From Terriglobia bacterium (GTDB taxonomy: Bacteria > Acidobacteriota > Polarisedimenticolia > Polarisedimenticolales > CAVOVZ01): 64,000 nt of DNA. The notes under the pieces were generated by a model. It had not been told where the DNA came from and made no database searches. It was given only the letters and a program-made list of their open reading frames with translations. Positions 1 through 64,000 of this stretch are shown here, piece by piece; positions within the stretch are counted from its first letter, which is position 1, and each line of letters opens with the position of its first letter. The translations under genes and the position numbers were made by a program. The DNA lies in assembly GCA_963699985.1 (NCBI GenBank), contig CAVOVZ010000028.1, positions 32,013-96,012 of the forward strand, in the 5' to 3' direction.

Positions 1-1423
1 GTTGTCGAGCGGCGAGCCGTTGGCACCCTCGGGGATCATGTGCGCCTCGGTGCAGAAACACAGCGCGATGCGCAGGCGAGCCCAGGCCACGTCGTGCTTT
101 CCCATCTCGTGCCAGCCGCGCAGCATCTCGAAGAAGTCCTGGGAGCACCCCCCCAGCTGGACGACGCGGTCGACCTCGTCCATCGCGAGGAGAACTCCCT
201 CGGGATGCGCGGCCAGAATCTGATCGTTGACGAGCGCTTGCAGGCTTGTTTCGCGGAGAGCTTCGTGGTCGCGATCTCGACTGCCGCTTCCGGGTCGAGC
301 CCTGCGGCTCGAGCATGGCGCCCGTGAGCTGGACGAGAAGCCTCTTCAGGTCGGACAGCGCGGTGAGGTCGAGTTCATCCTGGAAGTTGAGCTGGATCAC
401 GAGCGGGCCGCCAGGTGCAAGGCGCGCCTGCGACGCGAGGCGCGTCAGAGAGCGAGCTCTTCCCCATCTGGCGCGGGCCCAGGATGTGGACCATCCCCGG
501 GGATTCCGTCATCTCCCGCTCGGCCTCGCCATCGGTCTCGCGCGTCACGTACAGCGCCGATCCCAGCGGACCGTCCCCGTCGGGTGGACCAGCTCGACCG
601 GCCGGGGTGCCCGGGCGGTCGAGCGCGGCACCGGAATCGCGACGCGAGTCGCGGTGGCCATCTCGGCGAGGCGCGTTTCGAGCAGTTCGAGGTCCGTTCG
701 AAGCGCTTCGCATCCCTGGTAACTTCAGCTCGAGCGCATGACAGATGACACGTCGCGCCGCAGGCACGGGCTCGCGACCGGCGGCCGCGAGGACGAGGGC
801 CGCGGATGCCGCGCACGCCGGCGACCCGTGGTCCTCGAGGCTCGTCGGGGAAAGCCCGAGCTTCGCCGCCAACCCCGTCCGCGCGAGCTCCAGCTCAACA
901 GCGGCGTCAGCAGGCGAACGAGATCGTTTCGGAGGTCCGGTTCCAAACCCGGCTCGGGCAACGAAGGCGCGCGAGGACCGTCGGGGATCGTCGGAAAACG
1001 CCTCGGGTCCCTGAGCCCGTAGAGCACGCCCACGAGTTGCCGCAGCCCCTCGGCGTAGGTCGCGTCGTCGTTTTTTCGGAAGTCGACCTGCTGAACCGAG
1101 CCGAGGAAGGGCGGCAACGGCGTGTCCACGAGGAGCGCGAGCTGTACGAGCCTGTCCTGATTCCATCTCGGGTGGGCCGCGCGAAACGCGTCCAGCTCGT
1201 TCTGCACCCAGGGGGACGCGAAGGCCTCCGGGGTCGCGACGAGAACCACCCGGTCGGCGTGCGCGAGACCCTCTTGCAGTCCAGCCACCCAAGAGCATCC
1301 AGTCCCGAGATCCGCCTCGTCGAGCCAGACCGTGCCGGCGCCGAGATGGGTTTCGAGGTCCCGGTGGAGCGCCCGCACCCACTCGCCATACGAACTCGCG
1401 TAGCAGAGAAACGCTGCCCTCAT
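1..1423 (-). pseudogene. TIR domain / helical adaptor-like segment / AAA_35-like P-loop NTPase (STAND-type). The 3' end runs off the window. Frame changes near ~897 and ~455 (pseudogene or assembly indels).
   Basis: ORF 725..1423(-) starts MRAAFLCYASSYGEWVRALHRDL..VWLDEADLGTG..VVLVATPEAFASPWVQNELD, which is TIR-like. The protein continues in the 375..1751(-) frame (..AAVELELARTGLAAKLGLS.., then Walker A MVHILGPRQMGKSSL). Hand translation of the third minus frame over 1-455 gives LTRLASQARLAPGGPLVIQLNFQDE..GVLLAMDEVDRVV (Walker B-like)..FFEMLRGWHEMGK, typical of AAA_35-type NTPases. Confidence 0.75.
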
Positions 1424-1820
1424 CGATGCTCATCATACTGGAAGAAGCGATCGTCGGAAACGCTCCTCGGGAGCCTTTGAAGAAGGGGCTGCCGTCGACT
1501 TCGGGGGCGATACCCGCCGGCGCCCCGCAGCTGCTGCCGAGGTCCACAGGAACGTCTTGCAGGGGCGTTTCGTCGCTGCCATCAGCTCCGGTCGTCGTCC
1601 GGGAACTCCGCAACTCGTGGCGTTTTCGGAGATGAGCCCGGGCCGAGTCGACGCGCAGCAACCGGAGGTGCACTCCAGTCGCGGGGTCCCCGAGGTTCCC
1701 GGGATGCGGCATCGGTGAAGCGCGCCGACGAGACGCCGCAGCCCCTCGCATGGAGATCGGTCGGCCACCGGAGCAGCAACCGGCTGCCTGGGCCCAACGG
1801 GAATCCGCGAAACAAAGCTC

Positions 1821-3395
1821 TCAGTCGGGTCGAATCCGGCTTCGGATCTCCTTGATCAGGACGCCTTCGTTGCAATCCCCTTTGCCGGTCCCTCGTCGGT
1901 ACCCGTGATGGCACGCCACCAGCAGCCACTGGTCGTTGAAGACCGGCGAGCCCGAGTGGCCATGCGTGGTCGGGCTCCGGTAGCGGACGTACGGCCCCTC
2001 GATCCCCAGGAAGTGATTGTCGTACAGGGAAATCGTCAGCTCGCCGCCGGCGGGATGGCCGATGATGTACAGCCGCGGAGGTTCGGCCAGGCCGAGATGA
2101 TTGGGGAGACTCTCCGCGCATGGAAGAGCCTTTACCGGCTCGACGGCTGGCCTCAGCGCCACGATCGCGGTATCGAGCTCCCTCGGTGGATGAAGCCAGA
2201 ACACGATCGATGAGGAACTCGTTCGGCTTTCGAGTCCAGGTGGTGAAGTGGACTCGCGTCGCTCCCGATTCCGCGTTCCTCACGACGTGATGGTTGGTGA
2301 CGAAGAGAACGCGACGCGGATGATCCGGCCACAGATCCTGGGAATCGATGAGGAACCCGCTGCCTTCGGCGCCGCGCGTGCTCTCGACCCGCGCGATCGA
2401 GTGGACCCGGACCATCGCGGTCCTCCACCAGCGGATCGATCGGAACGACTCTCGCCCGAGCACGGCCTCGTAGTCCACCACGCCGTCGTCCGGCGCAGCC
2501 TCGGCCGATCGAGCGTCGAGTTGGACCGAGCTTCCCTCCTTGCGGAGCAGGGCGCCCCTCAGAACGGGCAGCAGCACCCGGCCCGGGTCCTGCGACTCGT
2601 CCATCCCCCAAAGCTCTTCCATCTGCCGCAGGGTCGACGCCAGCTCGAACGCGTCCGCGTGATCGCTCCGGATGTAGCGCTCGACCCAGCCCAGCGCACC
2701 CGTGACGTTCCCGAGTGCCACGCAGGCCTCCATCGCGGTGCCGAAGTCCCACATGTCGGCGGTCTGTTCCTGATCTTTCGCCTCCACCACCGCGAGGATC
2801 CGACCGGCGAGCACTCGGGGGTCGGCGTCGACGCCGGGCGGGACGCGATCCCGCCGCGCCCGATCGAGGAGGGCCACCACGTTGATCCCGTGCCAGACGT
2901 TTCGGTCCGGCATGCGCTGGAAGTCCTCCAGGTAAGAGGACACTGCGAGCCTCAGCGCCTCCGGGGCGTAGGTCGCACCCTGGTCGCGCGCGAGCTCACG
3001 TAGATCTGCTTGTACGCTCGCCCGATCAACCCGCGAACTTCCGGTCCCTCGCTCGGATCGGTCGCGACCCTTTCCGACAGCTCCCGGAGGACCAGGAGCC
3101 CTTCCGCGATCTTCCCCTGGTCGAGCAGTGCCTGGGCGAAGTGGCGGCGCACCACCGGCCCGTCATGGCCGCACCGGATGAACTGGAGCGCCGTCGACTC
3201 GAGGAGGTCGAACCGTCGCTTTCTACGAAGCAGCTTGAGGACCCTGGCGACCTCCGTTTCCGGGTACTTCTCGCCACCGCGCTGAAGACCACGGGCGAGC
3301 TTGCCGCACAGGGACTCGACCGTCTCCCGCTCGAAGGAGTCGAGCGCCGACTTCAGGTCCTTGGCGAAGGGGGAAAGCGACCGGTCGTCAGACAT
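1821..3395 (-). pseudogene. DUF4071 (TRAF-binding-like TPR) domain fused to a trypsin-like serine protease. Frame changes near ~3000 and ~2205.
   Basis: ORF 2952..3530(-) contains MSDDRSLSPFAKDL..AQALLDQGKIAEGL..GLIGRAYKQIY, with GGAGGG ahead of the ATG at 3395. The next frame (1582..2943) continues RELARDQGATYAPEALRLAVSSYLEDFQRMPDRNVWHGINVVAL (DUF4071 hallmark), then GSGFLID..VLFVTNHHVV (His). ORF 1821..2204 supplies ELDTAIVAL (Asp) and THGHSGSPVF (Ser). The catalytic triad is therefore present once the frames are joined. Confidence 0.8.
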
Positions 3396-3542
3396 CGATC
3401 TACCCTCCGGCACGGACTCGAGTTTCGAGCGCGCGCAGCCGACGCGCGCCGTCCTGAAGTCGCGATGATACCTCTCTCCCCCTGCCCCGCGGCGGAGGAA
3501 CGAGCCTCGTTCGCACTGCTGCGGCCACAACGAGCCGTCCCG

Positions 3543-4400
3543 CTAATCCTCACCGGGACTGTTCGTCCTGAATGGGTCGCGAGAGCCGAACCCCCGACGG
3601 TTCAGGTTATTGACGTGCTTCCGGTAGATGTAGCTCACGAGGTCCGTGACCCGGGAGTACCTCGCATCGAAATCGATCGGCCCTGCCAGAGCCTGCGAAA
3701 CCGAGAGTTCGTAAAGGACCGCGCGGCAATCGTCGACGATCTCCTTCCGCAGGACGACCGGCTCCGGATTGTCGGGATGCTTGAAGTACAGCTTCCTCGT
3801 TTCGGTCATGTGCCAGAGGGCCTGCACCTCGGGCGACTCGATCAGCATCCGCTTGGCCTCTTCGAAACTTCCGCAGAGGCCGAACATCATTCCATCCGGT
3901 TTCGGGCTTCGCGACAGGTCGCGATCGAAGAACTGCGGAGGCTCGTCGAGCGCCGCGGTCCAGGGCCGTCCGGTCTCGAACGGCTCGCGGGGTGAACCCG
4001 CGACGACGTCACCCGGAGAGTCGCTCGACGCGAGGCGATTGGCCATCTCGTCGCGGCCCTTCCGGCTCGGCCCCCGAAACAGCGACGCACCGTAGAGCTT
4101 CAGGGAATACGGATGCCACGCGACGACCAGTTCGCGGCCTCGCGTCGCGGGGTGCTCGGATCTGAACTCGAGGCGAAATCGGCTCCATCGTCTGTCCCCG
4201 TCTCCGAGGGCGCGCGGTGCGGCGAGCATCGCGATAGGCACCTGCTCCGCCTGAAACACGAGCACGGGCGGGGTTTCGTCGGAGAGGGCGACCGGCGTTG
4301 CGGTGGCGTGCTGAGGGGTCGGGAGAAAGCCCTCCTCCACGAAGTCGCTGTCGGACGGAAGATGCCGCAGAAACCCGTCGTCGATCTTCAGGAATCCCAT
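3543..4400 (-). CDS. Hypothetical cytoplasmic protein (285 aa), no domain recognised
   Basis: Uninterrupted ORF MGFLKIDDGFLRHLPSDSDF..YIYRKHVNNLNRRGFGSRDPF with a balanced, non-Arg-rich composition. GGAGG lies ~8 nt upstream of the ATG. The gene is co-directional and tightly spaced between the neighbouring minus-strand genes. Confidence 0.6.
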   Translation of the reverse strand: MGFLKIDDGFLRHLPSDSDFVEEGFLPTPQHATATPVALSDETPPVLVFQAEQVPIAMLAAPRALGDGDRRWSRFRLEFRSEHPATRGRELVVAWHPYSLKLYGASLFRGPSRKGRDEMANRLASSDSPGDVVAGSPREPFETGRPWTAALDEPPQFFDRDLSRSPKPDGMMFGLCGSFEEAKRMLIESPEVQALWHMTETRKLYFKHPDNPEPVVLRKEIVDDCRAVLYELSVSQALAGPIDFDARYSRVTDLVSYIYRKHVNNLNRRGFGSRDPFRTNSPGED

Positions 4401-4524
4401 GCGATCCTCCGCTCCGCCAGGGGCGAATCGTACCGCCGTCCGCGCCTCCCGGGCAATCCCAGCGCGGCGCCGCCGCAGGCGATTGCCTTCACGCCACGGC
4501 GGCGCCTTCCAGGGCGCGCGCCTC

Positions 4525-5262
4525 TCACCTCCTGCACGCCCTGATCTGATGCGCGTCCCGGTCCGTGTGGAGCTCGACGTAGAGACCGTCCGCGCGTTCG
4601 AAGATCAGCCGGTACCCCGCAACCGGGTACCTCACGCAGTAGCTCAGCGGCGGCGCCGGGCAACCCACGGCGAGACTGGACCAGGTCACTCGCTCGGCCA
4701 GAACGAGCCGCAGCGACTTCACGTCCGTCGTGAGGTAACGGGCCACGTTCTCGCGAACTTCGAGCGGGAGCGAGTCGACGAAACGGTCCCTTGCGGCGGG
4801 ATTCAGCTTCACCAGGCTCCCGTCGAGATTCGTGCGGGCCTCGTGGATGCGCGACCGGACCCGGAGGATCACACGGTAGCCCGGCACGATGACATCAGGA
4901 TACGACCGCCCCTGCTCGGGAATCCCGAGGGATTCGTTCACCCAGTGGGCGACCGTGTGGTCGACGATCTCGACCCGGGCGCGGCGGACGGAGGCACGGA
5001 GCGCGACGAAGCGCGCCGCGCGCTCGACCGCCATGGGCGGCGGGTCTTCCTTCACGAATACGCCCGGCCACGACGCGGGTGTCTCGATTTGGCCGTGCGC
5101 CAGTCCGTCTTGCCGCGACGGTGGCATCTGCACCTCGACGTTCGCCAGTCCGTCCGCCGGCGGCGCGGGTGTCTCGGCTTCGACCGCGAATGTCGGTGGC
5201 GGCGCGCAAACGATGGCGGCGCAGAACACCGAGAACGGGATGATGGCTCTCCAGGATTTCAT
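4525..5262 (-). CDS. Secreted protein with two copies of a W-x-SLG-x-P..PGYR..L..YE-x-HTD..C repeat (paralog A)
   Basis: The internal start MKSWRAIIPFSVFCAAIVCAPPPTFA is a signal peptide, preceded by AAGGAGG. Repeat 1 is HWVNESLGIPEQGRSYPDVIVPGYRVILRVRSRIHEARTN. Repeat 2 is VTWSSLAVGCPAPPLSYCVRYPVAGYRLIFERADGLYVELHTDRDAHQIRAC. It is a paralog of 7845..8501. Confidence 0.7.
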   Translation of the reverse strand: MKSWRAIIPFSVFCAAIVCAPPPTFAVEAETPAPPADGLANVEVQMPPSRQDGLAHGQIETPASWPGVFVKEDPPPMAVERAARFVALRASVRRARVEIVDHTVAHWVNESLGIPEQGRSYPDVIVPGYRVILRVRSRIHEARTNLDGSLVKLNPAARDRFVDSLPLEVRENVARYLTTDVKSLRLVLAERVTWSSLAVGCPAPPLSYCVRYPVAGYRLIFERADGLYVELHTDRDAHQIRACRR

Positions 5263-5265
5263 GAT

Positions 5266-5325
5266 CGACCTCCTTTTCTGCCGGGAGCCCGATTGCCCCC
5301 GGCATGAGGCCTTGCCGAGTCCCCC
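5266..5325 (-). promoter_or_regulatory. Conserved 5' leader, copy 1 (shared with 8505..8565): hairpin plus Shine-Dalgarno
   Basis: Plus-strand gacctccttttctgccgg..gcccgattgcccccggcatgaggccttgccgagtccccc is near-identical at both loci. Similarity stops abruptly further upstream. The RNA sense reads GGGGGACUCGGCAAGGCCUCAUGCCGGGGGCAAUCGG..CCGGCAGAAAAGGAGGUC-ATG, with a GCCGG(G)/(C)CCGGC stem next to the SD. Confidence 0.5.
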
Positions 5326-5541
5326 GCCCTGCGCCTGGCCTCTCCCGCCGGTGAGGCGCGTCTCGCGGCCCCCAAGGATCGCGATCCGGCCCGAAAGACC
5401 CGATTCGCATCGCGGCTCGCGACCCGCTGCCGCAGCACGAAGGCCCCGGAGCGACTGCCCCTGGCCAGGATCGTCCGTGGTACGCTGGCGCACCGAAAAG
5501 CCATGATTCGCCTGATCGCCACCACCACACCGGGGGAGACG

Positions 5542-5826
5542 ATGACCTACCGACCGCGGCCCATCGACACGACCGGGATCGAGCTCGGCGAGGACCTCGA
5601 CGCGTTGGTTGAAGCCCTCGCCGCGAACGTCCACGAACACTGGTCGGAGCAGCGAATGAGCGAGGGCTGGAGGTACGGGAAAGACCGGGACGACGCCGCG
5701 AAAGCCCATCCCGACCTGGTCCCGTACGATCAGCTGCCGGAATCGGAGAAGGCCTACGACCGCCTCACCGTGGTCCAGACCCTGAAGGCCGTCGTGGCGA
5801 TGGGATACCGCATCGAGAAGGCCTGA
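5542..5826 (+). CDS. Stand-alone RyR (ryanodine-receptor repeat) domain protein, 94 aa
   Basis: MTYRPRPIDTTGIELGEDLDALVEALAANVHEHWSEQRMSEGWRYGKDRDDAAKAHPDLVPYDQLPESEKAYDRLTV matches the RyR-domain pattern (HE-W..R...GW-YG......K-HP-LVPY--LPE-EK-YDR). GGGGGAGA precedes the ATG. Confidence 0.8.
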   Translation: MTYRPRPIDTTGIELGEDLDALVEALAANVHEHWSEQRMSEGWRYGKDRDDAAKAHPDLVPYDQLPESEKAYDRLTVVQTLKAVVAMGYRIEKA

Positions 5827-5911
5827 CGGCGGCGAGCCGCGGCTTCAGCGCGCGCAGGATCGAGCCGATCGTCCGGCGCCTGCGAGACCGATGCGACGGT
5901 GGGAGGATCGC

Positions 5912-7700
5912 ATGGGCGAAAAGCGAGCCGATCACGGATCTGGCAACGGGCGAAACAGGAAGACGCGACGGGGCCCGAGATCGACCGAGAAGCTGAGCAG
6001 GCTCCGCGCGCTGGTCTGCCGGCTGGGGCAGATGTGCACGCGACTGGCCCAGTTCGGTCAGTCGGCGTCACCCGAGATGTCTGCGACGGTCGCCGCGTGC
6101 GCGAAGAGCGCCCTCGCCGTCGCGAACGAGCTGGATCCACCCTCCGGAGCGGTCGCTCCAGCACCGAGGAGGAGGGCCGCGCGCGATCGCGACGAAGGCA
6201 TCACGGCCGCGGCGCATCTCGAGGCCGTCTCGCGACGGATCCTGGAATCCGCGGTCCTCCGCAAGGATCCCGACCTGCATTTCGACTTGGGTCTCGCGTT
6301 CAAGGAGATCGAGGAGTACGAAAAGGCCGAGACGCACCTGCGCATCGCCACCACGCGGCGGCCGTCGAACGAGCGGACTTTCCAGCAGCTCGCGATCTGC
6401 CTCGGACGGCTGGGACGGCTGGAAGACGCGCTGGGCATTCTCTCCGATCTCGATCGGGACCGGCCCGGATCCTCCGAGACGCTGGGGCTGCTCGGCCGCG
6501 TCCACAAGGACCTGTGGCTGCGCGAGAGGAAGCTCCACAGACTAAATCGGCACCACCTGGAGCGGGCGGTCCGCTGCTACGAGGCGGGCTTCCGGAAGAA
6601 CCCGACCGACTTCTATCCGGGCGTCAACGCCGTGACGCTCCGAAGCTTCCTGTCCGGCACGGGAGCGCAGGGGCGATCGGCAGGACTCGCAGCCAAGGTC
6701 CTGGCCGCCTGCGAAATCGACACGACGTTCGGCACCGACGATTTCTGGGCTTGGGCTGCGGCGGGCGAGGTTCACATCGCGTGCGACCGGTTCGACGAGG
6801 CGCTGCTGGCTTACGAGCGTGCGCTCGAGTGCCGCCACACGCCGTTCATGCGAACGTCGGCGCTGCGGCAGCTCGTGCTGATCCGCGACGAGCGAGAGTC
6901 TCGACGCGCAGATCGACCCGATCATCCGGCGCCTCGAGGCGCCCTCGCGGCCGGACGAGATCTCGCCGCGGTTCATTCGCTGGCTGGCCAGCGAGTACTC
7001 GGCGCACCGGCGAAAGGCTCCGAGCGTGGCGGTCAAGGGATACGACCTGGGCCAGAGGGTCCTGCCGGCCCTGGGATTGTCGGCGGACCTGCTGTTCGTG
7101 CGCGCGGACGAGCGGACCCTCCGGGTGGGGCTGGTGGACATCCGGGGCAAGGGGCCAGGCGCCGCGATGCTCGCGCACCTCGCGGAGGGGATTCTCGAAT
7201 CGGCACGCCCGGGCGAGACGCCGAAGGCGACGATGGAGCGGCTGAACAACGCCCTCGAGAGACACTCCTGTCCCAGCGCCGGCGCGCTGCTCGACGTCAC
7301 CCTGGGAACGAGGAGCGTACGCTGCGTGCGCGCGGGGCTGCCGGAGTTGCTGATCTTCGACTCCGCGACGGGAAACCACCGGCACCACGCGGAGGGCGGC
7401 CCACCGCTGGGCTTCCTGCGAGACCCGGAATTCCCGCAGGCCAGCTTCCGCTTGGCACCGTCCGAGACGCTCGTGATCGTTTCGGACGGAATCACGGAAG
7501 CGGCCCCTCCCGGCGATGAAGGGCAGGCGCAGTTCGGCTACGACGGGATCCTGCGCCAGCTCCGCGGAAAGGAAAAGGCAACGCGGTCCGCGCAAAGCCT
7601 CGCCGACGACATCGTCCAGGCCGCTCGGGAGTTCTGCCACGATCGGCGGGACCGGGACGACATGACGGCGTTCGTGTTGAAGGCTCGTCCGCCCGCGTGA
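5912..7700 (+). pseudogene. TPR/DUF4071 domain fused to a PP2C-type (SpoIIE) phosphatase. One frame change near ~6898.
   Basis: ORF 5891..7519 carries TPR-like LGLAFKEIEEYEKAETHL and the DUF4071 hallmark GLLGRVHKDLW..FYPGVNAVTL up to ..LRQLVLIRDERES. Hand translation in the 7026 frame then continues LDAQIDPIIRRLEAP..VAVKGYDLG..VDIRGKGPGAAML..GGPPLGF..LVIVSDGITE..DRDDMTAFVLK, which are SpoIIE/PP2C motifs. GGGAGGA precedes the ATG at 5912; the exact start is uncertain. Confidence 0.75.
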
Positions 7701-7844
7701 TCCGATGCCGCCGGTGCGGCACCCGGATCCGCGAGGCGACCGCTGGGCCGGCCGGTCGCCCGAGAATACCGCCGCCGCAGCCGAGCCGGGTGCCCCGGTG
7801 CTCGGACTGCGGCGGCTTCGTCCCCGCCCCTCGCGGAGACCTAC

Positions 7845-8501
7845 CTATCTACACGTGACGATCCTCGCCGCCACGAGATCGGTGTGGACCTCGTACAGCC
7901 GTCCCGTTCCCGTCCGCAGGATCAGCCGGTATCCGGGGACGATCACCGGGAGGTAGAAGCGTCCGCGCCTCGAACACCCGAGCGAGGTGTCGGACCACTC
8001 GAGGCGCCTCGACTCGATGAGCTGGAGCGAGCCGACCGGCACGTCCAGATGTCGTGCGACGCGCGAGAGGACGGAGAACGATACCGTCTCCGGGAATCCG
8101 GAGCCGTCGAGCTCCGGGCGATCCAGCGGATCGGTCTTCACGCGGAGCCCCTCGCGATCCGTGTGGACCTCGTAGATTCGCTGCCCCGCGCGGAGGAACA
8201 CACGGTGGCCGGGCGTGAGCACCGGCAGGTACATATACATGGGCTCGGGGAATCCGAGCGACGAATCCGACCACGTGACCTCGCAGGAGCACACGACGGA
8301 GACGAAACGCAGCGGCACTCCGAGGCGGGACGCGAGGTGCGCGGCGGCACGCTCCGCCGCGAGCGGCGGGGGCCCGCAGGACGAGCTCGCGGGTGGAATC
8401 GCGAGCGACGGAGTGGATGGGATCGACTGCGCCTGCACCTCGGTGACGCACGACGCGACGGCGAGGACCAGCAGGACTGCGGCAACTCTCCTGGCTCTCA
8501 T
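7845..8501 (-). CDS. Secreted double-repeat protein (paralog B of 4525..5262)
   Basis: Signal peptide MRARRVAAVLLVLAVASCVTEVQA. Repeats are VTWSDSSLGFPEPMYMYLPVLTPGHRVFLRAGQRIYEVHTDREG and LEWSDTSLGCSRRGRFYLPVIVPGYRLILRTGTGRLYEVHTDLVAARIVTC. The long N-terminal extension in ORF 7845..8822 is purine-tract read-through and was not used. Confidence 0.7.
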   Translation of the reverse strand: MRARRVAAVLLVLAVASCVTEVQAQSIPSTPSLAIPPASSSCGPPPLAAERAAAHLASRLGVPLRFVSVVCSCEVTWSDSSLGFPEPMYMYLPVLTPGHRVFLRAGQRIYEVHTDREGLRVKTDPLDRPELDGSGFPETVSFSVLSRVARHLDVPVGSLQLIESRRLEWSDTSLGCSRRGRFYLPVIVPGYRLILRTGTGRLYEVHTDLVAARIVTCR

Positions 8502-8504
8502 GGC

Positions 8505-8565
8505 TGACCTCCTTTTCTGCCGGCGGGGCCGATTGCCCCCGGCATGAGGCCTTGCCGAGTCCCCC
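8505..8565 (-). promoter_or_regulatory. Conserved 5' leader, copy 2
   Basis: Same ~60-nt block as 5266..5325, directly upstream of the paralogous gene, including AAAAGGAGGTC before the ATG. Confidence 0.5.
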
Positions 8566-8689
8566 TTTTGCCGCGGGGAGCGGATGCCGGGTCGCAGGAA
8601 CGGGCCGGTTGCGGACAGCCGAAACTCGCGCAACACACCGCAGTTCGAATGGCCCGTGCGCTGGCGAGTTTGGGTTCGTGTCCCCGACT

Positions 8690-9170
8690 TGCCTCTGCTT
8701 CCTGCTTCCTCCCGCTTCCTGCTTCCTCCCGCGGCTCTCCGCCCCCTTGGCTTCCTTCGCTCGCCCCTTCTCCCCCCTTCGCTTCTCTGCTCTCGCCTCC
8801 TCTTCTCGTCTCTTCTCTTCACTTCTCTCCGATCCGCTGCTCCCCCCTCGCCCGCTCTCCCGTCCCCCCGGCTCTTCTCCGGCCCTCGCCTCTACGTCCC
8901 ATCCGCTCTCCGCTCCCCTCTCCCCCTTGCTCTCCGCCCCCCCCTGCCCGTTTTCGCTCGCTCCTCTTCACCCATCCGCTCCGCTACTCTCGCCGCCTCT
9001 TCTCTTCGCCTGCCTTCTCTGCTCTCCGATCCGCTGATCACCGCTCGCCCGCTCTCCCCGGCGCCTCTCCGCCACAGCGCGGCAGCCCTCGCCGCGCCGC
9101 CCCTCTTCTCCCACGCGCGCGCTGCGACACCTCCTTCCCCGCCGCGCCGGGCCCGGGCATAATCGAGCTC
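8690..9170. repeat. ~480-bp polypyrimidine (C/T) tract on the plus strand, almost devoid of A, in a divergent intergenic region
   Basis: Runs such as cttcctgcttcctcccgcttcctgcttcctccc...ctcttctcgtctcttctcttcacttctctcc. All three plus frames are open, giving Pro/Ser/Leu-rich pseudo-ORFs (8544.., 8552.., 8584..). An internal ~200-bp-spaced repeat ctctccgatccgctg..ctcgcccgctctccc occurs at ~8825 and ~9023. Confidence 0.85.
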
Positions 9171-9200
9171 GCCCGATCATCGGAACCGCCGAGGGACCAG

Positions 9201-12200
9201 GTGCCGACCAGCGAAGACGGCAAGCCGCCCACGCTCTTCGTGAGCTACAACCACCAGGACGCGGCCGAGGTCGAGGCGGTCGTCGCCGAGCTGCGCGCGG
9301 AGGGCATCGAGGTCCTCTTCGACCGATCGTCGTTCGAGCTGGGCCTTCCCTGGCGCGACCAGGCGGAGCGGGCGCTCCGATCGTGCAGCGCCGTTCTGGT
9401 GTTCCTCGGTCGCAGCGGGATCGGGCCGGAGCAGAAGCAAGAACGGGACATGGCCCTGTCCCGTGCGAACAGGGAACTGGGCTTCCGGGTGATCCCAGTT
9501 TTGCTCCAGGGCGCCGATCCGCCGGGCGACTTCCTGAGCGAGCGGGCCGGGGTCGATCTCGCGAAAGCCCCGGACCGCGGGGCAGCGATCCGCGCGATCG
9601 CGGCGGCGGTCCGGCGCGAGCCTCCCTCGGCCGAGCAGACCCGGCTGGCGAAGGAGGCTCGGGAGGCGATTTGCCCCTACCGCGGATTGAAGCACTTCCG
9701 CGAGGAGGACGCCTCGCTCTTCTTCGGCCGCGAAACCTACACCGAAGACCTCGTCCGGAAGGTGCGCGACCACTCGATCGTCGTCGTCGAGGGGGCCTCG
9801 GGACGCGGCAAGTCCTCGATCGTGCGCGCCGGCCTCGTCCCGTTCCTCCGCAACGACCCGTCCGGCACGAGCTGGGACATCGCCATGATGACTCCCAGGG
9901 ATCGCCCGTTCTACTACCTCGCCGAGGCGCTCCTGCCGATCCGCGAGGACATCCGCGACGGCGTCGCCTTCGACGCGAAGGCCGAGGACCTGAGCAATCT
10001 GCTCCGGGAGCGGAAGGAGAAGCTGCGCGACGTGGCCGACCACGCGCTGGCGCGTCGCGGGCCGTCCCGCCGCCGCCTCCTGGTCGTCGTCGATCAGTGG
10101 GAGGAGCTGTACACCCTCTGCGAGCGCGACGCGGAGCGCGACGACTTCATCGAGATGCTCCTCGACGCCACCGCGAACGGGCCGGTCCAGGTCGTTCTCA
10201 CCGTCCGCGCGGACTTCGCCGGCCGCCTCTCCGACCATCGCGCCCTCAACGACCGGACCAACGACGCCAGGCTCAGCCTGGGCCCGATGAACCGCGACGA
10301 GCTGGGGCGGGTGATCGCCGAGCCGGCCCGCGTCGCCGGCCTGACGCTCGAGCAGGGTCTCGCGGAGTGGATCCTCGGCGAGGTCGGAAGCGACGCGGAC
10401 AGCCTGCCGCTCCTCGGCTTCACCCTCGCGGAGCTGTGGCGCCTCCGGAAGGACAGCACGCTCACGCACGCCGCGTACGAGAAGATGGAAGGCGTCAAGG
10501 GGTCCATCACCCACCACGCGGACGCGGTGCTCCAATCCCTCGGAAAGGACGACCGCGAGCGCCTCCGACGCCTTTTCCTGAACCACCTCGTCAGGCCCGG
10601 CGACAGGACGGAGGACACCAGCCGCCGAGCCCCCCTCGCGCAGCTCGACCCGCCGATGCTGTCCCTCGCCCGCAAGCTCGCCGACGAGCGCCTCGTCGTG
10701 ATCTCGCGCGAGAAGGCCGCGGGCAGCGAAACCGTGCAGGTCGTCCACGAGACTTTGATTCGCGGCTGGAAATCCCTGAAGGAGTGGCTGGACGCGGACC
10801 GCGAGTTCGCCTCGTGGCGCGAGCGGCTGCGGCGGGGGATGGCGGACTGGGAGGACCGAGGCCGGCGCGACGTCGCGCTGCTGCGAGACGACGACCTCGC
10901 CGATGCGCGCCGCTGGCTGGCGCGCCGGCGCGAGGACCTGAGCGAAGCCGAGAGAGACTTCGTCGAAGCGAGCGCTCGGCGGGAGCGGCGGGCGCGGACG
11001 CGCCGGTGGGCCGCGGCGGCCGCGATCGGGGTGACGCTCGCGGCGGCCGGGGGATTCGCCGTGGTGACCGAGATGAGGCGGGTGGAGGACCAGGCGAAAA
11101 GGTTGTGCATTGAGGTGACGACGACTTCGAAACCCTGGGCAGTCGTCGCGCTACTTCGTGACGCAAAGCGCGATTTGCCCGTCGTCGAATACCACGGTCT
11201 TGCCCGGTGCGTGCTGGAGAGGAATGAGCCGTGGGACGGATTCGAGTCGCTCCCCGTCTTCGGACCGAAGCCTGTCTATGTTCGTCCCGGCGACGTCTTC
11301 GACGCGGTCGAGCTGATGCTGCCGAGCGCGAAGCCTGCGGACGTCGATGACGTGCAGCTCATCGCGTCCCTGCTGTGGGCGCTCGACTACTCCCGGCCTC
11401 GACGGCTCGCTTGACGAGCCGTATCTGAGGCTGAGATCGAGCGCCGAAGACACGCTCCATGCGGCATTCGGCCCCCCTGGGGCGGGGTTGATCAAGAAAG
11501 ACGCCTGGGTTCGCGTCGGCGGCCGCTCGTTCCGGATGGGGAGCGAGGCCAGAGATCAGGTGGCCGATGGTGACGAGTGGCCGGCGCACGATGTGACCCT
11601 GTCTTGGTTCGAGATCCTCCGGCATGAGGTCTCGGAGGCCGAGTGGCGCGCGTTTCGCGGGTCGGTCCCCGAGCAGCCGAACATCGAATCTCGGCATGAC
11701 GGTGAGCTTCCGGTGATTGGTGTGACCTGGTACCAGGCGTACGCGTTCGCGGCGTGGCTGACGCCCGGCGGCCGCCTCCCGACGGAGGCGGAGTGGGAGC
11801 ACGCGGCGCGCGGCGGACACGACGGCCGGCAGTATCCGTGTGAGGGGGAAACGGTTTGTGGGGGTTCGACCTGTCTCGCGAACGTCCGCGAGGCCGAAAT
11901 CCAGGGTCGGACTCCCGTTTGCTACGGAAGGTTCAAACCGAACGACTTCGGGCTCTGCGACATGGCCGGCAACGTGTGGGAGTGGACGGCAGATTGGTAC
12001 GCGCCATACGCGGACGAAAAACAGACCGACCCGCGTGGCCCCCCCCGGAATAATGATGAGGCAACAACCCACGGCCGGGCGCGCGTGATCCGGGGCGGGA
12101 GCTTCGACTACGAGGGCTGGGTCGCTCGCTGCGCGGACCGCCTCTACGGGTTCGCGTGGGACAGGGACGGGTCCCTCGGCTTCCGCGTCGTGCGCCCCGC

Positions 12201-12216
12201 CGCCCCGAGCGATTGA
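9201..12216 (+). pseudogene. TIR - STAND (nSTAND-like) NTPase - TM helix - FGE-sulfatase (SUMF1/lectin-fold) domain protein. One frame change near ~11400.
   Basis: A GTG at 9201 follows GAGGGA. TIR: PTLFVSYNHQDAAEVEAVVAELRAEGIEVLFD..VLVFLGRSGIGPEQKQE. STAND: ICPYRGLKHFREEDASLFFGRE..VVVEGASGRGKSSIVRAGLVPFL..LLVVVDQWEELY. TM: WAAAAAIGVTLAAAGGFAVV. Frame 0 stops at 11414, and the 11347 frame continues ..WVRVGGRSFRMGS..VTWYQAYAFAAWL..RLPTEAEWEHAARGG..GNVWEWTADWY..VIRGGSF..GFRVVRPAAPSD. It is collinear with the intact paralog 13049..16333. Confidence 0.8.
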
Positions 12217-13048
12217 AGTTGGATGATGGATCATAGAGTGTGTTGGCAGCGTCGGCCGGCTCGGCAGTGCGCGGCAAGGCCCGGCGGAATCCGCCGCACG
12301 GATCCCGCTCGGGAGCTGGCGCCGCGGAATCAGCCTTCGGAGTAGAACGATCTCCGCGCCCAATCTCCCCATCCGCTCGCGGTTCCAGGCTGACCAGCGG
12401 AGGCCGCGCCTCGGCCCGCTGCTGCCGGCGTCGCGGCTGATTGTGCCGCGTGGGAGAGGAGCTGGTTGTCCTTTTCGTGCCGCGCGCGCCAGGGGCTGCG
12501 GCAAGACGTACCCCGGATCGGCCGCGGCGCGCTCAAAAGAATACGACCCCGGCCGAAGACGCCATCGACCGGGCGAAGTCGACCCCGCGCCCGCCCGGCC
12601 GCGCCCACTCGGACTCGATCCTCCGCCGCATCCGTGCGAGCGCGCGAGGGCGCGGACGGATGTCCTCGCGCGTGATCCGACAGCCGAGCGCGTCGAGGTG
12701 CCCGCGGCACGAGAGCAGCCTCGCCCGGGGATGCTTCAGGCGAAGGTGTCGCTCCGATAGGAGCCAGGCGCCGACCGCGCGACTCGCCGCGGCAAGAAAC
12801 CGTCGTCGATCGAACTGTGCGACCGACTCATCCGGCGGACCCCGGCAGGATCTGCCGAGGGATGCCCGCGACAGGCCGGGCGAGGTACGTACCCGGCCGC
12901 CGCGAGAATCTCCGGCGATTCGCGCCTGGAGTCATCCCTTGGACTTGGGGGGAGCGATTCTGGAAACGCCGCTTCGCCGCTATCCGCCGCGGCGTGCCGG
13001 CTTCTGCCGAGCCGGCCGAGGCTCCCTACCCACTCTGTGATCCATGAT

Positions 13049-16000
13049 CTACTTCCAATCGCTCGGGGCGGCGGGGCGCACGACACGGAAGCCGACGAGC
13101 GCGCTCGAGTCCCTCGGGTCGGCGAGGAAGCGGTACGCGCAGCGTGCGTACCAGCCATCGCTGAAGAAGCTCCCGCCCCTGATCACACGCCCCGCGCCGC
13201 GGGTCGGGCCCAGAGGGTCCTCCCGCCGCTTCGCTGAATACGGCTCGCGCCAATCGGCGACCCACTCCGTCGCATTACCCGCCATGTCACACAGACCGTA
13301 ACCGTTCAAGACGAATCTGCCGTCACAAACGGGCGATCGATCCCCGATTCTCGCTTCCTGAGGGATATCCCACTTCCACGCCCGCTTCGTGACGACGCGC
13401 CCCGAGGATGGATCCCCGATTCTCGCTTCCTTCACGTTCGCCCGGCACGATCCGCCGGCGCAAACGTCCTCGGGCCCCCACGGATACCGCTGCCCCTCCA
13501 GTCCCCCGCGCGCCGCATACTCCCACTCGGCTTCCGTGGGAAGACGACCTCCTGGCACGAGCCACGCCGCAAACGCATAGGCCCGGTACCACGTCGTACC
13601 GACGACCGGCAGGTCGTCGCTCTTCTCGTCGGGGACATCCGCAGGTTCGGGGGCCTCTCCGGTGAACGCGCTCCACTCCGCCTCCGTGACCTCGTGTCGG
13701 AGGATCTCGAAACCAGAAACGGTCACATCGATCGCCGGCCGCTCGTCGATATCGCCTTCCCGATCGTCGGACTCGGTTCCCATTCGAAACCGCCCCCCAG
13801 GAATCGGCACCCAATCCGAGCTCGAAAGGAGACCCGAGGGAGGATCCGGGGGTTCCCGCGACGCGCGCAGAGACAGTTCGACGCGCCTGCGTAGCTCGCG
13901 GCATCGGCCTGCGACCGCCGGGTCGCGCCGCTCGCGCTTGCTCACTCCCGCGACGTAGTCCACGATCCACGCCATCGCACCGAAAGTCTCGTCGCGCTTC
14001 TTCCGGCCCGCCAGAGCCTTCGCGAGCGGCAGGAGGTCTTCGACGAGATCCAGCTCCTTTCCCGGGTCGAAGCCCTTCGGGAGCATTTCAAGCCCGTAGG
14101 GATAATCCGCCCGCGCCACCGCATTTTGGAACGCCCCAACGAGAGCCCAGGAGTGGTCGCGGGAAACCTGCATGAGGAGCGAGTGGATCTCACCGCTGGG
14201 AGCTTTGCTCAGCCTACCCGCCAGGTTGACTCCGTCGAAGTACACCTTCGCCCCGAGCCCCACGACCGCCGCCAGCACCAGCGCCCCGGCGCCCGCGATC
14301 GCCGCGCGGCGGGTCCAGCGTTTCCAGCACGCCCGGAACCAATCCCGCTGCGCCGGGGCGCTGAGGAGCGCGTCCTTCGCCCGGCGGATCCGCACTAGCT
14401 GGCGCACCGACATGCGGGTGGCCTGGGTCCGGGCCTCCGGCGCTTTCGATGCGAAAAGCGCGGTGTTGAGATCGACGATCCGCCGCAGGGCGAGGGTCTT
14501 GTTGCGCGCGCTCTCCTTCTCGACCACGCGCGCCACGGCCTCGGCGACGAGATCGTGGGTCAGCTCGTAGAGACCGTCCTGGACGACCACGATCCGGGCC
14601 CGGTCGTCGGCGAGACGCTCCAGGACCGTCGCGCCCTGGGAGCCGATCGCCGCGGCCAGCTCCGTCCCCGGGATCCCCGGGCCGCGTCGGTTCTCGGGGC
14701 CGACGAGACGGTGGAGCGCGAGGAGCGTGCGCTCACGCACCTTCGCGGGCTGATCGACCTCGACCTCGCGCACGACGCGCTCGAGCGTGTCGGTCACGTG
14801 GCGATCGAGCGCGTCGGCGATCAGCGATCGCGGTTGCTCGGGAACCGACACGCTGCGGGTGCCGTCCGGAAGTCGCTCGGCCTTCTTCTCCAGGAGATAC
14901 CGGAGCACCACCTGGAGCTGCGGGACCAGCGGCCGCTCGCGGTCGGCGAGGCGCTCCTCGGCGAACGCCGCGGCGAGACGGCTCGCGCCCGTGTCGATGA
15001 ACTTCAGTGGATAGACGGCGGTACCGTCCTCCTTCCTTCGCAGGCGGAGCGGCTTCTCGATCGCGTCCCGGAACGCGGCCTCGACCTCCGCCCTCTCCCT
15101 CGGCTCGTCCGCCAGGCCCGGCGTCGGCGAGGCGAAGACCGGCAGCCGCCACGAGTGAAAGCGGTCCTGCATACCGTCGTGGGGCAGCCCCTCGATGCCG
15201 GGCACGCCCGACTCGTGCGCCGCCGACAGCAGGTCGCGGAGCCAGCCGTCCACCTTGCCGGTGTCCTCCTCGCGGAAACCCAGCAGCCAGCGGCAGGGGG
15301 GCTCCGCGGGCCACGACTGGAGCTGGAGCGTCGCGGCGACGAGCGCGCCTACCTCTCCGCGCTCGCGGACGCGGGCCCGATCGAGCAGGAGGCTCTCGAA
15401 CTGGTCGAGGATCAGGATCGGCGGCTTGCCGCCGTGCAGCTTGCGCGCGACGACGAGCGCCGCGACGAAGCCGCGCGCATCGAACGCGCTCGACGGAGCC
15501 GGCGGCGGCTGGATGAGCTGCCGCAGGAGGCGGTGCGCCAGATCCGGCTCGCCCGGCTTGCGGTCGTAGGCCGCCGGGTGGTTCGCGTCCCACAGCGCCG
15601 GCAGCAGGCCCGCGCACAGCACGGAGCTTTTCCCCGCGCCCGACGGCGCCTTGAGCCCGAGGATCGGGAACGGAAGGGTCAGGAGCCGGAGCAGCTCCGT
15701 CACATCGCCGTCGCGGCCGGCGAAGAGATCGCGGTGCTCGTAGTGCCGCAGGAGCGGGTACGGCTCGGCGGGCAGCCTGGGCGGCTCGGGCGTGTGACGC
15801 GTCACGCCCTCCGAAAGGACGGCGGCGGACTTTCCCGGCTGCGGCTTCCCCTCCCGGTAGTTGTTGAGGAGGGTTCGGAGCGTCTCGCGAAAGATCGGAA
15901 GCTCCGGACCGTCCTCCCACCGGAACGGCGTTGCGATGCGGTTCAAGGTGTTCCGGAGGTCTTTCATGTAGGCCAGCTCGCCCGGATCCAGATCCGCGAG

Positions 16001-16333
16001 TCCCGGCCAGAGGTCCTCTGCCATCAGGACCAGCACGTCGAGCGGCCTGGGCCTTCGCGCCCCGGCGCGCTTGATCTCGAGGCTCGTGATCGACTCGCGG
16101 CCGTCGCCGTCTTCCGCGGCCGTCGGAACCCAGCCGCGCCGCCACGCGACGATCGCCAGCATCAGGTCGCACGAGTCGATCTTCTCGTAGCACGGGCGGA
16201 CGATGCCCGGCTTTCCGTCCTGCTGGAAGTCCTCCATGTTCACGGGAGTCCAGCCGATGCCGTGCACCACGTCTCGCGCGACGATCCGGTGCTGCTTCAG
16301 GTCCTTGGACGTGGAGGAGATGAAGACGCGCAT
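13049..16333 (-). CDS. DUF4062 (TIR-like) - STAND NTPase - TM helix - FGE-sulfatase domain protein (intact)
   Basis: MRVFISSTSKDLKQHRIVARDVV..CDLMLAIVAWRRGWVP (DUF4062). LFAGRDGDVTELL..LGLKAPSGAGKSSVLCAGLLPAL..ILILDQFESLL (Walker A/B). TM AAIAGAGALVLAAVVGLGAKVYF. C-terminus WVPIPGGRFRMGTE..TTWYRAYAFAAWL..RLPTEAEWEYAARGG..GNATEWVADW..VIRGGSF..GFRVVRPAAPSDWK. Confidence 0.85.
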   Translation of the reverse strand: MRVFISSTSKDLKQHRIVARDVVHGIGWTPVNMEDFQQDGKPGIVRPCYEKIDSCDLMLAIVAWRRGWVPTAAEDGDGRESITSLEIKRAGARRPRPLDVLVLMAEDLWPGLADLDPGELAYMKDLRNTLNRIATPFRWEDGPELPIFRETLRTLLNNYREGKPQPGKSAAVLSEGVTRHTPEPPRLPAEPYPLLRHYEHRDLFAGRDGDVTELLRLLTLPFPILGLKAPSGAGKSSVLCAGLLPALWDANHPAAYDRKPGEPDLAHRLLRQLIQPPPAPSSAFDARGFVAALVVARKLHGGKPPILILDQFESLLLDRARVRERGEVGALVAATLQLQSWPAEPPCRWLLGFREEDTGKVDGWLRDLLSAAHESGVPGIEGLPHDGMQDRFHSWRLPVFASPTPGLADEPRERAEVEAAFRDAIEKPLRLRRKEDGTAVYPLKFIDTGASRLAAAFAEERLADRERPLVPQLQVVLRYLLEKKAERLPDGTRSVSVPEQPRSLIADALDRHVTDTLERVVREVEVDQPAKVRERTLLALHRLVGPENRRGPGIPGTELAAAIGSQGATVLERLADDRARIVVVQDGLYELTHDLVAEAVARVVEKESARNKTLALRRIVDLNTALFASKAPEARTQATRMSVRQLVRIRRAKDALLSAPAQRDWFRACWKRWTRRAAIAGAGALVLAAVVGLGAKVYFDGVNLAGRLSKAPSGEIHSLLMQVSRDHSWALVGAFQNAVARADYPYGLEMLPKGFDPGKELDLVEDLLPLAKALAGRKKRDETFGAMAWIVDYVAGVSKRERRDPAVAGRCRELRRRVELSLRASREPPDPPSGLLSSSDWVPIPGGRFRMGTESDDREGDIDERPAIDVTVSGFEILRHEVTEAEWSAFTGEAPEPADVPDEKSDDLPVVGTTWYRAYAFAAWLVPGGRLPTEAEWEYAARGGLEGQRYPWGPEDVCAGGSCRANVKEARIGDPSSGRVVTKRAWKWDIPQEARIGDRSPVCDGRFVLNGYGLCDMAGNATEWVADWREPYSAKRREDPLGPTRGAGRVIRGGSFFSDGWYARCAYRFLADPRDSSALVGFRVVRPAAPSDWK

Positions 16334-16441
16334 CGTGGTCTCGCGGCGATCGACGATCCGGCTCAGCCTAACACAGAGCCGCGGCGCTTCGGATCCCGGC
16401 CCGCGGTGGTCGCGCGTCCGCACTGCGACCCCGCAGCGCGG

Positions 16442-18650
16442 CTATTCCACGGACGTGTCGTCGGACCGGGCGCCCGGGGCCGGCGTCTGGACGATCTCCC
16501 AGTCGAGCGCATCGAGGAGCGACCCGAGCTGCCTCGCCGCCGATCGGTCGTACTCCCGCGCGTCGTCGCGAACCTCCGACCAGGGGACCAGAAGCGGGTG
16601 GGTCTTCCCGTCGGCGTCCTTCTTCTCGCCGTACGTCCAGCCCTGCTCGAGACGCTCGACGACCCAGCGGCCGTGCTCCATCTGCGCCAGCTCTTCGAGC
16701 TGCTCCGCCGTTGCTTCGAACCGCTCGCCGCGCTTGGCTCCCACCGGAAGCCGCAGCTCGTAGCCCAGCCGCCGGAGCTTGCGCGCCAGGTCGCGGGCCT
16801 GGAGGCTGCTCGATTTGCGGTAGTCGGGGTGAAGCTGCTCCCAGGGCGCGTCGGAATCGTCCGGGGTACGGCCTTGCTCGTGACGGGTGCGCCGGTACTC
16901 CTCGTGGATCGCGCGGCCGAGCCGCTCCTCGAGCGAATCGGAGAGCCAATCGGAAGGCAGCTCCCTCCCGGCGAAGGCGCGAGGGATCTCGACGTCCGAG
17001 AGCGGCAGGATCATCGGTCGGCGCGCGGCGCTGTGCTTCTCGTCCTCGTCGTGACTGCGGCCCGGGTGCCTGGGCCGAAGCAAGGACGCCACGCGCGCCG
17101 CAGGGTCCACGCACGCGACCACGCCGCCCAGCACGGCGCACGCGGTCGCCTCGATCGGGGTTCGGATCGAGCGTCCCAGGACCAGCACCGCGGGAGCGCG
17201 ACCGCGACGGTCGGCGGCGACGAGGTCCTTCCACGCGCGGACGAGCGCGGGCATGCCGCGGTAGCGGTCCGGAAACGTGGGATCTCCCAACGCCCGCGCG
17301 TGCTCGTCGGGGTCGTACGAGCGGAAGCCGAACCCGGAGCCCGCGGCGCGGGACGCGTCGCGCAGGAGCGCGCGCAGGGCATCGTCCGATCCGACGTGGA
17401 GCACCGTGCCTCCGAAGTCCCGCAGCACGGCCCGGAGCCGCTCGCTCTCCCGCTCGATCCACGCCGCCGCGCGCCCTCCGTCCAGAACGAGCAGGAACGG
17501 AGGCTCGATCGAGCGCTCGGCGGCCGCCGCCGAGCCGACCTCGAGTCGTGATGCGAGCGCGAGAAACTCCCTCGCCAGGACGAAACGCGCATCCGCGGCG
17601 AACACCCGCTCGGTCAGGACCCGGAAGCTCTCGTGGGTCGTGCTCACCTTGCGCACGCCCGGGCCGGAGTGAGCCACGGCACGGACGAGGGCGTGGAGGT
17701 ATCTCGTTCGATCGCCCCCGAGGAGAAGGAACTTCGCCAGGTCGAAGGAGGACCAGGGCACGTTGATGCTCTTGGCTGCGTCGCGACGCGTCTCTCGGAT
17801 CGCGAGATCGATCTGCAGCCGGTACTCGTCGATCGCCTGCTGCGCCGCGCCCTTTCGGACCGCGATCTCGATCACGTTCCCCAACGGGTAGGCGAAGTAG
17901 TAACGCGGGTCTTGCCCGGCCAGATCGAGCGCCTTTCGGTACCACGCCTCCGCCTGCTCGATGTCCCCTGCTCGCTTCCACGTGCCCGCGAGCGTCGAGA
18001 GGGTATCCGGCGTCGCCTGTGGAGACTCCGCCGCCCGCTCCAGCAGCGACTGTCCCCTCTCGAACTCGCTGGTGCCCGGCGCGTTGCGCTGTGTCAGCGC
18101 GAGGCCGAGGAGCTCCGAGCGCCCGGAAGTCGCGAAGGTAGTCGCTGCGATCGAGGAGCCGGATCACCTCGCTCCAGTCGTCCTTCTGCTCCTTCGCCAG
18201 GCGGGCCTGGTGGAGGGCGAGGACGAGGGACGCCTCGAACCCACTCGTGGCGGGGGGAGGCGCGATCGGTCGACGGCCTCGGGCCAGCTCCCGATACGCT
18301 TCGTCCTTGACGATCCAGAAGAACATCCGGGGCTGCGATCCTACCGTTCGCAATCGATCCCGGAGCCGTTCTCGCGTCGCGTGCACGATCTCGGTGTGAC
18401 CCGTGGAGAAGGCCACCTCCGCGCCGCGTCCTGGACGAACGTAGCGAAGCTGCTCCCCCTTGGGCGGTTCCTTGAAGCTCTCGGCCGGAAGGAGGCCGCG
18501 GAGTCGATCCTCGTCGTTACGGGACAGGACGTACACCGCCGGAAGCCGCGACGACTCGTCGTTCCGTAAGCGCGCCAGATCGCTCTCGGGGAGCTCGCAC
18601 GCCTCCCAATCGGTCGAGTCGGTGGTGAAACGGAATGCCGGGATCGCCAT
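16442..18650 (-). pseudogene. Multidomain protein: unknown N-terminal domain, TPR-like repeats, central alpha/beta region (unassigned) and C-terminal RyR domain. One frame change near ~18125.
   Basis: Start MAIPAFRFTTDSTDWEACE is preceded by GAGGAT. The 16368..18764 frame reads to ..IRLLDRSDYLRDFR. Hand translation of the 16442..17884 frame upstream of its start gives ELLGLALTQRNAPGTSEFERGQSLLE..AGDIEQAEAWYRKALDLAGQDPRYYFAYPLGNVIEIAV. The C-terminus LEELAQMEHGRWVVERLEQGWTYGEKKDADGKTHPLLVPWSEVRDDAREYDR is a RyR domain. The stop lies 108 nt upstream of the start of 13049..16333 on the same strand. Confidence 0.7.
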
Positions 18651-18941
18651 CGTGATCCTCGCTCGCGCCCGATTATAGCGACCGCGCAGACCCCTGCGGA
18701 TTCGTTCTGTGGGTCTGCCCACTCGTGCCGTCGCGGGGACCCAGGGGCGCGTGTGCTTGCCCACCGACGATCTCGCGTCGTTTCAGGGTTTTGACTCGGT
18801 CCACGCATCCACGCACCGGCACGTCGTCTGCTCTTGGCCCCCTGCGGGTACCCGAACCAACCGCCGGCCGGCGATTCGAACCGCGAAGCGAGGCGCTGTG
18901 GATCCGGAGACAGCGCCCGCCTCGCAGGAGGAATCGCGGCC

Positions 18942-19664
18942 ATGTCTCCCATCATCTGCTCGATCGCGGCTTTCGCGGTGTGCCTCATGGATCCAGCGTG
19001 CACGGAAGGAGGCGTAACAGGCGCGGATCGGGGACAGGGCGATGCATACGCCGAGACCGTGTCCGTCGAGACGGCGCGTCAGGACGTGGATCCCCCCCAT
19101 GGTGCGGCCGACTCGTGGTCCGATGCCACGCAGGAGCCAGCGCGGCGATCCGCCCGGGAGTGTCTCAGCGCGGGCCTCTGGATCCTCGGCCACCAGGGGA
19201 AGTACCAAATGAGGCTCGGCTTCGGCACCGGAGGCGGCTTCTCGTACATCGACGGCGGGATGGTGTACGCCGGGTGGATCGGGTTTCGCGAGGTGTACGA
19301 CCGGTTCGGCTGGACCGGCGTGCGACTCGCGATCGCCCACGAGGTCGCGCATTTCCTGCAGTACGAGCTGCTCGCGGCCGGGGAGCCGGACGACTCCTCG
19401 AGGGTGAGCTTCGAGCTGCAGGCCGATCTCCTCGCGGGTTTGATCCTCGCGACGCAGGGTCTCCGCCCCGAAGAGAAGGCGTTGCTCCTCGAGGCTGCCG
19501 AGTGGGCCGGTGATCGGCTGGAGGACGCTCGGCATCACGGTACGCCGGAGATGCGCCGGCAGGCCTTACTCGACGGGATGGCGCTCGGGGAGAAGGGACA
19601 CGACATGCGGTCGGCCGAGTTCGGTCTCCGGCCGGTCGGTTCGGCGGCCGTGTCCGGGGAGTGA
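18942..19664 (+). CDS. Secreted YpfJ-like neutral zinc metallopeptidase
   Basis: AGGAGGA precedes the ATG. N-terminus MSPIICSIAAFAVCLMDPAC. HExxH in LAIAHEVAHFLQYE, followed by FELQADLLAG and GDRLEDARHHGTPEMRRQ, as in the YpfJ family. Confidence 0.7.
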   Translation: MSPIICSIAAFAVCLMDPACTEGGVTGADRGQGDAYAETVSVETARQDVDPPHGAADSWSDATQEPARRSARECLSAGLWILGHQGKYQMRLGFGTGGGFSYIDGGMVYAGWIGFREVYDRFGWTGVRLAIAHEVAHFLQYELLAAGEPDDSSRVSFELQADLLAGLILATQGLRPEEKALLLEAAEWAGDRLEDARHHGTPEMRRQALLDGMALGEKGHDMRSAEFGLRPVGSAAVSGE

Positions 19665-19805
19665 GGACCCGACCCGGTTGGTCCCGGCGGCGATCCCGCA
19701 CCGGCCCACTGGAACGTGGGCGGACGGTCGTTCGATGTGGCGAACATCCATTTCCCCCTCGAATCGTGGATTCGTCGAACGGCCACGACCGGGGGGTGTT
19801 CACGC

Positions 19806-20171
19806 ATGGCAGTCGTCTACCGAGCGAGCGCAGCGATTCGCATCCTCCTCCTCACGGTCCTCCTCGCCTCGCTCGCGCTGCCGCCCGCGCTTGCCATGTC
19901 GACTTCTCCCCCTCCCGGCACGCGGTCGAATCCAGGTGGATCCGAGGCTCGACACTCTTCGCGCCAGCTCGGGTGGCTCCGCAACGGCGGCATCAGCTTC
20001 CGCGTCGTGGTGCTCCCCGCCCCGAGTAGGACTCCGGTCCAGGAGCCTGTTCCTCGCCGCGCAGCCGTCCGCGCCTCCGGATCTTCGATCTCCCCACTCG
20101 GCGTTTCGCGGGGTAGACTCTCCATCAGAGGGACGCTGGGGTTCCGGGCTTGGTCGGGGCGCTCGAAGTGA
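19806..20171 (+). CDS. Small putative secreted protein (121 aa), no domain recognised
   Basis: MAVVYRASAAIRILLLTVLLASLALPPALA is signal-peptide-like. Support is only ORF plus signal peptide. Confidence 0.4.
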   Translation: MAVVYRASAAIRILLLTVLLASLALPPALAMSTSPPPGTRSNPGGSEARHSSRQLGWLRNGGISFRVVVLPAPSRTPVQEPVPRRAAVRASGSSISPLGVSRGRLSIRGTLGFRAWSGRSK

Positions 20172-20225
20172 AATTGTCGTTCCCCGAGGTGTCCGGCGAC
20201 CGGCGGCTTCCGGGAGAGGCCGCAG

Positions 20226-21141
20226 ATGCAGCTTGGTTCTCCTCGACCGGGGATGGATCTGGCCCTCATGCAGCTTCCGGCGCGCATGCACCGGGCGCTT
20301 CGGCTCTTTCGCAAGATCACCGGCCAGTCCGCCGTGACCAGTCTCGCCCACGCGATTCCGGAGGCAGGGAGGCCGCTGTCGCTGGTGCCGCCGGTCCATC
20401 CGCGCTGCGCCAGGCGGCTTCGATCGGTGCGCGTCGCGCCTTGCAGCGGGCAACGGCTGGTTCACCTGCGGTCCGGTCGTCGCTCCGCGCGCGTCCATAC
20501 CCATACGTGTCCGATGAGAATGCACTGCTCGTGCGTTCCGATCCGTTTCGGAGACCAGCTGGTCGGCGTGGCGAAGCTGGTCGTGGACCCCGAGGTATCC
20601 GATGGGGTCTTCTCCGCGGCCGTCCGCGTCCTCGAGCTCATCGTGACCGAAACATGCCAGGCCTCCGTCGTCGGCTTGCTGGCAGAGGAGGTTCGAGTCC
20701 TTGCGGCGAAGCGTGGCGGACCTGCAGAGGATCCGGAACAACGGCGGACCGGGAGCCGGCGCCTCGGACCCCACCGCCCCTGCGACCCTCGGCGAGGGTG
20801 CCGAGGCCGACAACGTCGCGCTCGTGCACCGCGTCCTCACGCATCTGAGGAAGCACTATCAAGAGCCGAGCCTGTCCCTTTCGGGCATCGCCGCCGCTGT
20901 CGGGTGCAATCCGAGGTACGTGACGTCGCGGTTCACGACGATCGTGGGCGAGCACATGCACAACTACCTGAACGGGCTCCGGGCGGCCCACGCATGCGGG
21001 CTCCTCATGACGACAGAGCTGCTCGTCAAGGAGGTCGCATACGCGTCGGGCTTCCGCGGTCCGAGACCGATGGTGCGCGCGTTTCGGCGCCAGGTCGGCG
21101 TGTCTCCCCGAGACTATCGCCGGATGTTCGTCGGTCCGTGA
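20226..21141 (+). pseudogene. AraC-family transcriptional regulator with a PocR-like Cys/His sensor N-terminus. One frame change near ~20700.
   Basis: N-terminal frame ..HTHTCPMRMHCSCVPIRFGDQLVGVAKLVVDPE..LLAEEVRVL. The 20701 frame then reads RRSVADLQRIRNN..LVHRVLTHLRKHYQEPSLSLSGIAAAVGCNPRYVTSRFTTIVGEHMHNYLNGLRAAHACGLL..VKEVAYASGFRGPRPMVRAFRRQVGVSPRDYRR (AraC HTH). The start choice (20226 or 20253) is uncertain. Confidence 0.75.
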
Positions 21142-21612
21142 CCCCGTCGCGCCTCCCACGCCCCCGACTCTGATTTCCTGTCCCTCGATCTGACTTTTCG
21201 GCACACGAATGCGTCTCGGCTGCGCACCGGAATGCCTTAAGTTGCCTTGCATCCACGTGGCCGGGATTCCGACCGCCGAGGGTCTTGACGGGGCGGGGGC
21301 TCCGTTTCGTCTCCGACGGAAAGAGGGCGTAGCGATGTTCCGGCTTCGCGGGCTTCATGGCTCGGGGGCGGACCGCGGCCGGGCGGTGCGATCCCCCGAG
21401 CTGGCTGCGATGTGTCCTTGAACGCCAGAGCCGCGCAGCGGACTCTCGAGGTGTCCTTCGCGGGACGACCGGCTACGAGTCCCCTCCCATCCGGGTCCCA
21501 TCGCCCGGAGTCCCTGCGAGAACGCCGATGTGTGCGGACCGCCTGCCGGCAGTTTGCGGATGATCCCGGGAAAGGAGGACGGACCATGGTCGGAACACGA
21601 CGCACCCCTCTT

Positions 21613-21985
21613 GAGAAACAGATGCTCGGGGGCTTTGCCCCAGAACCCCCACTCCCGCCCTCCGCGACGCCGGCGGACCGGCATCGCTCCGGTTGGGCTT
21701 GTTTCTTCCCGAGGTGTCGGGCTGCACGCCCGTACCGCGCTCCTAAGAAACAGCGCCGCGGGGGCTTTGCCCCCGAACCCCCACTCCCGCCCTCCGCGAC
21801 GCCGGCGGACCGGCATCGCTCCGGTTGGGTGTGTTTCCTCCCGAGGTGTCGGGCTGCACGCCCGTACAGCGCTCCTAAGAAACAGCGCCACGGGGGCTTT
21901 GCCCCCGAACCCCCACTCCCGCCCTCCGCGACGCCGGCGGACCGGCATCGCTCCGGTTGGGTGTGTTTCTTCCCGAGGTGTCGGG
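21613..21985 (+). repeat. Repeat family A: three tandem ~122-123-bp structured units
   Basis: The unit is aaacag..gggggctttgcccc.gaacccccactcccgccctccgcgacgccggcggaccggcatcgctccggttggg..tgtttc.tcccgaggtgtcggg(ctgcacgcccgtac.gcgctcctaag). It occurs three times with few mismatches. Internal hairpins are ggggc-ttt-gcccc, gcgacgccgg-cgga-ccggcatcgc and cccga-ggtg-tcggg. The same unit occurs inverted at 62505..62760. Confidence 0.9.
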
Positions 21986-22014
21986 AGAACGTCCGTGAGG
22001 CTGCTAACGAGACG

Positions 22015-25000
22015 ATGCGAAATCCTCGGTGTCGCGTAGCACACCGCGGTCTCGTTTCCGCGCTGCTGCTCCTCGCGTTTGCCGGTGGACCGCCGCCGGC
22101 CCTGCTTGCCGCGCCGCCGGAGCGCGGCACCGGAAGCTCCGTGGCGGCGCACGCGCCGTCGGCGCTCCCGCGCCTCTTTCCGCGATCCAGCTACGCGTGG
22201 CCGTTCTCCGCGGGACCCGTCTATGGACCTCTCGTCGAGGAATCGGCCGATCTGCGCGGCGCGGTCCTCCTTCGGACCGACGTCGGCTCCTTCGATCTGA
22301 CCCTCGGCACTCCGCCGTTTCCGCCGGAGCTGCGCTCGAACGGTGAGATCGATCCACGGGCGGGGAGCTACTTCATCGTCGTGGCGGATCCGGAGCGCAC
22401 CGGGGACGGAGTCCTCGAGCGACTGCGGGAGGCGATCGTGAACCCGGGCGGAGCGATCGTGGAGGAGATGGGGGGGGCCGCCTACGCGGTTCGACTGAAC
22501 GCCGGTGCGCCTGCCGCGATCCGGGAGATCCCCGGCGTGCTGGCGGTCGAGCCGTACCATCCCGCCTTCAAGCTCTCCCCGCACATCGGAAGGTCGCCGC
22601 TTCCGGATCCGGTGAAGGCGGTCTCGCCGATCTACGACCTCGACCTGCTGCTCTTCCCGGGCGAGGACGCGAACGCCGTCGCGCGAGCGATCCGGAATCT
22701 CGGTGGAAACGTGCTCGCGGTCGCGCCCAACGCGGTCCGCGCCGAGCTGCACCGGGATCGGTTCGCGAACGCCGCGGGGATCGGCGCGATCCGCAAGATC
22801 TACGAGCACCTCCCCGTGTTCGTCCACGGGATCGAGACGACGACCACGATGCAGACGGGGAGCTACCACGGCGGCGCCGTGCCGTTCCACGATGCGAAGG
22901 TGAACGGCGGCGGCCTGCCGGGAACGTGCAGCGCGAGCACGACCATCCAGTGCCAGGGGAATGGGGATTGTCCGGTGGCGCAGACGTGCAACGGCGCGGG
23001 CACGCCGCAGGTTCTCATGATCCTCGACTCGGGCATCGAGCTGGACGCCGGCGATCTGTCCGACGCTCGGACCGCACCCGGCATCCCGGGGGCGACCCAC
23101 CGCAAGGTGCGCGTCTACCAGACCGTGAATCCGTTCGGCGGATCGGGTGACCTGCTGGGCTGCGACTCGGCAACGAACGGCGGCTCCACCCACGGCCACG
23201 TGGTCGCAGCCACGGCGCTCGGCAACGCCACGGCCGTCCCACTCCGATACGGCGCCGGCTGGGTCGAGCGAGACCACGACGGCAGATCGTGGCCGATCGA
23301 CGGCGTCGCGCCGCGCGCAGTCCTGGTGGCCTACGACGCCAACGTCACGCCCCTGTCGGGAAGCTGCGGCGATCCGCAGAACGGCGCGCTCGTCATCGGC
23401 TCGATCTACGCGGGCGAGGGCGTGGGGGCCTCCCTCGAAACGGCCTACCACTCGCACGGCGCACGGACCTACGACTTCTCTTGGGGAACGACGAACTCCC
23501 CGATCTACGGCTCGCACGCGAACAGCGTCGACAGCTTCCTCGTAAGCGCTGCTCACCCCGATGCGATGATCTTCCTCTCGGCCGGAAACGATGGGCGCGA
23601 CGAGAGCGCCGACTTCGTCCCGGACCCCGGCTCGATCTCGGATCCGGCGACGGCGAAGAACGCGGTCGTTGTCGGAGGAAGCGGCAACACCTCCGAACCG
23701 GTCGATGGGAACGACCCGTACCCGCAGAACGTCCGCTACCCCTTCTCGGGGGTGGGCCCCGCGACGGCCGTGTCCCAGCGCGTCGCCCCGTTGCTCATGG
23801 CGCCGGCGTTCGACTCCGGCGGCAGGTTCCAGAACGGCTTCCCGGACGCCGGCCTGGGAACGACGGCCGGCGACGGCGTCGAGTCCGGAGGCATGGGATT
23901 CCGCTCCGAGTTCTCGTGCCGGTCGAGCGACAACGACCAGAATGCGCCGGTGGAGTGCCACGTTGCCCAGGGCCTGGCCGGCACGAGCGTCGCTTCCGCG
24001 GCGGCCGCAGGAGCGGCGATGCTGGTCCGAGACTACTTCGCGCAGGGGTTCTATCCCGACGCGACCTCGGGCAACCCGGGGAACTCCTCCGACGTCGTCA
24101 CGAATCTCTCCGGCGCCATGGTGAAGGCGATCCTGATCGCATCCGCAGCGTGGATGGACGCCTCGACGCCCGACTCGCCCACGAACGCCGCCGGAATCCC
24201 TGTCCGCCTGAGCCTCAACTACCGCTTCAACCGCGAGCAAGGGTACGGGCGCATCCAGCTCGACAACGCCCTGCCGCTCCAGAGCCACAATCCCAGCCCG
24301 ATCGGCATGATCGTCGCGGACGGCGGCGTTCCGGGCGGAAGGCTCGACATCCCCGGCCTGACCGGGTCCATCAATACGACGATCGGCGGGAGTGATACGG
24401 GCACGATCACGGTCTGCGACGATGCCAGGGAGCTGCGTATCGCGCTGGTCTGGATGGACACGACCGGCGACGTCCTGAACCGCAATCTGGACCTCGAGGT
24501 GCAGTCCCCGTCCGGCAAGGTGTACTTCGGGAACTACTTCACCGACGACAACAACAGGAACGGAGTCATCGATAGCGGTGAGGACTGCCCCGGCAGCGTC
24601 ATCACCGGCTCGCCGACGAGCCTCGACGAGTCGCCATGGAGCCTGCCGGCGTGCGCGAACTCGGCGCGGGACAACCGGAACCCCACCGAGGCGGTCTTCC
24701 TCTCTCCCGACCCCCGGCGTAACGGCGTGGAAGCAGGAAGCGAGACCGACAAGCAGACCGAGGCCGGCATCTGGACGATCCGCGTGAAGACGGGGGCCGG
24801 ATCCGCCTCCACCACGAGCCAGCGGTACGCCGTGGTCGTGACCGGAGGCGTCTGTCCCGGCTCGTCGATCCGATTCGACCGTGCGAGCTACGCCTGCAAC
24901 GAGAGCGTGAGTGTCGTGGTCGGCGAAAGGGACGAGGCGGGCGACCCGGCGGCCGGCCTCAACGCCGCCGAGGTGGCGGGCCGGACGGTTCTCGAGGTCG

Positions 25001-28000
25001 TTAGCACGGGCGCGGATGGTGTGTACGGCACCGCCGACGACACGGTCGCGGACACCGAGGACGGCACGAGCGGCCTGACGTTCGCTCAGACGGGGCTCTC
25101 GTTCGGCTCGAGCAGCATCCCCATCGTCGTTGTTGCCACCGGGACGCCGCGGGATGGTCTGCTTCAGGTCGGCAGCGGAACGGTTCTCAGGGCAACCTAT
25201 CAGGACGAGACGAGCGGAGCGGCGAACCCGAACCAGAAACGCACCAACCTGGCCGCCGTCGTGTGCCAGCCTTCGGTGAGTACCGCCGGCGTCGTCTTTT
25301 CCCAGTTCGGCTTCGACACGGCCCAGCTGGTCGAGGGCGGTTGCGAGCGCGACGCTCGCGGCCTCTTCACGTTCGGCTTCCCCGACCGGTACATGGACTC
25401 GGGGGAGCGGATCGGGTATCGCGTCGCGTTCCGGTCGAGCGAGACTGCGGACCTCACGGGCGTCGTCGTTTCCCTGCGATGCGTCCTCTCCGACTCCGAC
25501 AGCCCGTGCGAGTGCCGGCCGGGCACGACCGACTGTGCCGATCCGGACCGGACGAACAACGTTCCCTGCGGGTCGCTCCTCACCATTCTCGACTCCCCGA
25601 AGAACCTCGGCGCTCTTCCGGTGGGAGGCATCGCCACCCCGAGCTTCAACATCCAGATGGGCACGTTCTCCGGCCTGCTGAAGGTGCAGATGCTGTTGGG
25701 AGTCTCGGCGAAGGCTTCGGGAAAACCCGCCGAGAGCCTGCTGGCCTTCTGCGACACTCTCAACGCCGACGAGCGGTCGTTCTTCTACTCCACCGACTTC
25801 CCGACCGGAGGCTCCGAGGTTCTCGATCACGACAACGACGAGGTGGCGGAGAACCCGAGCACGAATGCAGGGGACGCGTCCAGGGACTACCGCTTCGACA
25901 CGATGACCTGGTCGTCCATCACCGCCACGGGGCGGAACGTCGGATTCACCGGGCCGTGGAGCTTCGATTCGTCCGGCAACGGCTTCCGGGTCGGTTGGAA
26001 CAATACGTCGACCCGGGGCCTTGCGGAAACCGTCGCCAACTGGGGGGAGGACAAGAACTTCAACGGGGTGCTCGACTACGCCTGCGCGCTGTCGCCCACC
26101 ATCGCCTGTCCGGGGGCGTTCCCCGTTCAGGCGTGTGGGCGGTGCTCGAACAACTCCAGCATCATCTGCGTGGGCAGCAGCAACGCGCCGTGCGGCGGCG
26201 GCGTTACGATCTGCGTCACCGACGTCTCTCTGGGCTCCTGCGTCTCCGAGGAGGACCGCGACCCGCAGAACGGCCTGCTCGACGACAACTGGAGCACGGT
26301 GGGCGGCTGCGGCTGGCAGACGAACGGGACGACGAGCTCCCCCACCACACCGGGCGGCGCGTGGCACACCGGCAGGATCGGCGTCCCGGGCTCACCGTGT
26401 CTCGTCTCGGGAAGCAGCCCGGGCGCCTGTCAGAGCTACGAGGTGCTGACCGGAACGAGCAACGTCAAGACGCAGTGGGAGATCTTGCTCTCGCCGGTCT
26501 TCGAGAAGGTCAATCAGTGCAACACGGAAGTGGGCCCGCTTCCCGCGGGCTGCGGGGGACAGCTCGACACCGCGACGGAGAAGGTCTTCGAGGTCGAGTT
26601 CATGGACTGGGCCTGGAACATGGCCGCGGACCTGCCCGACCGTCTTGCCGAGATCCGCTACGAGCTCGACACCGACACGACGAAGCCGGCGCCCGTCGAT
26701 CTGATCAACGACGACGTCGTCCTGAACGCGATCACCAGGGACTCGATGCTCGATCCCACGGACAAGGCCTTCGCACCGATCCAGGGCTCGACCTCGCAGA
26801 ACGGGACGGTGGGAAACAACCGCGTCGGACGCAACCCGTGCTACTTCGAGCAGACTCCCCGGAGTCATCCCCTCCGCCTCGCCGAGCCGAAGGACGACGA
26901 TCTCGACAACAACGGGAACGGTCCGGTGGACGAGCTCGTGTCGCCGAACGGCCCGATCCGAAACTTCGACCTGAGCCTCGTCGGCACGCCCGACATGCGC
27001 TTCACGACCCTGGACGACGTCTACGGCGAGCGCCCCGGCGAGAGCTTCCAGGCGGCCATCGGCTTCCGCGTGCTCGAGGGCGACACGGCCCGGGGCGCCG
27101 CGCAGCCGGGCTTCGGGGTGACCGTGGACGACATGGTCGTGAAGTGGCGCGAATTCAGGCTGGTCGAGGATGCGGTGGATTGCGCCGCGACAGGCGCGTG
27201 CGCCACGGTGCAAACGGATTCGAGCACGATCTTCGACGGAAACGGCCTCCTCACGATCACCGTCACCGACACCTCCCCGTACCGCTGCGTGGGAGGCCCA
27301 CCCTGCGCGCCGGAGGGAAAGAACGACTGCAACCACAACGGCTCGTTCGCGGACCCGGTCGACGACGGCGACTGCGACCACGACGGCACGCCGGACGTGC
27401 CGGTCCGGGTCTTCTCGGGAGCCGAGCCCGCGGGCGAGTGGGTGGTCCTCGATCGGATCGGGGCCGGCCCCTCGTACCGGGGCACGCTGCCGCTCTCGCT
27501 GGGCGCCGACGCGGCCGGGGTGCTCCGGGTCTCCGAGCAGGGCGGACTGAACGACGACATCACGACCCGTTACATCGACGACTGGGACGGAACGACGTCG
27601 GGGAGCGGCTGCCGCAACGATGCGGACCCCTTCAGGCAGGGCATTGTCGATCAGGGGATCGACCTGGTGATCGGGACGACCGGCAACGTCGTGGTCACGA
27701 CGTTCCGTGTGGACGACAGCGCGTCGCTGGCCCCGTTGAACGACGGCGACGGCTATCCGGACACCAACGAAACGTTCGATCTCTACGTGACGATCTCGAA
27801 CAAGAGCCACGTCAACCTGACGAACGTCGTGCTGCATGCGGGCGTGAACGATCCGAAGATCGAGTGCTCGATCCACTCCGTTGCCATGATGGCCTCCCTG
27901 GCGGCCGACGCGACCGTCGAGGTGCCGAGCCCGTTCCGGTTCAAGGTGAGCGCGACCGCCGACCGCGCGGGCACCGCTCCTGCCGCGACGTGCTCGAACG

Positions 28001-31000
28001 GCGCGTGCTCGAACGGCGCAGGCCCCTGCGTCGGTTCGGCCCAATGCATGAAGACTCCCAGCGACGACTACTCCGCGCAGTTCACGATCCCGCTGTCGGC
28101 GAACCAGTTCGACCTCAACGCGGCGCCCCAGCGGATCGCGCTCGATCTCGATCTAGACGCCGTCAATCCGGTGATCGCGACGTCGAGCTTCACCGAGGGG
28201 TTCGAAGGAGGGTTCGGGAATTTCCAACTCCTGAACCTCGACGCCAACATCGCCAGCAGCACGCTCTCGAACGGGATGCGCTGTCCGTACAGCGATCCCG
28301 ACTTCCCCGGCTCCAACGCGTACGGGAACACCGAGTGCTACCTCGGTTTCGCGGCCGGGCAGTCGCCGATCAACGATTGGCACATCCACACCACCACTTC
28401 TCCCGACGGCGGGCGCGCGTATCTCGGGAATCTGTCGCTCCATTACGGCAAGCACACGCCGGGAAACGCAAATCTCGATACGTACGGGCTCAGCCAGATG
28501 GACGCGCTCCGCACGAAGAACAACATCAACCTGGCGGCGCGCGTCTGCGCGGCGCTCCAATCCGGACAGGTGAAATCCTGCAATACTCCCGCGGACTGCA
28601 CGAGCCCTGCGAGCGCCTGCGTCGCGGCGAGCCCGGTCCTCTCCTTCAAGCATCAGGTGTCGCTTCTGGACAGCCGCGGCACGAACGCACCGGAGGGGCA
28701 GGCGGCGGATCGGGCGGTCGTGTATGCGCAGCTCTCCGGCTCGACCGTCTGGCAGAAGATCCACCCGTACGAAAACGTCTACGATCAGCAGGCAACCGAC
28801 TCCTTCGCGAACTGCACGTTCGACCCCGTCGACGACGGGAACACCGAGGACAGCTACTTCGACCCGACCGATCCGAGCCGCCGGCTGGGACCATCCTCAA
28901 CCTGTTTCCCCGAGTTCGTCTTCTCCAGGTCGGGAGCCACGGACGGGCCCTTCAGCCCGACGCATATCAACCTGGCGAGCGATGGTCCCGGCCTGCAGGG
29001 GAGCCTCGGCCAGGGAACCTGGGTTCAGTCGTCGTTCGATCTGTCGCGCTATCGCGGCCGCTCGATCAAGCTCCGCTTCCTGGTCAGCACGATCAAGTCG
29101 TCGGATACGCCGACGGCGGAGGCGGCGTTCGTTTGGAACCCGCGGCCGGACGACGATGGGTGGTACATCGACGACGTCCGCGTCACGCAGGCGCTGGGCA
29201 CCTCCTCGCCGACCACGACGAGCGACACCCAGAACCACGGCAGCTCGTCCTGCGGATTGCCGTGCAGCACTCTGACTCCGATGCTCCTCGCCGCTCCTTC
29301 CCCTTCTCCGGCACCGGGCCGCCTCGTGACCTTGAGCGCGTCCGCGATCGTGGACCGATGCGTGGACGGGGTCCTGCTGTACCAGTTCTGGATCGACGTC
29401 GACGGCAACGGAGCGATCGGCCCGATCGACGTGCTGCTCCGGGACTACGGCGTCGATCCAGTTTTCCGGGACGCTCCGGACGTCACCACCCGGTACCTCA
29501 CGCAGGCGAAATGCACCTCGTCGACCAGCGGACCCTGCGCCGGCTCGCTTGCAGCCGCGATCCTCGTGGTGCTCAACGTCTCGTGTGACGACGGAAACGA
29601 CTGCACGCTCGACACCTACGTCCCGCAGTCGGGATGCGTGCACACTCCCCTCCCCAACGGGATGCCGTGCGACGATCACGAACCCTGCACGGAGCCGGAC
29701 GCGTGCAGCGGCGGAGCCTGCGTGGGAGCCGCGGTCCCGGCACCGGCGGAGGTCCAGGGGGTCCGGCTCGCCCGGAGCGGGGGAAGCGCGCTGATCACCT
29801 GGAACCCGGTCGCCGGAGCCACCGGTTACGACATGATTCGCGTGCAGGGCGGGCTTCCCGTAGGTCGACCGGGCGGGATCGAGGTGTGCATCGCCGAGGA
29901 TCTGCTCGGCACCTCGTGGACGGACGGCGACAACCCGTTCTCCAACCAGCTGTTCGTTTACGTTCCGCGAGCCCAGGGTAGCTGCCGCGCGGGCTCCTAC
30001 GGCTACGGGGGCCTGCGTGGAGTCCCGTCGGGGCTGCGGGAGACATCCACCTGCTCCGCGGTCGCGACCTGCCCCGCGGTACCCACTCCTGCCTCTTGCG
30101 GCAATGGCGTGAGGGACGCAGGAGAGGAGTGCGACGGTCTCGAGGATCCGGCCTGCGTCGGCCTGTGCCGGAGCGATTGCATCTGCGGACACTGCGGCAA
30201 CGGGACGATCGACGCCCCGGAGCAGTGCGACGACGGCAACAACGCCAACGGCGACGGCTGCGACGCCGACTGCGTCACCGAAACCTGCGGCAACGGCAAG
30301 GTGCAGGCGGGGGAGCAGTGCGACGGATCGCAGGCCCTCGCCTGCAGGCAGCCGGGGGAGTGCCAGCCCGGCTGCGTTTGCGCCACCGTGTCGCCGTCCC
30401 CGACCTGCGGCAACGGCGTCGTGGACGATCCTGCGGAGGAGTGCGACGGCACGGCCGACGCAGCGTGTCCCGGGCGGTGTAATGCGGGGAGCTGCACGTG
30501 CGCTCAGGCGACCGGCGTGACGAGCCCTCCCCCCGTGCCGGGCGATGGAGACCAGTCGTCCCCGCCGTCGAACGTGATCGAGGTAACCCAGGAGGCGTTC
30601 GATACGCTCGCCGCCCTGGAGCGGGGCGACTCAGTGCACGACCACTCCAGCGTGCCGGGATTGCCCTCCTTCATTCAGAGCTTCTTCGGCCAGTTCCCGG
30701 ACCCGGGGGCTCCCACCGCGATCTGCCGAAACCTCGTGACCCCTCCACGCGGGCCAGCCGCGGGGTGCGCCGATCTGGATTCCCTGGAGTTCGACAACGG
30801 GTCCTACGACGCCGACGCCACCCCGGGCGCTTTGTCGCTCCTCATCTCCACGAACCGGGTCTGCGGCTTCGGAGACCATCCGGTCACGCTCAGCGTGCAG
30901 GATGGCAGCGGCCGCACGGGTCGCTGCGTCGCCAACGTTCGGGTGTGCGACCCGGAGCAGGGCGCGGCCTGTCCGTCTCTGCTATGTCAGGACGCTGCGC

Positions 31001-31893
31001 CGCCGCCCGATGCGCCGTGCAACGCGAAGATCACGTGCAGGTGGGTCCAGAAAGTAACGGCCGTCCCGCCGAGCGACACGTTGATCGAGGACAGCGATCA
31101 GGCCCTCGTCCGTAACGGGGTGGGGCCGAACCACTCGATTCACGTGAACTACTCCCGCGCGAACGAGAGCAGGAACTGCCTTTCGAGCGACGTTGAAAAA
31201 ACCAGCGCACAGGCCGGCACCGCGGTGGTCAACGTCAACCTGGTCTGTCTCGACTCCGCAGGGCACGCGTGCAAGCCGAAGTGCACCTGCGACGTGGAAG
31301 CCCAGGGGGCGTATCATTCTGAAATCAAGGTTCACACCGAGCTGGGTTACGTCCTGGGAGTGAGCTGCTTCGGCTTCAGCGACGTGAACGCCTCCGCGCA
31401 GGACGAGGCCGCTTTCGACATCAACGGCGGCACGGTGTTCAACAAGGCCGTCGCCGTCCAGAACGGCACGAACGCGTCCACGACCGTGAGTTTCGGGCTC
31501 GGTGCAACGGTGGGAAAGGCAAAGGAGGGCGCGAGCAGCGAGCTTGGCGCGTCCTTCGGCGTCTCGGTGACCTCCTCGAGCAACCTCGGCGACGACGTGG
31601 ATCTGCTCAACGCTCTCGGCGGGAAATCGGTCGGTTGCACGCTGAGGGCGGTCATGGAGAGCAAGGGCAAGGCGAAGATCAGGGTGTCCCGCCGCAGCTT
31701 CGGATACGCCCAGGCGATCAGCACGCACTGGGGCATCTGGTGGATCGGCAAGTCCGACTGCCCGGAGGCGGGCTGGATCAACGGCCACGTGGGATTCGGC
31801 GACCAGAGCGACGTCAGGACGATCGGAGACAGGCAGGCGGCGAACGACTTCTTCGAGACAAGCGGGAGTGACTACCGAATCCCGCCACCGTGA
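22015..31893 (+). CDS. Giant secreted subtilisin-like (S8) serine peptidase with Myxococcus-type cysteine-rich repeats and an unassigned C-terminal module (3,292 aa)
   Basis: Start MRNPRCRVAHRGLVSALLLLAFAGGPPPALLAAP is a signal peptide; the ORF portion upstream of it is repeat family A. S8 triad: VLMILDSGIE (Asp), GGSTHGHVVAATALGN (His), LAGTSVASAAAAGAAML (Ser). Cys-rich repeats at ~30.08-30.50 kb: CGNGVRDAGEECDG, CGNGTIDAPEQCDDGNNANGDGCDADC, CGNGKVQAGEQCDG, CGNGVVDDPAEECDG. The protein sequence is coherent over the whole ORF. Confidence 0.9.
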   Translation: MRNPRCRVAHRGLVSALLLLAFAGGPPPALLAAPPERGTGSSVAAHAPSALPRLFPRSSYAWPFSAGPVYGPLVEESADLRGAVLLRTDVGSFDLTLGTPPFPPELRSNGEIDPRAGSYFIVVADPERTGDGVLERLREAIVNPGGAIVEEMGGAAYAVRLNAGAPAAIREIPGVLAVEPYHPAFKLSPHIGRSPLPDPVKAVSPIYDLDLLLFPGEDANAVARAIRNLGGNVLAVAPNAVRAELHRDRFANAAGIGAIRKIYEHLPVFVHGIETTTTMQTGSYHGGAVPFHDAKVNGGGLPGTCSASTTIQCQGNGDCPVAQTCNGAGTPQVLMILDSGIELDAGDLSDARTAPGIPGATHRKVRVYQTVNPFGGSGDLLGCDSATNGGSTHGHVVAATALGNATAVPLRYGAGWVERDHDGRSWPIDGVAPRAVLVAYDANVTPLSGSCGDPQNGALVIGSIYAGEGVGASLETAYHSHGARTYDFSWGTTNSPIYGSHANSVDSFLVSAAHPDAMIFLSAGNDGRDESADFVPDPGSISDPATAKNAVVVGGSGNTSEPVDGNDPYPQNVRYPFSGVGPATAVSQRVAPLLMAPAFDSGGRFQNGFPDAGLGTTAGDGVESGGMGFRSEFSCRSSDNDQNAPVECHVAQGLAGTSVASAAAAGAAMLVRDYFAQGFYPDATSGNPGNSSDVVTNLSGAMVKAILIASAAWMDASTPDSPTNAAGIPVRLSLNYRFNREQGYGRIQLDNALPLQSHNPSPIGMIVADGGVPGGRLDIPGLTGSINTTIGGSDTGTITVCDDARELRIALVWMDTTGDVLNRNLDLEVQSPSGKVYFGNYFTDDNNRNGVIDSGEDCPGSVITGSPTSLDESPWSLPACANSARDNRNPTEAVFLSPDPRRNGVEAGSETDKQTEAGIWTIRVKTGAGSASTTSQRYAVVVTGGVCPGSSIRFDRASYACNESVSVVVGERDEAGDPAAGLNAAEVAGRTVLEVVSTGADGVYGTADDTVADTEDGTSGLTFAQTGLSFGSSSIPIVVVATGTPRDGLLQVGSGTVLRATYQDETSGAANPNQKRTNLAAVVCQPSVSTAGVVFSQFGFDTAQLVEGGCERDARGLFTFGFPDRYMDSGERIGYRVAFRSSETADLTGVVVSLRCVLSDSDSPCECRPGTTDCADPDRTNNVPCGSLLTILDSPKNLGALPVGGIATPSFNIQMGTFSGLLKVQMLLGVSAKASGKPAESLLAFCDTLNADERSFFYSTDFPTGGSEVLDHDNDEVAENPSTNAGDASRDYRFDTMTWSSITATGRNVGFTGPWSFDSSGNGFRVGWNNTSTRGLAETVANWGEDKNFNGVLDYACALSPTIACPGAFPVQACGRCSNNSSIICVGSSNAPCGGGVTICVTDVSLGSCVSEEDRDPQNGLLDDNWSTVGGCGWQTNGTTSSPTTPGGAWHTGRIGVPGSPCLVSGSSPGACQSYEVLTGTSNVKTQWEILLSPVFEKVNQCNTEVGPLPAGCGGQLDTATEKVFEVEFMDWAWNMAADLPDRLAEIRYELDTDTTKPAPVDLINDDVVLNAITRDSMLDPTDKAFAPIQGSTSQNGTVGNNRVGRNPCYFEQTPRSHPLRLAEPKDDDLDNNGNGPVDELVSPNGPIRNFDLSLVGTPDMRFTTLDDVYGERPGESFQAAIGFRVLEGDTARGAAQPGFGVTVDDMVVKWREFRLVEDAVDCAATGACATVQTDSSTIFDGNGLLTITVTDTSPYRCVGGPPCAPEGKNDCNHNGSFADPVDDGDCDHDGTPDVPVRVFSGAEPAGEWVVLDRIGAGPSYRGTLPLSLGADAAGVLRVSEQGGLNDDITTRYIDDWDGTTSGSGCRNDADPFRQGIVDQGIDLVIGTTGNVVVTTFRVDDSASLAPLNDGDGYPDTNETFDLYVTISNKSHVNLTNVVLHAGVNDPKIECSIHSVAMMASLAADATVEVPSPFRFKVSATADRAGTAPAATCSNGACSNGAGPCVGSAQCMKTPSDDYSAQFTIPLSANQFDLNAAPQRIALDLDLDAVNPVIATSSFTEGFEGGFGNFQLLNLDANIASSTLSNGMRCPYSDPDFPGSNAYGNTECYLGFAAGQSPINDWHIHTTTSPDGGRAYLGNLSLHYGKHTPGNANLDTYGLSQMDALRTKNNINLAARVCAALQSGQVKSCNTPADCTSPASACVAASPVLSFKHQVSLLDSRGTNAPEGQAADRAVVYAQLSGSTVWQKIHPYENVYDQQATDSFANCTFDPVDDGNTEDSYFDPTDPSRRLGPSSTCFPEFVFSRSGATDGPFSPTHINLASDGPGLQGSLGQGTWVQSSFDLSRYRGRSIKLRFLVSTIKSSDTPTAEAAFVWNPRPDDDGWYIDDVRVTQALGTSSPTTTSDTQNHGSSSCGLPCSTLTPMLLAAPSPSPAPGRLVTLSASAIVDRCVDGVLLYQFWIDVDGNGAIGPIDVLLRDYGVDPVFRDAPDVTTRYLTQAKCTSSTSGPCAGSLAAAILVVLNVSCDDGNDCTLDTYVPQSGCVHTPLPNGMPCDDHEPCTEPDACSGGACVGAAVPAPAEVQGVRLARSGGSALITWNPVAGATGYDMIRVQGGLPVGRPGGIEVCIAEDLLGTSWTDGDNPFSNQLFVYVPRAQGSCRAGSYGYGGLRGVPSGLRETSTCSAVATCPAVPTPASCGNGVRDAGEECDGLEDPACVGLCRSDCICGHCGNGTIDAPEQCDDGNNANGDGCDADCVTETCGNGKVQAGEQCDGSQALACRQPGECQPGCVCATVSPSPTCGNGVVDDPAEECDGTADAACPGRCNAGSCTCAQATGVTSPPPVPGDGDQSSPPSNVIEVTQEAFDTLAALERGDSVHDHSSVPGLPSFIQSFFGQFPDPGAPTAICRNLVTPPRGPAAGCADLDSLEFDNGSYDADATPGALSLLISTNRVCGFGDHPVTLSVQDGSGRTGRCVANVRVCDPEQGAACPSLLCQDAAPPPDAPCNAKITCRWVQKVTAVPPSDTLIEDSDQALVRNGVGPNHSIHVNYSRANESRNCLSSDVEKTSAQAGTAVVNVNLVCLDSAGHACKPKCTCDVEAQGAYHSEIKVHTELGYVLGVSCFGFSDVNASAQDEAAFDINGGTVFNKAVAVQNGTNASTTVSFGLGATVGKAKEGASSELGASFGVSVTSSSNLGDDVDLLNALGGKSVGCTLRAVMESKGKAKIRVSRRSFGYAQAISTHWGIWWIGKSDCPEAGWINGHVGFGDQSDVRTIGDRQAANDFFETSGSDYRIPPP

Positions 31894-32040
31894 TCCAGCT
31901 CCGCACGCGCTCGATCGAGGCCCGGGGCCTGCTCGCCCGCTGTCCGCCCCCGCGGCCTCGACGCGCGCCTGCGCCACGGAGCGAAGGGGCGGGAGGAGTT
32001 TCGGGGCATCGAGGGAGTTTGAAGCACCTCGGGGCAGTCG

Positions 32041-32060
32041 CCCCACGCTAGCGCGTGGGG
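32041..32060. terminator. GC-rich hairpin between convergent giant genes (possible bidirectional terminator)
   Basis: ccccacgc-tagc-gcgtgggg forms a perfect 8-bp stem with a 4-nt loop. There is no flanking U-tract, so support is weak. Confidence 0.3.
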
Positions 32061-32141
32061 TACGAGCGGAGAACGGTACGAACCGTGGGGAGCGCGGCTC
32101 GGACACGCCAGTGTCGTCGAGCCGCGCCCCGCCTCGTTCTT

Positions 32142-35100
32142 TCAGCGTCTCCCCGGCTCGCAGGCATCGCCGACTCCGGGGGTTCCGCCCGTATCGGCCT
32201 GATCGCAGTTCGCCACGAACGGGCAGTTGTCGTTGCAGGGCAAGATCAGATTACCCGTGCAAACGCCCGCCGCGCACGACTGGAAGGGACACGCAGTGCA
32301 GAGGTTCGTGCCGTTCCCCTGTGGGACTCCATCCCCGTCGATGTCCGGGTCGCACGCGTCTCCCAGACCATCTCCGTCGGCATCCTCCTGACCCACGTTC
32401 GGGACGAGCGGACAGTTGTCACAGGGATCACCGACCCCATCGGGGACGGGTAGGTCGCTGTCTCCTTGAACCGCGGGGAGGTGGTCGCAGTTCAGCTGCG
32501 GATCGCAGCAGTTGCTCGGAGAGTCACACCAATCGGGACAGTTGTCCAGGCTGTCCTCGCGACGGTCCCCGTCTCGATCGTGGGTGCCGCCCGGGCAGTG
32601 GTAGTCGGTGGGAACCGGGATCCCGTACAGCAACCGGATCGTCGAACCCGGGCGGAAGCTCACGCCCCCCACCGGGACCGGAACCGGGCTGCCGTTCAGA
32701 TAGAGCACGGGCGGTCCTTTGTACTCGTGTACCCCCGCCAGAGTGATCAGGGTGATCTTGACCTCTGCGGGGCGCCCCGCGACGACTGCTGCCGAGGCCT
32801 TGGGATCACCGACGTTGCATGCGGAATTCACCGCCGCGGCGAATTGCGTGGCGATCGCGGCGGCGTCCCCGCCGACCGAAGAAAAGCTGCCGGAGCACAC
32901 CGAATTCGCCGTTGGGCTCGACCTGTCCTTGATCGCCCACGGAATCGAGCCGCTGCTCGAGTTGCCCGTGATCCCGTAGACGCCGGACGAGTTGGCGTTG
33001 CCGTCGCGTCCCGCGATCGACTCGATGCAGCCCTGACGGGTCACCAGGTAGTAGAACACGGTCCCGATGTTCGGATCGACCGAGTCCTGCCCCGTCGTGA
33101 GCCCGTGCATCGTCGTCGTCACATCTTGTCCCATGCAATCGTGGTTGTAGGGCTGGGCCGCATCCCACGGCACGCCCGCGCTCTTGTAGCCCCGGTACAA
33201 GCTGAATCGAGCTTCGATCCCGTCCGGGCTGTCGTTCATCCACGTGAGGCTCGTGACCCCGCCGACCCGCCGGAGCCGCAGCTTCGGATCGCTTTCCGCC
33301 GGCGGGGCGACCTCGGGCGCCTCGCCGTTCGCTGCGCTGGTGGGATCGCAATCGCAGACGTCTCCGAACGCGTCGCCGTCGGAGTTCGCCTGGTCGACTT
33401 GAATGACGCCTGGACAGTTGTCGACGCAGTCGTTCCATGGGTCGCCATCCACGTTGGTCGTATTGTCGACTACTCCGTTGCAATCGTCGTCGAGCAGGTT
33501 GTTGCACACCTCGGCGCCGGGCCCACGACTCTGACACACCAGCGATCCCTGGTCCGAGCACAAGTACCTTCCGGGGCCGCATACACCGGGAAACCCTGTA
33601 TCGCACGGGGTGCCTTTTCCCTCGAAGCCATTGTCGGGCAACCCATCGCAGTCGTCGTCCAGGTCGTTGCACAGCTCCGGAGTCCCGGCGAGCTGGCTCC
33701 AGTCCGGCACCCCGTTGCAGTCGTTGTCGACGTCGTTGCCGTCGCAAAACTCGACGTTTCCGGGGAAGCTCGAGGCGTCGTTGTCGTCGCAGTCGTCGGA
33801 GACCGCCACGTATCCGGATGGTACCGCGCACGCGATCGTGCTCGCCGCGAGGTCCCCGTGCCCATCCCCATCCAAGTCGCGATACCAGATCGGTCCCCAG
33901 ACCCAGCGCCCCGTCGGCGAGCCCAGCAGAACGTGGACACGACCTTCGTCGTTCTGACCGTTGTCGTGGAAACTCGCACCCACGATCAGGTCGCCGTACC
34001 CGTCCCCGTTCACGTCGCCCCCGGCCACCGACGTCCCGAAGAGCGCCGAGGCCTGGTGCCCGTCGGCGGTCCAGGGCAGCGCGGTCGAGGGGCCGGTCGG
34101 AGACCCCAGATACGCGTACACGCGGCCCTGGTCGATCAGGGGGTTCTTGTAGGACTTGAAGCCGATCACGACGTCGCCGTAGGGATCCCCATTGCCGCTT
34201 CCCGCGCGGGCGATCGAGATCCCACCTGCGCCGTGCCCGACGGCGCCTCCTTCGATCTTCCAGGCAAAGGGCTGACCGGGAGTGAGGCCGCTGCTCGAGC
34301 CGCGCCAGAAGAACACCGCCCCTGCGTTGATGCCCGCTCCACCCGTGTAGTTCGGCGCAGTCGCCATCACGTCCGTCCAGCCGTCCCCGTCCACGTCCCC
34401 CGCCAGGGCGACCTGGGTGCCGAACCGAGGTGCCCCAACGAGGGTCGGTGTCGCGGTCCAGCGGCTCGACAACAGCAGGCCCGGCCCGAAGTAGACGTAC
34501 GTCGCGCCTTGATTGGAGAGGTGCCCGGGTGCGCCCACGATCAGGTCGTCCGTGGTGTCGCCGGTGCCGCTCGCGCGCCCTGCCGAGGCGACGGAAGTCC
34601 CGAACCTGGCGCCCGCGACGTCCGAGTCCACCGACGTCAGCAACGTCAGGGTCGTGCTCCCAGTGCTCGGGGTCCGGTAGACGTACACCCTTCCCTCGTT
34701 GGTCAACCCGGGCTTGGTGTAGTCCGGTGCGCCCGCGATCACTTCGCTCCTGCCGTCGCCGTCCACGTCCGCGGCCGCGACCGCGAAGCCGAGGTGGGCG
34801 CCCGGCTGTGGGGTCCCGGACACAATCGTCGGCCCCGGCAAAAGGCCGCCACTCCCGTCGCCGAAGTACACGTACACGCGGCCTGCGCCGGCCCCGCCGT
34901 CGTTGTAGTTCGGCGCACCCACGATCACGTCGCCGAATCCGTCGCCGTTCACGTCCGCGACCGCGACCGCCGATCCGAAACCGGCGCTCGGCTGCGGCGA
35001 GTCCTTCGTGAACAGCAGCGTCGCGGTCCCCTGGGCCGAGCCCTTGTAGACGTACACCCGGCCGCCCCCCGTGTAGTCCGGGGCACCCACGACCACATCG

Positions 35101-37940
35101 TCGTAGGAATCTCCGTCGATTCTCCCCGAGGCCACGGCCGCGGCGAAGTGCGCACCAGCCCGATCGGACTCCGCGGTCCAGGGCTGCACGAGGTTGTCGA
35201 ACAAGTTGTCGCAGTCGTTGTCCAGCCCGTCGCAGACCTCGACCGGAAGAGGGCCGCCCTGACAGGCGCCCCCGACGCAGCGGTCATCGGGAGTGCAGGC
35301 GTTGCCGTCGTCGCATGCAGTGCCGTTGGGTGCGCCGAGAAGCTGGTTCAGAAGAATCGTCACGTTGTCGGACAGGAGATTCGTCACGGCGAGGTCGAGT
35401 CGCCCGTCCGAGTTCAGGTCCCCGATCGCGATCGACTGGGGAGCCGCTCCCACCGCAATCGGTGCTCCCGTGCCTGGACTGAACCCTCCTGCACCGTCCC
35501 CGAGCAGGATCACGATGTTGTTGGCAGCTTGGTCCGCCAGCGCGAGATCGGCGTTCCCATCCCCGTTGACGTCGCCAATCACTACGGAACGCGATCTCGG
35601 CACGACCGGCAATCCCGTCGACGAGAAACCACCCGCGCCGTTCCCCAGAAGAATCACGACCTGGTCGGCGTCGCAGTTCGCCACGGCGAGATCGAGGTGA
35701 GCGTCTGCGTTCAGGTACCCCGCCGCCAGTTCACACGGATGGCCCCCTGCCGCAATCGACGGACCGGCGGGCGAGAAACCACCCGCGCCGTTCCCCAACA
35801 GGATCGTGACGGTGTTGGAGAATTGGTTCGCCACGGCGAGGTCGAGGTTGGCATCCGCGTCGTAGCGCCCAACCGCGATCGAGTAAGGGAGGGAACCCGT
35901 TGCGATGGGCGGTGCGATCGACGTGAACCCGCCCGTGCCGTCCCCCATCAGGATCATGACGTTCTGGGAATTGGCGTTCGCAACGGCAAGGTCGAGCGTC
36001 GCGTCCCCGTTCCAGTCCCCGACCGCGACCCAGTTGGGATTCACCCCGACCGGGATCGGAGACCCTACGGCTTCGCTAAAGCCGCCCGCGCCGTCCCCGA
36101 TCAGAATCGTGAGGTTGTGCGATAGGTTGTTCGACAGGACGAGGTCGAGCGTCGAGTCCCCGTTCCAGTCTCCGGCCGTGACGTAATCGGGGCCTGATCC
36201 CACGGCGACGGCAGCGACCGGAGTGAATTCGCCCGCGCCGGTCCCCAGGAGAATCCTGACGTCGTTGGTGCCGTAGCTCGCTACGGCGAGGTCGAGCTCG
36301 CCGTCCTCGTTCCAGTCCCCGGACGCGACGTGAGTAGGAAGCGTCCCTGCGGCGACGGGCGATCCGCTCGCCTGCCCGAACGCTGCCGATGACAGGCAAC
36401 TCCCCGCCTGGCATGTCTCGCCCACCGTGCACGGGTTGCCATCGCTGCACGGCGTCCCGTCCAGCTTGGGCGGGTTCGAGCAGAGGCCCGTCGGCGGGTC
36501 GCAGGTGCCGACGTCGTGGCACTGGTCGCTCGCCGTGCACACGACCGGATTCGATCCGACGCAGGTTCCTCCCGAGCACGTGTCGGTCTGGGTGCAGGCG
36601 CTGGCGTCGTTGCACACGCTCGTGTTGTTCACGTTCTGGCAGCCCGTCGCCGAGACGCAGGAATCGTTCGTGCAGACGTTTCCGTCATTGCAGTTCGGGG
36701 GAGGACCGCCGACGCACAACCCGGCGGAGCAGGCGTCGTTGGTGGTGCACGCGTCGAGGTCATCGCAGGGGGTCGTGTCCGGCCCGCAGGAGCACCCGCT
36801 CGCCGTGCAGCCCGTCGAGTACTGCGTGGTGTAGTTGACGGTCGAGTTCATCTTGATGAAGTACGCCTCGCCGGGAACGATCGGGAAGTCCGAAAAAGTG
36901 CCGCCCGAGTACTCCGTATACGTACCGCTCACGCAATTCAGGCGCGATACGCTGGTGACGGAGGGCCCGATGCTGGCCCGGAGCTGGCTGGCACGGGTGA
37001 TGGTGGAGCAGTACGGTAGCGAGACGAGGTTGTACCCGGTCTGGCTCCCGGGCCCCGCTGCCCGTAGGTTGAGCGTCATCGGTCCGTCGATTCCGTGGAT
37101 CGGGTAGGCGCTGCTAGCGTTCCAGGTGACCATGAAGCCGTCGCCGGGGTTCACGCAGAAGCAGGCCGGTGCACAAGCGGTGTCGGGCACGGGCGGGGGA
37201 CAGGTCGCCGGTTGCCCGGTGACACCGTTCCATTGGCAGCAGTTGACTCCATCCCAGCGCCAGAACGTGTCGTTAGCGGGGTTGAACTTGGAGACGTAGA
37301 GCCGGTTCGGGATGCTCTCAAACAGCGTGGCGACGCTCGTGATGGGGCCCGACACCGGCAGGGACAAGAGAAAGGAGTGGGTCCCGGTTTCCCCTCCCGG
37401 ACACGAGTCGGTGTTGCACCTGAGACCGGGGAACGCCAGCGGATTCTCATCCGGGTAACGGACCGAGCCGGTGCTGCTGAGAGAGAATTCCGACTCCTCG
37501 TTCCCGCGCATCTCGAGATCGATGAGCTGGCTGTCCTCCGCGGCCCCGGCGTCGACGCCAATCCGCCCCCAGTCCCGAACCGTTCCGTTCGAAACGGTGA
37601 AGCCACGGACCGGCTGCACGTGGATGCCGTCCAGCGACCCGATGACTCCGATCAGCTCGAAGCCCGCGAGGTCGATCGTGACGTCGTCGGCGGCGACCTC
37701 GATTCCGCTTTTGCCGGCGACGCCGGTGATGTTCCCGGTCAGGAAGTACGTGCCCGGCCAGGTGATCTTGAAGAGCGAATCGAAGTCGCCCGGGGTGGTC
37801 TCCGCGCTGATGGGAACGCGGGGCTCGACCTGGTCGAGCGGCTTCGTCGCGAGTCCCGGCTCCGAGCCGCGAACCTGGACGGCGAGAAAGAGGGCAGCAA
37901 TGCCGACGGGTGAGAGGAAGATCGCCATTCGCTTCTTCAT
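32142..37940 (-). CDS. Giant secreted adhesin-like protein P1: beta-helix-like N-terminus, Cys-rich EGF-like modules, 7-blade VCBS/FG-GAP propeller, integrin-alpha-type FG-GAP repeats, MopE-like CxDxDNDCD motifs, TSP3-like Ca-binding repeats (1,932 aa)
   Basis: Signal peptide [25 protein letters not shown]. Seven blades of the type [32 protein letters not shown] (~35330..36395). FG-GAP: [32 protein letters not shown]. MopE-like: [15 protein letters not shown] and [16 protein letters not shown]-terminus [20 protein letters not shown] and [11 protein letters not shown]. Confidence 0.9.
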
Positions 37941-38037
37941 GAAGAGGCACTCCTTCCGGCGGTGACCCGACGCGCGAGATCTTGCCCCTCATGGCCCGAC
38001 CTGCGCGGATGGACGCCGGCGTCGGCCGCAGAGGAAG

Positions 38038-38053
38038 CGCAAGCGGCCGGCCA
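38038..38053 (-). promoter_or_regulatory. Candidate sigma-54 (-24/-12) promoter ~100 nt upstream of P1
   Basis: The minus strand reads TGGCCGGCCGCTTGCG, i.e. TGGC-N..-TTGC with the canonical GG-N10-GC spacing. An identical site is found upstream of P2. Confidence 0.4.
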
Positions 38054-38542
38054 GTCGCGGACCCCGCGCGTTGATCCCGCCGGCGTGCCTCTCGAGCGGG
38101 CGCATCCGGCCGCCATCTCACACGGGGACAGCAACTTGGTCGTGCCGAGGGGGACTGCGCACGGCCTCATTTCGATGCCTGTCGCGCTCCCTCCATCGCG
38201 GGGCAGTTTGCCCCCCCGGGTCGGTTTGCCCCTCAACGGTCTCGATGCGACGACGGCACCCGGCCGAGCCGCGCTGGCCTCCTCACCGGATGATCGAGGG
38301 TCGACCCATCGGAGACCGCTCCTTCTCGCGACGCAAACGCCACCGGGACCGTCGCTCTCGCGGATGCCTGCCGCCGCCATGTCACGAGGCGAAGCGCCCC
38401 TTCGGGGCAGGCTGCCCCGAGAAGAGGTTGACATCCGGGTCACGCAAGGTGGAGACTGACGTCACGGCAGACAGCGGCGCGAGGGGGCCCGAGCATCGGC
38501 GAATCACGGCCAGCTTCGACAGGCGCGGAGACGGGAGATCGC

Positions 38543-39045
38543 GTGGGTGCAGAGGGATCGGCGACCAGTCTTGTTCTCGAAGAAGCGAGTGCGCTCGCCC
38601 TCCTTGGACGATTCGAAGAATGTCTGGCTCTCCTCGAGGGCGTCTCCCGGCGGGAGGGGACCACTGCCGCGATCCTCGGCTCCATTCAAGTCCTGAGAGC
38701 ACGAGTGCTGATCGCGCGAGGGGAGCCCGGTAATTCCGCGGATGCCTGGCAGACCCTCGAACGGCTTCGTCAGCTGCGAGAGACTGACGGCTGGCGACTC
38801 GACCTGGCTCTGGCCCGACTCGACCACGCGAGGGACGCCTCGCCGATGCCGCGGCGCTCCTGAAGGAGTCGCTGGAACGCTTCCGGGCGCAGGGCGAGCT
38901 TCACGGGGACGACGTCGCTCTCCTGGCGCCGATGCTCCTGCGCGAGGTGGACCTCCTCGAACGCTCGCGCCCCGGTGCCACGGCCGCGACTCCCCCCAGC
39001 GGCGGCGTACCCGGGCAGAGCGCCGTTCCCGACCCGGGCTCGCTC
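38543..39045 (+). pseudogene. Truncated, frameshifted copy of the N-terminus of the sigma-54 activator (copy of 46860..~47363)
   Basis: MGAEGSATSLVLEEASALALLGRFEECLALLEGVSRREGTTAAILGSIQVL.. is almost identical to the start of 46860..48827. One C is missing at ~38838 (cgaccacgcgaggg versus cgaccaccgcgaggg in copy 2). Homology ends at the duplication junction, before the GAF and AAA+ domains. Confidence 0.8.
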
Positions 39046-39177
39046 GTACCGTCCATGCTGCCGCAGCCGATGCGCGGGGCTGCAGAACGGACACTGCTGC
39101 GTCGCCGCCGTCAGCACCGCGGTAGGCGCGGTCAGGTACGACTTGATGCCACCCGCAACCCGGCATATCCTCTGCAT
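39040..39177 (-). mobile_element. Possible ISL3-type transposase zinc-finger N-terminal fragment abutting the duplication junction
   Basis: MQRICRVAGGIKSYLTAPTAVLTAATQQCPFCSPAHRLRQHGRYER resembles the zf-ISL3 pattern CP-C-x..-H-x-Y-x-R. It is truncated where duplication copy 1 begins. This is a motif-level call only. Confidence 0.3.
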
Positions 39178-39570
39178 TGCTTTGCAGCGGGAGGCATCTC
39201 GGGTCCAGAGCAGACGAGAGCCGTCTCCCCGAAATACCGACCCCCGCAGCTGTGAACTGCGGGGGTCAACTTCTCTCAACCGGAAATCAGAATCTACCAG
39301 AGACTCACGCCGCCGTCTCCCGGAACGGCCGTGACGATAGACCCCGCGTTACGACAGGGAAGAAAGCGACCGCTGAGACGCGGGACGAACTACTCGCCCA
39401 AGTGCGGGCCGGTACACCCGCACGCACGGACGCCGACAACTTGGGCGATCTGCCCGCCGTGCGCCGAGTACCTTCAGCGACTCCCGCAGGACATCTCATT
39501 CGCGACAACGTCGTCACAATGACGCATGAGCTTTCGTTGGAGCGGTACAAGAATTCTCACACTCACTTCT

Positions 39571-40500
39571 CTACCGGAAGCGCTGGATCTTCCTGTTGAC
39601 CCTGTCCCCCGAAGTCACGAACGTGACACGATAGACTCCCGGCGCCGCGTGATGCCCGTCCCGGTCCCTTCCATTCCAGCTCAGCTCCTCCACTGCATGG
39701 GCTGCAAGTTCTTCATCCAGAAGCTCTTGGACAAGGCGACCCCTTGCATCATAGACCGTGACCACAGCTCGCCCCGCCCGATCTCCCATCTGCACTTCCA
39801 CGGTCACGGCCTCATCCTGGCGCGACACCGCCTCACCGCGCACGATCATCGATGCAGAGGTGACTGCAGAGGTGACTCCCGCCCCATCAACAAGCTCCGC
39901 AAACTTTCAGCCCCTCCCGCTTCTTCCGCCGCCTCCCCCGCCACGACCCGAATTCGACAGTGTAACGACTTGGCTAATTCTTCCGCCGCACGACGACTGC
40001 ACATCAACGAAGTAATCGCCGTAGTCAGACCAGCCCACAGGTGAAATCGTCAATGTTGGACTGAATGCTCCGGAAATCGCCCCACCGTTGATTACGCATC
40101 GCTGGATGTCGCTTCGACACCACACGTACAATAAGGTTCAGGATAATTGGCCTGGACAGCAAATGATGCAGAACCGCCTATTCCCACCGCAACGCTCTGC
40201 GGCTGCTCTGTTATAGCCAACGGGTCGAAGCACACCGCTGCGCCTTGGCTGACTGTTGTTGCACAACAGGCGTTCGTTACGACTACATCGTACAATCCTG
40301 CATCAGCCCGAACGGCTGGATCGATCGTCAGGGTCGGAGTGTAGACGCCCGCAATCACGCCACCGCCAGCACTCTGCCCATCGCCGCCGGGCGACGACTG
40401 TGCCGGGCAGCTCCCGAGCGAATCTCGCACTCTTCTCTCCTTTGTCGATGCCATGCACCCGAATCGCGATCGCCCGCGTCTCCGCCAGGTGTTTCGCCAC
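39571..40500 (-). pseudogene. 3' fragment of an Ig-like-repeat protein with a FlgD-Ig/T9SS-type C-terminal sorting domain. It is 5'-truncated, with frame changes near ~40110 and ~39880.
   Basis: Ig-like repeats: VYTPTLTIDPAVRADAGLYDVVVTNACC..AITEQPQSVAVGIGGSASFAVQA and ISGAFSPTLTISPVGWSDYGDYFVDVQSSCGG. The C-terminus VTVEVQMGDRAGRAVVTVYDARGRLVQELLDEELAAHAVEELSWNGRDRDGHHAAPGVYRVTFVTSGDRVNRKI is FlgD-Ig/T9SS-CTD-like. GC is visibly lower: 66 of 130 nt over 40021-40150 by hand count. Confidence 0.6.
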
Positions 40501-40587
40501 GACGGCAAACCGGCGGGTCACCGGAGTGGGCGGCGGGGGGCGCGGCTCGGACACGCCAGTGTCGTCGAGCCGCGCCGCCTGGTTCCT

Positions 40588-43500
40588 TCAGCGTCTCCCC
40601 GGCTCGCAGGCATCGCCGACTCCGGGGGTTCCGCCCGTATCGGCCTGATCGCAGTTCACCACGAACGGGCAGTTGTCGTTGCAGGGCAACATCAGACTAC
40701 CCGTGCAAACGCCCGCCGCGCACGACTGGAAGGGACACGCAGTGCAGAGGTTCGTACCGTTCCCCTGTGGGACTCCGTCCCCGTCGATGTCCGGGTCGCA
40801 CGCGTCTCCCAGACCATCTCCGTCGGTATCCTCCTGACCCACGTTCGGGACGAGCGGACAGTTGTCGCAGGGATCACCGACCCCATCGGGGACGGGGAGG
40901 TCGCTGTCTCCTTGAACCGCGGGGAGGTGGTCGCAGTTCAGCTGCGGATCGCAGCAGTTGCTCGGAGAGTCGCACCAATCGGGACAGTTGTCCAGGCTGT
41001 CCTCGCGACGGTCCCCGTCCCGATCGTGGATGCCACCCGGGCAGTGGTAGTCGGTGGGAACCGGGATCCCGTAGAGCAACCGGATCGTCGAGCCCGGGCG
41101 GAAGCTCACGCCCCCCACCGGGACCGAATTCGGGCTGTTGTTCACATAGAGCACGGGCGGTCCTTTGTACTCGTGTACCCCCGCCAGAGTGATCAGGGTG
41201 ATCTTGACCTCTGCGGGGCGCCCCGCGACGACTGCTGCCGAGGCCTTGGGATCACCGACGTTGCATGCGGAATTCACCGCCGCGGCGAATTGCGTGGCGA
41301 TCGCGGCGGCGTCCCCGCCGACCGAAGAGAAGCTGCCGGAGCAGACCGAATTCGCCGTTGGGCTCGACCTGTCCTTGATCGCCCACGGAATCGAGCCGCT
41401 GCTCGAGTTGCCCGTGATCCCGTAGACGCCGGACGAGTTGGCGTTGCCGTCGCGTCCCGCGATCGACTCGATGCAACCCTGACGGGTCACCAGGTAGTAG
41501 AACACGGTCCCGATGTTCGGATCGACCGAGTCCTGCCCCGTCGTGAGCCCGTGCATCGTCGTCGTCACATCTTGTCCCATGCAATCGTGGTTGTAGGGCT
41601 GGGCCGCATCCCACGGCACGCCCGCGCTCTTGTAGCCCCGGTACAAGCTGAATCGAGCTTCGATCCCGTCCGGGCTGTCGTTCATCCACGTGAGGCTCGT
41701 GACCCCGCCGACCCGCCGGAGCCGCAGCTTCGGATCGCTTTCCGCCGGCGGGGCGACCTCGGGCGCCTCGCCGTTCGCTGCGCTGGTGGGATCGCAATCG
41801 CAGACGTCTCCGAACGCGTCGCCGTCGGAGTTCGCCTGGTCGACTTGAATGACGCCTGGACAGTTGTCGACGCAGTCGTTCCATGGGTCGCCATCCACGT
41901 TGGTCGTATTGTCGACTACTCCGTTGCAATCGTCGTCGAGCAGGTTGTTGCACACCTCGGCGCCGGGCCCACGACCCTGACACACCAGCGATCCCTGGTC
42001 CGAGCACAAGTACCTTCCGGGGCCGCATACACCGGGAAACCCTGTATCGCACGGGGTGCCTTTTCCCTCGAAGCCATTGTCGGGCAACCCATCGCAGTCG
42101 TCGTCCAGGTCGTTGCACAGCTCCGGAGTCCCGGCGAGCTGGCTCCAGTCCGGCACCCCGTTGCAGTCGTTGTCGACGTCGTTGCCGTCGCAAAACTCGA
42201 CGTTTCCGGGGAAGCTCGAGGCGTCGTTGTCGTCGCAGTCGTCGGAGACCGCCACGTATCCGGATGGTACCGCGCACGCGATCGTGCTCGCCGCGAGGTC
42301 CCCGTGCCCATCCCCATCCAAGTCGCGATACCAGATCGGTCCCCAGACCCAGCGCCCCGTCGGCGAGCCCAGCAGAACGTGGACACGACCTTCGTCGTTC
42401 TGACCGTTGTCGTGGAAACTCGCACCCACGATCAGGTCGCCGTACCCGTCCCCGTTCACGTCGCCCCCGGCCACCGACGTCCCGAAGAGCGCCGAGGCCT
42501 GGTGCCCGTCGGCGGTCCAGGGCAGCGCGGTCGAGGGGCCGGTCGGAGACCCCAGATACGCGTACACGCGGCCCTGGTCGATCAGGGGGTTCTTGTAGGA
42601 CTTGAAGCCGATCACGACGTCGCCGTAGGGATCCCCATTGCCGCTTCCCGCGCGGGCGATCGAGATCCCACCTGCGCCGTGCCCGACGGCGCCTCCTTCG
42701 ATCTTCCAGGCAAAGGGCTGACCGGGAGTGAGGCCGCTGCTCGAGCCGCGCCAGAAGAACACCGCCCCTGCGTTGATGCCCGCTCCACCCGTGTAGTTCG
42801 GCGCAGTCGCCATCACGTCCGTCCAGCCGTCCCCGTCCACGTCCCCCGCCAGGGCGACCTGGGTGCCGAACCGAGGTGCCCCAACGAGGGTCGGTGTCGC
42901 GGTCCAGCGGCTCGCCAACAGCAGGCCCGGCCCGAAGTAGACGTACGTCGCGCCTTGATTGGAGAGGTGCCCGGGTGCGCCCACGATCAGGTCGTCCGTG
43001 GTGTCGCCGGTGCCGCTCGCGCGCCCTGCCGAGGCGACGGAAGTCCCGAACCTGGCGCCCGCGACGTCCGAGTCCACCGACGTCAGCAACGTCAGGGTCG
43101 TGCTCCCAGTGCTCGGGGTCCGGTAGACGTACACCCTTCCCTCGTTGGTCAACCCGGGCTTGGTGTAGTCCGGTGCGCCCGCGATCACTTCGCTCCTGCC
43201 GTCGCCGTCCACGTCCGCGGCCGCGACCGCGAAGCCGAGGTGGGCGCCCGGCTGTGGGGTCCCGGACACAATCGTCGGCCCCGGCAAAAGGCCGCCACTC
43301 CCGTCGCCGAAGTACACGTACACGCGGCCTGCGCCGGCCCCGCCGTCGTTGTAGTTCGGCGCGCCCACGATCACGTCGCCGAATCCGTCGCCGTTCACGT
43401 CCGCGACCGCGACCGCCGATCCGAAACCGGCGCTCGGCTGCGGCGAGTCCTTCGTGAACAGCAGCGTCGCGGTCCCCTGGGCCGAGCCCTTGTAGGCGTA

Positions 43501-46257
43501 CACCCGGCCGCCCCCCGTGTAGTCCGGGGCACCCACGACCACATCGTCGTAGGAATCTCCGTCGATTCTCCCCGAGGCCACGGCCGCGGCGAAGTGCGCA
43601 CCAGCCCGATCGGACTCCGCGGTCCAGGGCTGCACGAGGTTGTCGAACAAGTTGTCGCAGTTGTTGTCCAGCCCGTCGCAGACCTCGACCGGAAGAGGAC
43701 CGCCCTGACAGGCGCCCCCGACGCAGTGGTCATTGGGAGTGCACGAGTTGCCGTCGCTGCACGGCGCCCCGTCCAGCTTGGGTGGGTTCGAGCAGAGCCC
43801 GGTCTGCGTGTCGCACGTCCCGACGTCGTGGCACGGATCGCTCGCCGTGCACACGACCGGATTCGACCCGACGCAGGCTCCGCCCGAGCACGTGTCGGTC
43901 TGGGTGCAACCGTTCCCATCGTTGCAGGTCGACCCGTTGGGCTTTGCAGGGTTCGAGCAAACGCCCGTGGCGGGGTTGCACGTCCCGACGTCGTGGCACT
44001 GGTCGCTCGCCGTGCACACGACCGGATTCGACCCGACGCAGGCTCCGCCCGAGCACATGTCGGTCTGTGTACAACCGTTCCCATCGTTGCAGGTCGACCC
44101 GTTGGGCTTTGCAGGGTTCGAGCAAACGCCCGTGGCGGGGTTGCACGTCCCGACGTCATGGCACTGGTCGCTCGCCGTGCACACGACCGGATTCGACCCG
44201 ACGCAGGCTCCGCCCGAGCACGTGTCGGTCTGGGTGCAACCGTTCCCATCGGTACAGGTCGACCCGTTGGGCTTTGCAGGGTTCGAGCAAACGCCCGTGG
44301 CGGGGTTGCACGTCCCGACGGCGTGGCACTGGTCGCTCGCCGTGCACACGACCGGATTCGACCCGACGCAGGCTCCGCCCGAGCACGTGTCGGTCTGGGT
44401 GCAACCGTTCCCATCGGTGCAGGTCGACCCGTTGGGCTTTGCAGGGTTCGAGCAAACGCCCGTGGCGGGGTTGCACGTCCCGACGGCGTGGCACTGGTCG
44501 CTCGCCGTGCACACGACCGGATTCGAACCGACGCAGGCTCCGCCCGAGCACGTGTCGGTCTGGGTACAACCGTTCCCATCGTTGCAGGTCGACCCGTTGG
44601 GCTTTGCAGGGTTCGAGCAAACGCCCGTGGCGGGGTTGCACGTCCCGACGGCGTGGCACTGGTCGCTCGCCGTGCACACGACCGGATTCGACCCGACGCA
44701 GGCTCCGCCCGAGCACGTGTCGGTCTGGGTGCAACCGTTCCCATCGTTGCAGGTCGACCCGTTGGGCTTTGCAGGGTTCGAGCAAACGCCCGTGGCGGGG
44801 TTGCACGTCCCGACGTCGTGGCACTGGTCGCTCGCCGTGCACACGACCGGATTCGACCCGACGCAGGTTCCTCCCGAGCACGTGTCGGTCTGGGTGCAGG
44901 CGCTGGCGTCGTTGCACACGCTCGTGTTGTTCACGTGCTGGCAGCCCGACGCGGAGACGCAGGAATCGTTCGTGCATACGTTGCCGTCATTGCAGTTCGG
45001 GGGAGGGCCGCCGACGCACAACCCGGCGGAGCAGGCGTCGTTGGTGGTGCAAGCATCGAGGTCATCGCAGGGGGTCGTGTCCGGTCCGCAAGGGCACTCG
45101 CTCGCCGTGCAGCCCGTCGAGTACTGCGTGGTGTAGGGGACGGTCGAGCTCATCTTGATGAAGTACGCCTCGCCGGGATCGATCGCGAAGTTCGAGGAAG
45201 GGCCACCCGAGTACACCGTATACGTACCGGTCAGGCAGTTCCGGCGCATTACGCTGATGGCGGAGGGCCCGATGCTGGCCCTGAGCTGGCTGGCGAGCGT
45301 AATGGTCGAGCAGTACGGCAGCGAGACGAGGTTCAGCCCGGTGAGGCTCCCCGGTCCGGCTGACCGCAGGTTGAGCGTCATCGATCCGTCGTTTCCCCGG
45401 ATCGTGTAGGAGCTGGGAGCGGTCACGGTCACCATGAAGCCGTCGCCGGGGTTCACGCAGAAGCAGGCCGGCGCACAAGCGGTCTCGGGCACGGGCGGGG
45501 GACAGGTCGTCGGGCCTCCGATGGAACCGTTCCATTGGCAGCAGTTGACCCCGTCCCAGCGCCAGAACGTGTCGTTTGCCGGGTTGAACTTCGAGACGTA
45601 GAGCCGGTTCGGGATGCTTTGAAACAGCGTGGCAACGCTCGTGATCGGGCCCGAAATGGGCAGGGACAAGAGATAGGAATAGGGCGTGGGCGCGCCCGGA
45701 CACGAGTCGTCTTTGCACCGGAGGCCGGGGAACGCCAGCAGGGCTTCATCGGAGCTTCCCGGGGACGAGGAGCGACGGACCGCCCCGCCGATGCCGAGAG
45801 CGTAGCCCGTTTCTTCGTTCCCGACTGCCTCGAGATCGATCAGCTGGCTGTCCTCCGCGGCCCGGGCGTCGACGCCGATCCTCCCCCAGCCCCGAACCGT
45901 CCCGTTCGAGACGGTCAGACCACGGGTCTGCTGCACGTGGATTCCGTCCAGCGATCCGATCGCTCCGATCAACTCGAAGCCCGCGAGGTCGATCGTGACG
46001 TCGTCGGCGGCAACCTCGATTCCGCTTTTGCCGGCGACGCCGGTGATGTTCCCGGTCAGGAAGTACGTCCCCGGCCAGGTGATCTTGAAGAGCGAATCGA
46101 AGTCGCCCGGGGTGGTCTCCGCGCTGATGGGAACGCGGGGCTCGACCTGGTCGAGCGGCTCCGGCGCGGGTCCCGGCTCCGAGCCGCGAACCTGGACGGC
46201 GAGAAAGAGGGCAGCAATGCCGACGAGTGAGAGGAAGATCGCCATTCGCTTCTTCAT
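40588..46257 (-). CDS. Giant secreted adhesin-like protein P2 (paralog of P1; 1,889 aa). It lacks the VCBS propeller and carries seven tandem 55-aa Cys-rich units instead.
   Basis: Signal peptide [25 protein letters not shown]. The unit [53 protein letters not shown] occurs seven times. The ~1,100 C-terminal aa are nearly identical to P1. Confidence 0.9.
43790..44945 (-). repeat. Seven tandem 165-nt (55-aa) near-identical coding repeats inside P2
   Basis: The marker gtgcacacgaccgg recurs at 43847, 44012, 44177, 44342, 44507, 44672 and 44837, an exact 165-nt period. Confidence 0.9.
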
Positions 46258-46354
46258 GAAGAGGCACTCCTTCCGGCTGTGACCCGACGCGCGAGATCTT
46301 GCCCCTCATGGCCCGAGCTGCGCGGGTGGACGCCGGAGTCGGCCGCAGAGGAAG

Positions 46355-46370
46355 CGCAAGCGGCCGGCCA
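46355..46370 (-). promoter_or_regulatory. Candidate sigma-54 (-24/-12) promoter ~100 nt upstream of P2
   Basis: The minus strand reads CTTTGAC-TGGCCG-GCCGC-TTGCG-CTTC with GG-N10-GC spacing. It faces away from the divergent sigma-54 activator gene. Confidence 0.4.
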
Positions 46371-46859
46371 GTCAAAGACCCGCCGCGTTGATCCCGCCGG
46401 CGTGCCTCTCGAGCGGACGCATCCCTCCGCCATCTCACACGGGGACAGCAACTTGGTCGTGCCGAGGGGGACTGCGCGCGGCCTCATTTCGATGCCTGTC
46501 GCGCTCCCTCCATCGCGGGGCAGTTTGCCCCCCCGGGTCGGTTTGCCCCTCAACGGTCTCGATGCGACGACGGCACCCGGCCGAGCCGCGCTGGCCCCCT
46601 CACCGGATGATCGAGCGTCGACCCATCGGAGACGGCTCCTTCTCGCGACGCGAACGCCACCGGGACCGTCGCTCTCGCGGATGCCTGCCGCCGCCATGTC
46701 ACGAGGCGAAGCGCCCCTTCGGGGCAGGCTGCCCCGAGAAGAGGTTGACATCCGGGTCACGCAAGGTGGAGACTGGCGTCACGGCAGACAGCGGCGCGAG
46801 GGGGCCCGAGCATCGGCGAATCACGGCCAGCTTCGACAGGCGCGGAGACGGGAGATCGC

Positions 46860-48827
46860 GTGGGTGCAGAGGGATCGGCGAGCAGTCTTGTTCTCGAAGA
46901 AGCGAGTGCGCTCGCCCTCGTTGGACGATTCGAGGAATGTCTGGCTCTCCTCGAGGGCGTCTCCCGGCGGGAGGGGACCACTGCCGCGATCCTCGGCTCC
47001 ATTCAAGTCCTGAGAGCACGAGTGCTGATCGCGCGAGGGGAGCCCGGTGATTCCGCGGATGCCCGGCAGACCCTCGAACGGCTTCGTCAGCTGCGAGGGA
47101 CTGACGGCTGGCGACTCGACCTGGCTCTGGCCCGACTCGACCACCGCGAGGGACGCCTCGCCGATGCCGCGGCGCTCCTGAAGGAGTCGCTGGAACGCTT
47201 CCGGGCGCAGGGCGAGCTTCACGGGGACGACGTCGCTCTCCTGGCGCCGATGCTCCTGCGCGAGGTGGACCTCCTCGAACGCTCGCGCCCCGGTGCCACG
47301 GCCGCGACTCCCCCCGGCGGCGGCGTACCCGGGCAGAGCGTCGTTCCCGATCCGGGCTCACTGCTTCGCCTGATCGAGCTGGGGAAGCGTCTCGCGGACG
47401 AGGCGGATCCGGAGCAGCTCCTCAGAATCGTCCTGCACGAGGCGATCGATCTGAGCCATGCCGATCGGGGGTTCGTCGTGCTGGTGAGGGACGACACGCT
47501 CGACTTCGCCCTGGCCGAGAACTTGGACTGGTCCGAGGTGGAGAAGCCGACGTTCGAGGTCAGCCGGACGCTGATCCGCAAGGCGATCCAGGAGACGAGG
47601 CCGTTTTTCCTGCGCATGGCCGACGAGGGGGACGGTCACGAGGCGGCGCGGAGCCTCGCCGAGATCGGCGCGCGCTCGGTCGCCTGCGTTCCGATGGTGC
47701 ATGCGGGCGCGACGCTGGGCGTTCTCTACCTGGACGGCCGGAATCCGGCCCATTCCTTCAACGGCGGAAAGGAGCGACTGATCGAGCTATTCGCTTCGCA
47801 GGCCGCCGCCGCGCTCGACAACGCGAGGGCGCATCGAGCCAAGAGCCAGGCGCTGGAGGCGGCGGAGGAGACGATCCGGCGCCGGCGCAGGGACGAGGAG
47901 CGGAGGGAGCGGTACTTCGAGCTGATCGGTGCGTCGGACGAGATGCAGGATCTCTACCGGAAGATCGACCTCGTCGTTCCGACCGACATGCCGGTGCTGA
48001 TCCTCGGCGAGACGGGAACCGGCAAGGAGCTGGTCGCGCGGCGCATCCACATGGGCGGCCCGCGCCGCGAGCGGGAGTTCGTCGCCACCAACTGCGCGAG
48101 CATGGCGGAAACGCTCCTCGAATCCGAGCTGTTCGGCCACGAGCGTGGCGCCTTCACCGGCGCCGATCGCGCGCGCCCGGGGCTCTTCGAGCTGGCCCAC
48201 CGTGGGACGCTCTTCCTCGACGAGGTGGGGGACATGAGCCCGCGCATGCAGGCCGACCTGCTTCGCGCGCTCCAGTCCGGCGAGGTGCGGCGCATCGGGG
48301 GGCGGGAGACCAAGCACGTGGACGTTCGGGTGATCGCGGCCACTCACCGCGACCTCGCGGAGCTGATCCGCCGCGGGGAGTTCCGTCAGGACCTGTACTT
48401 CCGGCTCAACGTGCTGAGCCTCCACCTACCGCCTCTCCGGAACCACCCGGACGACATTCCTCTACTCGCAGGGGAGCTTCTCGGCCGGCTGGCCGCGGAC
48501 GGACGGCCGGCTCCCGTGGTCTCCGAGCGGGCCATGCGGCGCCTGGTGGCGTATTCCTGGCCGGGGAACGTGCGAGAGCTCGAGAACGTGGTGCGTCGCC
48601 TCCTGGTCCAGCGGGTGCCAACGATCGAGGAGGAGCATCTCCCGGCGGAGATCCTGCGACCGCATGCGCAGTTCGACCGCGCGGGCTCGCTCCGCCGGCT
48701 CGAGGACGACGCCATCCGCGGTGCAGTCGAGGCCGCGGGAGGCAGGCGCGCCGATGCGGCGCGCCTCCTCGGGATCAACCGGAAGACCCTCTACTTGAAG
48801 ATGAAGCGGCTCGGCCTCGACCGCTGA
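46860..48827 (+). CDS. Sigma-54-dependent transcriptional activator (TPR-like N-terminus, GAF, AAA+ sigma-54 interaction domain, Fis-type HTH)
   Basis: A GTG start follows GGGAGA. GAF-like: LSHADRGFVVLVRDDTLDF..ACVPMVHAGATLGVLYLD. AAA+: VLILGETGTGKELVAR..ESELFGHERGAFTGA (GAFTGA motif)..GTLFLDEVGDM..RVIAATHRDL..FRQDLYFRLNV. HTH: AARLLGINRKTLYLKMKRLGL. Confidence 0.9.
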   Translation: MGAEGSASSLVLEEASALALVGRFEECLALLEGVSRREGTTAAILGSIQVLRARVLIARGEPGDSADARQTLERLRQLRGTDGWRLDLALARLDHREGRLADAAALLKESLERFRAQGELHGDDVALLAPMLLREVDLLERSRPGATAATPPGGGVPGQSVVPDPGSLLRLIELGKRLADEADPEQLLRIVLHEAIDLSHADRGFVVLVRDDTLDFALAENLDWSEVEKPTFEVSRTLIRKAIQETRPFFLRMADEGDGHEAARSLAEIGARSVACVPMVHAGATLGVLYLDGRNPAHSFNGGKERLIELFASQAAAALDNARAHRAKSQALEAAEETIRRRRRDEERRERYFELIGASDEMQDLYRKIDLVVPTDMPVLILGETGTGKELVARRIHMGGPRREREFVATNCASMAETLLESELFGHERGAFTGADRARPGLFELAHRGTLFLDEVGDMSPRMQADLLRALQSGEVRRIGGRETKHVDVRVIAATHRDLAELIRRGEFRQDLYFRLNVLSLHLPPLRNHPDDIPLLAGELLGRLAADGRPAPVVSERAMRRLVAYSWPGNVRELENVVRRLLVQRVPTIEEEHLPAEILRPHAQFDRAGSLRRLEDDAIRGAVEAAGGRRADAARLLGINRKTLYLKMKRLGLDR

Positions 48828-48854
48828 GGCGTCGCCGACCCGGGAAGACGGACG

Positions 48855-51640
48855 ATGCTGTCGCGCGAGGAACGGATATTCAGCGAGCTGATCGTCACGC
48901 GCGGACTGATCGCCCGCGATCTCCTCGAGAGGTTCGCGAAGACCAAGTCCGATTCCGGGCCGAGCCTCGCGGAGATCGTGATCGACAGCGGAGGGATCGG
49001 GAAGGACCGCGCGGAGCAGCTCCTGGGAGAGGCCCGCGCGATCGACCGGGATCTGGCTCCCGACCTCCCCGAAGGGATGAAGCTCGGAGACTTCCGCCTC
49101 CTGCGCGAGATCGGACGCGGGCGGGATGGGGATCGTCTACGAGGCCGAGCAGGAGTCGCTCGGCCGCCGCGTCGCGGTCAAGGTGCTCCCGGCCGGTGCG
49201 GCGCTCGACGAGAGGCTCGCCATCCGCTTCCTGAGAGAGGCGCGGGTCACGGCGCAGCTCCAGCATCCGGGAATCGTCCCCGTGTTCGCCAGCGGCCGCG
49301 CCGAAGGCGTCCTCTTCTTCGCGATGGAGCTGGTCGAAGGCCGCTCGCTCGCCGAGGTGGCTTCGGAAGGCCCGATGCAGCCGGAGCGGGCCGCCCGCGT
49401 GGTGGCGCAGGTCGCGCACGCCCTCGATCACGCGCATCAGGCGGACCTCATCCACCGCGACATCAAGCCCGAGAACATCCTTCTGACGGCGGGCGACCGG
49501 GCGCGGCTGACGGACTTCGGACTCGTTCACGAGAACCTCACGGGCCCGTTCACCCTCTCGCGCCACGTGCTGGGCACTCCCGCGTACATCGCGCCCCAGC
49601 AAGCGCTGGGAGAGGGCGTCGATCGCCGCAGCGACATCTACGGCTTGGGCGCCGTCCTCTACACGCTGCTTTCCGGACAGCCGCCATACGCAGGAGAGGT
49701 TCCCTCGGTCGTCCTCTCTCACGTCCTGTCCGGTCCCCCTCCGCGTCTCGGCTCGCTCCGCGCGGAGATCCCGCCGGGCCTCGCGGCGATCTGCGAGAAG
49801 GCCATGGCGCGAGAGCCCGTGGACCGCTACGAGAGCGCGGCGACGCTCGCCGAGGATCTCGAAGCGTTCTTGCGAGGGGACGCGCTCGCGGCCGTGCCGC
49901 GGGTCGAGCCGGCCCGGATCGACCTGCGACGGCGATCCGGAACCGTTTTCAAACTCGTCGTTCCGGCGATCGTGGTCGCCGCCGGCGTATCGCTCGCAAC
50001 CGTCATGATGCGCCGTGGGGCGGGCCCGACCGTCACGGCCGACGCCGTGCCGGCGCCGAAGTTCGTGCTCGCGAACAGACACCCCCGGCATCAAGGCGCT
50101 TCCTTCGCTCTCGCCCGACGGGAAGCTGCTGGCGTATCACGGAGTGCATCGCGGAGGCTGGACCGCGTTCTTTCAGGACCTCGCGAGCCGGGACATCACG
50201 CAGATCAGCGAATGGGCCGGCAACCCCGTCTTCTCGTCTCGACGGCCGCAGCATCGCGTTCACGGCGGGCGAGGTGATCGTCATGGATGTCGAGACCGGA
50301 CCGTAAAGCACCTCGGCGGTCCCTCTTCCGCCGCTCTCGCGTGGTCTCCCGACGGGAAGGAGATTCTCGCGACCGATCGCGGCGGCGCGAGCGGAAGATC
50401 CCTGGGGCGCATCTGGGCTATCGATGTCGCGTCGCGCGGACGTTCGCGTGGTTCGAAGTATCGATGCGCGCGGCCTTGCCTGCTCTCCTCACGGACTCAG
50501 AATCGCGCTCGAATCCGTCGCGGCGGGACAGAGCGACGTCTGGACGATCCCTCGCGGCGAGGGCGACGCGATCCGGCTCACGGACGACGCCGCGGCGGAT
50601 TGGAGCCCGTTCTGGGCGCCGGACGGCCGGCACGTGTACTTCGGCAGCGATCGAGACGGTACGCCCCAGCTCTTCCGCGTCGCGGTGGACGAGGCCTCGG
50701 GCCGGGCCATCGGGAATCCCGAACCCGCCCTGCGCGCCGTCTTCCCCGCCCCGTTCTCCGCCACGCTCTCCGCGGATGGACGGCGGATGGCGTTCGTGAA
50801 CGGCGGAGAGGGGCGAGGGAGACTCTTCCGGTTTCCGTTCGATCCGGTCTCCGGCAGACTGACCTCGCTTCCGCAGGCGCTCCCTCGTCATGCGTCACCT
50901 GCGATGTCCCCTCAGGTATCGCCCGACGGGAGGTCGCTCGTCTATACCGCGCTCACGCCGGAAGAGGATCTGGCCACCACGACCGTCGATGGGCGGGAGG
51001 AGCCTCGCTTCGTCACGAACGACGATTTCGAGGACCGCGCGCCGAGATGGTCTCCCGACGGCGAGCACATCGCCTTCCATTCGAACCGGAGCGGCGCCAT
51101 GGAGATCTGGACGATCCGCCCCGACGGCACGCAGCTGCAGCGGATCACGAAGACCGCGAGCGGGAATGCGGTCTTCCCCGTCTGGTCCCCCGACGGCAAG
51201 CGGATCGCCTACTCCGTCGAGGGTGTCGGGGGCGTACGTGATCGAGTTCCTGAGCGTGCCTGCCCGGAGCCCCTCCCCAGCCGCTTCCGCGCCGTGAATC
51301 CGATCCTCCTTTCGAGCCCTGGTCCTGGTCGCCCGACGGCGAGGTCCTGGCAGGCTCCGCGAATGGCGTCGTGCTCTACTCGATCCGCGACGGGAGCCAC
51401 CGGCGGCTCACCGATTTCGGTGAGAAGCCGGTCTGGCTCGCTGACGGACGCAGCTTGGTGTTCGCCAGCGAGCGGGGCATCTGGATCGTCGACCGCGAGG
51501 AGGGCAAGCCTCGCGAGCTCTACTCGGTCGCGCCCAGCGGGCTGTCGCCGTGTTTCGGCGTCGCCCCGGACCGCCGCTCGATCTACGCGAGCCTCACCGC
51601 ATCGAACGAGGAGATCTGGATCGCGGATCTGCCGCAGTGA
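48855..51640 (+). pseudogene. Ser/Thr protein kinase - TM - TolB-like PD40 beta-propeller, heavily frame-disrupted (at least 6 frame changes)
   Basis: The N-terminal frame ends ..FRLLREIGRG. The kinase continues in the 49126 frame: GMGIVYEAEQ..RRVAVKVL..LIHRDIKPENILL..LTDFGL..GTPAYIAPQ. TM: VFKLVVPAIVVAAGVSLATVMM. PD40 repeats are spread over all three frames: LSPDGKLLAY, LDGRSIAFTAGE, LAWSPDGKEILATD, WAPDGRHVYFGSDRDG, VSPDGRSLVY, WSPDGEHIAFHSNRSG..EIWTIRPDG, WSPDGKRIAYS, WSPDGEVLAG, then ..EEIWIADLPQ-stop at 51640. Confidence 0.8.
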
Positions 51641-52464
51641 GCCGCGGTCTCTCGAGATCGGCCGCTCAAGGGCGAGAGCGAGATCTCGACGCGCCGCACT
51701 CCCGTCCCGATGCGGGACGGGCCACCCGTGGAGGAAAGGCGGACGACCCGGTTGAGCCCCACGTAGACGCCCTTGTCCTTCTTCATCGCGCTCTCCGCTC
51801 CCGGTGAGCCCGGCAGCGGCGCGAACGAGTAAAGGACGCCGATGTTGGGCGTCTGGAGCCTGAAGCGGAGCGGGCGACGACCCGCGAGGCCTCCAGGCAT
51901 GTCGAATTCGATGACCTGGTCGCAGATCTCCACGTCCGCGTACCGGTCTCCCAGCGACGGCAGGGTCCATTCGAGGATCGGGTCCACCCCCCGAGCCCCC
52001 TGGTTGCGGGAGGCGGTGAACACCGACAGGAGGCCCTGGTGGATCTGCAACTCGGCCTCGTGGAACGTGGTCCCCGCATCCCCTCCCCAGCCGTTGTTCG
52101 TGGGAGAATCCCCGATGTCGACCGACCAATCGCGAACGGGGTCCTCGAAATGGATACGCAGCTTGGCGCAGCCGCACTCCCTCGCGGGATCGAGGGCGAT
52201 CTCGACGACCGTCTCCCACCAGCCGTCCTTGTTCGAGTCGACGAACCGGTCGGCGGGCAGGAGCCTCAGGTACCTCGACCACGGCTCCGACGTGCACGCC
52301 ACGGAAGCGACGGGCGCCTTGGGCCCGTGAAGCTCGAGAACGCAGGCTTCCTTGCCGACGACGGCGCAGGAGCCGGCGAACGAACCCGACGCGGCGCAGA
52401 CCGACAGGAGCAGCGCGATCCCCGAGCAGCCTGGAGCCGAAACGAGTCGACTGTTCTTCCTCAC
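51583..52464 (-). CDS. Putative lipoprotein, no domain recognised
   Basis: GTG start VRKNSRLVSAPGCSGIALLLSVCAASGSFAGSCAV is lipobox-like. The remainder has a non-Arg-rich, Trp/Asp-rich composition (DKDGWWETVVEIALDP..NNGWGGDAGTTFHEAELQIH). The 3' end overlaps the convergent kinase gene by ~57 nt, so the exact C-terminus is uncertain. Confidence 0.5.
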   Translation of the reverse strand: MRKNSRLVSAPGCSGIALLLSVCAASGSFAGSCAVVGKEACVLELHGPKAPVASVACTSEPWSRYLRLLPADRFVDSNKDGWWETVVEIALDPARECGCAKLRIHFEDPVRDWSVDIGDSPTNNGWGGDAGTTFHEAELQIHQGLLSVFTASRNQGARGVDPILEWTLPSLGDRYADVEICDQVIEFDMPGGLAGRRPLRFRLQTPNIGVLYSFAPLPGSPGAESAMKKDKGVYVGLNRVVRLSSTGGPSRIGTGVRRVEISLSPLSGRSRETAAHCGRSAIQISSFDAVRLA

Positions 52465-53036
52465 CCCTGAATACCCCGCGCCTTTCAACGTCGGAGAGAT
52501 CGACCCATGTCTCCTCGGCCGGACCTCGCTCGAGGGTTCGACGGGCCGAAGAATATCTCGAAACCCATCACGCGGGGTGTCATCCGCCGACCGGGCCTGC
52601 CTCGTGCAGAAGCGAATCGCCCGATCCTCGAAGGCCTCGGCCGGCCCTCCCGTACACCGCCGATTGCGGCTCCGTCGACCTGCCCCATCAGACGTGGGTG
52701 AGTATCCCCAACATCTCGACGCGTGCCTCTTTCGCCCAGCCCGGGGAGCATGATCTCCGCGCGGGTCCGCATCCCGGACCATCGGCTTGCTGAGCATGGC
52801 CTCCGGGTTCACCCGGTCGGACGGGATCACTCGAGATCAACAGGGCCAGAGACGCCGTTCGCATCGTCCGCTGAGGCATTCACGGCCAGCACCGGCACGA
52901 TCGCCGGTAGGATCGCGGCAACCCGATCGAGCATCTCCCGGACCTCTCGATGGATCTCCGGCTCGAGACTCTTCGCGGCCAGCATGGACAGATCACCCTC
53001 TGGGATCGGTCGCGGGGAGCCGTGCGGGGGACACGC

Positions 53037-54035
53037 TCACCGCGCCGCCTTCGGCGCGCGACGGCGCGCAAGGACCCAGCCCATCCCGCAGGCGATCGTC
53101 GCCGCGGCAGAGCCCACGAGGGCCAGCAGCCGCCACCGTAGCCGCTCCAGCGCGGTGCGCTGCGGCGCGCCGTCGGGGTCGGGGAAAACGCGCAGGCGCG
53201 GGTGCACCCCGGCCGCAACGGCGCCGAGCTGCTCGGCCGCACGGTGCACTCCCGCCAGCACCCGCACCACGTTGGAGCGATCGTACTCGACGACGTTGGT
53301 GCCCCACCACAGATACCACTGCGGCAGGCCGGCGCGGTAGTACTCGTAGGCCTCGAAAGCGTGCGCGAAACCTCGCGGCGCGGAGGGCGCGATGGGCACC
53401 AGGCGAAGCGCGGAGGTGTCGCTCAGGAGCTTCTCGCGGAACTCCATCGCCGAGAGCGGCCTGCCCGACGCATCCACGACGTGGAAGTTGTTGTGCAGGT
53501 CGAGCATGGCCCAGCGCTGGTGCTGGCCGTCCCACACATCGTGAAAGATGTGGCCGCGGCCTCCGAAGCCATCGACGGAGAACGCCCAGGTCCGCGAGAA
53601 GAGACCCACCGCATTCGCGAGGCCGGTGAAGACGTCGGCCAGATCGCCGCAGTGGCCTTCACCACGCTCGACGATGCGGTGGTAGGTATCGGCGAGATTG
53701 GACTGGATCGGTTGTCCCGAGTTCTTGCTTCCGCTCAGCAGGTGGCCCGCGATGGCGAGCGCCGTGGCCCAGTCGTCACCGGCGATACGCAGCGATTGCC
53801 GCTGCGCGACCTCGACGAACAGCGGAAGCGGCGCGCCGCGGTCGAGCGCGAAGTCGGCCGGCACGCCGGCGGGCGTCCACGCATGAAACGCCGGCCGCGG
53901 GTGAAGCAGTAGCGCGTTGCGCAGGCGCACGATCTCGGAAGAGGATCGCAGGTACGGCATCAGGGTCAACGCCTGCACGGCGGCCAGGGCGGCGGAGGCG
54001 AGCAAACCCGACCTCCACATTCTGGACGATCTCAT
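53037..54035 (-). CDS. Transglutaminase-like (Cys-His-Asp) membrane protein
   Basis: N-terminal TM MRSSRMWRSGLLASAALAAVQALTL. Core GEGHCGDLADVFTGLANAVGL..GRGHIFHDVWDGQHQRWAMLD. C-terminal TM LLALVGSAAATIACGMGWVL. Confidence 0.7.
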   Translation of the reverse strand: MRSSRMWRSGLLASAALAAVQALTLMPYLRSSSEIVRLRNALLLHPRPAFHAWTPAGVPADFALDRGAPLPLFVEVAQRQSLRIAGDDWATALAIAGHLLSGSKNSGQPIQSNLADTYHRIVERGEGHCGDLADVFTGLANAVGLFSRTWAFSVDGFGGRGHIFHDVWDGQHQRWAMLDLHNNFHVVDASGRPLSAMEFREKLLSDTSALRLVPIAPSAPRGFAHAFEAYEYYRAGLPQWYLWWGTNVVEYDRSNVVRVLAGVHRAAEQLGAVAAGVHPRLRVFPDPDGAPQRTALERLRWRLLALVGSAAATIACGMGWVLARRRAPKAAR

Positions 54036-54138
54036 GCCGCTCCCCCACCGGGCAAGTCGAGGCTTCTCGGCGTTCAGCGACAGCGGGACGGTCCCGTCCG
54101 CCACGACGTCTCGCAGGTCGAGGCCCTCGGCGTGCTTC

Positions 54139-55098
54139 TCAAGCCTTCGGCTCTTCCGCCCGACGCGGAGCAAGGGCCTCGAAAACGCGCGACCGAAGCG
54201 TCACTCCGGCCGCTTCCTCGGCGAGGCGGACGACGGCGTAGGACGAGAGCCCCCCCCACCCCCTGGCGGCGGCCTCTTCGTAGCTGCGCAGCAGAGCGTC
54301 GAATCCCGTGAGGTGGACTCCGCCCTCGACGGCGAGCTCCGCGGCCAGCCTCAGGTCCTTGATCGCGAGATCGAGGCGGAGCCCTGGACGCCAGTCTCCC
54401 CGGAATGCGGAAGCGGGAAGAAGCTCGTCGAGGAGGCGGTTCTGAGCCGTCCCATCGTGGAGCGCGGCCCTCAGGAGATCGATCGAGGCGCCGGCTTTCA
54501 CCCCGGCCGCGAGCGCCTCCCCCAGGATCAGGACGAGCGCGTGGGCGACCACGTTGTTCACGAGCTTGGTAACCTGACCCTGGCCGATCCCGCCGCAGTA
54601 CCGGACGTGGTCGGCGAGCGTCTCGAGGAGTGGTCGGGCGCGGTCGAAGTCGTCGGCGTCGGCGCCGGCCCACAGGGACAGCGCGGCGCCTTCGGGGCCA
54701 CTGGCGGCACGCGAGATCGGGCAGTCGAGATAGCGAATCCCCGCCTCGGCCGCGCGCGCGGAGACCCGGCGAACGCCGGCAACCCCGATGGTCGATGTCT
54801 CGATCTGGAGGGTTCCACGGGAAGCCGCGGACCACGCCCCCCCCTCACCGGCAAGCGCGGCTTCGACCTCGGCCGGCCCCGGGAGGGCCGATACGATCGC
54901 GTGTACATCGCGGCCCAGCTCGGAGAGAGACCCGCACCAGCCTGCCCCGGCTTCGATCAGCGGGCCCGCCTTCGCTGCGGTCCGATCGTGGACCTCGAGC
55001 GGATATCCGGCCCGGAGCAGGCGGCTGCCCAGCGCGCGCCCCACCGTGCCGCACCCGAGCAGCGCGACACGAGGCTTTTTCCGCGTCTGGTCTGCCAC
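54139..55098 (-). CDS. NAD(P)-dependent oxidoreductase of the 3-hydroxyisobutyrate/6-phosphogluconate dehydrogenase-like family
   Basis: Rossmann motif RVALLGCGTVGRALGSRLLRAGYPLEVHDR. The C-terminal domain ..GIGQGQVTKLVNNVVAHALVLILGEALAAGVKAG.. is typical of the NAD_binding_2/11 family. The GTG start at 55098 is tentative. Confidence 0.8.
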   Translation of the reverse strand: MADQTRKKPRVALLGCGTVGRALGSRLLRAGYPLEVHDRTAAKAGPLIEAGAGWCGSLSELGRDVHAIVSALPGPAEVEAALAGEGGAWSAASRGTLQIETSTIGVAGVRRVSARAAEAGIRYLDCPISRAASGPEGAALSLWAGADADDFDRARPLLETLADHVRYCGGIGQGQVTKLVNNVVAHALVLILGEALAAGVKAGASIDLLRAALHDGTAQNRLLDELLPASAFRGDWRPGLRLDLAIKDLRLAAELAVEGGVHLTGFDALLRSYEEAAARGWGGLSSYAVVRLAEEAAGVTLRSRVFEALAPRRAEEPKA

Positions 55099-55106
55099 TC
55101 CGCGGG

Positions 55107-55247
55107 TCAGCTCTGGATCGGTCCAGCGCTGCAGGTGGCGTCGTCCCCCATGCTGCAGACGACGCCTCTCGTCTCGATCTTCTCCGTGTGGACGATCTTC
55201 GGCGGGTTGTATTCCTTCCGCTCGCCGCCAGCCTCGCGATCGTTCAT
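55107..55247 (-). CDS. 46-aa Cys-containing peptide with lasso-peptide-like leader/core features (candidate RiPP precursor)
   Basis: GGAGGT lies 6 nt upstream of the ATG. GC-rich third codon positions. The sequence is MNDREAGGERKEYNPPKIVHTEKIETR|GVVCSMGDDATCSAGPIQS. It shows Y-x-x-P-x-I in the leader, Thr at -2, Gly1, Asp8/Asp9 and two Cys. The stop lies 8 nt before the downstream oxidoreductase start. Confidence 0.45.
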   Translation of the reverse strand: MNDREAGGERKEYNPPKIVHTEKIETRGVVCSMGDDATCSAGPIQS

Positions 55248-55368
55248 CGGCCACCTCCGGCCCGGCACCGTTCCACCGAGGTTCTCGGTGAACGTACCGC
55301 GAATCGGCCGATGGGGGAAGCAGGAATCGTGAAACCTCCCGTGGACGGGATCGGGATTCGGTTGCTGG

Positions 55369-55612
55369 AGTGAAAATACCGGGGGCCAGCCCTTGGACCC
55401 CCGCACCCGCGGGCGGTGCAGTCCGGCAGACCGGCCTGCACCTCCCGCGGGTTTTCGTCGCTTTCGGGTGACGCCACGAGCTTCATGGGGAACTGGCACG
55501 CAAATCCGGGGGCTCCGCCCCCGCGCCCCCGACTCCCGCGGGAAATGCACGCCGGCAGACCGGCATGCATTTCCCACGGGATGTTTTCATGGTTTCAGAG
55601 TGAGCCCCCGGG
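55369..55612 (+). repeat. Repeat family B: two tandem ~120-bp palindromic elements
   Basis: Unit 1 core is cccgcgggcggtgcagtccgg-caga-ccggcctgcacctcccgcggg. Unit 2 core is cccgcgggaaatgcacgccgg-caga-ccggcatgcatttcccacggg. Both are long imperfect hairpins. Unit 1 is the reverse complement of 59257..59379. Confidence 0.8.
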
Positions 55613-55702
55613 GCGTCATGACGACTGTCCCCGAGATTTTGCGGAGCGCCGCCATGCCGTATCATCCGGCTGGCGTTGTACGAACGTCTGCTGAGGGACT
55701 CC

Positions 55703-56509
55703 ATGCCGGCGAAGCGCCCGAAGGAGAGCCGCTCCCGCTCCCGTCGGAAGAAGAAGGGTCGGCTCGCGCGACGTCTCCTCTTCGTCGCGGGCTTCGCCGT
55801 TCTCCTCTGGATCGGCTGGGAGGCGTGGACGTGGCCCGATGTCGGAGCCCTGGCCCGGCGCAACCCGGAGACGACGGCGTTCATCGAGAGCTGGCGTGCG
55901 GCGCAACGCGCGGAAGGGAAGGACGATCGCGTCGCGTGGAGCTGGGTCCCCTACACGGCGATCTCGCCGAATCTCGAGCGCGCGGTCGTCGTCGCCGAGG
56001 ACATCGGCTTCTTCTCCCACCGGGGCTTCGACGTCAGCGAGATGAGGAAGGCCATCGAGGACGCCATCGAGGACCGGGAGATCCCGCGCGGCGCTTCGAC
56101 CATCACGCAGCAGCTCGCGAAGAACCTGTGGCTGTCCCCCTCGCGCAATCCGTTGAGGAAAGTGAAGGAAGCGATCCTCACCTGGCAGCTCGAGCGCCGC
56201 CTCGGCAAGCAGAGGATCCTCGAGATCTACCTCAACGTCGTGGAGCTCGGGCCCGGGATCTACGGCGTCGGCGCCGCATCACGGCGCTACTTCGGCAAGC
56301 CTGCCGCCGATGTCGGCGAGGACGAGGCTGCATCGATCGCGGCGAGCCTCCCCCGCCCCGCATCGTGGCATCCGGGCGCGACCAGCCGCGGCTACCTCCG
56401 GCACGTGGAGCGGATCCGCCGCCGCATGGAGCGCGCGAGGCTTCCGGAAATCGAGCGAGGCGTCGGCGATGGGAAGCCCCGCGCGGTCACTCCGCCGGCT
56501 GGAGCGTGA
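55703..56509 (+). CDS. mtgA: Monofunctional biosynthetic peptidoglycan transglycosylase (GT51)
   Basis: N-terminal TM LLFVAGFAVLLWIGW. GT51 motifs AVVVAEDIGFFSHRGFD, GASTITQQLAKNLWLS, RKVKEAILTWQLERRL.KQRILEIYLNVVELGPGIYG. Confidence 0.85.
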   Translation: MPAKRPKESRSRSRRKKKGRLARRLLFVAGFAVLLWIGWEAWTWPDVGALARRNPETTAFIESWRAAQRAEGKDDRVAWSWVPYTAISPNLERAVVVAEDIGFFSHRGFDVSEMRKAIEDAIEDREIPRGASTITQQLAKNLWLSPSRNPLRKVKEAILTWQLERRLGKQRILEIYLNVVELGPGIYGVGAASRRYFGKPAADVGEDEAASIAASLPRPASWHPGATSRGYLRHVERIRRRMERARLPEIERGVGDGKPRAVTPPAGA

Positions 56510-57563
56510 TCCGCGGAGGGCTCGACGCGATGCCCACGACGAGCCGGCGAGCCGGCGCCGATCCGTCCTTCGTCACGGGCAGAGAGATCTCGCGCTTCAG
56601 TCCGTCCCCGTCCCGGTCCTCGAGAATCAGCAGCTCGACCGGCGGGCGCGAAGCGCGTTCCCCGATCCGGTCGCCGGCGAACGTCGCCCGATCGTCTCCG
56701 GGCCGGCACGCGAATCTTGGAAGCCACGGCGTCACGCCCGCGGCTTCGTAGAACGGATCGAGTTCTCGCTGGTCCTCGATTTTCGTCTCCCCGGCGAGCA
56801 CGAGGAGAACACGTCCTGTGTCCGAGTGTCCGCGGGCGATCGCCGCAGGGGACTCACACGGCGACGGCTCGAAGCGGGCGTTGCGGAGCACGAGAGCGAG
56901 CGTGTGGCGCTTTCCGTCGCCCAGGTCGACGGTCCTGGCCTCGCGGATCAACGAGCCCTCCGGAAGAAACGCCGCGAGTCCCTTCGCTCCGGAACCCGCG
57001 ACCGGAGTCTCGTACACGTACAGAACCTCCGTCTTCTTCGAGAACTCCTGGATGACCAGGTTGCGCTCCCGCTCTCGCGGCGGCTTTCGACCCGTGGCCG
57101 CGCGCACCGCGCTTTCGAGAGAATCCGAGTCCCAGTCCCGCCGGGTGGCGGCGAATACCGGATCGGGATCCTCGATGCGCCCCACCGGATCCAGCCGGAT
57201 CCGCAGCACCAAGTCGTGGGTCGCCGATGCGTCCTGCACCACGAGCCACGCCGCCGGCCACGCCTGCGCGTCGCCGATCGTCTCGAGGCAGCGGGTGATT
57301 CGCTCGGGCGTCAAGAGCGCCGCGCGCGCGCCGGCCACCGAGGAGACGAGCGGAGCCTCGTCGCCGTCGGGCAGCTTCACGCTCCGGCCGTCGAGCCGCT
57401 TCGCGAGGTCCCGAGCCATCTCGGCGAGCCGCTCGCGTGAGGGCGCCGCGCCACGGTTCGCCGCGGACTCGCTCGCCATCGGCTCCGTTGCAGCCGCGAC
57501 GATGGTCGCAGCGAAGGCGACCGCGAGCGCCGCCGCGGACCCGAGTTGCACGACTCGCTTCAT
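56487..57563 (-). CDS. Secreted hypothetical protein
   Basis: Signal peptide MKRVVQLGSAAALAVAFAATIVAAA. Uninterrupted ORF with ordinary composition. No domain recognised. Confidence 0.55.
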   Translation of the reverse strand: MKRVVQLGSAAALAVAFAATIVAAATEPMASESAANRGAAPSRERLAEMARDLAKRLDGRSVKLPDGDEAPLVSSVAGARAALLTPERITRCLETIGDAQAWPAAWLVVQDASATHDLVLRIRLDPVGRIEDPDPVFAATRRDWDSDSLESAVRAATGRKPPRERERNLVIQEFSKKTEVLYVYETPVAGSGAKGLAAFLPEGSLIREARTVDLGDGKRHTLALVLRNARFEPSPCESPAAIARGHSDTGRVLLVLAGETKIEDQRELDPFYEAAGVTPWLPRFACRPGDDRATFAGDRIGERASRPPVELLILEDRDGDGLKREISLPVTKDGSAPARRLVVGIASSPPRITLQPAE

Positions 57564-57753
57564 GCGTGGTCCTCTCCGGAAGTTCCTTCCGCGAATCCCG
57601 ACGGTACACCGGCTGTTTCTCCTCGACAACTCCGCACCCTCGGGAGGCACAACCCGTTCGCCGAGGCGCCGTTGATTCCGCGCACACCCGGGCCGTACAG
57701 TGCGCTCCGCTCCGGCCGCGATGCCAGCGAGCCGCTCCTCCCGGAAGGACGTG

Positions 57754-59262
57754 ATGAACGCAACCGGTTCGACGCCGCTGCTCGACGATCGCTTCCTCTT
57801 CCTCGAGACGCTGGGCCGCGGCGGGATGGGAAGCGTCTATCGCGCCTTCGACCGCGCGGAGCAGAGAATCGTCGCTCTCAAGGTTCCCGAAGACAGCGGA
57901 CCCGCGGGTGGGGAGCACCCGATGGCCGCCGAGTTCGACGCGTGGCGTCGCGTGCGGCATCCGAACATCGTGCGTCTCTACGAGATGGGACACGCGCGCC
58001 GCGGTCCCCTTCCGGCCGGAACCCCGTATCTGATCCTCGAGAGCTTCCCCGGCCGTCCCGCCCACCGCGCGTTCTCGCCAGGCGGGTTGGACCCGGAGCG
58101 GCTCGAGTCGCTCGCGCGGGACGTCCTGCTCGCCCTCCGCCACGTGCACGAAGCCGGGCTCGTGCACCGCGACCTCAAGCCGGGGAACATCCTCGTGGCC
58201 ACGTCGCGGCGACGGGCCTCGCGAGTCAAGCTCACCGACTTCGGACTCGCGGTGCAGGCGGGACGCACGGGCGAGCCCGGGAAGATCAGCGGGTCGATCC
58301 CGTACCTCTCTCCCGAATCGCTCCTCGGCCTTCCTCTCGACGGGAGATCGGATCTGTACGGGCTCGGCATCGCCCTTTTCTTCCTCGCGGCGGGTCGCAT
58401 GCCGGTCGAGTCCCGCGAGCCCGCGGAGGTGCTGCTGTGGCACCTCGACGGTCCCGCTCCGGAGCCCCGCGAGGCTCTTCCCCTCGTGCCCGAGCGGCTC
58501 GCGCGCTTCGTGCTTCGTCTCATGTCCCGAAGACCCTGCGATCGCCCCGACTCGGCCCACGACGCGCTCCGCTCGCTGGGGGTCGCCCAGGCGGCCCGGA
58601 CGCGGACCTTCCCTGCGGGAGTCGATCGGGGCGATATCGCCGCCCTCCGACTCGCCGTCGATGCGGCAAGACGCGGCGAGCGGCGCGTCCTGCGCCTTCC
58701 CGCCGGGCGTACGGCGTCGGCTGCGCTCGTTCGCGAGGCGCGCGCGATGGCGCAGATGCGCGGCCTCCGATTCCTACCCCTGCGGGGGCGTCCGGGTACG
58801 CCGACGTCGAACCTCGGGGCGCTCGTGCTGCGCCTCCTCCTCGATCACGGCGACCGCGCTGGCGTCGCATTCGAGCGCTACGCGATTCCGGGCCTGTTCC
58901 CGCTCTCACTCGTGGGCGGCCATCCCGTGTGGGACGCCGTGGGCAGAACCCGTGCCGAGAGCTCGCCCGAGCTGCCACGGCCGGCTCCCCATCGTGTGGC
59001 GGGACTCTTCCTCGAAGCAGCCTCCGAGCAGCCGATCGTGCTACACCTCGTCCGCTCGGCTCGCGCCGACCCTCTCGCCTGCGCGGTCGCCAGAGTGCTG
59101 ACGGAATCCTGCGGGCGCGAGGTGCGGGGGTTTCCGCGCGCCGGCGGAATGCTCGTCGTGGTCGAAGACGCGGCCGGCACTCCCGCCATGGGGAACGCGG
59201 CAAACGCTCGGCGCCGCGTCGACAGCTCCCGCGATGGAGATCTTCCTATCCGTTCTCCATGA
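57754..59262 (+). CDS. Ser/Thr protein kinase with the beginning of a C-terminal ATPase/regulatory region, probably 3'-truncated by repeat element B
   Basis: GGAAGGA precedes the ATG. Kinase motifs LGRGGMGSVYRAFD, RIVALKV, LVHRDLKPGNILV, LTDFGLA, IPYLSPE. The TGA stop (59260-59262) lies inside the first bases of repeat 59257..59379. Confidence 0.8.
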   Translation: MNATGSTPLLDDRFLFLETLGRGGMGSVYRAFDRAEQRIVALKVPEDSGPAGGEHPMAAEFDAWRRVRHPNIVRLYEMGHARRGPLPAGTPYLILESFPGRPAHRAFSPGGLDPERLESLARDVLLALRHVHEAGLVHRDLKPGNILVATSRRRASRVKLTDFGLAVQAGRTGEPGKISGSIPYLSPESLLGLPLDGRSDLYGLGIALFFLAAGRMPVESREPAEVLLWHLDGPAPEPREALPLVPERLARFVLRLMSRRPCDRPDSAHDALRSLGVAQAARTRTFPAGVDRGDIAALRLAVDAARRGERRVLRLPAGRTASAALVREARAMAQMRGLRFLPLRGRPGTPTSNLGALVLRLLLDHGDRAGVAFERYAIPGLFPLSLVGGHPVWDAVGRTRAESSPELPRPAPHRVAGLFLEAASEQPIVLHLVRSARADPLACAVARVLTESCGREVRGFPRAGGMLVVVEDAAGTPAMGNAANARRRVDSSRDGDLPIRSP

Positions 59263-59379
59263 AGCTCGGGGCTTCACCCGAAAGCGATGAAAAACCCGCG
59301 GGAGGTGCAGGCCGGTCTGCCGGACTGCACCGTACGCGGGTGCGGGGGTCCGGGGGCTGGCCCCCGGTATTTTCACTCC
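59257..59379 (-). repeat. Repeat family B, inverted copy
   Basis: ccatgaagctcggggcttcacccgaaagcgatgaaaaacccgcgggaggtgcaggccggtctgccggactgcaccgtacgcgggtgcgggggtccgggggctggcccccggtattttcac is the reverse complement of 55369..55492 with few mismatches. It ends in ccgggggc-tg-gcccccgg followed by tatttt, which is terminator-like on the plus strand. Confidence 0.8.
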
Positions 59380-59448
59380 AGAACAGGCCGGACTCGCTCC
59401 CGCCCCGGGGGCATGACCGGAGCCGTTCCCGACCGCGGCGCGCGGCTC

Positions 59449-62220
59449 TTACGAGCAGCCGCTGGTTGCGCCGCAGTTCACGCAGACGTAGCAGGCGCCG
59501 TTGCGCACCATGATCTCCCCGCACTCGTGGCACGGGGGAGCATCCGCCTGCGCGATGAAGACCGCTCGTTCCCGGGCGCTCAGGTTGTCCGAGGCAGCGG
59601 CCTCGCGCTCGATCTCCGAACCGTTCGCTGCGGAGGTCGCCGGCTCGGGCTGGTCTTCCTTGGGGAGGAACTGGATCGCCATCCATCGGAACACGTAGTC
59701 CACGATGGATTTCGCCATGGGGATCTGCGGGTTCGAGGTGAACCCGGACGGCTCGAAACGCGCGTGGGAGAACTTGTCCACGAGGAACCGCAGCTCGACG
59801 CCGTGCTGGAGCGCGAACGAGATCGCGGTGGCGAACGCGTCGGCGAAGCCGGCGAGGGTGGAGCCGGCCTTGCCCAGGGTGATGAAGATCTCTCCGGGCT
59901 TGCCGTCCTCGAAGAGACCGACCGTGGCGTAGCCCTCGAATCCGGCCACCGAGAACTTGTGAGTGATCGAGTGCCGGGTATCGGGCAGCTTCCTCCGTCG
60001 AAGCTGCGGAGCCGGCGAAGCTGCCGCGACCGCCTGGGTCCTCGTCTCCTTGCCCGTGGACATCGGCTGCGTCCGCTTGCAGCCGTCGCGATAGATGGCG
60101 ATCGATTTCAGCCCGAGGCGCCAGGCCTCGAGGTACGTCCGCTCGATCTCGTCCACGGTGGCGGTCGCGGGCATGTTCACCGTCTTCGAGATGGCGCCGG
60201 AGAGGAACGGCTGAACGGCCGCCATCATCTTCGCGTGCCCCATGTAGTGGATCGAGCGCGAGCCGTTCGCCGGCTGGAACGCGCAGTCGAACACGGGAAG
60301 GTGATCCCCGTTCAGGTCGGACGCTCCTTCGATGGTGTCGTGGTCGTTCACGTAGTCCACGATCCGCTGGATCTGCGTCGTGCGAGTAGCCGAGCTTCTT
60401 GAGGGCCGAGCGGGACGGTGTTGTTCACGATCTTGAAGACGCCGCCCCCGACGAGCTTCTTGTACTTCACCAGGGCCAGATCGGGCTCGATTCCCGTGGT
60501 GTCGCAGTCCATCATGAACGCGATGGTCCCCGTGGGCGCCAGCACGGTCGTCTGGGCGTTGCGGTAGCCGTACTCGGTTCCGAGCGTGACCGCGTCCGCC
60601 CATGCGCCCCGGGCGGCCGAGAGCAGATCGGTGGGGACCAGCTTGGGATCGATCCCGTCGGCGTGGGACTGGTGCTTGCGCATCACCTGGAGAAACGGCT
60701 CGCGGTTCCTCTCGAAGCCCGGGAACGCCCCCGTCTGCGCCGCGATCCGTGCGGAGTGGGCGTAGGACTGCCCGCACATCAGGGCGGTGATCGACGCGGC
60801 GTACGCGCGTCCCGCATCCGAGTCGTACGGGAGGCCTCGGGACATCAGAAGCGCCCCGAGGTTCGCGTAGCCGAGCCCCAGCGGCCGGTAGTCGTGGGAG
60901 TTCCGGGCGATGGCCGCGGTTGGGTACGACGCGTTGTCCACCCAGATCTCCATGGCGGTGATCGTCACCTCGACGGCGTGCTTGAACGCCTCCACGTCGA
61001 ATTCGCCGTCCGGACGGCGGAAGCGCATGAGGTTCAGCGATGCCAGGTTGCACGCGCTGTCGTCGAGGAACATGTACTCCGAGCAGGGATTCGACGCGTT
61101 GATGCGGGCCGTGCTCGGGCAGGTGTGCCACGCGTTGATCGTGGTGTCGAACTGGATCCCCGGATCGCCGCAGATCCAGGCGGCTTCCGCCATCCTTCGC
61201 ATCAGGTCGCGGGCCCGGTAGGTGCCCATGGGCTTCCCGTTGGTGACGGCGCGGGTGATCCACTCGCCGTCGGCGAGCACCGCGCGCATGAACTCGTCGG
61301 TGACTCGCACGGAGTGGTTCGCGTTCTGGAAGAAAACCGAGTCGTAGGCACCGCCGTGGACGTTGAACTCGCCGGAGTACCCCGCGTCGATGAGGGCCCA
61401 GGCCTTCTTCTCTTCCTCGGCTTGCGAGCCGATGAAGTCCTCGATGTCGGGGTGGTCGGCGTTCAGGATCACCATCTTCGCGGCGCGGCGCGTCTTGCCG
61501 CCGGACTTGATCACCCCGGCGAACGCGTCGTACCCCTTCATGAAGGACACGGGGCCGGACGCCGTCCCGCCTCCGGCCAGCGGCTCCCGGCTGGAACGGA
61601 TCGTGGAGAGGTTCGAGCCGGTCCCGGAGCCGAACTTGAACAGCATCCCCTCGATCTTGGCCAGGTCGAGAATCGACTGCATCGTGTCCTGGACCGAGTT
61701 GATGAAGCAGGCGGAGACCTGCGGGTGCTCCTCGACGCCGCAGTTGAACCAGACCGGAGAGTTGAACGAGACCATCTGGTGGAGGAGCAGGTGGGTGAGC
61801 TCCGCCTCGAAGCTGTCGGCGTCCGATTCGGTGGCGAAGTAGCCGCCCTCGCGCCCCCACCGGCCCGCCGCCTTGACCACGCGCTCGATCAGCATGCCTC
61901 ACGCTCGACTCGCGCTCCGGAGTCCCGAGCGTGCCGCGGAAGTACTTCTGCGCGACCACGTTCGTGGCGAGCTGGGACCAGAATTTCGGGACCTCCACGT
62001 TGCGCTGCTCGAAGGTCACCTCGGAACGCTCGTTGACGATGACCGCGTCGCGGAATTCCCACTCCACCTCGTCGTACGGGTGGACGCCGGGCCGCGTGAA
62101 GCGACGCTGGACTCGAAGTCCATCCTTGGGGTTCGCCCTGTGCTCGATGGAGCCGGAAAGCGGGTCGACACCGCCGGCATCGGTTCGATCATTCGACGGG
62201 CGCGGCTCGGGTCGGAACAT
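59449..62220 (-). pseudogene. nrdJ: Class II (adenosylcobalamin-dependent) ribonucleotide reductase. Frame changes near ~61893, ~60395 and ~60360.
   Basis: GGAGGA precedes the ATG at 62220. N-terminal frame ..VEWEFRDAVIVNERSEVTFEQRNVEVPKFWSQLATNVVAQKYFRG..ERESSVR. The 60348..61895 frame reads MLIERVV..NSPVWFNCG..SACFINSV..GSGTGSNLS..ASNPCSEYMFLDDSACNLASLNL..VLAPTGTIAFMMDCDTTGIEP..VFKIVNNTVP. Hand translation then shows ALKKLGYSHD in a second frame and QIQRIVDYVNDHDTIEG..SKTVNMP..IAIYRDGCK..C-terminal Cys cluster CHECGEIMVRNGACYVCVNCG in a third. Confidence 0.85.
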
Positions 62221-62386
62221 CTCGGAGGTCCTCCAGAAGGAATTCCCCTGCGGGGAACAGGGAAGCTCGAGACTCGTCGGAATCCAGCGGTCCCGGCCTC
62301 CCCGGCACCGCTGCACCCCCCCGCGGAAAGCGGGAGATAGATACCAGCGCGGTCGGACGATGTCAAGGGTCGAAACCAGAGCTCAA

Positions 62387-62434
62387 ACACAAAATATAGG
62401 AGTCGGAATCTCCCGTCACCACGATATATAGTGG
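62387..62434 (-). promoter_or_regulatory. Tandem NrdR boxes upstream of nrdJ
   Basis: ACACAAAATATAGGAG (62387-62402) and CCACGATATATAGTGG (62419-62434) have starts 32 bp apart. The second is a near-perfect palindrome matching the NrdR-box core CAC-ATATAT-GTG. This is an AT-rich island in GC-rich DNA. Confidence 0.6.
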
Positions 62435-62504
62435 TACACGTCGACCCGGACATCAACCGATGGAAGCCTCACATCCGCCGTGACTTACGAGCTTGGTTTA
62501 CGGG

Positions 62505-62760
62505 GCTGCGCCCCGACACCTCCGGAGGAAACAGCCCAACCGGAGCGATGCCGGTCCGCCGGCGTCGCGGAGGGCGGGAGTGGGGGTTCGGGGGCAAAGC
62601 CCCTGAGCATCTGTTTCTTGGGAGCGGCCGCACACGGGGCGGGCGCCCCGACACCTCCGGAGGAAACAGCCCAACCGGAGCGATGCCGGTCCGCCGGCGT
62701 CGCGGAGGGCGGGAGTCTGGGGTTCGGGGCAAAGCCCCCGAGCATCTGTATTCTTAAGAG
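62505..62760 (-). repeat. Repeat family A: two tandem units, inverted relative to 21613..21985
   Basis: ccccgacacctccggaggaaacagcccaaccggagcgatgccggtccgccggcgtcgcggagggcgggagt.ggggttcgggg.caaagccc occurs twice and is the reverse complement of the 21.6-kb unit. Confidence 0.9.
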
Positions 62761-62791
62761 TGGCAAGGTCCGGCGACGGACCCGGGGGGCT

Positions 62792-63154
62792 TCAGGGCTT
62801 GCTCCAGCTTTTGTAGTACTCGAGCCACTCCGGACCCGGGTCGACGAAGCGAATGCCCATCCCGCAGTCGAGCACGTGCGCCAGCGCCGGCGGCACCTGC
62901 TTGGCCCAGACGACCCGGGCCCAGAAATTGAACGTGCGGTCCGGGAAGCGCATCTGAACCTGCATCGTCGTTCCCGGCTTGAGGATCATGTTCGTCTGGA
63001 GGAACAGCCCGCTTTCGGAGACGTTCTTGGTGAACGCGGTCCGATCCGCAGCCGCGACCCCGTACCGCACCATCACGCGCTTGCGCGCTCGGATGATACG
63101 GCGCTTGCCGAGCGTGCTCGACGGTGCCGGAGGATCGGTCGAGTCTTTCTTCAT
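62792..63154 (-). CDS. PilZ domain protein (c-di-GMP-binding type)
   Basis: MKKDSTDPPAPSSTLGKRRIIRARKRVMVRYG..AFTKNVSESGLFLQTN..RVVWAK..GMGIRF shows the RxxxR and D/NxSxxG PilZ motifs. Confidence 0.7.
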   Translation of the reverse strand: MKKDSTDPPAPSSTLGKRRIIRARKRVMVRYGVAAADRTAFTKNVSESGLFLQTNMILKPGTTMQVQMRFPDRTFNFWARVVWAKQVPPALAHVLDCGMGIRFVDPGPEWLEYYKSWSKP

Positions 63155-63382
63155 CGGGGCTCCGTCGGGGTGAACGGCCGCAATCGTGCAGGAACTCGCG
63201 GTTCGCGCAAGGTCGCGGGTACCACGGGGTGTGCGACAGGAAGGTGAGGAGACGATGCTGCGAATCGGGGACAGCAACCGAAACTCGCACCGCGCCCCGT
63301 GGGTTGAATGAAAGATCAGTTCTGTCGCCGTTACGAACCCGGGAGCAGCTCGCGCGGATCGGCGCGCATCGCGTTGAAGAAT

Positions 63383-63436
63383 GGAAAAATAGGTCCGTCC
63401 CCTTTACGTTGGGAAAATAGGTCTGTCCCCTTTACG
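63383..63436. repeat. Two tandem 26-nt direct repeats (28-nt period) overlapping the queG stop codon
   Basis: ggaaaaataggtccgtcccctttacg (63383-63408) and gggaaaataggtctgtcccctttacg (63411-63436). They are relatively AT-rich and lie between queG and the PilZ gene. Confidence 0.7.
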
Positions 63437-64000
63437 GGAGGGCGTGGTCGATCTCTGTGAGAACGTCTCGGATGGGCTCGTGACCGGCTGCGTCGCGGAG
63501 CACCTGGATCGCTCGAGCGTCCCCGATCTGCCCTAGCGCCCAGGCCGCTTGACCGCGCACCGTCGGGTCCGGATCCGAAAGCGCCGCGGCGAGTGCGGGC
63601 ACGGCCCGCGCATCCCGGCGGTTTCCGAGGACGATGCAGGCGTTGCGACGCATCCCGTCCCGGCGCGCGCGCATGATCGCGGTCCCCGAGAAGCGTTTGC
63701 GGAACGACGCCTCGTCCAGCCCTAGCACCTCCACGGGATCCAGGCCGCGAAGATCGTCCCGCGCGCCGAACGGGTCGCCGTCCGGCGAACGGGCGAAGCT
63801 CTCGTTCCAGGGGCAGACGGTCTGACACTCGTCGCAGCCGAAGATCCAGTCGCCGTTGCCGACGCGTCGCTCCGCCGGCACCGGGCCGCGGTGCTCGATC
63901 GTCCAGTACGAGATGCAGCGACTCGAGTCCACGACGCCGGGCGCCACGATCGCGGACGTCGGGCACGACTGGATGCAGAGCGCGCAGCTCCCACAGTGAT
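63432..64000 (-). CDS. queG: Epoxyqueuosine reductase, C-terminal part (5' end off-window)
   Basis: ..SRCISYWTIEHRGPVP..GDWIFGCDECQTVCPWN (4Fe-4S region), followed by the HEAT-like tail AVPALAAALSDPDPTVRGQAAWALGQIGDARAI. The frame stays open to the window edge (..CALCIQSCPTSAIVAPGVV). Confidence 0.85.
   Translation of the reverse strand, partial: HCGSCALCIQSCPTSAIVAPGVVDSSRCISYWTIEHRGPVPAERRVGNGDWIFGCDECQTVCPWNESFARSPDGDPFGARDDLRGLDPVEVLGLDEASFRKRFSGTAIMRARRDGMRRNACIVLGNRRDARAVPALAAALSDPDPTVRGQAAWALGQIGDARAIQVLRDAAGHEPIRDVLTEIDHALP

What the first reader, a model, noticed from the sequence alone, without database searches (positions are those of the whole stretch)
1..5325. Co-directional four-gene module: secreted double-repeat protein, orphan 285-aa protein, DUF4071-trypsin protease, TIR-adaptor-AAA NTPase
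The genes at 5262->4525, 4400->3543, 3395->1821 and 1423->1 are on one strand with 120-400-nt gaps. The module combines an exported repeat protein, an orphan cytoplasmic protein, a protease effector with an intact catalytic triad once frames are joined, and a TIR-NTPase. The TIR-NTPase has an internal helical segment (VELELARTGLAAKLGLS) that resembles the effector-associated/Death-like adaptor domains proposed to couple effectors to NTPases. The secreted repeat (PGYR..YE-HTD..C) superficially resembles small protease-inhibitor folds, so an inhibitor/protease pairing is conceivable; that idea is speculative. The combination is not one I recognise as a named defence system.
Basis: partly seen in the sequence, partly recalled or inferred. 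Interest (0 to 1): 0.62.

Follow-up and report, generated by a model that had tools for sequence, protein, structure and literature searches.

The report
Swappable protease-effector cassette beside TIR sensor
The four genes are not one module: they are a common secreted protein, a swappable two-gene cassette (an unknown protein plus a signal-sensing trypsin protease whose relatives sit beside gasdermin and other cell-killing enzymes), and a TIR immune-sensor gene, which makes the unknown protein a candidate new protease-activated immune effector.

Summary
All four minus-strand genes exist at the stated coordinates, but they are not one conserved module.

- **Repeat protein (5262->4525).** It belongs to a large uncharacterised exported family (8,924 cluster representatives). 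Other members mostly lie in unrelated contexts. A conserved hairpin follows the gene, and similarity to a relative's locus stops just after it.
- **Orphan plus TPR-S-trypsin (window 1476-4462).** This is a discrete cassette. A syntenic metagenome locus carries a very divergent pair, inverted, in the same slot.
- **Protease relatives.** Full-length homologues occur in many phyla. The gene directly upstream varies: an alpha/beta-hydrolase in 50 of 80 loci, and elsewhere a gasdermin, amidase, nuclease or PLD. TIR genes lie within 5 kb in 23 of 80 loci.
- **Proposed mechanism (inferred).** The orphan is a new occupant of a protease-activated effector slot. The neighbouring TIR-AAA_35 NTPase is the likely signal generator.
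- **TIR-AAA_35.** Its stop overlaps the start of the next gene downstream, so it is probably coupled to that gene, not to the cassette.
- **Effector-associated-domain idea.** No support was found.
- **Inhibitor idea.** It conflicts with predicted localisation: the repeat protein is exported, the protease cytoplasmic.
- **Frameshifts.** Most are absent from a 97%-identical contig, so they are probably assembly errors.

The parts
4525..5262 (-). repA: exported 245-aa protein with two ~82-aa alpha+beta repeats (W..SLGxP..PGYR..YE.HTD..C). Member of a large uncharacterised family; probably not part of the immune cassette.
   Evidence: ORF and repeats. 8,924 representative clusters at E<=1e-3. No Pfam or PDB sequence match. 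AF2 model pLDDT 82. Contexts of other members.
5263..5322 (-). ~60-nt leader shared by repA and its paralogue repB (8501->7845). It is predicted to fold so that the Shine-Dalgarno sequence is paired.
   Evidence: Alignments. Only two copies in the genome. Fold z-score -3.4 for copy A and -1.4 for copy B. No Rfam match.
4466..4506 (-). GC-rich hairpin just after the repA stop, conserved in L002. Similarity to L002 ends right after it (at 4463). Possible terminator or stabiliser that marks the end of the repA unit.
   Evidence: Fold. blastn break points. The consensus scan found no U-tail terminator.
1476..4462 (-). Replaceable two-gene cassette (orphan -> TPR-S-trypsin). In L002 the same slot holds a 4.3-kb inverted cassette with a 474-aa distant homologue of the orphan followed by a Trypsin-TPR-S protein.
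   Evidence: tblastx and blastn synteny breaks. Gene list of L002. Orphan versus the 474-aa protein: E 2e-6, 26% identity. The block is nearly identical to L016 while the flanks differ by 2-13%.
3543..4400 (-). Orphan 285-aa protein: candidate protease-activated effector (or substrate/regulator) in the slot directly upstream of the protease.
   Evidence: Intact ORF. The only homologue found anywhere is P0003, the L002 474-aa protein. No bGSDM or other family hit. AF2 model uninformative, pLDDT 41.
1821..3395 (-). TPR-S (MAP3K_TRAF_bd/DUF4071) + Trypsin_2 serine protease, about 525 aa, with no signal peptide. As assembled it has two frame changes, near 2997 and 2185.
   Evidence: Pfam on pieces and on the joined reading. 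Frames. L016 reads through the 2185 site. Full-length homologues with the same layout.
1..1423 (-). TIR - helical linker - AAA_35 STAND-type NTPase, about 617 codons, continuing 427 nt beyond the window start. As assembled it has about 7 frame changes. Its stop overlaps the GTG start of the next gene, an AAA_35...FGE-sulfatase gene.
   Evidence: Pfam. Frame map against the intact 620-aa L002 orthologue. L016 reads it in two frames only. Start/stop overlap. The TIR motif WVQNELD, Walker A GPRQMGKSS and Walker B LLAMDEVD can be read in the sequence.
7845..8501 (-). repB: 218-aa paralogue of repA (38% identity), divergent from the TIR-nSTAND1-FGE gene. It shows that the repeat family occurs twice in this island.

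Best explanation
The region holds three independent units, not one module.

**Unit 1: repA.** An exported two-repeat protein of a widespread uncharacterised family, with its own leader and 3' hairpin.

**Unit 2: the cassette at window 1476-4462.** It encodes the 285-aa orphan followed by a cytoplasmic TPR-S-trypsin protease.
- Shown: the protease belongs to a widespread family in which the gene directly upstream on the same strand is a variable slot.
- Shown: that slot holds typical cell-killing or cell-damaging enzymes. These are an alpha/beta-hydrolase in most loci, and gasdermin, cell-wall amidase, nuclease, PLD or phosphoesterase in others.
- Inferred: the TPR-S domain holds the protease inactive until it binds a signal. 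The protease then cleaves and activates the product of the upstream gene. Here that product is the orphan, a new kind of occupant of the effector slot.
- Shown: the orphan and protease are exchanged together between strains, as a pair.

**Unit 3: the TIR-AAA_35 NTPase.** Its stop overlaps the start of a downstream AAA_35...FGE-sulfatase gene, so the two are probably translationally coupled.
- Inferred: it is the infection sensor whose TIR domain makes the ADP-ribose-derived signal.
- Inferred: the signal is read by the island's TPR-S proteins (this protease and the neighbouring TPR-S-PP2C phosphatase) and is tuned by the RyR-domain protein.

**Frameshifts.** Most frameshifts in the protease and TIR-NTPase genes are probably consensus errors of the assembly, not real decay.
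For: **Cassette**
- Synteny with L002 is continuous except at window 1411-4493. By blastn the breaks are at 4463 and 1475.
- L002 has a 474-aa gene followed by a Trypsin-TPR-S gene in that slot, on the opposite strand.
- The orphan matches the 474-aa protein at E 2e-6. The TPR-S parts are 25% identical. Flanking genes are 60-99% identical.
- Against L016, the block from about 4500 to 900 has at most 2 mismatches per 500 nt, while the flanks have 11-65.

**Effector slot**
- Homologues with the same layout (TPR-S about 78-180, Trypsin_2 about 346-499) occur in 4 of 400 genomes of the phylum. There are 469 hits across many phyla.
- An alpha/beta-hydrolase lies directly upstream on the same strand in 50 of 80 loci, with gaps of -55 to +170 nt for most.
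- The upstream gene is bGSDM in G378 (PADLOC E 1.2e-80).
- Other occupants are Amidase_2, Trypsin-Endonuclease_NS, Trypsin-PLD and Metallophos.
- In G017, Endonuclease_NS is fused to TPR-S-trypsin and a TIR gene lies upstream.

**TIR link**
- TIR ORFs lie within about 5 kb in 23 of 80 loci. The window's own 6.4-Mb genome has 13 in total.

**Literature**
- Gasdermin is replaced by nuclease or phospholipase effectors in protease-based systems (PMC10312443).
- A nuclease proenzyme is activated by its partner trypsin-like protease (PMC12799240).
- The Thoeris VIII effector ThsI carries the TPR that Aravind predicted to act in TIR signalling, and it responds to cADPR (bioRxiv 10.64898/2025.12.03.692087).
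- RyR domains bind or cleave cADPR signals (PMC13232231).

**Frameshifts**
- L016 is 96.75% identical over 16 kb. It reads TIR-AAA_35 residues 8-369 and 373-613 in two frames, so it is in frame at 6 of the window's 7 sites.
- L016 has its own 14 private indel events in repA, which is intact in the window.
Against: - No cleavage, toxicity or signal has been measured.
- The orphan has only one known relative, no recognisable fold (pLDDT 41) and no predicted membrane or enzyme motif. Its role as effector rests on position alone.
- 57 of 80 homologous loci have no TIR within 5 kb. Separately, three of the four phylum-sample loci, including the gasdermin locus L018, have no TIR within 7 kb. TPR-S may therefore sense something else.
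- I could not confirm that the ThsI TPR is the Pfam TPR-S family.
- The L002 protease has the opposite domain order, and its trypsin domain shows no BLASTP similarity to the window's.
- One protease frame change (near 2997) is also present in L016 and could be real.
- A 397-nt gap and a swapped boundary separate the protease from the TIR gene. Nothing ties the TIR gene specifically to this cassette.
Confidence: 0.5

Rival explanations
1. One reading: one four-gene defence operon, in which the exported repeat protein inhibits or regulates the trypsin protease and an EAD/Death-like segment couples the TIR-NTPase to the protease.
For: - All four genes point the same way, and the order is kept in the 97%-identical contig L016.
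- The repeat fold has weak Foldseek resemblance to PepSY and propeptide-type domains: 4k90_B, 5boi, 2gu3, with E 0.07-0.6.
- Two family members also carry Emfourin or I42 inhibitor domains.
Against: - In L002 the cassette is inverted and replaced, while repA and the TIR gene stay in place.
- repA has a signal peptide and the protease has none, so they are predicted to be in different compartments.
- Four of five other family members sampled lie in housekeeping contexts.
- There is no Pfam EAD or Death hit at E<=10.
- The linker domain's only paralogue is in another TIR-NTPase.
- A conserved hairpin follows repA.
Confidence: 0.05
2. The locus is a truly decayed defence island. The TIR-NTPase and protease are pseudogenes in this strain, so nothing works here, whatever the ancestral system did.
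For: - There are about 7 frame changes in TIR-AAA_35 and 2 in the protease.
- Frame breaks are concentrated in accessory genes of this genome (earlier notes).
- The break near 2997 is seen in both the window and L016.
- The window's private indels fall in the segments that also carry the most substitutions relative to L016.
Against: - Six of the seven TIR-AAA_35 breaks are absent from L016.
- No stop codons appear in the tracked frames, and each frame piece is 43-70% identical to the L002 orthologue.
- L016 has a mirror-image set of private 1-nt indels in genes that are intact in the window.
- Indels against mismatches are 30:138 over 5.9 kb, and nearly all indels are 1 nt.
- TIR-AAA_35 differences from L016 are 15 synonymous against 19 non-synonymous codons, which is not the neutral ratio.
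Confidence: 0.27
3. The trypsin protease is itself the effector and degrades cell proteins indiscriminately once activated, like the caspase-like ThsE. The orphan would then be a regulator, an inhibitor (antitoxin-like) or a trigger-binding adaptor, not a cleaved effector.
For: - Signal-activated indiscriminate proteases are known in type IV Thoeris.
- The orphan shows no enzyme or pore motif and a mainly helical C-terminal half.
- Some homologous loci have TIR or TPR-S proteins, not an enzyme, directly upstream.
Against: - In most homologous loci the upstream gene is an enzyme or pore-former typical of effectors: hydrolase, gasdermin, amidase, nuclease or PLD.
- In G017 a nuclease is fused to the protease.
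- There is experimental precedent for protease-activated partners (PMC12799240, PMC10312443).
Confidence: 0.22
4. The cassette is a self-contained two-gene system of the gasdermin-protease kind. Its TPR region senses a phage protein directly, and its position next to the TIR-NTPase is only defence-island clustering.
For: - The gasdermin locus and the two hydrolase loci from the phylum sample have no TIR within 7 kb.
- 57 of 80 loci have no TIR within 5 kb.
- The cassette is exchanged independently of the TIR-AAA_35 body.
Against: - 29% of loci have a TIR within 5 kb, far above a rough background of about 2% per 10 kb even in this TIR-rich genome.
- The island also holds TPR-S-PP2C, RyR and three more TIR genes.
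- ThsI gives a precedent for a TPR domain in the perception of cADPR.
Confidence: 0.3

Closest known systems
Bacterial gasdermin systems (bGSDM plus adjacent trypsin-like or caspase-like protease; Johnson et al. 2022, and the CARD-protease systems of Wein et al., PMC10312443)
   Same: - A pro-effector gene lies directly upstream of a dedicated protease that carries a repeat/sensor region.
- A 37%-identical protease with the same domain layout sits 132 nt downstream of a true bGSDM in G378.
- Replacement of gasdermin by other effectors is documented.
   Different: - The upstream protein here is not a gasdermin: no bGSDM match and no similarity to the G378 protein.
- The sensor part is TPR-S, not CARD plus an NLR-like ATPase.
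- Cleavage has not been tested.
Thoeris-type TIR signalling with a TPR-bearing effector (type VIII ThsI; bioRxiv 10.64898/2025.12.03.692087), and type IV with a signal-activated protease (ThsE)
   Same: - A TIR protein lies next to an effector that carries the TPR family predicted to act in TIR signalling.
- A protease acts as the output.
- An RyR-domain protein, a domain known to bind or cleave cADPR, lies in the same island.
   Different: - The TIR is fused to a STAND-type AAA_35 NTPase and is not a free ThsB.
- The output would be a two-step cascade (protease, then partner protein).
- No signal molecule is known.
- TIR adjacency holds for only 29% of homologous loci.
Nuclease-protease pairs acquired by Hachiman, AVAST and canu loci (PMC12799240)
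   Same: - A trypsin-like protease and its partner gene travel and co-evolve as a pair, and they plug into different sensors.
- The partner is an inactive pro-form until cleaved.
- Homologues of the window's protease are paired or fused with Endonuclease_NS.
   Different: - The partner here is an orphan with no nuclease motif.
- The protease carries its own TPR-S sensor domain.
NTP-dependent conflict systems with effector-associated domains and DGR-diversified STAND-FGS receptors (Kaur et al. 2020 PMC7159879; 2021 PMC8195603; Dore et al. 2024 PMC10907252)
   Same: - The island content matches: TIR, STAND NTPases, FGE-sulfatase (CLec-type) heads, trypsin effector.
- L002 carries the DGR genes bAvd and RT.
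   Different: - No EAD pair links the NTPase to the protease.
- The protease carries TPR-S, not an EAD.

Membership tests
Bacterial gasdermin system | A gasdermin (bGSDM) gene | tested here: not met
   The orphan and its L002 homologue have no PADLOC bGSDM hit. The same model scores 1.2e-80 on the G378 neighbour. blastp and HMM searches of the orphan against that protein found nothing.
Bacterial gasdermin system | A dedicated protease encoded next to the effector, homologous to gasdermin-linked proteases | tested here: met
   The window's protease is 37% identical over its full length to the G378 protease that follows bGSDM. The Pfam layout is the same.
Bacterial gasdermin system | The protease cleaves and activates the neighbouring protein | not testable with these tools
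   This needs co-expression or in-vitro cleavage.
Thoeris-like TIR signalling | A TIR-domain protein with the catalytic glutamate motif | tested here: met
   TIR_2 E 4.3e-21. The motif ...SPWVQNELD... is present in the window and as ...SEWVRSELD... in L002. That this glutamate is the catalytic one is from general knowledge of TIR NADases.
Thoeris-like TIR signalling | An effector with a signal-binding domain, encoded beside the TIR gene | tested here: inconclusive
   TPR-S is present, and a TIR gene lies within 5 kb in 23 of 80 homologous loci. The TPR of ThsI was not compared directly, and binding is untested.
Thoeris-like TIR signalling | A TIR-made nucleotide activates the effector | not testable with these tools
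   Biochemistry is needed.
EAD/Death-like adaptor coupling (Kaur et al.) | The same adaptor domain occurs on the NTPase and on an effector in the neighbourhood or genome | tested here: not met
   There is no Pfam EAD or Death hit for the linker or for the protease N-termini at E<=10. tblastn of the linker finds one other copy, in a TIR-NACHT-FGE protein on C26, and none on an effector.
S1/Trypsin_2 serine protease | Complete domain with the His-Asp-Ser triad | tested here: met
   Trypsin_2 positions 1-143 of 144, E 9.8e-18, on the joined reading. The motifs TNHHV, LDTAIV and GHSGSP are visible. L016 encodes this part as one open frame.
STAND-type AAA_35 NTPase | AAA_35 domain with Walker A and Walker B | tested here: met
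   AAA_35 hits on the pieces and a full-length hit, E 2e-61, on the L002 orthologue. GPRQMGKSS and LLAMDEVD are present.
Protease-inhibitor fold (PepSY / propeptide / I78-like) for the repeat protein | Significant sequence or structure match to an inhibitor family | tested here: inconclusive
   There is no Pfam, NCBIfam or PDB sequence match. The best Foldseek E-value is 2.7e-3 (amine-oxidase N-domains). PepSY and propeptide hits have E 0.07-0.6 and TM about 0.2 for the whole two-domain model.

The most novel reading that the evidence does not exclude
The orphan family would be a new proteolytically activated cell-death effector. The TPR-S-trypsin family would be a general relay that turns a TIR-made nucleotide signal into cleavage of whichever executioner is encoded upstream: alpha/beta-hydrolase, gasdermin, amidase, nuclease, PLD or this orphan. 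That would be a two-tier cascade (TIR to protease to executioner) joining Thoeris-type signalling to gasdermin-type activation. Strains would exchange the effector-protease pair as a cassette.
Probability: 0.3. Interest if true: 0.8.

Novelty: new variant of a known kind. Interest (0 to 1): 0.6.

Why it matters
If the reading holds, three things follow.

- **A possible trigger for some gasdermin-type proteases.** I know of no defined trigger for the stand-alone bacterial gasdermin-protease pairs (from memory, not checked here). For the gasdermin-linked proteases of this family, the trigger could be a nucleotide read by the TPR-S domain.
- **A widespread, testable two-gene unit.** An effector followed by TPR-S-trypsin, most often an alpha/beta-hydrolase, occurs across many phyla. 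PADLOC v2 does not recognise it.
- **A new effector family.** The orphan was found only by its position in the slot.

The locus also shows two strains from one metagenome sample carrying different effector-protease pairs at the same site. That is the pattern expected under phage-driven diversifying selection.

On method, it shows that clustered frameshifts in accessory islands of this MAG should not be read as pseudogenes without reads.

Tried and rejected
**Orphan**
- The word-indexed search of 5.8 billion proteins found nothing with the orphan alone. With the two-sequence profile it found only the L002 protein.
- A six-frame profile search of 400 genomes of the phylum gave only marginal hits. 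The one I examined (L006) was a sugar epimerase/decarboxylase, that is, a false positive.
- Degenerate-pattern scans of metagenome and genome contigs found nothing.
- A PDB profile search found nothing meaningful.
- The AF2 model was too poor to search with.

**Repeat domain**
- It has no Pfam, NCBIfam or PADLOC hit and no PDB sequence match with a 45-sequence profile.
- Foldseek on the whole model gave only weak hits. I could not submit a single-repeat model.

**RNA and regulatory signals**
- Rfam gave nothing on 1-12000.
- The promoter/terminator consensus scan gave no more than chance.

**Adaptor idea**
- Pfam at E<=10 and a genome-wide tblastn gave no support.

**Tools and papers not available**
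- Burroughs & Aravind 2020 (which I recall from memory as the source of the TPR-S definition; one search confirms only that it is the cited prediction for this TPR domain) and Johnson et al. 2022 are not held in the library.

**Other**
- A gasdermin search among the 80 best protease loci found none. The gasdermin pairing rests on one genome of the phylum sample.

Full report
**1. What is there**

The window is C28:32013-96012 of a 6.4-Mb, 68% G+C genome in 30 contigs. Four genes lie on the minus strand with gaps of 124, 147 and 397 nt.

- **repA (5262->4525).** This is an intact 245-aa ORF with a signal-type N-terminus and two ~82-aa repeats.
- **The orphan (4400->3543).** This is an intact 285-aa ORF with no Pfam, NCBIfam or PADLOC family above threshold.
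- **The protease gene (3395->1821).**
  - It is read in three frame pieces.
  - Joined for search only, it gives TPR-S at 78-178, MAP3K_TRAF_bd (the former DUF4071), and a complete Trypsin_2 domain at 346-496.
  - The His, Asp and Ser motifs are present.
- **The TIR gene.**
  - It starts at 1423 and continues 427 nt beyond the window start.
  - Against the intact 620-aa orthologue of a related contig, it reads TIR, a helical linker and AAA_35 through about seven frame changes.

**2. The four genes are not one unit**

repA has one close homologue in 5.8 billion proteins. Its contig, L002 (ENA ERZ25039459 contig_76818), is syntenic with the window over about 15 kb. The shared genes are:

- TIR-nSTAND1-FGE;
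- repB;
- TPR-S-PP2C;
- RyR;
- repA;
- TIR-AAA_35;
- the AAA_35...FGE gene.

L002 additionally carries the DGR genes bAvd and a reverse transcriptase.

The only stretch without similarity is window 1411-4493. By blastn, similarity stops at 4463 and resumes at 1475. In L002 that slot holds 4.3 kb on the opposite strand: a 474-aa gene followed 40 nt later by a 704-aa Trypsin-TPR-S protein.

- The orphan is a distant homologue of the 474-aa protein (E 2e-6, 26% identity over 263 residues).
- The TPR-S parts are 25% identical.
- The flanking genes are 60-99% identical.

So the orphan and the protease are replaced together, as a pair, between fixed flanks.

Other evidence agrees:

- repA is followed by a GC-rich hairpin (4466-4506) that is conserved in L002.
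- The TIR-AAA_35 stop overlaps the GTG start of the next gene downstream (the same arrangement is seen in L002).
- A third contig from the same sample, L016, is 96.75% identical to the window and has the window's cassette. Against L016, the block from about 4500 to 900 is nearly identical, while both flanks differ by 2-13%. This is a recombination mosaic.

**3. The repeat protein**

A profile of single repeats finds 8,924 representative clusters at E<=1e-3, typically with 2-7 repeats behind a signal or lipoprotein peptide.

- All named members that I looked up are called "hypothetical", apart from two evident misnomers.
- The domain is in neither Pfam nor the PDB by sequence.
- The AF2 model (pLDDT 82) shows each repeat as a helix packed on three or four antiparallel strands.
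- Foldseek gives only weak hits: amine-oxidase N-domains, a fungalysin propeptide, and the YpeB/YpmB PepSY domains.
- Of five other members whose contexts I read, four lie among housekeeping genes and one lies next to a CHAT-STAND gene.
- The family is absent from 60 related genomes.

The protein is exported and the protease is cytoplasmic, so the proposed inhibitor-protease pairing is very unlikely. A general extracellular inhibitor role for the family remains possible. Two members also carry Emfourin or I42 domains.

**4. The protease family and its upstream slot**

Full-length homologues of the protease (34-40% identity, same layout) occur in 4 of 400 genomes of the phylum. There are 469 hits in the species-representative collection. 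These include Acidobacteriota, Bacteroidota, Planctomycetota, Verrucomicrobiota, Pseudomonadota, Actinomycetota, Gemmatimonadota and others.

I called ORFs in the best 80 loci and classified the gene directly upstream on the same strand.

| Upstream gene or arrangement | Where |
|---|---|
| One alpha/beta-hydrolase family, gaps mostly -55 to +170 nt | 50 of 80 loci |
| N-acetylmuramoyl-L-alanine amidase | 4 loci |
| Trypsin-Endonuclease_NS | 1 locus |
| Trypsin-PLD | 1 locus |
| Metallophosphoesterase | 1 locus |
| TIR or TPR-S proteins | several loci |
| True gasdermin (PADLOC bGSDM E 1.2e-80), 132 nt upstream | G378 (phylum sample) |
| The same hydrolase family | G009, G224 (phylum sample) |
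| Endonuclease_NS fused to TPR-S-trypsin, with a TIR gene upstream | G017 (phylum sample) |

The orphan family is in none of these loci. TIR ORFs lie within about 5 kb in 23 of the 80 loci. The window's own, TIR-rich genome has 13 in 6.4 Mb, roughly 2% per 10 kb.

**5. Mechanism**

*Shown*
- The pair is exchanged as a unit.
- The protease family has a polymorphic upstream slot filled with enzymes and a pore-former typical of abortive-infection effectors.
- TIR genes are enriched nearby.
- The island also holds TPR-S-PP2C, RyR and further TIR-STAND genes.

*From the literature*
- Gasdermins are activated by a neighbouring protease, and in related protease systems the gasdermin is replaced by nucleases or phospholipases (PMC10312443).
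- A nuclease proenzyme is activated by its partner trypsin-like protease, and the pair moves between unrelated sensors (PMC12799240).
- ThsI of type VIII Thoeris carries the TPR that Burroughs and Aravind predicted to act in TIR signalling, and it responds to cADPR.
- RyR domains bind or cleave cADPR signals (PMC13232231).

*Inferred*
- The TIR-AAA_35 protein senses infection and makes an ADP-ribose-derived signal.
- TPR-S binds the signal and releases the trypsin domain.
- The protease cleaves the orphan, which then harms the cell.

Every step of that chain is untested here, and the orphan's own activity is unknown.

**6. The adaptor idea**

The helical segment between TIR and NTPase is a real, conserved domain, 53% identical between the window and L002.

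- It matches no Pfam EAD or Death model, even at E<=10.
- Its only other copy in the genome lies between a TIR and a NACHT NTPase on contig C26, next to a reverse transcriptase.
- No effector carries it, so the defining "same adaptor on both partners" test fails.

**7. The frameshifts**

Between the window and L016 there are 30 indel events against 138 mismatches in 5.9 kb. Nearly all indels are single bases.

- L016 reads TIR-AAA_35 residues 8-369 and 373-613 in just two frames. It is therefore in frame at six of the window's seven break sites.
- L016 also reads through the protease break near 2185.
- Conversely, L016 has 14 private indel events in repA and two in the orphan, both of which are intact in the window.
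- Only the break near 2997 is seen in both contigs.
- Earlier notes report the same region-restricted pattern elsewhere in this genome.

I read this as consensus error in strain-variable, probably low-coverage parts of a long-read metagenome assembly. I give that about 70%, and real decay about 30%. Intact copies of both genes exist in related contigs.

**8. Verdict**

What is interesting is narrower and different. It is a swappable effector-protease cassette whose protease belongs to a widespread family linked to gasdermin and hydrolase genes, with an orphan in the effector slot, sitting in a TIR/TPR-S/RyR signalling island.

Noticed in passing
L017-L100 (e.g. L017:8377-9318 and 6662-8329; L019:8220-9329 and 6620-8362): A conserved two-gene unit, an alpha/beta-hydrolase (~300-340 aa) followed directly by TPR-S-trypsin, occurs in 50 of the 80 best loci across many phyla. 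A TIR gene of ~410-470 aa is often nearby. PADLOC v2 recognises neither protein. This looks like a widespread uncharacterised candidate defence system in its own right.
   Followed up: partly
window 5263-5322 and 8502-8562 (minus strand); L002 9940-10000 and 6607-6667: The ~60-nt leader is nearly identical in front of repA and repB in both strains, although the coding parts are only 38% identical. It is predicted to fold into a hairpin that pairs GGCCUC with the GAGGUC of the ribosome-binding site. The inner stem differs between the A and B copies. There is no Rfam match.
   Followed up: partly
L002 and L016 (both ENA ERZ25039459): Two contigs from one metagenome sample carry the same island with different cassettes in the slot between repA and TIR-AAA_35. 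Against the window, similarity is mosaic: repB is ~99.5% identical to L002, while repA is 67-76% and TIR-AAA_35 about 40-70% identical.
   Followed up: partly
genome contig C26:8421-12344 (minus) and 5294-6550 (minus): A second TIR - linker - NACHT-type NTPase - FGE-sulfatase gene lies next to a reverse-transcriptase ORF. It is probably another DGR-diversified receptor locus, and here it still has its RT.
   Followed up: no
L002:11156-13270 (minus), residues ~530-704: The L002 protease has the order Trypsin - TPR-S, plus a C-terminal ~170-aa domain with no Pfam match. Its N-terminal trypsin resembles those of Avs1b and RT-protease systems in PADLOC (E 3e-12 and 5e-9).
   Followed up: no
L010:4188-7700 (Anaerolineae MAG GCA_016931695.1): One other member of the repeat family lies convergent to a CHAT-AAA-TPR STAND gene with a small 92-aa gene between them. 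This is the only other hint that the repeat family might sometimes accompany conflict genes.
   Followed up: no
window ~890, ~450 and ~2994: Three of the frame-change sites lie in or beside the palindrome GAGCTC. If the assembly comes from nanopore reads, a methylated motif could be a systematic source of these errors. This was not tested.
   Followed up: no

Follow-up and report, generated by a model that had tools for sequence, protein, structure and literature searches.

Stand-alone RyR-domain proteins linked to TIR and TPR-S genes: a probable regulator of cyclic ADP-ribose signalling in a bacterial conflict island

The window, that is, the whole stretch of 64,000 nucleotides analysed here, carries an intact gene for a stand-alone RyR-domain protein of 94 amino acids (5542..5826, + strand). 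Its start codon is ATG 5542, with a GGGGGAG Shine-Dalgarno sequence ahead, and the product matched the Pfam family RyR (PF02026) with an E-value of 5e-34 and 116.8 bits (gathering cut-off 27.4). Matches to the sequence of PDB entry 3NRT (E 1e-28) and to the repeats of animal ryanodine receptors were also obtained. Two contigs were used for comparison: L001, a metagenomic contig 88% identical to the window with the island genes unbroken, and L002, a noisy contig 97.6% identical to the window and visibly error-ridden. L001 holds a syntenic, intact island with RyR followed by TPR-S-PP2C, TIR-nSTAND1-FGS and RT/bAvd genes; its RyR protein, P0012, is 97% identical to that of the window at the amino acid level (dN/dS 0.23).

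The next gene downstream (5891..7700, + strand) was assigned by Pfam in each frame and on the read-through. It encodes a TPR-S domain (E 1e-23; PF13281/DUF4071, E 1e-8) from 5891/5912 onwards and a SpoIIE/PP2C domain (2-191/192, E 1.5e-31) ending at 7700, and its translation shows the metal-binding Asp motifs DIRGKG, SDGITE, and DDMT. ATG 5912 is the likelier start; depending on the choice between 5891 and 5912, the gap to the RyR gene measures 64-85 nt. No terminator was found between the two genes, and they are probably co-transcribed. The adjacency of RyR and DUF4071-PP2C claimed in the earlier note is real and is kept in L001, but the PP2C gene itself is split by a frame break, located at 6893..6900 (+ strand) by three-way alignment of the window, L002, and L001. 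The TPR-S part (5891..~6898) and the SpoIIE part (~6900..7700, next frame) are therefore out of frame. At ~6899, the window has one extra base (GAG-T-CTC) compared to L001 (AAG-CTC); L002 has an extra base there too, but A instead of T. Aligned with the intact L001 orthologue P0001 (600 aa), the read-through covers 99% of it at 81% identity. A PP2C phosphatase would be unusual as a terminal effector.

A second TPR-S gene (1821..3395, - strand) carries a trypsin-like protease. On the read-through, Pfam identified Trypsin_2 (1-143/144, E 1e-18), TPR-S (E 8e-12), and PF13281 (E 6e-5), with the catalytic residues H (NHHV), D (LDTAIV), and S (GHSGSP) all present. The domains previously assigned to this gene were thus found, whereas the two places where it changes frame (~2950 and ~2210) had been missed. 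Joining of the frames restored contiguous Pfam domains, namely Trypsin_2 as well as TPR-S across the junctions, and in L002 a single Trypsin_2 ORF of 374 aa spans the ~2210 site. The neighboring ORF (375..1751, - strand) showed a weak match to AAA_35, and its L001 orthologue is a TIR_2-AAA_35 protein of 620 aa according to the L001 gene table and blastn. TPR-S has reportedly been called a sensor of an NAD+-derived signal by Burroughs and Aravind in 2020. The TPR-S domains of the window are homologous to those of the DNPH1-like+TPR-S proteins P0003, P0004, and P0006 (E 2e-14 to 1e-11), in which the DNPH1 match itself is weak (E 0.03-0.3), and the TPR-S profile matched the TPR of ASK1 (E 1e-26). 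A CMP-hydrolase (DNPH1-like) head is absent from the window effectors, the heads of which are SpoIIE/PP2C and Trypsin_2 by Pfam.

Two STAND NTPase genes occupy the center of the island. On the + strand (8544..12216; Pfam and alignment), a TIR-nSTAND1 ORF (8544..11414; TIR_2, E 7e-19; true start probably ~9200) is followed in another frame by an FGS domain (11347..12216); L001 has a single orthologue of 998 aa here, compared to which the window lacks two bases at ~11398. The TIR domain is thus fused to nSTAND1-FGS and is not a stand-alone ThsB; such a TIR-STAND fusion may generate no signal and act simply as an NADase effector. On the - strand lies an intact DUF4062-nSTAND1-FGS gene (13049..16333; Pfam and start codon analysis). 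Both genes carry a DGR variable region (VR). In the TIR gene, the VR (12067..12210, + strand) sits at the 3' end of the FGS domain; it shares ~81% identity with the L001 TR, which is rich in AAC, and most mismatches fall on adenines of that TR. The VR of the DUF4062 gene (13061..13211, - strand), also at the 3' end, likewise differs from this TR mainly at its adenines. In L001, an RT/TR/bAvd/HTH_17 cassette (16916-19584, TR at 18074-18222) is situated between the two STAND genes; in the window, unlike L001, no RT (RVT_1), Avd, or TR cassette is present. DGR-diversified nSTAND1-FGS (CLec) pairs have been described (Kaur et al., eLife 2021, PMC8195603; Dore et al., PNAS 2024, PMC10907252) and resemble the window in their two convergent STAND genes, C-terminal FGS domains with VRs, N-terminal TIR or DUF4062 domains, and a trypsin-like protease nearby; the window differs by the missing RT/Avd/TR cassette, which L001 holds between the targets. 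Neither RyR nor, under that name, TPR-S effectors are mentioned in these two papers.

A further RyR domain is found in a fusion gene (16442..18650, - strand) that encodes an N-terminal domain of ~175 aa, TPR(-S), a Rossmann-like, possibly SLOG-type domain (~16955..17497), and tandem RyR repeats (~16493..16939). It ends 108 nt upstream of the DUF4062-nSTAND1-FGS gene on the same strand (ATG 16333 vs. 16442), as had been stated. The C-terminal RyR domain of this TPR-containing protein was likewise confirmed (PF02026, E 4e-17, 62.6 bits), but one frame change at ~18125 and the SLOG-like middle domain had been overlooked. Repeat 2 keeps the residues H/W/H/D, while repeat 1 is degenerate. End-to-end homologues retrieved by an exhaustive HMMER search have the architecture RelA_SpoT-TPR-SLOG(LSDAT_prok)-RyR; a word-index homologue search with the fusion returned only the truncated 477-aa protein of the window itself. 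LSDAT_prok was matched by 20 of the 33 end-to-end homologues (best E 4e-10) and not by the window copy, the Gly loops of which appear degenerate by eye compared to the A4 family consensus. In the AF2 model of the fusion (pLDDT 86), residues 210-390 form a beta/alpha domain of Rossmann-like type. A Foldseek search with the full model, in which the middle domain was not isolated, ranked two-repeat domains of RyR Repeat12 on top and found TPR folds as well. The tandem repeats were modelled as an R12-like pseudo-dimer (TM 0.55-0.66 vs. RyR3 R12 bound to ADP/AMP-PCP). For the N-terminal 175 aa, the AF2 model built without an alignment had a pLDDT of 48 and was discarded; a PDB profile search with the N-terminus of the family pointed to RelQ/RelP-type synthetases, and the PDB profile search yielded no SLOG entry for the family. 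That the RelA_SpoT-TPR-SLOG-RyR family unites a SLOG sensor with RyR in a single protein argues for a role of RyR distinct from primary sensing.

The domain content and coordinates given in the earlier note for RyR, DUF4071-PP2C, DUF4071-trypsin, and the RyR fusion were correct by Pfam. What it had passed over is that all three TPR-S genes, as well as the TIR-nSTAND1-FGS gene, need one or more frame changes to be read. In total, five frame breaks (~2210, ~2950, ~6899, ~11398, and ~18125) affect four island genes. Programmed frameshifting was rejected, as there is no slippery or conserved context, the indels are of differing kinds, and an intact orthologue exists. With its partner genes frameshifted, the module in the window may be non-functional.

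The window copy is either decaying or imperfectly assembled, and its intact form is found on L001. It is conceivable, with a chance of about one in three in our judgment, that the island is a decayed remnant of pseudogenes with a lost DGR cassette, in which the RyR-PP2C adjacency is a relic and nothing is functional. Besides the five breaks themselves, the deletion of the RT/TR/Avd cassette relative to L001, the occurrence of the ~6899 and ~2950 breaks in both the window and L002, and the integrity of three giant ORFs in other parts of the window speak for decay. However, the housekeeping gene nrdJ is also frameshifted, twice within ~60 nt (~60330-60400), so an assembly error is possible. L002, moreover, is error-ridden, carries another base at the 6899 insertion and does not have the ~2210 break; together with nrdJ, this pattern fits consensus errors of long-read metagenome assembly. 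The broken PP2C gene still shows a dN/dS of 0.28-0.37, and the genes for RyR and DUF4062-nSTAND1-FGS are unbroken. Parts of the locus were present in the public metagenome runs X1-X3, in contigs that reach neither ~6899, ~18125, nor the nrdJ site. In any case, decay would concern the window copy only and leaves the conserved association described below untouched.

The association of RyR with TIR and TPR-S is real and widespread, and probably beyond chance. TIR and/or TPR-S genes were found within 6 kb in 39 of 80 genomic loci with a stand-alone RyR gene (raw counts; TIR in 34, TPR-S in 19), mostly directly adjacent and on the same strand, while about half of the loci had neither within this distance. 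Among the direct same-strand neighbors in the 80 genomes, Pfam identified TIR 17 times downstream and 6 times upstream of RyR, and TPR-S 6 times downstream and 8 times upstream, with gaps of 8-230 nt in many phyla. The layouts TPR-S-effector -> RyR -> TIR and RyR -> hydrolase-TPR-S-TIR recurred. At RyR loci and in fusions, TPR-S was combined with PP2C, trypsin, patatin, cyclase, hydrolase+TIR, and RelA_SpoT heads. In two genomes (L050 and L082), RyR-TPR-S-Guanylate_cyc proteins represent in-frame Rosetta-stone fusions, and fusions of RyR to AAA+ and SLOG proteins were also found. Further RyR neighbors are effectors of conflict systems (SLATT, patatin, CHAT, and DUF4062-nSTAND1); in a Nitrospira locus, RyR genes lie directly upstream of DUF4062-nSTAND1 genes. 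The previously proposed combination of RyR, a TPR-S/DUF4071 protein, and an exchangeable head beside TIR or STAND NTPases is thus borne out across phyla, fusions included, and the RyR-PP2C adjacency, which would have had to be absent from every related genome to be dismissed, is present in L001. The role of RyR as the core of a regulatory layer did not hold up: a metagenome scan of TPR-S loci of at least 5 kb, based on a narrow alignment biased toward ThsI-like proteins, showed RyR in only 1 of 42, which makes it an occasional accessory. Neither RyR nor the TPR-S proteins nor the small flanking genes were assigned a family by PADLOC 2023 or NCBIfam.

Two statements of the earlier note, that the module is uncharacterised and that the function of bacterial RyR domains is unknown, are outdated. 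RyDEP, the phage RyR-domain defence-evasion proteins, bind or cleave the TIR-made signals 2'/3'cADPR, acting as a cADPR-isomer glycosidase or as a sponge (Lopez Rivera et al., bioRxiv 2026, PMC13232231). RyDEP and the window RyR share the PF02026 family, the single repeat, the link to TIR signalling, and the four ligand and catalytic residues: H31, W34, H56, and D73 align with H75, W78, H100, and D117 of RyDEP, to which water activation (His), adenine stacking (Trp), phosphate contacts (His), and general acid function (Asp) are ascribed. H31, W34, and D73 were invariant in 200 of 200 stand-alone RyR sequences and H56 was conserved in 194. The conserved H/D dyad is no proof of catalysis, since highly conserved homologues in the RyDEP study were sponges and not enzymes. 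RyDEP resides in a NARP1 operon of phages and has an N-terminal extension of ~45 aa, whereas the window RyR is chromosomal, operonic with host TIR/TPR-S/STAND genes, and lacks the extension; the role of RyDEP is immune evasion, that of host RyR presumably self-regulation. Structures of animal RyR Repeat12 and Repeat34 and of Bacteroides thetaiotaomicron RyR (3NRT, 4N05, 6UAG) are homologous in sequence (per-repeat E 1e-15 to 1e-8). The animal receptor is part of an ion channel, the bacterial protein is not, and the catalytic Asp that is invariant in bacterial stand-alone RyR is variable in the animal receptor, where the RyR1 repeats show N, N, Y, and D.

On the effector side, type VIII and type VII Thoeris combine TIR with ThsI (CMP hydrolase-TPR) or ThsH (SLATT) and use canonical cADPR as a signal, for which the ThsI TPR is the presumed receptor and by which ThsH is likewise activated (bioRxiv 10.64898/2025.12.03.692087). 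A part of this TPR in bacterial TIR signalling had been predicted by Burroughs & Aravind (J Bacteriol 2020), as cited in this preprint. The ThsI TPR presumably corresponds to PF20308 (TPR-S), judging from this citation and from the DNPH1-like+TPR-S homologues. The DUF4071/TPR part, regarded as a scaffold in the earlier note, more likely serves the effector as receptor for the signal. The window resembles type VIII Thoeris in its TIR protein and TPR(-S) effectors, and SLATT is also among the RyR neighbors. The differences lie in the heads (CMP hydrolase vs. PP2C and trypsin), in the TIR protein (stand-alone ThsB vs. a fusion to nSTAND1-FGS), and in the additional RyR. In the literature, no description of a host-encoded RyR inside TIR/TPR-S systems was found.

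As it recurs beside or fused to TIR and TPR-S and keeps all RyDEP residues, host RyR is probably a built-in regulator of the TIR-made cyclic ADP-ribose signal. From what was observed, namely the domains present, their conserved linkage and fusions, and the residues kept, the best reading, which we hold with somewhat more than even confidence, is that the window covers a portion of a Thoeris-like conflict island, based on TIR and belonging to a high-GC bacterium, in which RyR is an accessory signal buffer or off-switch. TIR-nSTAND1-FGS and DUF4062-nSTAND1-FGS would detect an invader via the lectin-fold, DGR-variable FGS tips. Clustered TIR-type domains would then turn NAD+ into a cyclic-ADP-ribose-type messenger, and TPR-S proteins, by analogy, would bind it and switch on their fused heads (PP2C phosphatase and trypsin-like protease). 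The 94-aa RyR may bind the same messenger in its H31/W34/H56/D73 pocket and either hydrolyze it by the H/D dyad, as in phage RyDEP, or sequester it, thereby setting the activation threshold and resetting the system. A second module would hold an effector-type protein with SLOG-like and tandem RyR domains in cis, directly upstream of the DUF4062-STAND gene. Ligand, catalysis, and direction of regulation are the parts of this model that we infer. In type III CRISPR, ring nucleases (Crn1-3, Csx1-Crn2 fusions, and viral AcrIII-1) are small signal degraders encoded beside or fused to signal-activated effectors, and the same fold serves as viral anti-defence. RyR has an unrelated fold and would act on another ligand than cyclic oligoadenylate; the parallel is a hypothetical, functional analogy.

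Two other roles for RyR were weighed. As a primary (co-)receptor, it would bind the TIR-made nucleotide, dock on the TPR-S scaffold, and activate the head as an obligatory positive partner. The in-frame RyR-TPR-S-cyclase fusions, the tight operonic linkage, the nature of TPR repeats as classical protein-protein modules, and the many RyDEP homologues that bind without cleaving are consistent with such a partner, which we nevertheless consider unlikely: most TPR-S effectors occur without RyR, two genes (TIR plus TPR effector) suffice for defence in type VIII Thoeris, sensing in the fusion family is already provided for by SLOG, and a strictly invariant H/D dyad exceeds the needs of binding alone. 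That type VIII Thoeris works without RyR and that RyR is so rare at TPR-S loci argue for an accessory, which fits a regulator. Far less probable still is that RyR is a RyDEP-like anti-defence gene of a mobile element lodged in defence islands and acting against host TIR systems. Phage RyR proteins are anti-Thoeris factors, full-length RyR genes of the 94-aa type occur on phage contigs MT836850 and MT837259 (53-56% identity), and variable islands bring together genes for defence and anti-defence. Yet no phage genes were seen by Pfam or in the gene table around the RyR copies of the window or L001, and an identity of ~60% between phyla points to conservation over long times, either vertical or host-adapted. 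A phage-borne hitchhiker was rejected on the operonic linkage, with its short same-strand gaps repeated in many phyla, and on the fact that RyR is fused in frame with TPR-S effectors and with AAA+ and SLOG proteins.

TIR-based nucleotide signalling is common to bacterial, plant, and animal immunity, and the host has to keep these lethal pathways silent and shut them down. For Thoeris-type systems, host RyR is a concrete candidate for the missing off-switch, with a complete RyDEP-type pocket and genes welded to those of TIR and TPR-S. The findings also widen the list of TPR-S heads (PP2C, trypsin, patatin, cyclase, and RelA_SpoT) and tie STAND/DGR antigen-sensor islands to Thoeris-like signalling. 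More speculatively, and with clear reservations, host single-repeat RyR proteins might be dedicated cADPR-family hydrolases or buffers of TIR immunity, equivalent to ring nucleases, and the source of both phage RyDEP and the nucleotide-binding repeats of animal RyR. Both effector classes with a demonstrated response to canonical cADPR, TPR-S and SLATT, are RyR-linked; given this apparent preference, the cADPR-RyR connection of animal calcium signalling would, if this is true, be an inheritance from bacterial immunity, which would offer an evolutionary rationale for nucleotide binding by ryanodine-receptor repeats.

At ~68% G+C, the ORF lists of the window are crowded by spurious frames; coding frames were located by third-position GC. 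The domains, their order and the coordinates proposed in the earlier note proved correct, as Pfam recovered RyR, TPR-S/PF13281, SpoIIE, trypsin-like and TIR-nSTAND1 domains. The stand-alone RyR gene (5542..5826, +; 94 aa; Pfam RyR, E 5e-34) is intact and begins with an ATG after GGGGGAG. A TPR-S-PP2C gene starts 64-85 nt past it and ends at 7700 (+). According to Pfam, the first ~335 codons of this gene encode TPR-S (PF20308, E 1e-23) and PF13281 (formerly DUF4071, E 1e-8), and the complete SpoIIE/PP2C domain (E 1.5e-31), ending at 7700, lies one frame over from the TPR-S part. The TPR-S plus trypsin-like gene (3395 to 1821, -) falls into three frame segments, and the RyR fusion gene (18650 to 16442, -), which joins a TPR region to a C-terminal RyR (E 4e-17), into two. 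The next gene, an intact DUF4062-nSTAND1-FGS gene (-), starts at ATG 16333, 108 nt past the stop of the fusion, as the earlier note had stated. A TIR-nSTAND1 ORF spans 8544..11414 (+), with the FGS domain then in another frame.

The three TPR-S genes had each been read as a single ORF. None of them is one in the sequence as given (0/3), the frame breaks having been overlooked. Joining the frames restored contiguous domains in Pfam (Trypsin_2 1-143/144, E 1e-18; TPR-S over both junctions; full SpoIIE), and the read-through PP2C protein showed 81% identity over 99% of the length to P0001, an intact 600-aa orthologue. The related contig L001 (ENA ERZ25039459), which encodes P0001, carries the entire island with all genes intact, in the order TIR-nSTAND1-FGS, TIR-AAA_35, an unknown gene, Trypsin/TPR-S, a small secreted protein, RyR (94 aa, 97% identity to that of the window), TPR-S-SpoIIE, a second small secreted protein, TIR-nSTAND1-FGS (998 aa), RT, bAvd, HTH_17 and DUF4062-nSTAND1-FGS. 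Aligned to L001 as the reference, the window has one additional base at ~6899 and lacks two at ~11398. Whether the breaks are pseudogene lesions or assembly indels, the ancestral genes were single ORFs, as originally assumed.

In the window, DGR variable regions form both FGS 3' ends (12067-12210, +; 13061-13211, -). In L001 (16670-19360), their counterpart is the AAC-rich template repeat (TR), from which they differ chiefly at TR adenines. The RT/TR/bAvd/HTH_17 cassette is absent from the window; in L001 it takes up ~2.7 kb (16916-19584) between the two target genes. The DGR-nSTAND1-FGS arrangement as such has already been published.

The window holds further genes. A paralogous pair (4528-5262, - and 7848-8501, -; 38% identity, E 2e-26) lies on either side of RyR-PP2C and is also kept in L001 (215 and 218 aa); both encoded proteins carry a signal peptide and contain a ~85-aa repeat twice, its motif being W-S/N-D/E-S-S-L-G-C/F-P ... 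P-G-Y/H-R-V/L-I/F-L-R ... Y-E-V-H-T-D. The trypsin gene is separated from the secreted-protein gene by a 285-aa ORF with good coding signal (3543-4400, -). Searches of Pfam, NCBIfam and PADLOC gave no match for the pair or for this ORF. An uninterrupted 3493-aa ORF (21412-31893, +) has a pronounced GC bias at third positions, and Pfam gave it no match at E 1e-5. Two paralogous ~1900-aa proteins (32142-37988, - and 40588-46305, -) combine FG-GAP repeats with a MopE-type metal-binding motif, and a GAF-sigma54 activator is encoded at 46749..48827. Taken with the G+C content, these giant proteins and the sigma-54 activators may point to an organism of myxobacterium-like type.

The stand-alone RyR family is large, with members of 93-98 aa and ~60% identity across phyla, including Acidobacteriota, Planctomycetota, Nitrospirota, Chloroflexota, Bacillota and others. 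The flanking ORFs of 80 stand-alone RyR loci from reference genomes were scanned, and same-strand neighbours of at least 200 aa were assigned by Pfam. Downstream, TIR_2 (17/49) and TPR-S (6/49) were found, besides DUF4062, SLATT and alpha/beta-hydrolases; upstream, TPR-S (8/50), RyR (7/50) and TIR_2 (6/50), besides patatin, RelA_SpoT, cyclase and MoxR. Local HMMs, whose counts agree with those from Pfam, detected TIR within 6 kb in 34 and TPR-S in 19 of the 80 loci, both in 14 and either in 39, so that the linkage seen in the window extends to other genomes. Most of these neighbours lie 8-230 nt from RyR, and two layouts are found repeatedly: TPR-S-effector, RyR, TIR protein (L022, L035, L055, L057), and RyR followed by hydrolase-TPR-S-TIR (four Dehalococcoidia). 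The TPR-S heads beside RyR comprise nucleotide cyclase, patatin, alpha/beta-hydrolase plus TIR, and AAA+-RelA_SpoT. In two genomes, RyR-TPR-S-Guanylate_cyc forms a single ORF (L050 2587-4869, 761 aa; L082 5890-8103, 738 aa), a Rosetta-stone fusion of the stand-alone RyR with a TPR-S effector. A Nitrospira MAG (GCA_031316045.1; L165 3971-12282) encodes a Sigma54-AAA+...RyR fusion (677 aa), a 93-aa RyR overlapping it by 4 nt, and two DUF4062-nSTAND1-TPR genes. This independent case of RyR directly upstream of DUF4062-STAND mirrors the second module of the window. One contig carries cyclase, RyR and CHAT protease in that order, and at one locus RyR is convergent with a TIR gene. Among the loci surveyed, the exact pair RyR and TPR-S-PP2C was confined to the window's own lineage (L001 and L002, a second contig).

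The TPR-S profile matched the central TPR region of human ASK1/MAP3K5 (5ULM, 8QGY) with E about 1e-26, a likeness that accounts for the PF13281 match. Burroughs and Aravind (J Bacteriol, 2020) reportedly predicted that this TPR scaffold, later part of the ASK signalosome, recognises NAD+-derived signals. The alignment of the family contains a conserved polar set (K116, Y140, N156, W196). In the closest homologues of the window TPR-S (P0003, P0004, P0006), the N-terminal domain gave a weak, consistent match to the DNPH1/Rcl N-hydrolase (E 0.03-0.3). The view that the TPR-S layer was uncharacterised is outdated, since type VIII Thoeris consists of a TIR protein and the effector ThsI, whose TPR is the presumed receptor of canonical cADPR (2025 preprint); the SLATT effector of type VII answers to the same molecule (2025 preprint). 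A weak, non-significant match, with the motif FYxLGVR, was seen between the N-terminal region of human ASK1 (8QGY, residues 56-101) and positions 63-106 of profile A6, the DNPH1-like domain ahead of TPR-S in bacterial ThsI-like proteins. It hints that ASK1 may have kept the entire DNPH1-like plus TPR architecture.

Bacterial RyR domains, regarded as functionally unknown in the earlier note, have since gained a precedent. The mycobacteriophage defence-evasion protein RyDEP (PF02026) is a glycosidase of TIR-made cADPR isomers (2'/3'cADPR), other phage homologues being sponges that bind these signals, and its key residues are the catalytic dyad H75 and D117, W78 for adenine stacking and H100 for the phosphates (2026 preprint). 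Aligned with the RyDEP sequence (GenBank MN234187), H75/W78/H100/D117 correspond to H31/W34/H56/D73 of the window RyR, and the C-terminal repeat of the RyR fusion also keeps all four. Across 200 RyR sequences (120 database homologues and 80 genomic copies), H31, W34 and D73 never vary, and 194 of the sequences also have H56. A further architecture of bacterial RyR, with no relation to TPR-S, is that of the large proteins P0134-P0137, in which an N-terminal NAD-binding TrkA_N domain is combined with three or four copies of the RyR repeat.

One exhaustive HMMER search with the intact part of the RyR fusion returned about 40 end-to-end relatives of ~830 aa among the best 150 matches. RyR was present in all 33 relatives scanned, an N-terminal RelA_SpoT synthetase domain in 27 and SLOG (LSDAT_prok), between the TPR and RyR regions, in 20. 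The N-terminal domain of the window fusion is unlike RelA_SpoT and has no Pfam match, and the SLOG glycine loops of this copy are degenerate, so that its SLOG domain is a candidate one. An AF2 model built with the family alignment (pLDDT 86, pTM 0.86) comprises a TPR solenoid, a Rossmann-like beta/alpha domain (residues 210-390) and a tandem-repeat module, which in structure comes closest to RyR Repeat12 domains, that of human RyR3 with bound ADP or AMP-PCP (R12) among them. In ThsA, SLOG domains are the receptors of cADPR isomers. A chain holding both SLOG and RyR thus suggests some role of RyR apart from primary sensing.

From the architecture, linkage, fusions and pocket conservation observed, we infer a ligand, a catalytic activity and a sign of regulation. 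STAND NTPases with DGR-variable FGS tips would sense the invader, and their TIR-type domains would produce an NAD+-derived cyclic nucleotide. By analogy, TPR-S proteins would detect this signal and switch on heads such as PP2C or trypsin. RyR would bind, and probably hydrolyse, the messenger, and so set a threshold and reset the system in the manner of ring nucleases. Like RyR, which has free, effector-fused and viral forms, ring nucleases exist on their own, joined to effectors and as viral anti-defence proteins.

Alternatively, RyR could be an obligatory co-receptor. A reciprocal survey took ThsI-like TPR-S genes as its starting point and covered 42 metagenomic loci, each at least 5 kb long; local HMMs alone placed a TIR-like gene nearby in 16 and RyR in one. 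RyR is thus a specialised accessory of these systems and not a core part. The modular regulatory layer envisaged in the earlier note is right in direction, as RyR linkage and varied heads recur across phyla. With low probability, RyR could also be a hitch-hiking anti-defence gene. Full-length copies of the 94-aa type occur on human-gut phage contigs (MT836850.1, 1156-1428; MT837259.1, 934-1206) with 53-56% identity to the window RyR, placing the same subfamily in phages and host operons; the host copies include the effector fusions.

A further rival is that the island in the window is dead. Taken alone, the three intact giant ORFs elsewhere in the window (3493, 1948 and 1905 aa) would suggest its selective decay. 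Trust in the frame breaks is affected by nrdJ, the class II ribonucleotide reductase gene (-; within 59449..61898), whose barrel domain lies in ORF 60348..61898 and whose C-terminal part shares the frame of ORF 59449..62316. To read the gene through takes two frame changes within ~60 nt (~60330-60400), which point to a pseudogene or to clustered assembly indels; the pattern is more typical of consensus errors in long-read metagenome assemblies. L002, from the same assembly as L001, shares 97.6% identity with the window across 17.3 kb; its alignment has 169 gap positions, and the contig is visibly full of errors. It is also broken at ~6899 (with another inserted base) and ~2950, and not at ~2210. 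None of the frame-break sites was covered by the public short-read contigs searched. The dN/dS values between window and L001 (RyR 0.23, TPR-S part 0.28, PP2C part 0.37) imply that the breaks, if real, are recent.

No paper tying a host-encoded RyR to TIR or TPR-S systems was found in the searchable literature. The new element here, for which we found no description, is a host-encoded RyR that accompanies TIR/TPR-S/STAND systems as a conserved accessory.

What the first reader, a model, noticed from the sequence alone, without database searches (positions are those of the whole stretch)
9201..16333. Convergent pair of transmembrane TIR/DUF4062-STAND receptors with extracytoplasmic FGE-sulfatase (lectin-fold) heads
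Both proteins share one order of parts: death/TIR-like effector, P-loop STAND NTPase, a single TM helix, a ~170-aa linker, and an FGE-sulfatase domain. The predicted topology puts the lectin-fold domain outside the cell and the NTPase plus TIR inside, so this would be a one-component surface-to-suicide signalling receptor. The N-terminal effector differs between the two (classical TIR versus DUF4062). The genes are tail-to-tail, and their last ~35 coding nt plus ~30 nt beyond the stop are an inverted repeat. STAND-FGS fusions have been discussed in comparative-genomic work on conflict systems. I know of no experimental description of the transmembrane architecture or of paired convergent copies.
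Basis: partly seen in the sequence, partly recalled or inferred. Interest (0 to 1): 0.72.

Follow-up and report, generated by a model that had tools for sequence, protein, structure and literature searches.

The report
Decayed DGR locus with two receptors
The two convergent genes are the paired target genes of a diversity-generating retroelement (a reverse-transcriptase system that hypermutates a lectin-like binding domain), a computationally known but untested kind of bacterial immune receptor, and in this genome the mutator has been deleted and one receptor is frameshifted.

Summary
The domain reading is mostly right. Gene B (13049-16333, -) is DUF4062 / nSTAND1 / one TM helix / helical linker / FGE-type lectin domain. 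Gene A has TIR_2 / nSTAND1 / TM, then an FGE domain.

- Gene A is not one ORF. A 2-nt deletion near 11400 shifts the frame, with a stop at 11414, and the FGE domain lies in another frame.
- The inverted repeat at the 3' ends is 222 nt long. It is the variable region (VR) plus a conserved 3' core and post-stop element of a diversity-generating retroelement (DGR).
- A close relative (L001) carries HTH / Avd / template repeat (TR) / reverse transcriptase (RT) between the same two genes. Its VRs differ from the TR at 17/29 and 12/29 adenines but at 0/114 and 1/114 other bases.

In the window about 2.7 kb of that cassette is deleted, leaving only the last ~80 RT codons (12533-12779). The FGE catalytic cysteines are absent and their position falls inside the VR.

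The architecture, its DGR link and two-target loci are already described computationally (Kaur 2021; Dore 2024). This is a decayed new member of a known kind. The conserved TM helix, implying a periplasm-facing hypervariable domain, and the strongly mosaic allelic divergence are the modestly new points.

The parts
9201..11414 (+). Gene A, 5' reading frame: TIR_2 (9237-9590), nSTAND1 (9675-10868), TM helix (11010-11066), start of the helical linker. A premature stop at 11412-11414 follows the frameshift at ~11399-11400.
   Evidence: Pfam; hydropathy; 2-nt deletion relative to the L001 orthologue; tblastn break at residues 727/728.
11401..12216 (+). Gene A, 3' part in the +1 frame: end of the linker and the FGE-sulfatase / C-type-lectin-fold domain (about 11500-12195).
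   Evidence: Pfam FGE-sulfatase 1.4e-47. dN/dS 0.35 against the L001 orthologue, so this is not an old pseudogene.
12068..12210 (+). VR of gene A. The last 36 nt (12175-12210) are the A-free GC-rich core shared with the TR (IMH-like).
   Evidence: Aligned to the L001 TR, 18/29 TR adenines changed against 8/114 other bases. Core motif matched with 0 mismatches.
12211..12288 (+). Conserved post-VR element of gene A (stop codon, GATCATGGATCATAGAG-like segment, GC-rich short palindrome). It is absent from the TR.
   Evidence: Inverted repeat I1; alignment of ten VR flanks from five loci. Hairpin prediction was not significant.
12533..12779 (-). Remnant of the DGR reverse-transcriptase gene: the last ~80 codons plus the stop. 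It lacks the fingers/palm region and the YVDD motif.
   Evidence: tblastn 85% to residues 235-334 of the L001 RT; junction analysis. The L001 RT matches Bordetella phage bRT (PDB 8ub7) at 1.7e-27, with TSQ and YVDD motifs lying upstream of the remnant.
12774..12779 (.). Deletion junction. About 2.7 kb present in L001 (its positions 8062-10730: HTH_17, Avd, TR and the RT N-terminal two thirds) is missing here. There is ~5-nt microhomology (CCGCG).
   Evidence: blastn colinearity; junction alignment.
12983..13060 (-). Conserved post-VR element of gene B, the other arm of the inverted repeat beyond the stop.
13061..13203 (-). VR of gene B. The IMH-like core is at 13061-13096.
   Evidence: 18/29 TR adenines changed against 9/114 other bases, compared with the L001 TR. 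Core motif matched with 1 mismatch.
13049..16333 (-). Gene B, intact, 1094 aa: DUF4062 TIR-like domain (16064-16330), nSTAND1 (Pfam core 15251-15763; STAND module to about residue 660), TM helix (14249-14305), six-helix linker (13820-14248), FGE/CLec domain (13076-13819).
   Evidence: Pfam; hydropathy; AlphaFold2 mean pLDDT 84; Foldseek matches FGE and TvpA 2y3c. Catalytic Cys pair absent. DUF4062 Glu86 conserved in 28/33.

Best explanation
The region is a decayed DGR locus. Genes A and B are its two target (variable-protein) genes.

In the intact form, seen in a close relative, a cassette of HTH, Avd, template repeat (TR) and reverse transcriptase (RT) sits between the convergent genes. TR RNA is reverse-transcribed with errors at adenines. 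The cDNA then replaces the last ~110-140 nt (VR) of each gene.

The VR encodes the ligand-binding face of an FGE-type C-type-lectin fold, at the place where FGE enzymes carry their catalytic cysteines.

Each target protein is a single-pass membrane protein. Inside the cell it has a TIR or TIR-like (DUF4062) NADase effector and an nSTAND1 NTPase. Outside the cytoplasm it has a helical linker and the hypervariable lectin domain.

Inferred mechanism: ligand binding in the periplasm or at the surface drives STAND oligomerisation, which activates the NADase and depletes NAD+ (abortive or containment response).

In this window the system is largely dead:
- Avd, TR and two thirds of the RT are deleted.
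- Gene A is frameshifted between the TM/linker and the lectin domain.
- Two neighbouring island genes are also frameshifted or truncated.
- Gene B alone is intact, with a now-frozen VR.

Shown: domains, frameshift, deletion, and the adenine-specific TR/VR pattern in the relative. Inferred: topology, signalling across the membrane, NADase output, and the nature of the ligand.
For: - L001 is colinear with window 5780-18230 (flanks 99.5% identical) and carries HTH_17, bAvd and RVT_1 between orthologues of B and A.
- In L001 the TR differs from VR_B at 17/29 A and 0/114 non-A positions, and from VR_A at 12/29 A and 1/114 non-A. In frame, the TR is rich in AAC codons.
- The L001 RT best matches the Bordetella phage DGR RT (8ub7, 1.7e-27), with the TSQ and YVDD motifs.
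- The window VRs show the same pattern against that TR: 18/29 A versus 8-9/114 non-A.
- The window keeps only RT residues ~250-334, and the deletion junction shows microhomology.
- Gene A has a 2-nt deletion.
- FGE Cys336/Cys341 equivalents are absent and their position lies inside the VR. The fold matches FGE and the DGR protein TvpA.
- The TM segment has a K/R-rich N-side flank and is conserved in about 40/50 homologues.
- A second locus (L012) has the same cassette (RT 66% identical) between convergent TIR-Pkinase-FGE and TIR-NACHT-FGE genes.
- DUF4062 has been shown to be a TIR-like NADase with a catalytic Glu (bioRxiv 10.64898/2026.05.01.722283). Glu86 of gene B is conserved in 28/33.
- The architecture and its DGR link are in the literature.
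Against: - The window itself has no TR, Avd or active RT, so the DGR assignment rests on a relative and on the VR pattern.
- The window VRs also differ from the relative's TR at 7-8% of non-A sites. This is divergence of the lost TR or drift, and the two cannot be told apart.
- Pfam scores of the L001 RT (28.7 against a cut-off of 29.6) and Avd (35.4 against 40) are just below gathering thresholds.
- Topology rests on hydropathy and the positive-inside rule only.
- No hairpin downstream of the VR is statistically supported.
- The frameshifts could be assembly errors, and a second DGR elsewhere in the unseen genome could still act in trans.
- No member of this family has been tested experimentally.
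Confidence: 0.8

Rival explanations
1. The locus is still functional. The three frameshifts are assembly errors, or are tolerated, and a DGR elsewhere in the genome diversifies both VRs in trans through the conserved 3' core.
For: - The IMH-like core and post-VR element are intact in both VRs.
- Convergent pairs with VR-like inverted 3' ends but no RT between them exist elsewhere: L004, L010, and partly L006.
- Kaur et al. note that the RT may be located elsewhere in the genome.
- The part of gene A downstream of the frameshift has dN/dS 0.35.
Against: - No other RT or TR occurs in the 64 kb.
- The cis RT is demonstrably truncated.
- All three indels fall within this ~12-kb island, while ORFs of 10.6, 5.8 and 5.7 kb elsewhere in the window are intact. 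None of the indels is in a long homopolymer.
Confidence: 0.2
2. One reading: two germline-encoded one-component transmembrane receptors with no hypermutation. The terminal inverted repeat would be a by-product of duplication, or a shared bidirectional terminator.
For: The domain order and TM helix are confirmed. No TR is present in the window.
Against: - The repeat aligns to a TR in the relative with adenine-only differences.
- An RT remnant lies between the genes.
- No terminator-like site lies between the genes.
- The STAND modules of A and B are only ~28% identical, so the near-identical 3' cores are not simply left over from a recent whole-gene duplication.
Confidence: 0.05
3. The hydrophobic segment is not membrane-spanning, and the lectin domain senses invaders in the cytoplasm, as assumed for FGS domains by Kaur et al. 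2021.
For: - The literature calls these domains 'intracellular invader-sensing'.
- About 10 of the 50 closest homologues lack the segment.
- AlphaFold confidence is low at residues 683-694.
Against: - The segment is a 19-residue Ala/Gly/Val/Leu stretch with Kyte-Doolittle 2.0-2.5. It is preceded by 5-12 Arg/Lys in 15 residues and followed by 1-5.
- It sits at a conserved position ~250 residues before the LPTEAEW motif in most homologues.
Confidence: 0.15
4. The C-terminal domain is an active formylglycine-generating (or EgtB/PvdO-like) enzyme.
For: FGE enzymes are the best sequence and fold matches. Sources name relatives 'SUMF1/EgtB/PvdO family nonheme iron enzyme'.
Against: - Both catalytic cysteines are replaced: GGSFFSDGWYA aligns to GGSYMCHRSYCYRY.
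- That stretch is hypervariable in the family and is templated by AAC codons in the TR.
- No sulfatase gene is seen among the genes examined around the pair.
Confidence: 0.02

Closest known systems
DGR-diversified STAND NTPase-FGS/CLec conflict systems (Kaur, Iyer, Burroughs, Aravind 2021, PMC8195603; Dore et al. 2024 PNAS, PMC10907252: Thiohalocapsa DGR 6 and RT clade 5D)
   Same: - N-terminal effector or adaptor, then nSTAND1, then a C-terminal FGE-type lectin domain carrying the VR.
- RT plus a four-helix accessory protein next to the targets.
- Commonly two targets per locus.
- TIR among the effectors.
- Degraded DGR components have been observed.
   Different: - Here the effectors are TIR_2 and DUF4062, rather than EAD8.
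- A TM helix separates STAND from the lectin domain. The DGR 6 targets were predicted to be cytoplasmic.
- The cis cassette is deleted and one target is frameshifted.
Bordetella phage BPP-1 DGR (Mtd, Avd, TR, bRT)
   Same: Adenine-specific TR-to-VR mutagenesis. VR at the C-terminal end of a C-type-lectin fold. GC-rich 3' core shared by TR and VR. The relative's RT matches bRT (8ub7) at 1.7e-27.
   Different: The target is a cellular multidomain signalling protein, not a phage tail fibre. There are two convergent targets. An HTH_17 gene lies in the cassette.
Treponema denticola TvpA (PDB 2y3c)
   Same: FGE-subtype lectin fold used as a DGR variable protein. It was found by both sequence (1.9e-16) and fold search (TM 0.63).
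   Different: TvpA is a lipoprotein with no NTPase or effector.
Antiviral STAND NTPases (Avs, bNACHT) and NLRs
   Same: Tripartite effector / NTPase switch / sensor logic, with TIR-type NADase outputs.
   Different: No PADLOC model matches gene B, and only the TIR domain of gene A matches. The sensor is a hypermutated lectin domain across a membrane, not a cytoplasmic TPR- or LRR-type sensor.
DUF4062 TIR-like NADases (Swarozyc; Evangelion; human TEP1)
   Same: Gene B starts with DUF4062 and keeps the conserved Glu. DUF4062 next to a STAND NTPase also occurs in TEP1, NWD1 and NPHP3.
   Different: Swarozyc senses phage portal protein through its own auxiliary domain. Here the sensor is a DGR-type lectin domain.
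Formylglycine-generating enzyme (SUMF1)
   Same: Fold, with ~30% identity over ~200 residues.
   Different: The catalytic Cys pair is absent and the active-site region has been turned into the hypervariable surface.

Membership tests
Diversity-generating retroelement (target genes / VR) | DGR-clade reverse transcriptase at the locus | tested here: not met
   The window holds only the C-terminal ~80 codons (12533-12779), without the catalytic motifs. The relative L001 has a full RT that matches bRT 8ub7 at 1.7e-27.
Diversity-generating retroelement (target genes / VR) | TR/VR pair whose differences fall at TR adenines | tested here: inconclusive
   There is no TR in the window. Against the relative's TR, window VRs differ at 18/29 A and 8-9/114 non-A positions. 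Within L001 the pattern is clean: 17/29 and 12/29 A against 0-1/114 non-A.
Diversity-generating retroelement (target genes / VR) | Avd accessory gene | tested here: not met
   Absent from the window, because it lies in the deleted segment. Present in L001 (bAvd 35.4 bits, cut-off 40).
Diversity-generating retroelement (target genes / VR) | VR at the C-terminal end of a C-type-lectin/FGE fold, followed by a conserved 3' core (IMH) | tested here: met
   Function of the core in homing was not tested.
nSTAND1-FGS conflict system (Kaur et al. 2021) | Effector or EAD, then nSTAND1 NTPase, then a C-terminal FGS domain in one polypeptide | tested here: met
   Met by gene B. Gene A has all the parts, but a frameshift splits them.
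Formylglycine-generating enzyme | Catalytic Cys pair (human Cys336/Cys341) | tested here: not met
   Alignment to 1y1e and 5ssy shows Ser and Ala at those positions.
TIR / TIR-like NADase effector | TIR-fold domain with the catalytic Glu | tested here: inconclusive
   Gene B: DUF4062 at 1.2e-15, with Glu86 conserved in 28/33. Mapping onto the published catalytic Glu is inferred. Gene A: TIR_2 at 4e-19, but the Glu lies one residue off in a weak alignment to PdTIR 3h16. Activity was not tested.
Known anti-phage STAND systems (Avs, bNACHT and others in PADLOC) | Match to a curated defence-system model | tested here: not met
   No PADLOC hit for gene B. Gene A matches weakly through its TIR domain only.
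Single-pass membrane receptor | One TM helix with N-in/C-out orientation | tested here: inconclusive
   Hydropathy and the positive-inside rule agree, and the segment is conserved. No dedicated topology predictor or experiment was available.

The most novel reading that the evidence does not exclude
A clade of DGR-diversified nSTAND1 receptors is membrane-anchored, with its hypervariable lectin domain facing the periplasm. That would make it a bacterial transmembrane 'antigen receptor' coupling extracytoplasmic recognition to a cytoplasmic STAND-NADase death switch. Its alleles, especially the ectodomain, would be exchanged by recombination between otherwise near-identical strains (dS 0.006-0.06 in the flanks against 0.35-0.9 in the receptor genes). 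That adds a second layer of diversification on top of the DGR.
Probability: 0.35. Interest if true: 0.7.

Novelty: new member of a known kind. Interest (0 to 1): 0.4.

Why it matters
DGR-diversified STAND receptors are proposed bacterial analogues of hypermutating antigen receptors, and none has been tested experimentally.

- This locus and its intact relative give a clean matched pair, live versus dead: cassette present or deleted, target intact or frameshifted.
- They show that most of this subfamily carries a TM helix that should put the variable domain outside the cytoplasm. That bears on what such receptors can sense.
- They show allele-level mosaicism typical of immune loci.
- For annotation, the practical lesson is that convergent FGE-domain genes with inverted-repeat 3' ends should be read as DGR target pairs, even when the RT is gone.

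Tried and rejected
- Bidirectional terminator between the genes: no terminator-like site found.
- Known RNA family in the spacer: only a sub-threshold chance hit.
- Stable hairpin downstream of each VR: z-scores from -0.4 to -3.2, inconsistent between copies.
- Finding the window's own genome: it is not in genome contigs (best hit 36-38% identity). Exact-sequence look-ups of two window proteins found nothing. A 180-aa fragment whose matched 51 residues are identical to gene B exists in the representative library (P0059) but could not be traced.
- Pseudogene drift as the cause of the divergent gene A ectodomain: rejected, because dN/dS is 0.35 and dS is 0.9 while the flanks have dS 0.006. Allelic replacement fits better.
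- Concerted evolution of the two FGE domains within a genome: not supported. The A_win/B_win scaffold identity (58.5%) is no higher than the cross-genome values.
- L002 pair as a shared-TR pair: its 3' ends are not alike.
- PADLOC models: no informative hit.
Full report
**What is in the sequence**

The window is about 69% G+C. In this stretch a codon-position G+C filter picks out three stop-to-stop frames: 8508-11414 (+), 11317-12216 (+) and 13049-16441 (-).

Pfam results:
- 9201-11414: TIR_2 (4e-19) and nSTAND1 (1.7e-115).
- 11347-12216: FGE-sulfatase (1.4e-47).
- 13049-16333 (-): DUF4062 (1.2e-15), nSTAND1 (1.7e-19) and FGE-sulfatase (1.7e-47).

Each protein has a single strongly hydrophobic 19-residue segment between the STAND module and the FGE domain. 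In gene A it is AAAAAIGVTLAAAGGFAVV (Kyte-Doolittle 2.0). In gene B it is AAIAGAGALVLAAVVGLGA (2.17). In both, the N-side flank is rich in Arg/Lys.

Gene A is not one reading frame. The TIR-STAND-TM frame stops at 11412-11414, and the FGE domain is read in the +1 frame.

**The key context comes from a relative**

A 75%-identical homologue of gene B (P0001) lies on an ENA metagenome contig, L001. L001 is colinear with window 5780-18230.

In L001 the two convergent genes are both intact: DUF4062-nSTAND1-FGE, and TIR_2-nSTAND1-FGE of 998 aa. They are separated by 3.5 kb encoding an HTH_17 protein, a bAvd-like protein and a reverse transcriptase.

That RT best matches the DGR RT of Bordetella phage BPP-1 (PDB 8ub7, 1.7e-27). 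It shows the DGR-typical TSQ motif and YVDD.

A 143-nt stretch between Avd and RT (L001 ~9437-9579) aligns to the 3' ends of both genes. Counting the differences:
- The TR differs from VR_B at 17 of 29 adenines and at 0 of 114 other bases.
- The TR differs from VR_A at 12 of 29 adenines and at 1 of 114 other bases.
- In the gene's frame the TR reads RGARRVIRGGSFDNEGRNARCANRNNRNPRNRNRNVGFRVVRPAAPS. This is the AAC-rich template typical of DGRs.

This is the textbook signature of a diversity-generating retroelement with two targets.

In the window the repeat is 222 nt at 77% (12067-12288 / 12983-13204). It has three parts:
- The VR: 12068-12210 (+) and 13061-13203 (-).
- Its A-free 36-nt GC-rich 3' core, GTCGGCTTCCGCGTCGTGCGCCCCGCCGCCCCGAGC. 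This core is shared with the TR. A 33-nt part of it occurs exactly twice in the window, against 0 expected by chance.
- About 70 nt beyond each stop that the TR lacks but all VR flanks share.

An alignment of ten VR flanks from five loci shows the same layout in each. A specific hairpin could not be supported statistically. No terminator-like site or known RNA family lies between the genes.

**The locus in this window is decayed**

- The window lacks L001 positions 8062-10730. That segment holds the HTH gene, Avd, the TR and the N-terminal two thirds of the RT.
- The junction is at about 12774-12779, with ~5 nt of microhomology.
- What remains is the last ~80 RT codons (12533-12779, -). These lie downstream of the catalytic motif.
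- No other RT and no TR occur in the 64 kb.
- Gene A carries a 2-nt deletion relative to L001 at ~11399-11400, outside any homopolymer.
- Two further island genes are damaged. The TPR-SpoIIE gene has a 1-nt insertion at ~6897.
- The AAA-TPR-S-RyR gene has a 1-nt insertion at ~18118, and it loses colinearity (its N-terminal ~450 codons) beyond ~18230.

Reading frames of 10.6, 5.8 and 5.7 kb elsewhere in the window are uninterrupted. The indels are therefore concentrated in this island, which argues for real decay rather than a generally error-prone assembly. Only reads can settle this.

Against the relative's TR, the window VRs changed at 18/29 adenines and at 8-9/114 other positions. The extra non-A differences are not shared between the two VRs. 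They are of the order of the general divergence of these genes, so they do not date the loss.

**The proteins**

- Gene B was modelled with 33 homologues and gave mean pLDDT 84. It has a helix at 660-690 that contains most of the TM segment (677-695), a six-helix linker (694-824) and an FGE-fold domain (841-1090).
- Foldseek matches FGE enzymes (TM 0.6-0.72) and the DGR variable protein TvpA (2y3c, TM 0.63).
- In the alignment to human FGE, the catalytic Cys336 and Cys341 are replaced: GGSFFSDGWYA aligns to GGSYMCHRSYCYRY. That stretch is exactly the VR.
- Across the family it is hypervariable between invariant scaffold residues. The domain is therefore a binding module, not an FGE enzyme.
- DUF4062 was recently shown to be a TIR-like NADase with a catalytic Glu (bioRxiv 10.64898/2026.05.01.722283). 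It also defines an anti-phage family (10.64898/2026.06.25.731849). Gene B keeps the family's conserved Glu86 (28/33).
- For gene A's TIR the catalytic Glu could not be placed with confidence.
- The TM segment lies ~250 residues before the LPTEAEW motif and follows 5-12 Arg/Lys in 15 residues. It is present in about 40 of the 50 closest homologues and absent from about 10.

N-in/C-out topology is therefore the best reading, but it is a prediction. In a diderm host the lectin domain would be periplasmic rather than on the cell surface.

**How general this is**

- The architecture recurs with swapped heads: DUF4062, TIR_2, Pkinase, Mrr_cat, SIR2_2 and caspase.
- Convergent pairs recur in L002, L004, L006, L007, L010 and L012.
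- The same HTH-Avd-RT cassette (RT 66% identical) sits between convergent TIR-Pkinase-FGE and TIR-NACHT-FGE genes in a Thermoanaerobaculia MAG, L012.
- Several pairs without an RT still have VR-like inverted 3' ends: L004, L010, and partly L006. L002 does not.
- A search with the TM-linker region alone found only 58 representative clusters among 1.84 billion. This particular linker is therefore rare or fast-evolving.

**Mosaic divergence**

Between the window and L001 the flanks are 95-99.5% identical (dS 0.006-0.06). The receptor genes are far more diverged:
- Gene A cytoplasmic part: 92-95% identity, dS 0.15.
- Gene A from just before the TM to the end: 63-75% identity, dS 0.58-0.90.
- Gene B: 64-88% identity, dS 0.35-0.54.
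- dN/dS is 0.27-0.43 in all these segments.

This is allelic replacement by recombination of old, selectively maintained alleles. It is neither pseudogene drift nor local positive selection. It also implies that the gene A frameshift is recent.

**Comparison with what is known**

- Kaur et al. 2021 (PMC8195603) defined nSTAND1 and described effector/EAD-STAND-FGS proteins. The effectors include TIR, DRHyd, caspase and kinase.
- The same paper notes that these proteins are often linked to a DGR RT and a four-helix accessory protein, in cis or elsewhere, and occur in two or more copies per genome.
- Dore et al. 2024 (PMC10907252) showed DGR loci (RT clade 5D) that commonly have two STAND-CLec targets, some with TIR.
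- That paper also discussed TM and periplasmic localisation for some targets and saw degraded DGR components. It states that STAND-associated CLec domains are experimentally uncharacterised.

The finding is therefore a new, decayed member of a known, computationally defined kind.

The modestly new points are:
- the conserved TM helix, whereas Kaur et al. call the FGS sensors intracellular;
- the DUF4062 head, now interpretable as an NADase;
- the live/dead locus pair;
- the mosaic allelic divergence.

**Verdict**

- Observation: partly confirmed.
- Interpretation: partly supported.
- Best explanation: a DGR target pair whose cis mutator has been deleted, confidence about 0.8.
- The signalling mechanism (extracytoplasmic ligand, then STAND oligomerisation, then NAD+ depletion) is inferred.
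- Interest: 0.4.

Noticed in passing
window 8690-9140: A ~450-nt almost pure polypyrimidine (C/T) tract lies on the + strand, in the divergent intergenic region upstream of gene A. It contains several short tandem repeats (periods 5-24). It is length-polymorphic against L001, with many gaps at 8601-9038.
   Followed up: partly
window 13335-13431 (gene B, FGE domain): A 72-nt in-frame insertion relative to the L001 orthologue is bounded by a 25-nt direct repeat (13335-13359 / 13407-13431, 96%). It adds PSSGRVVTKRAWKWDIPQEARIGD. The AlphaFold model is disordered there (residues 956-996).
   Followed up: partly
window ~6897 and ~18118-18230: Two neighbouring island genes are also damaged relative to L001. 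The MAP3K_TRAF_bd/TPR-S/SpoIIE phosphatase gene has a 1-nt insertion. The AAA(sigma54-type)/TPR-S/RyR gene has a 1-nt insertion and lacks its N-terminal ~450 codons.
   Followed up: partly
window 19927-20027: Short fragments resemble the region just downstream of L001 gene B (40 nt, 85%, inverted) and an FGE/VR 3' end (43 nt, 81%; reads GISFRVVVLPAPS). This may be debris of a third target or of the TR.
   Followed up: partly
window 7800-18230 versus L001: Divergence is sharply mosaic. Flanks are 95-99.5% identical, the gene A cytoplasmic part 92-95%, the gene A ectodomain 63-75% and gene B 64-88%. dS ranges from 0.006 to 0.9, while dN/dS is about 0.3-0.4 in the receptor-gene segments.
   Followed up: yes
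window 5308-5826 (+) and 16442-18163 (-): RyR-domain proteins flank the island on both sides, as in L001. TPR-S and MAP3K_TRAF_bd domains suggest a larger conflict or signalling island around the DGR pair.
   Followed up: no
window 32142-37988 (-) and 40588-46305 (-): Two ~1900-aa proteins share the same domain set: FG-GAP repeats plus MopE-like metal-binding motifs. With the sigma54 activator (46749-48827) and Ser/Thr kinase (49081-50277), the context looks like a Myxococcota-type or similar large chromosome.
   Followed up: no
window 21289-31893 (+): A 3534-codon open frame with gene-like codon-position G+C has no Pfam match at 1e-5.
   Followed up: no
L012 2361-10688: A Thermoanaerobaculia MAG has the same HTH-Avd-RT cassette between convergent TIR-Pkinase-FGE and TIR-NACHT-FGE genes. 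One DGR lineage therefore serves receptors with different switch modules.
   Followed up: partly
L004 1090-7973 and L010 6573-12320: Convergent TIR-nSTAND1-FGE pairs have no RT between them, yet their 3' ends are 68-87% alike, including ~70 nt past the stop. These may be further cases of cassette loss or of trans-acting DGRs.
   Followed up: partly
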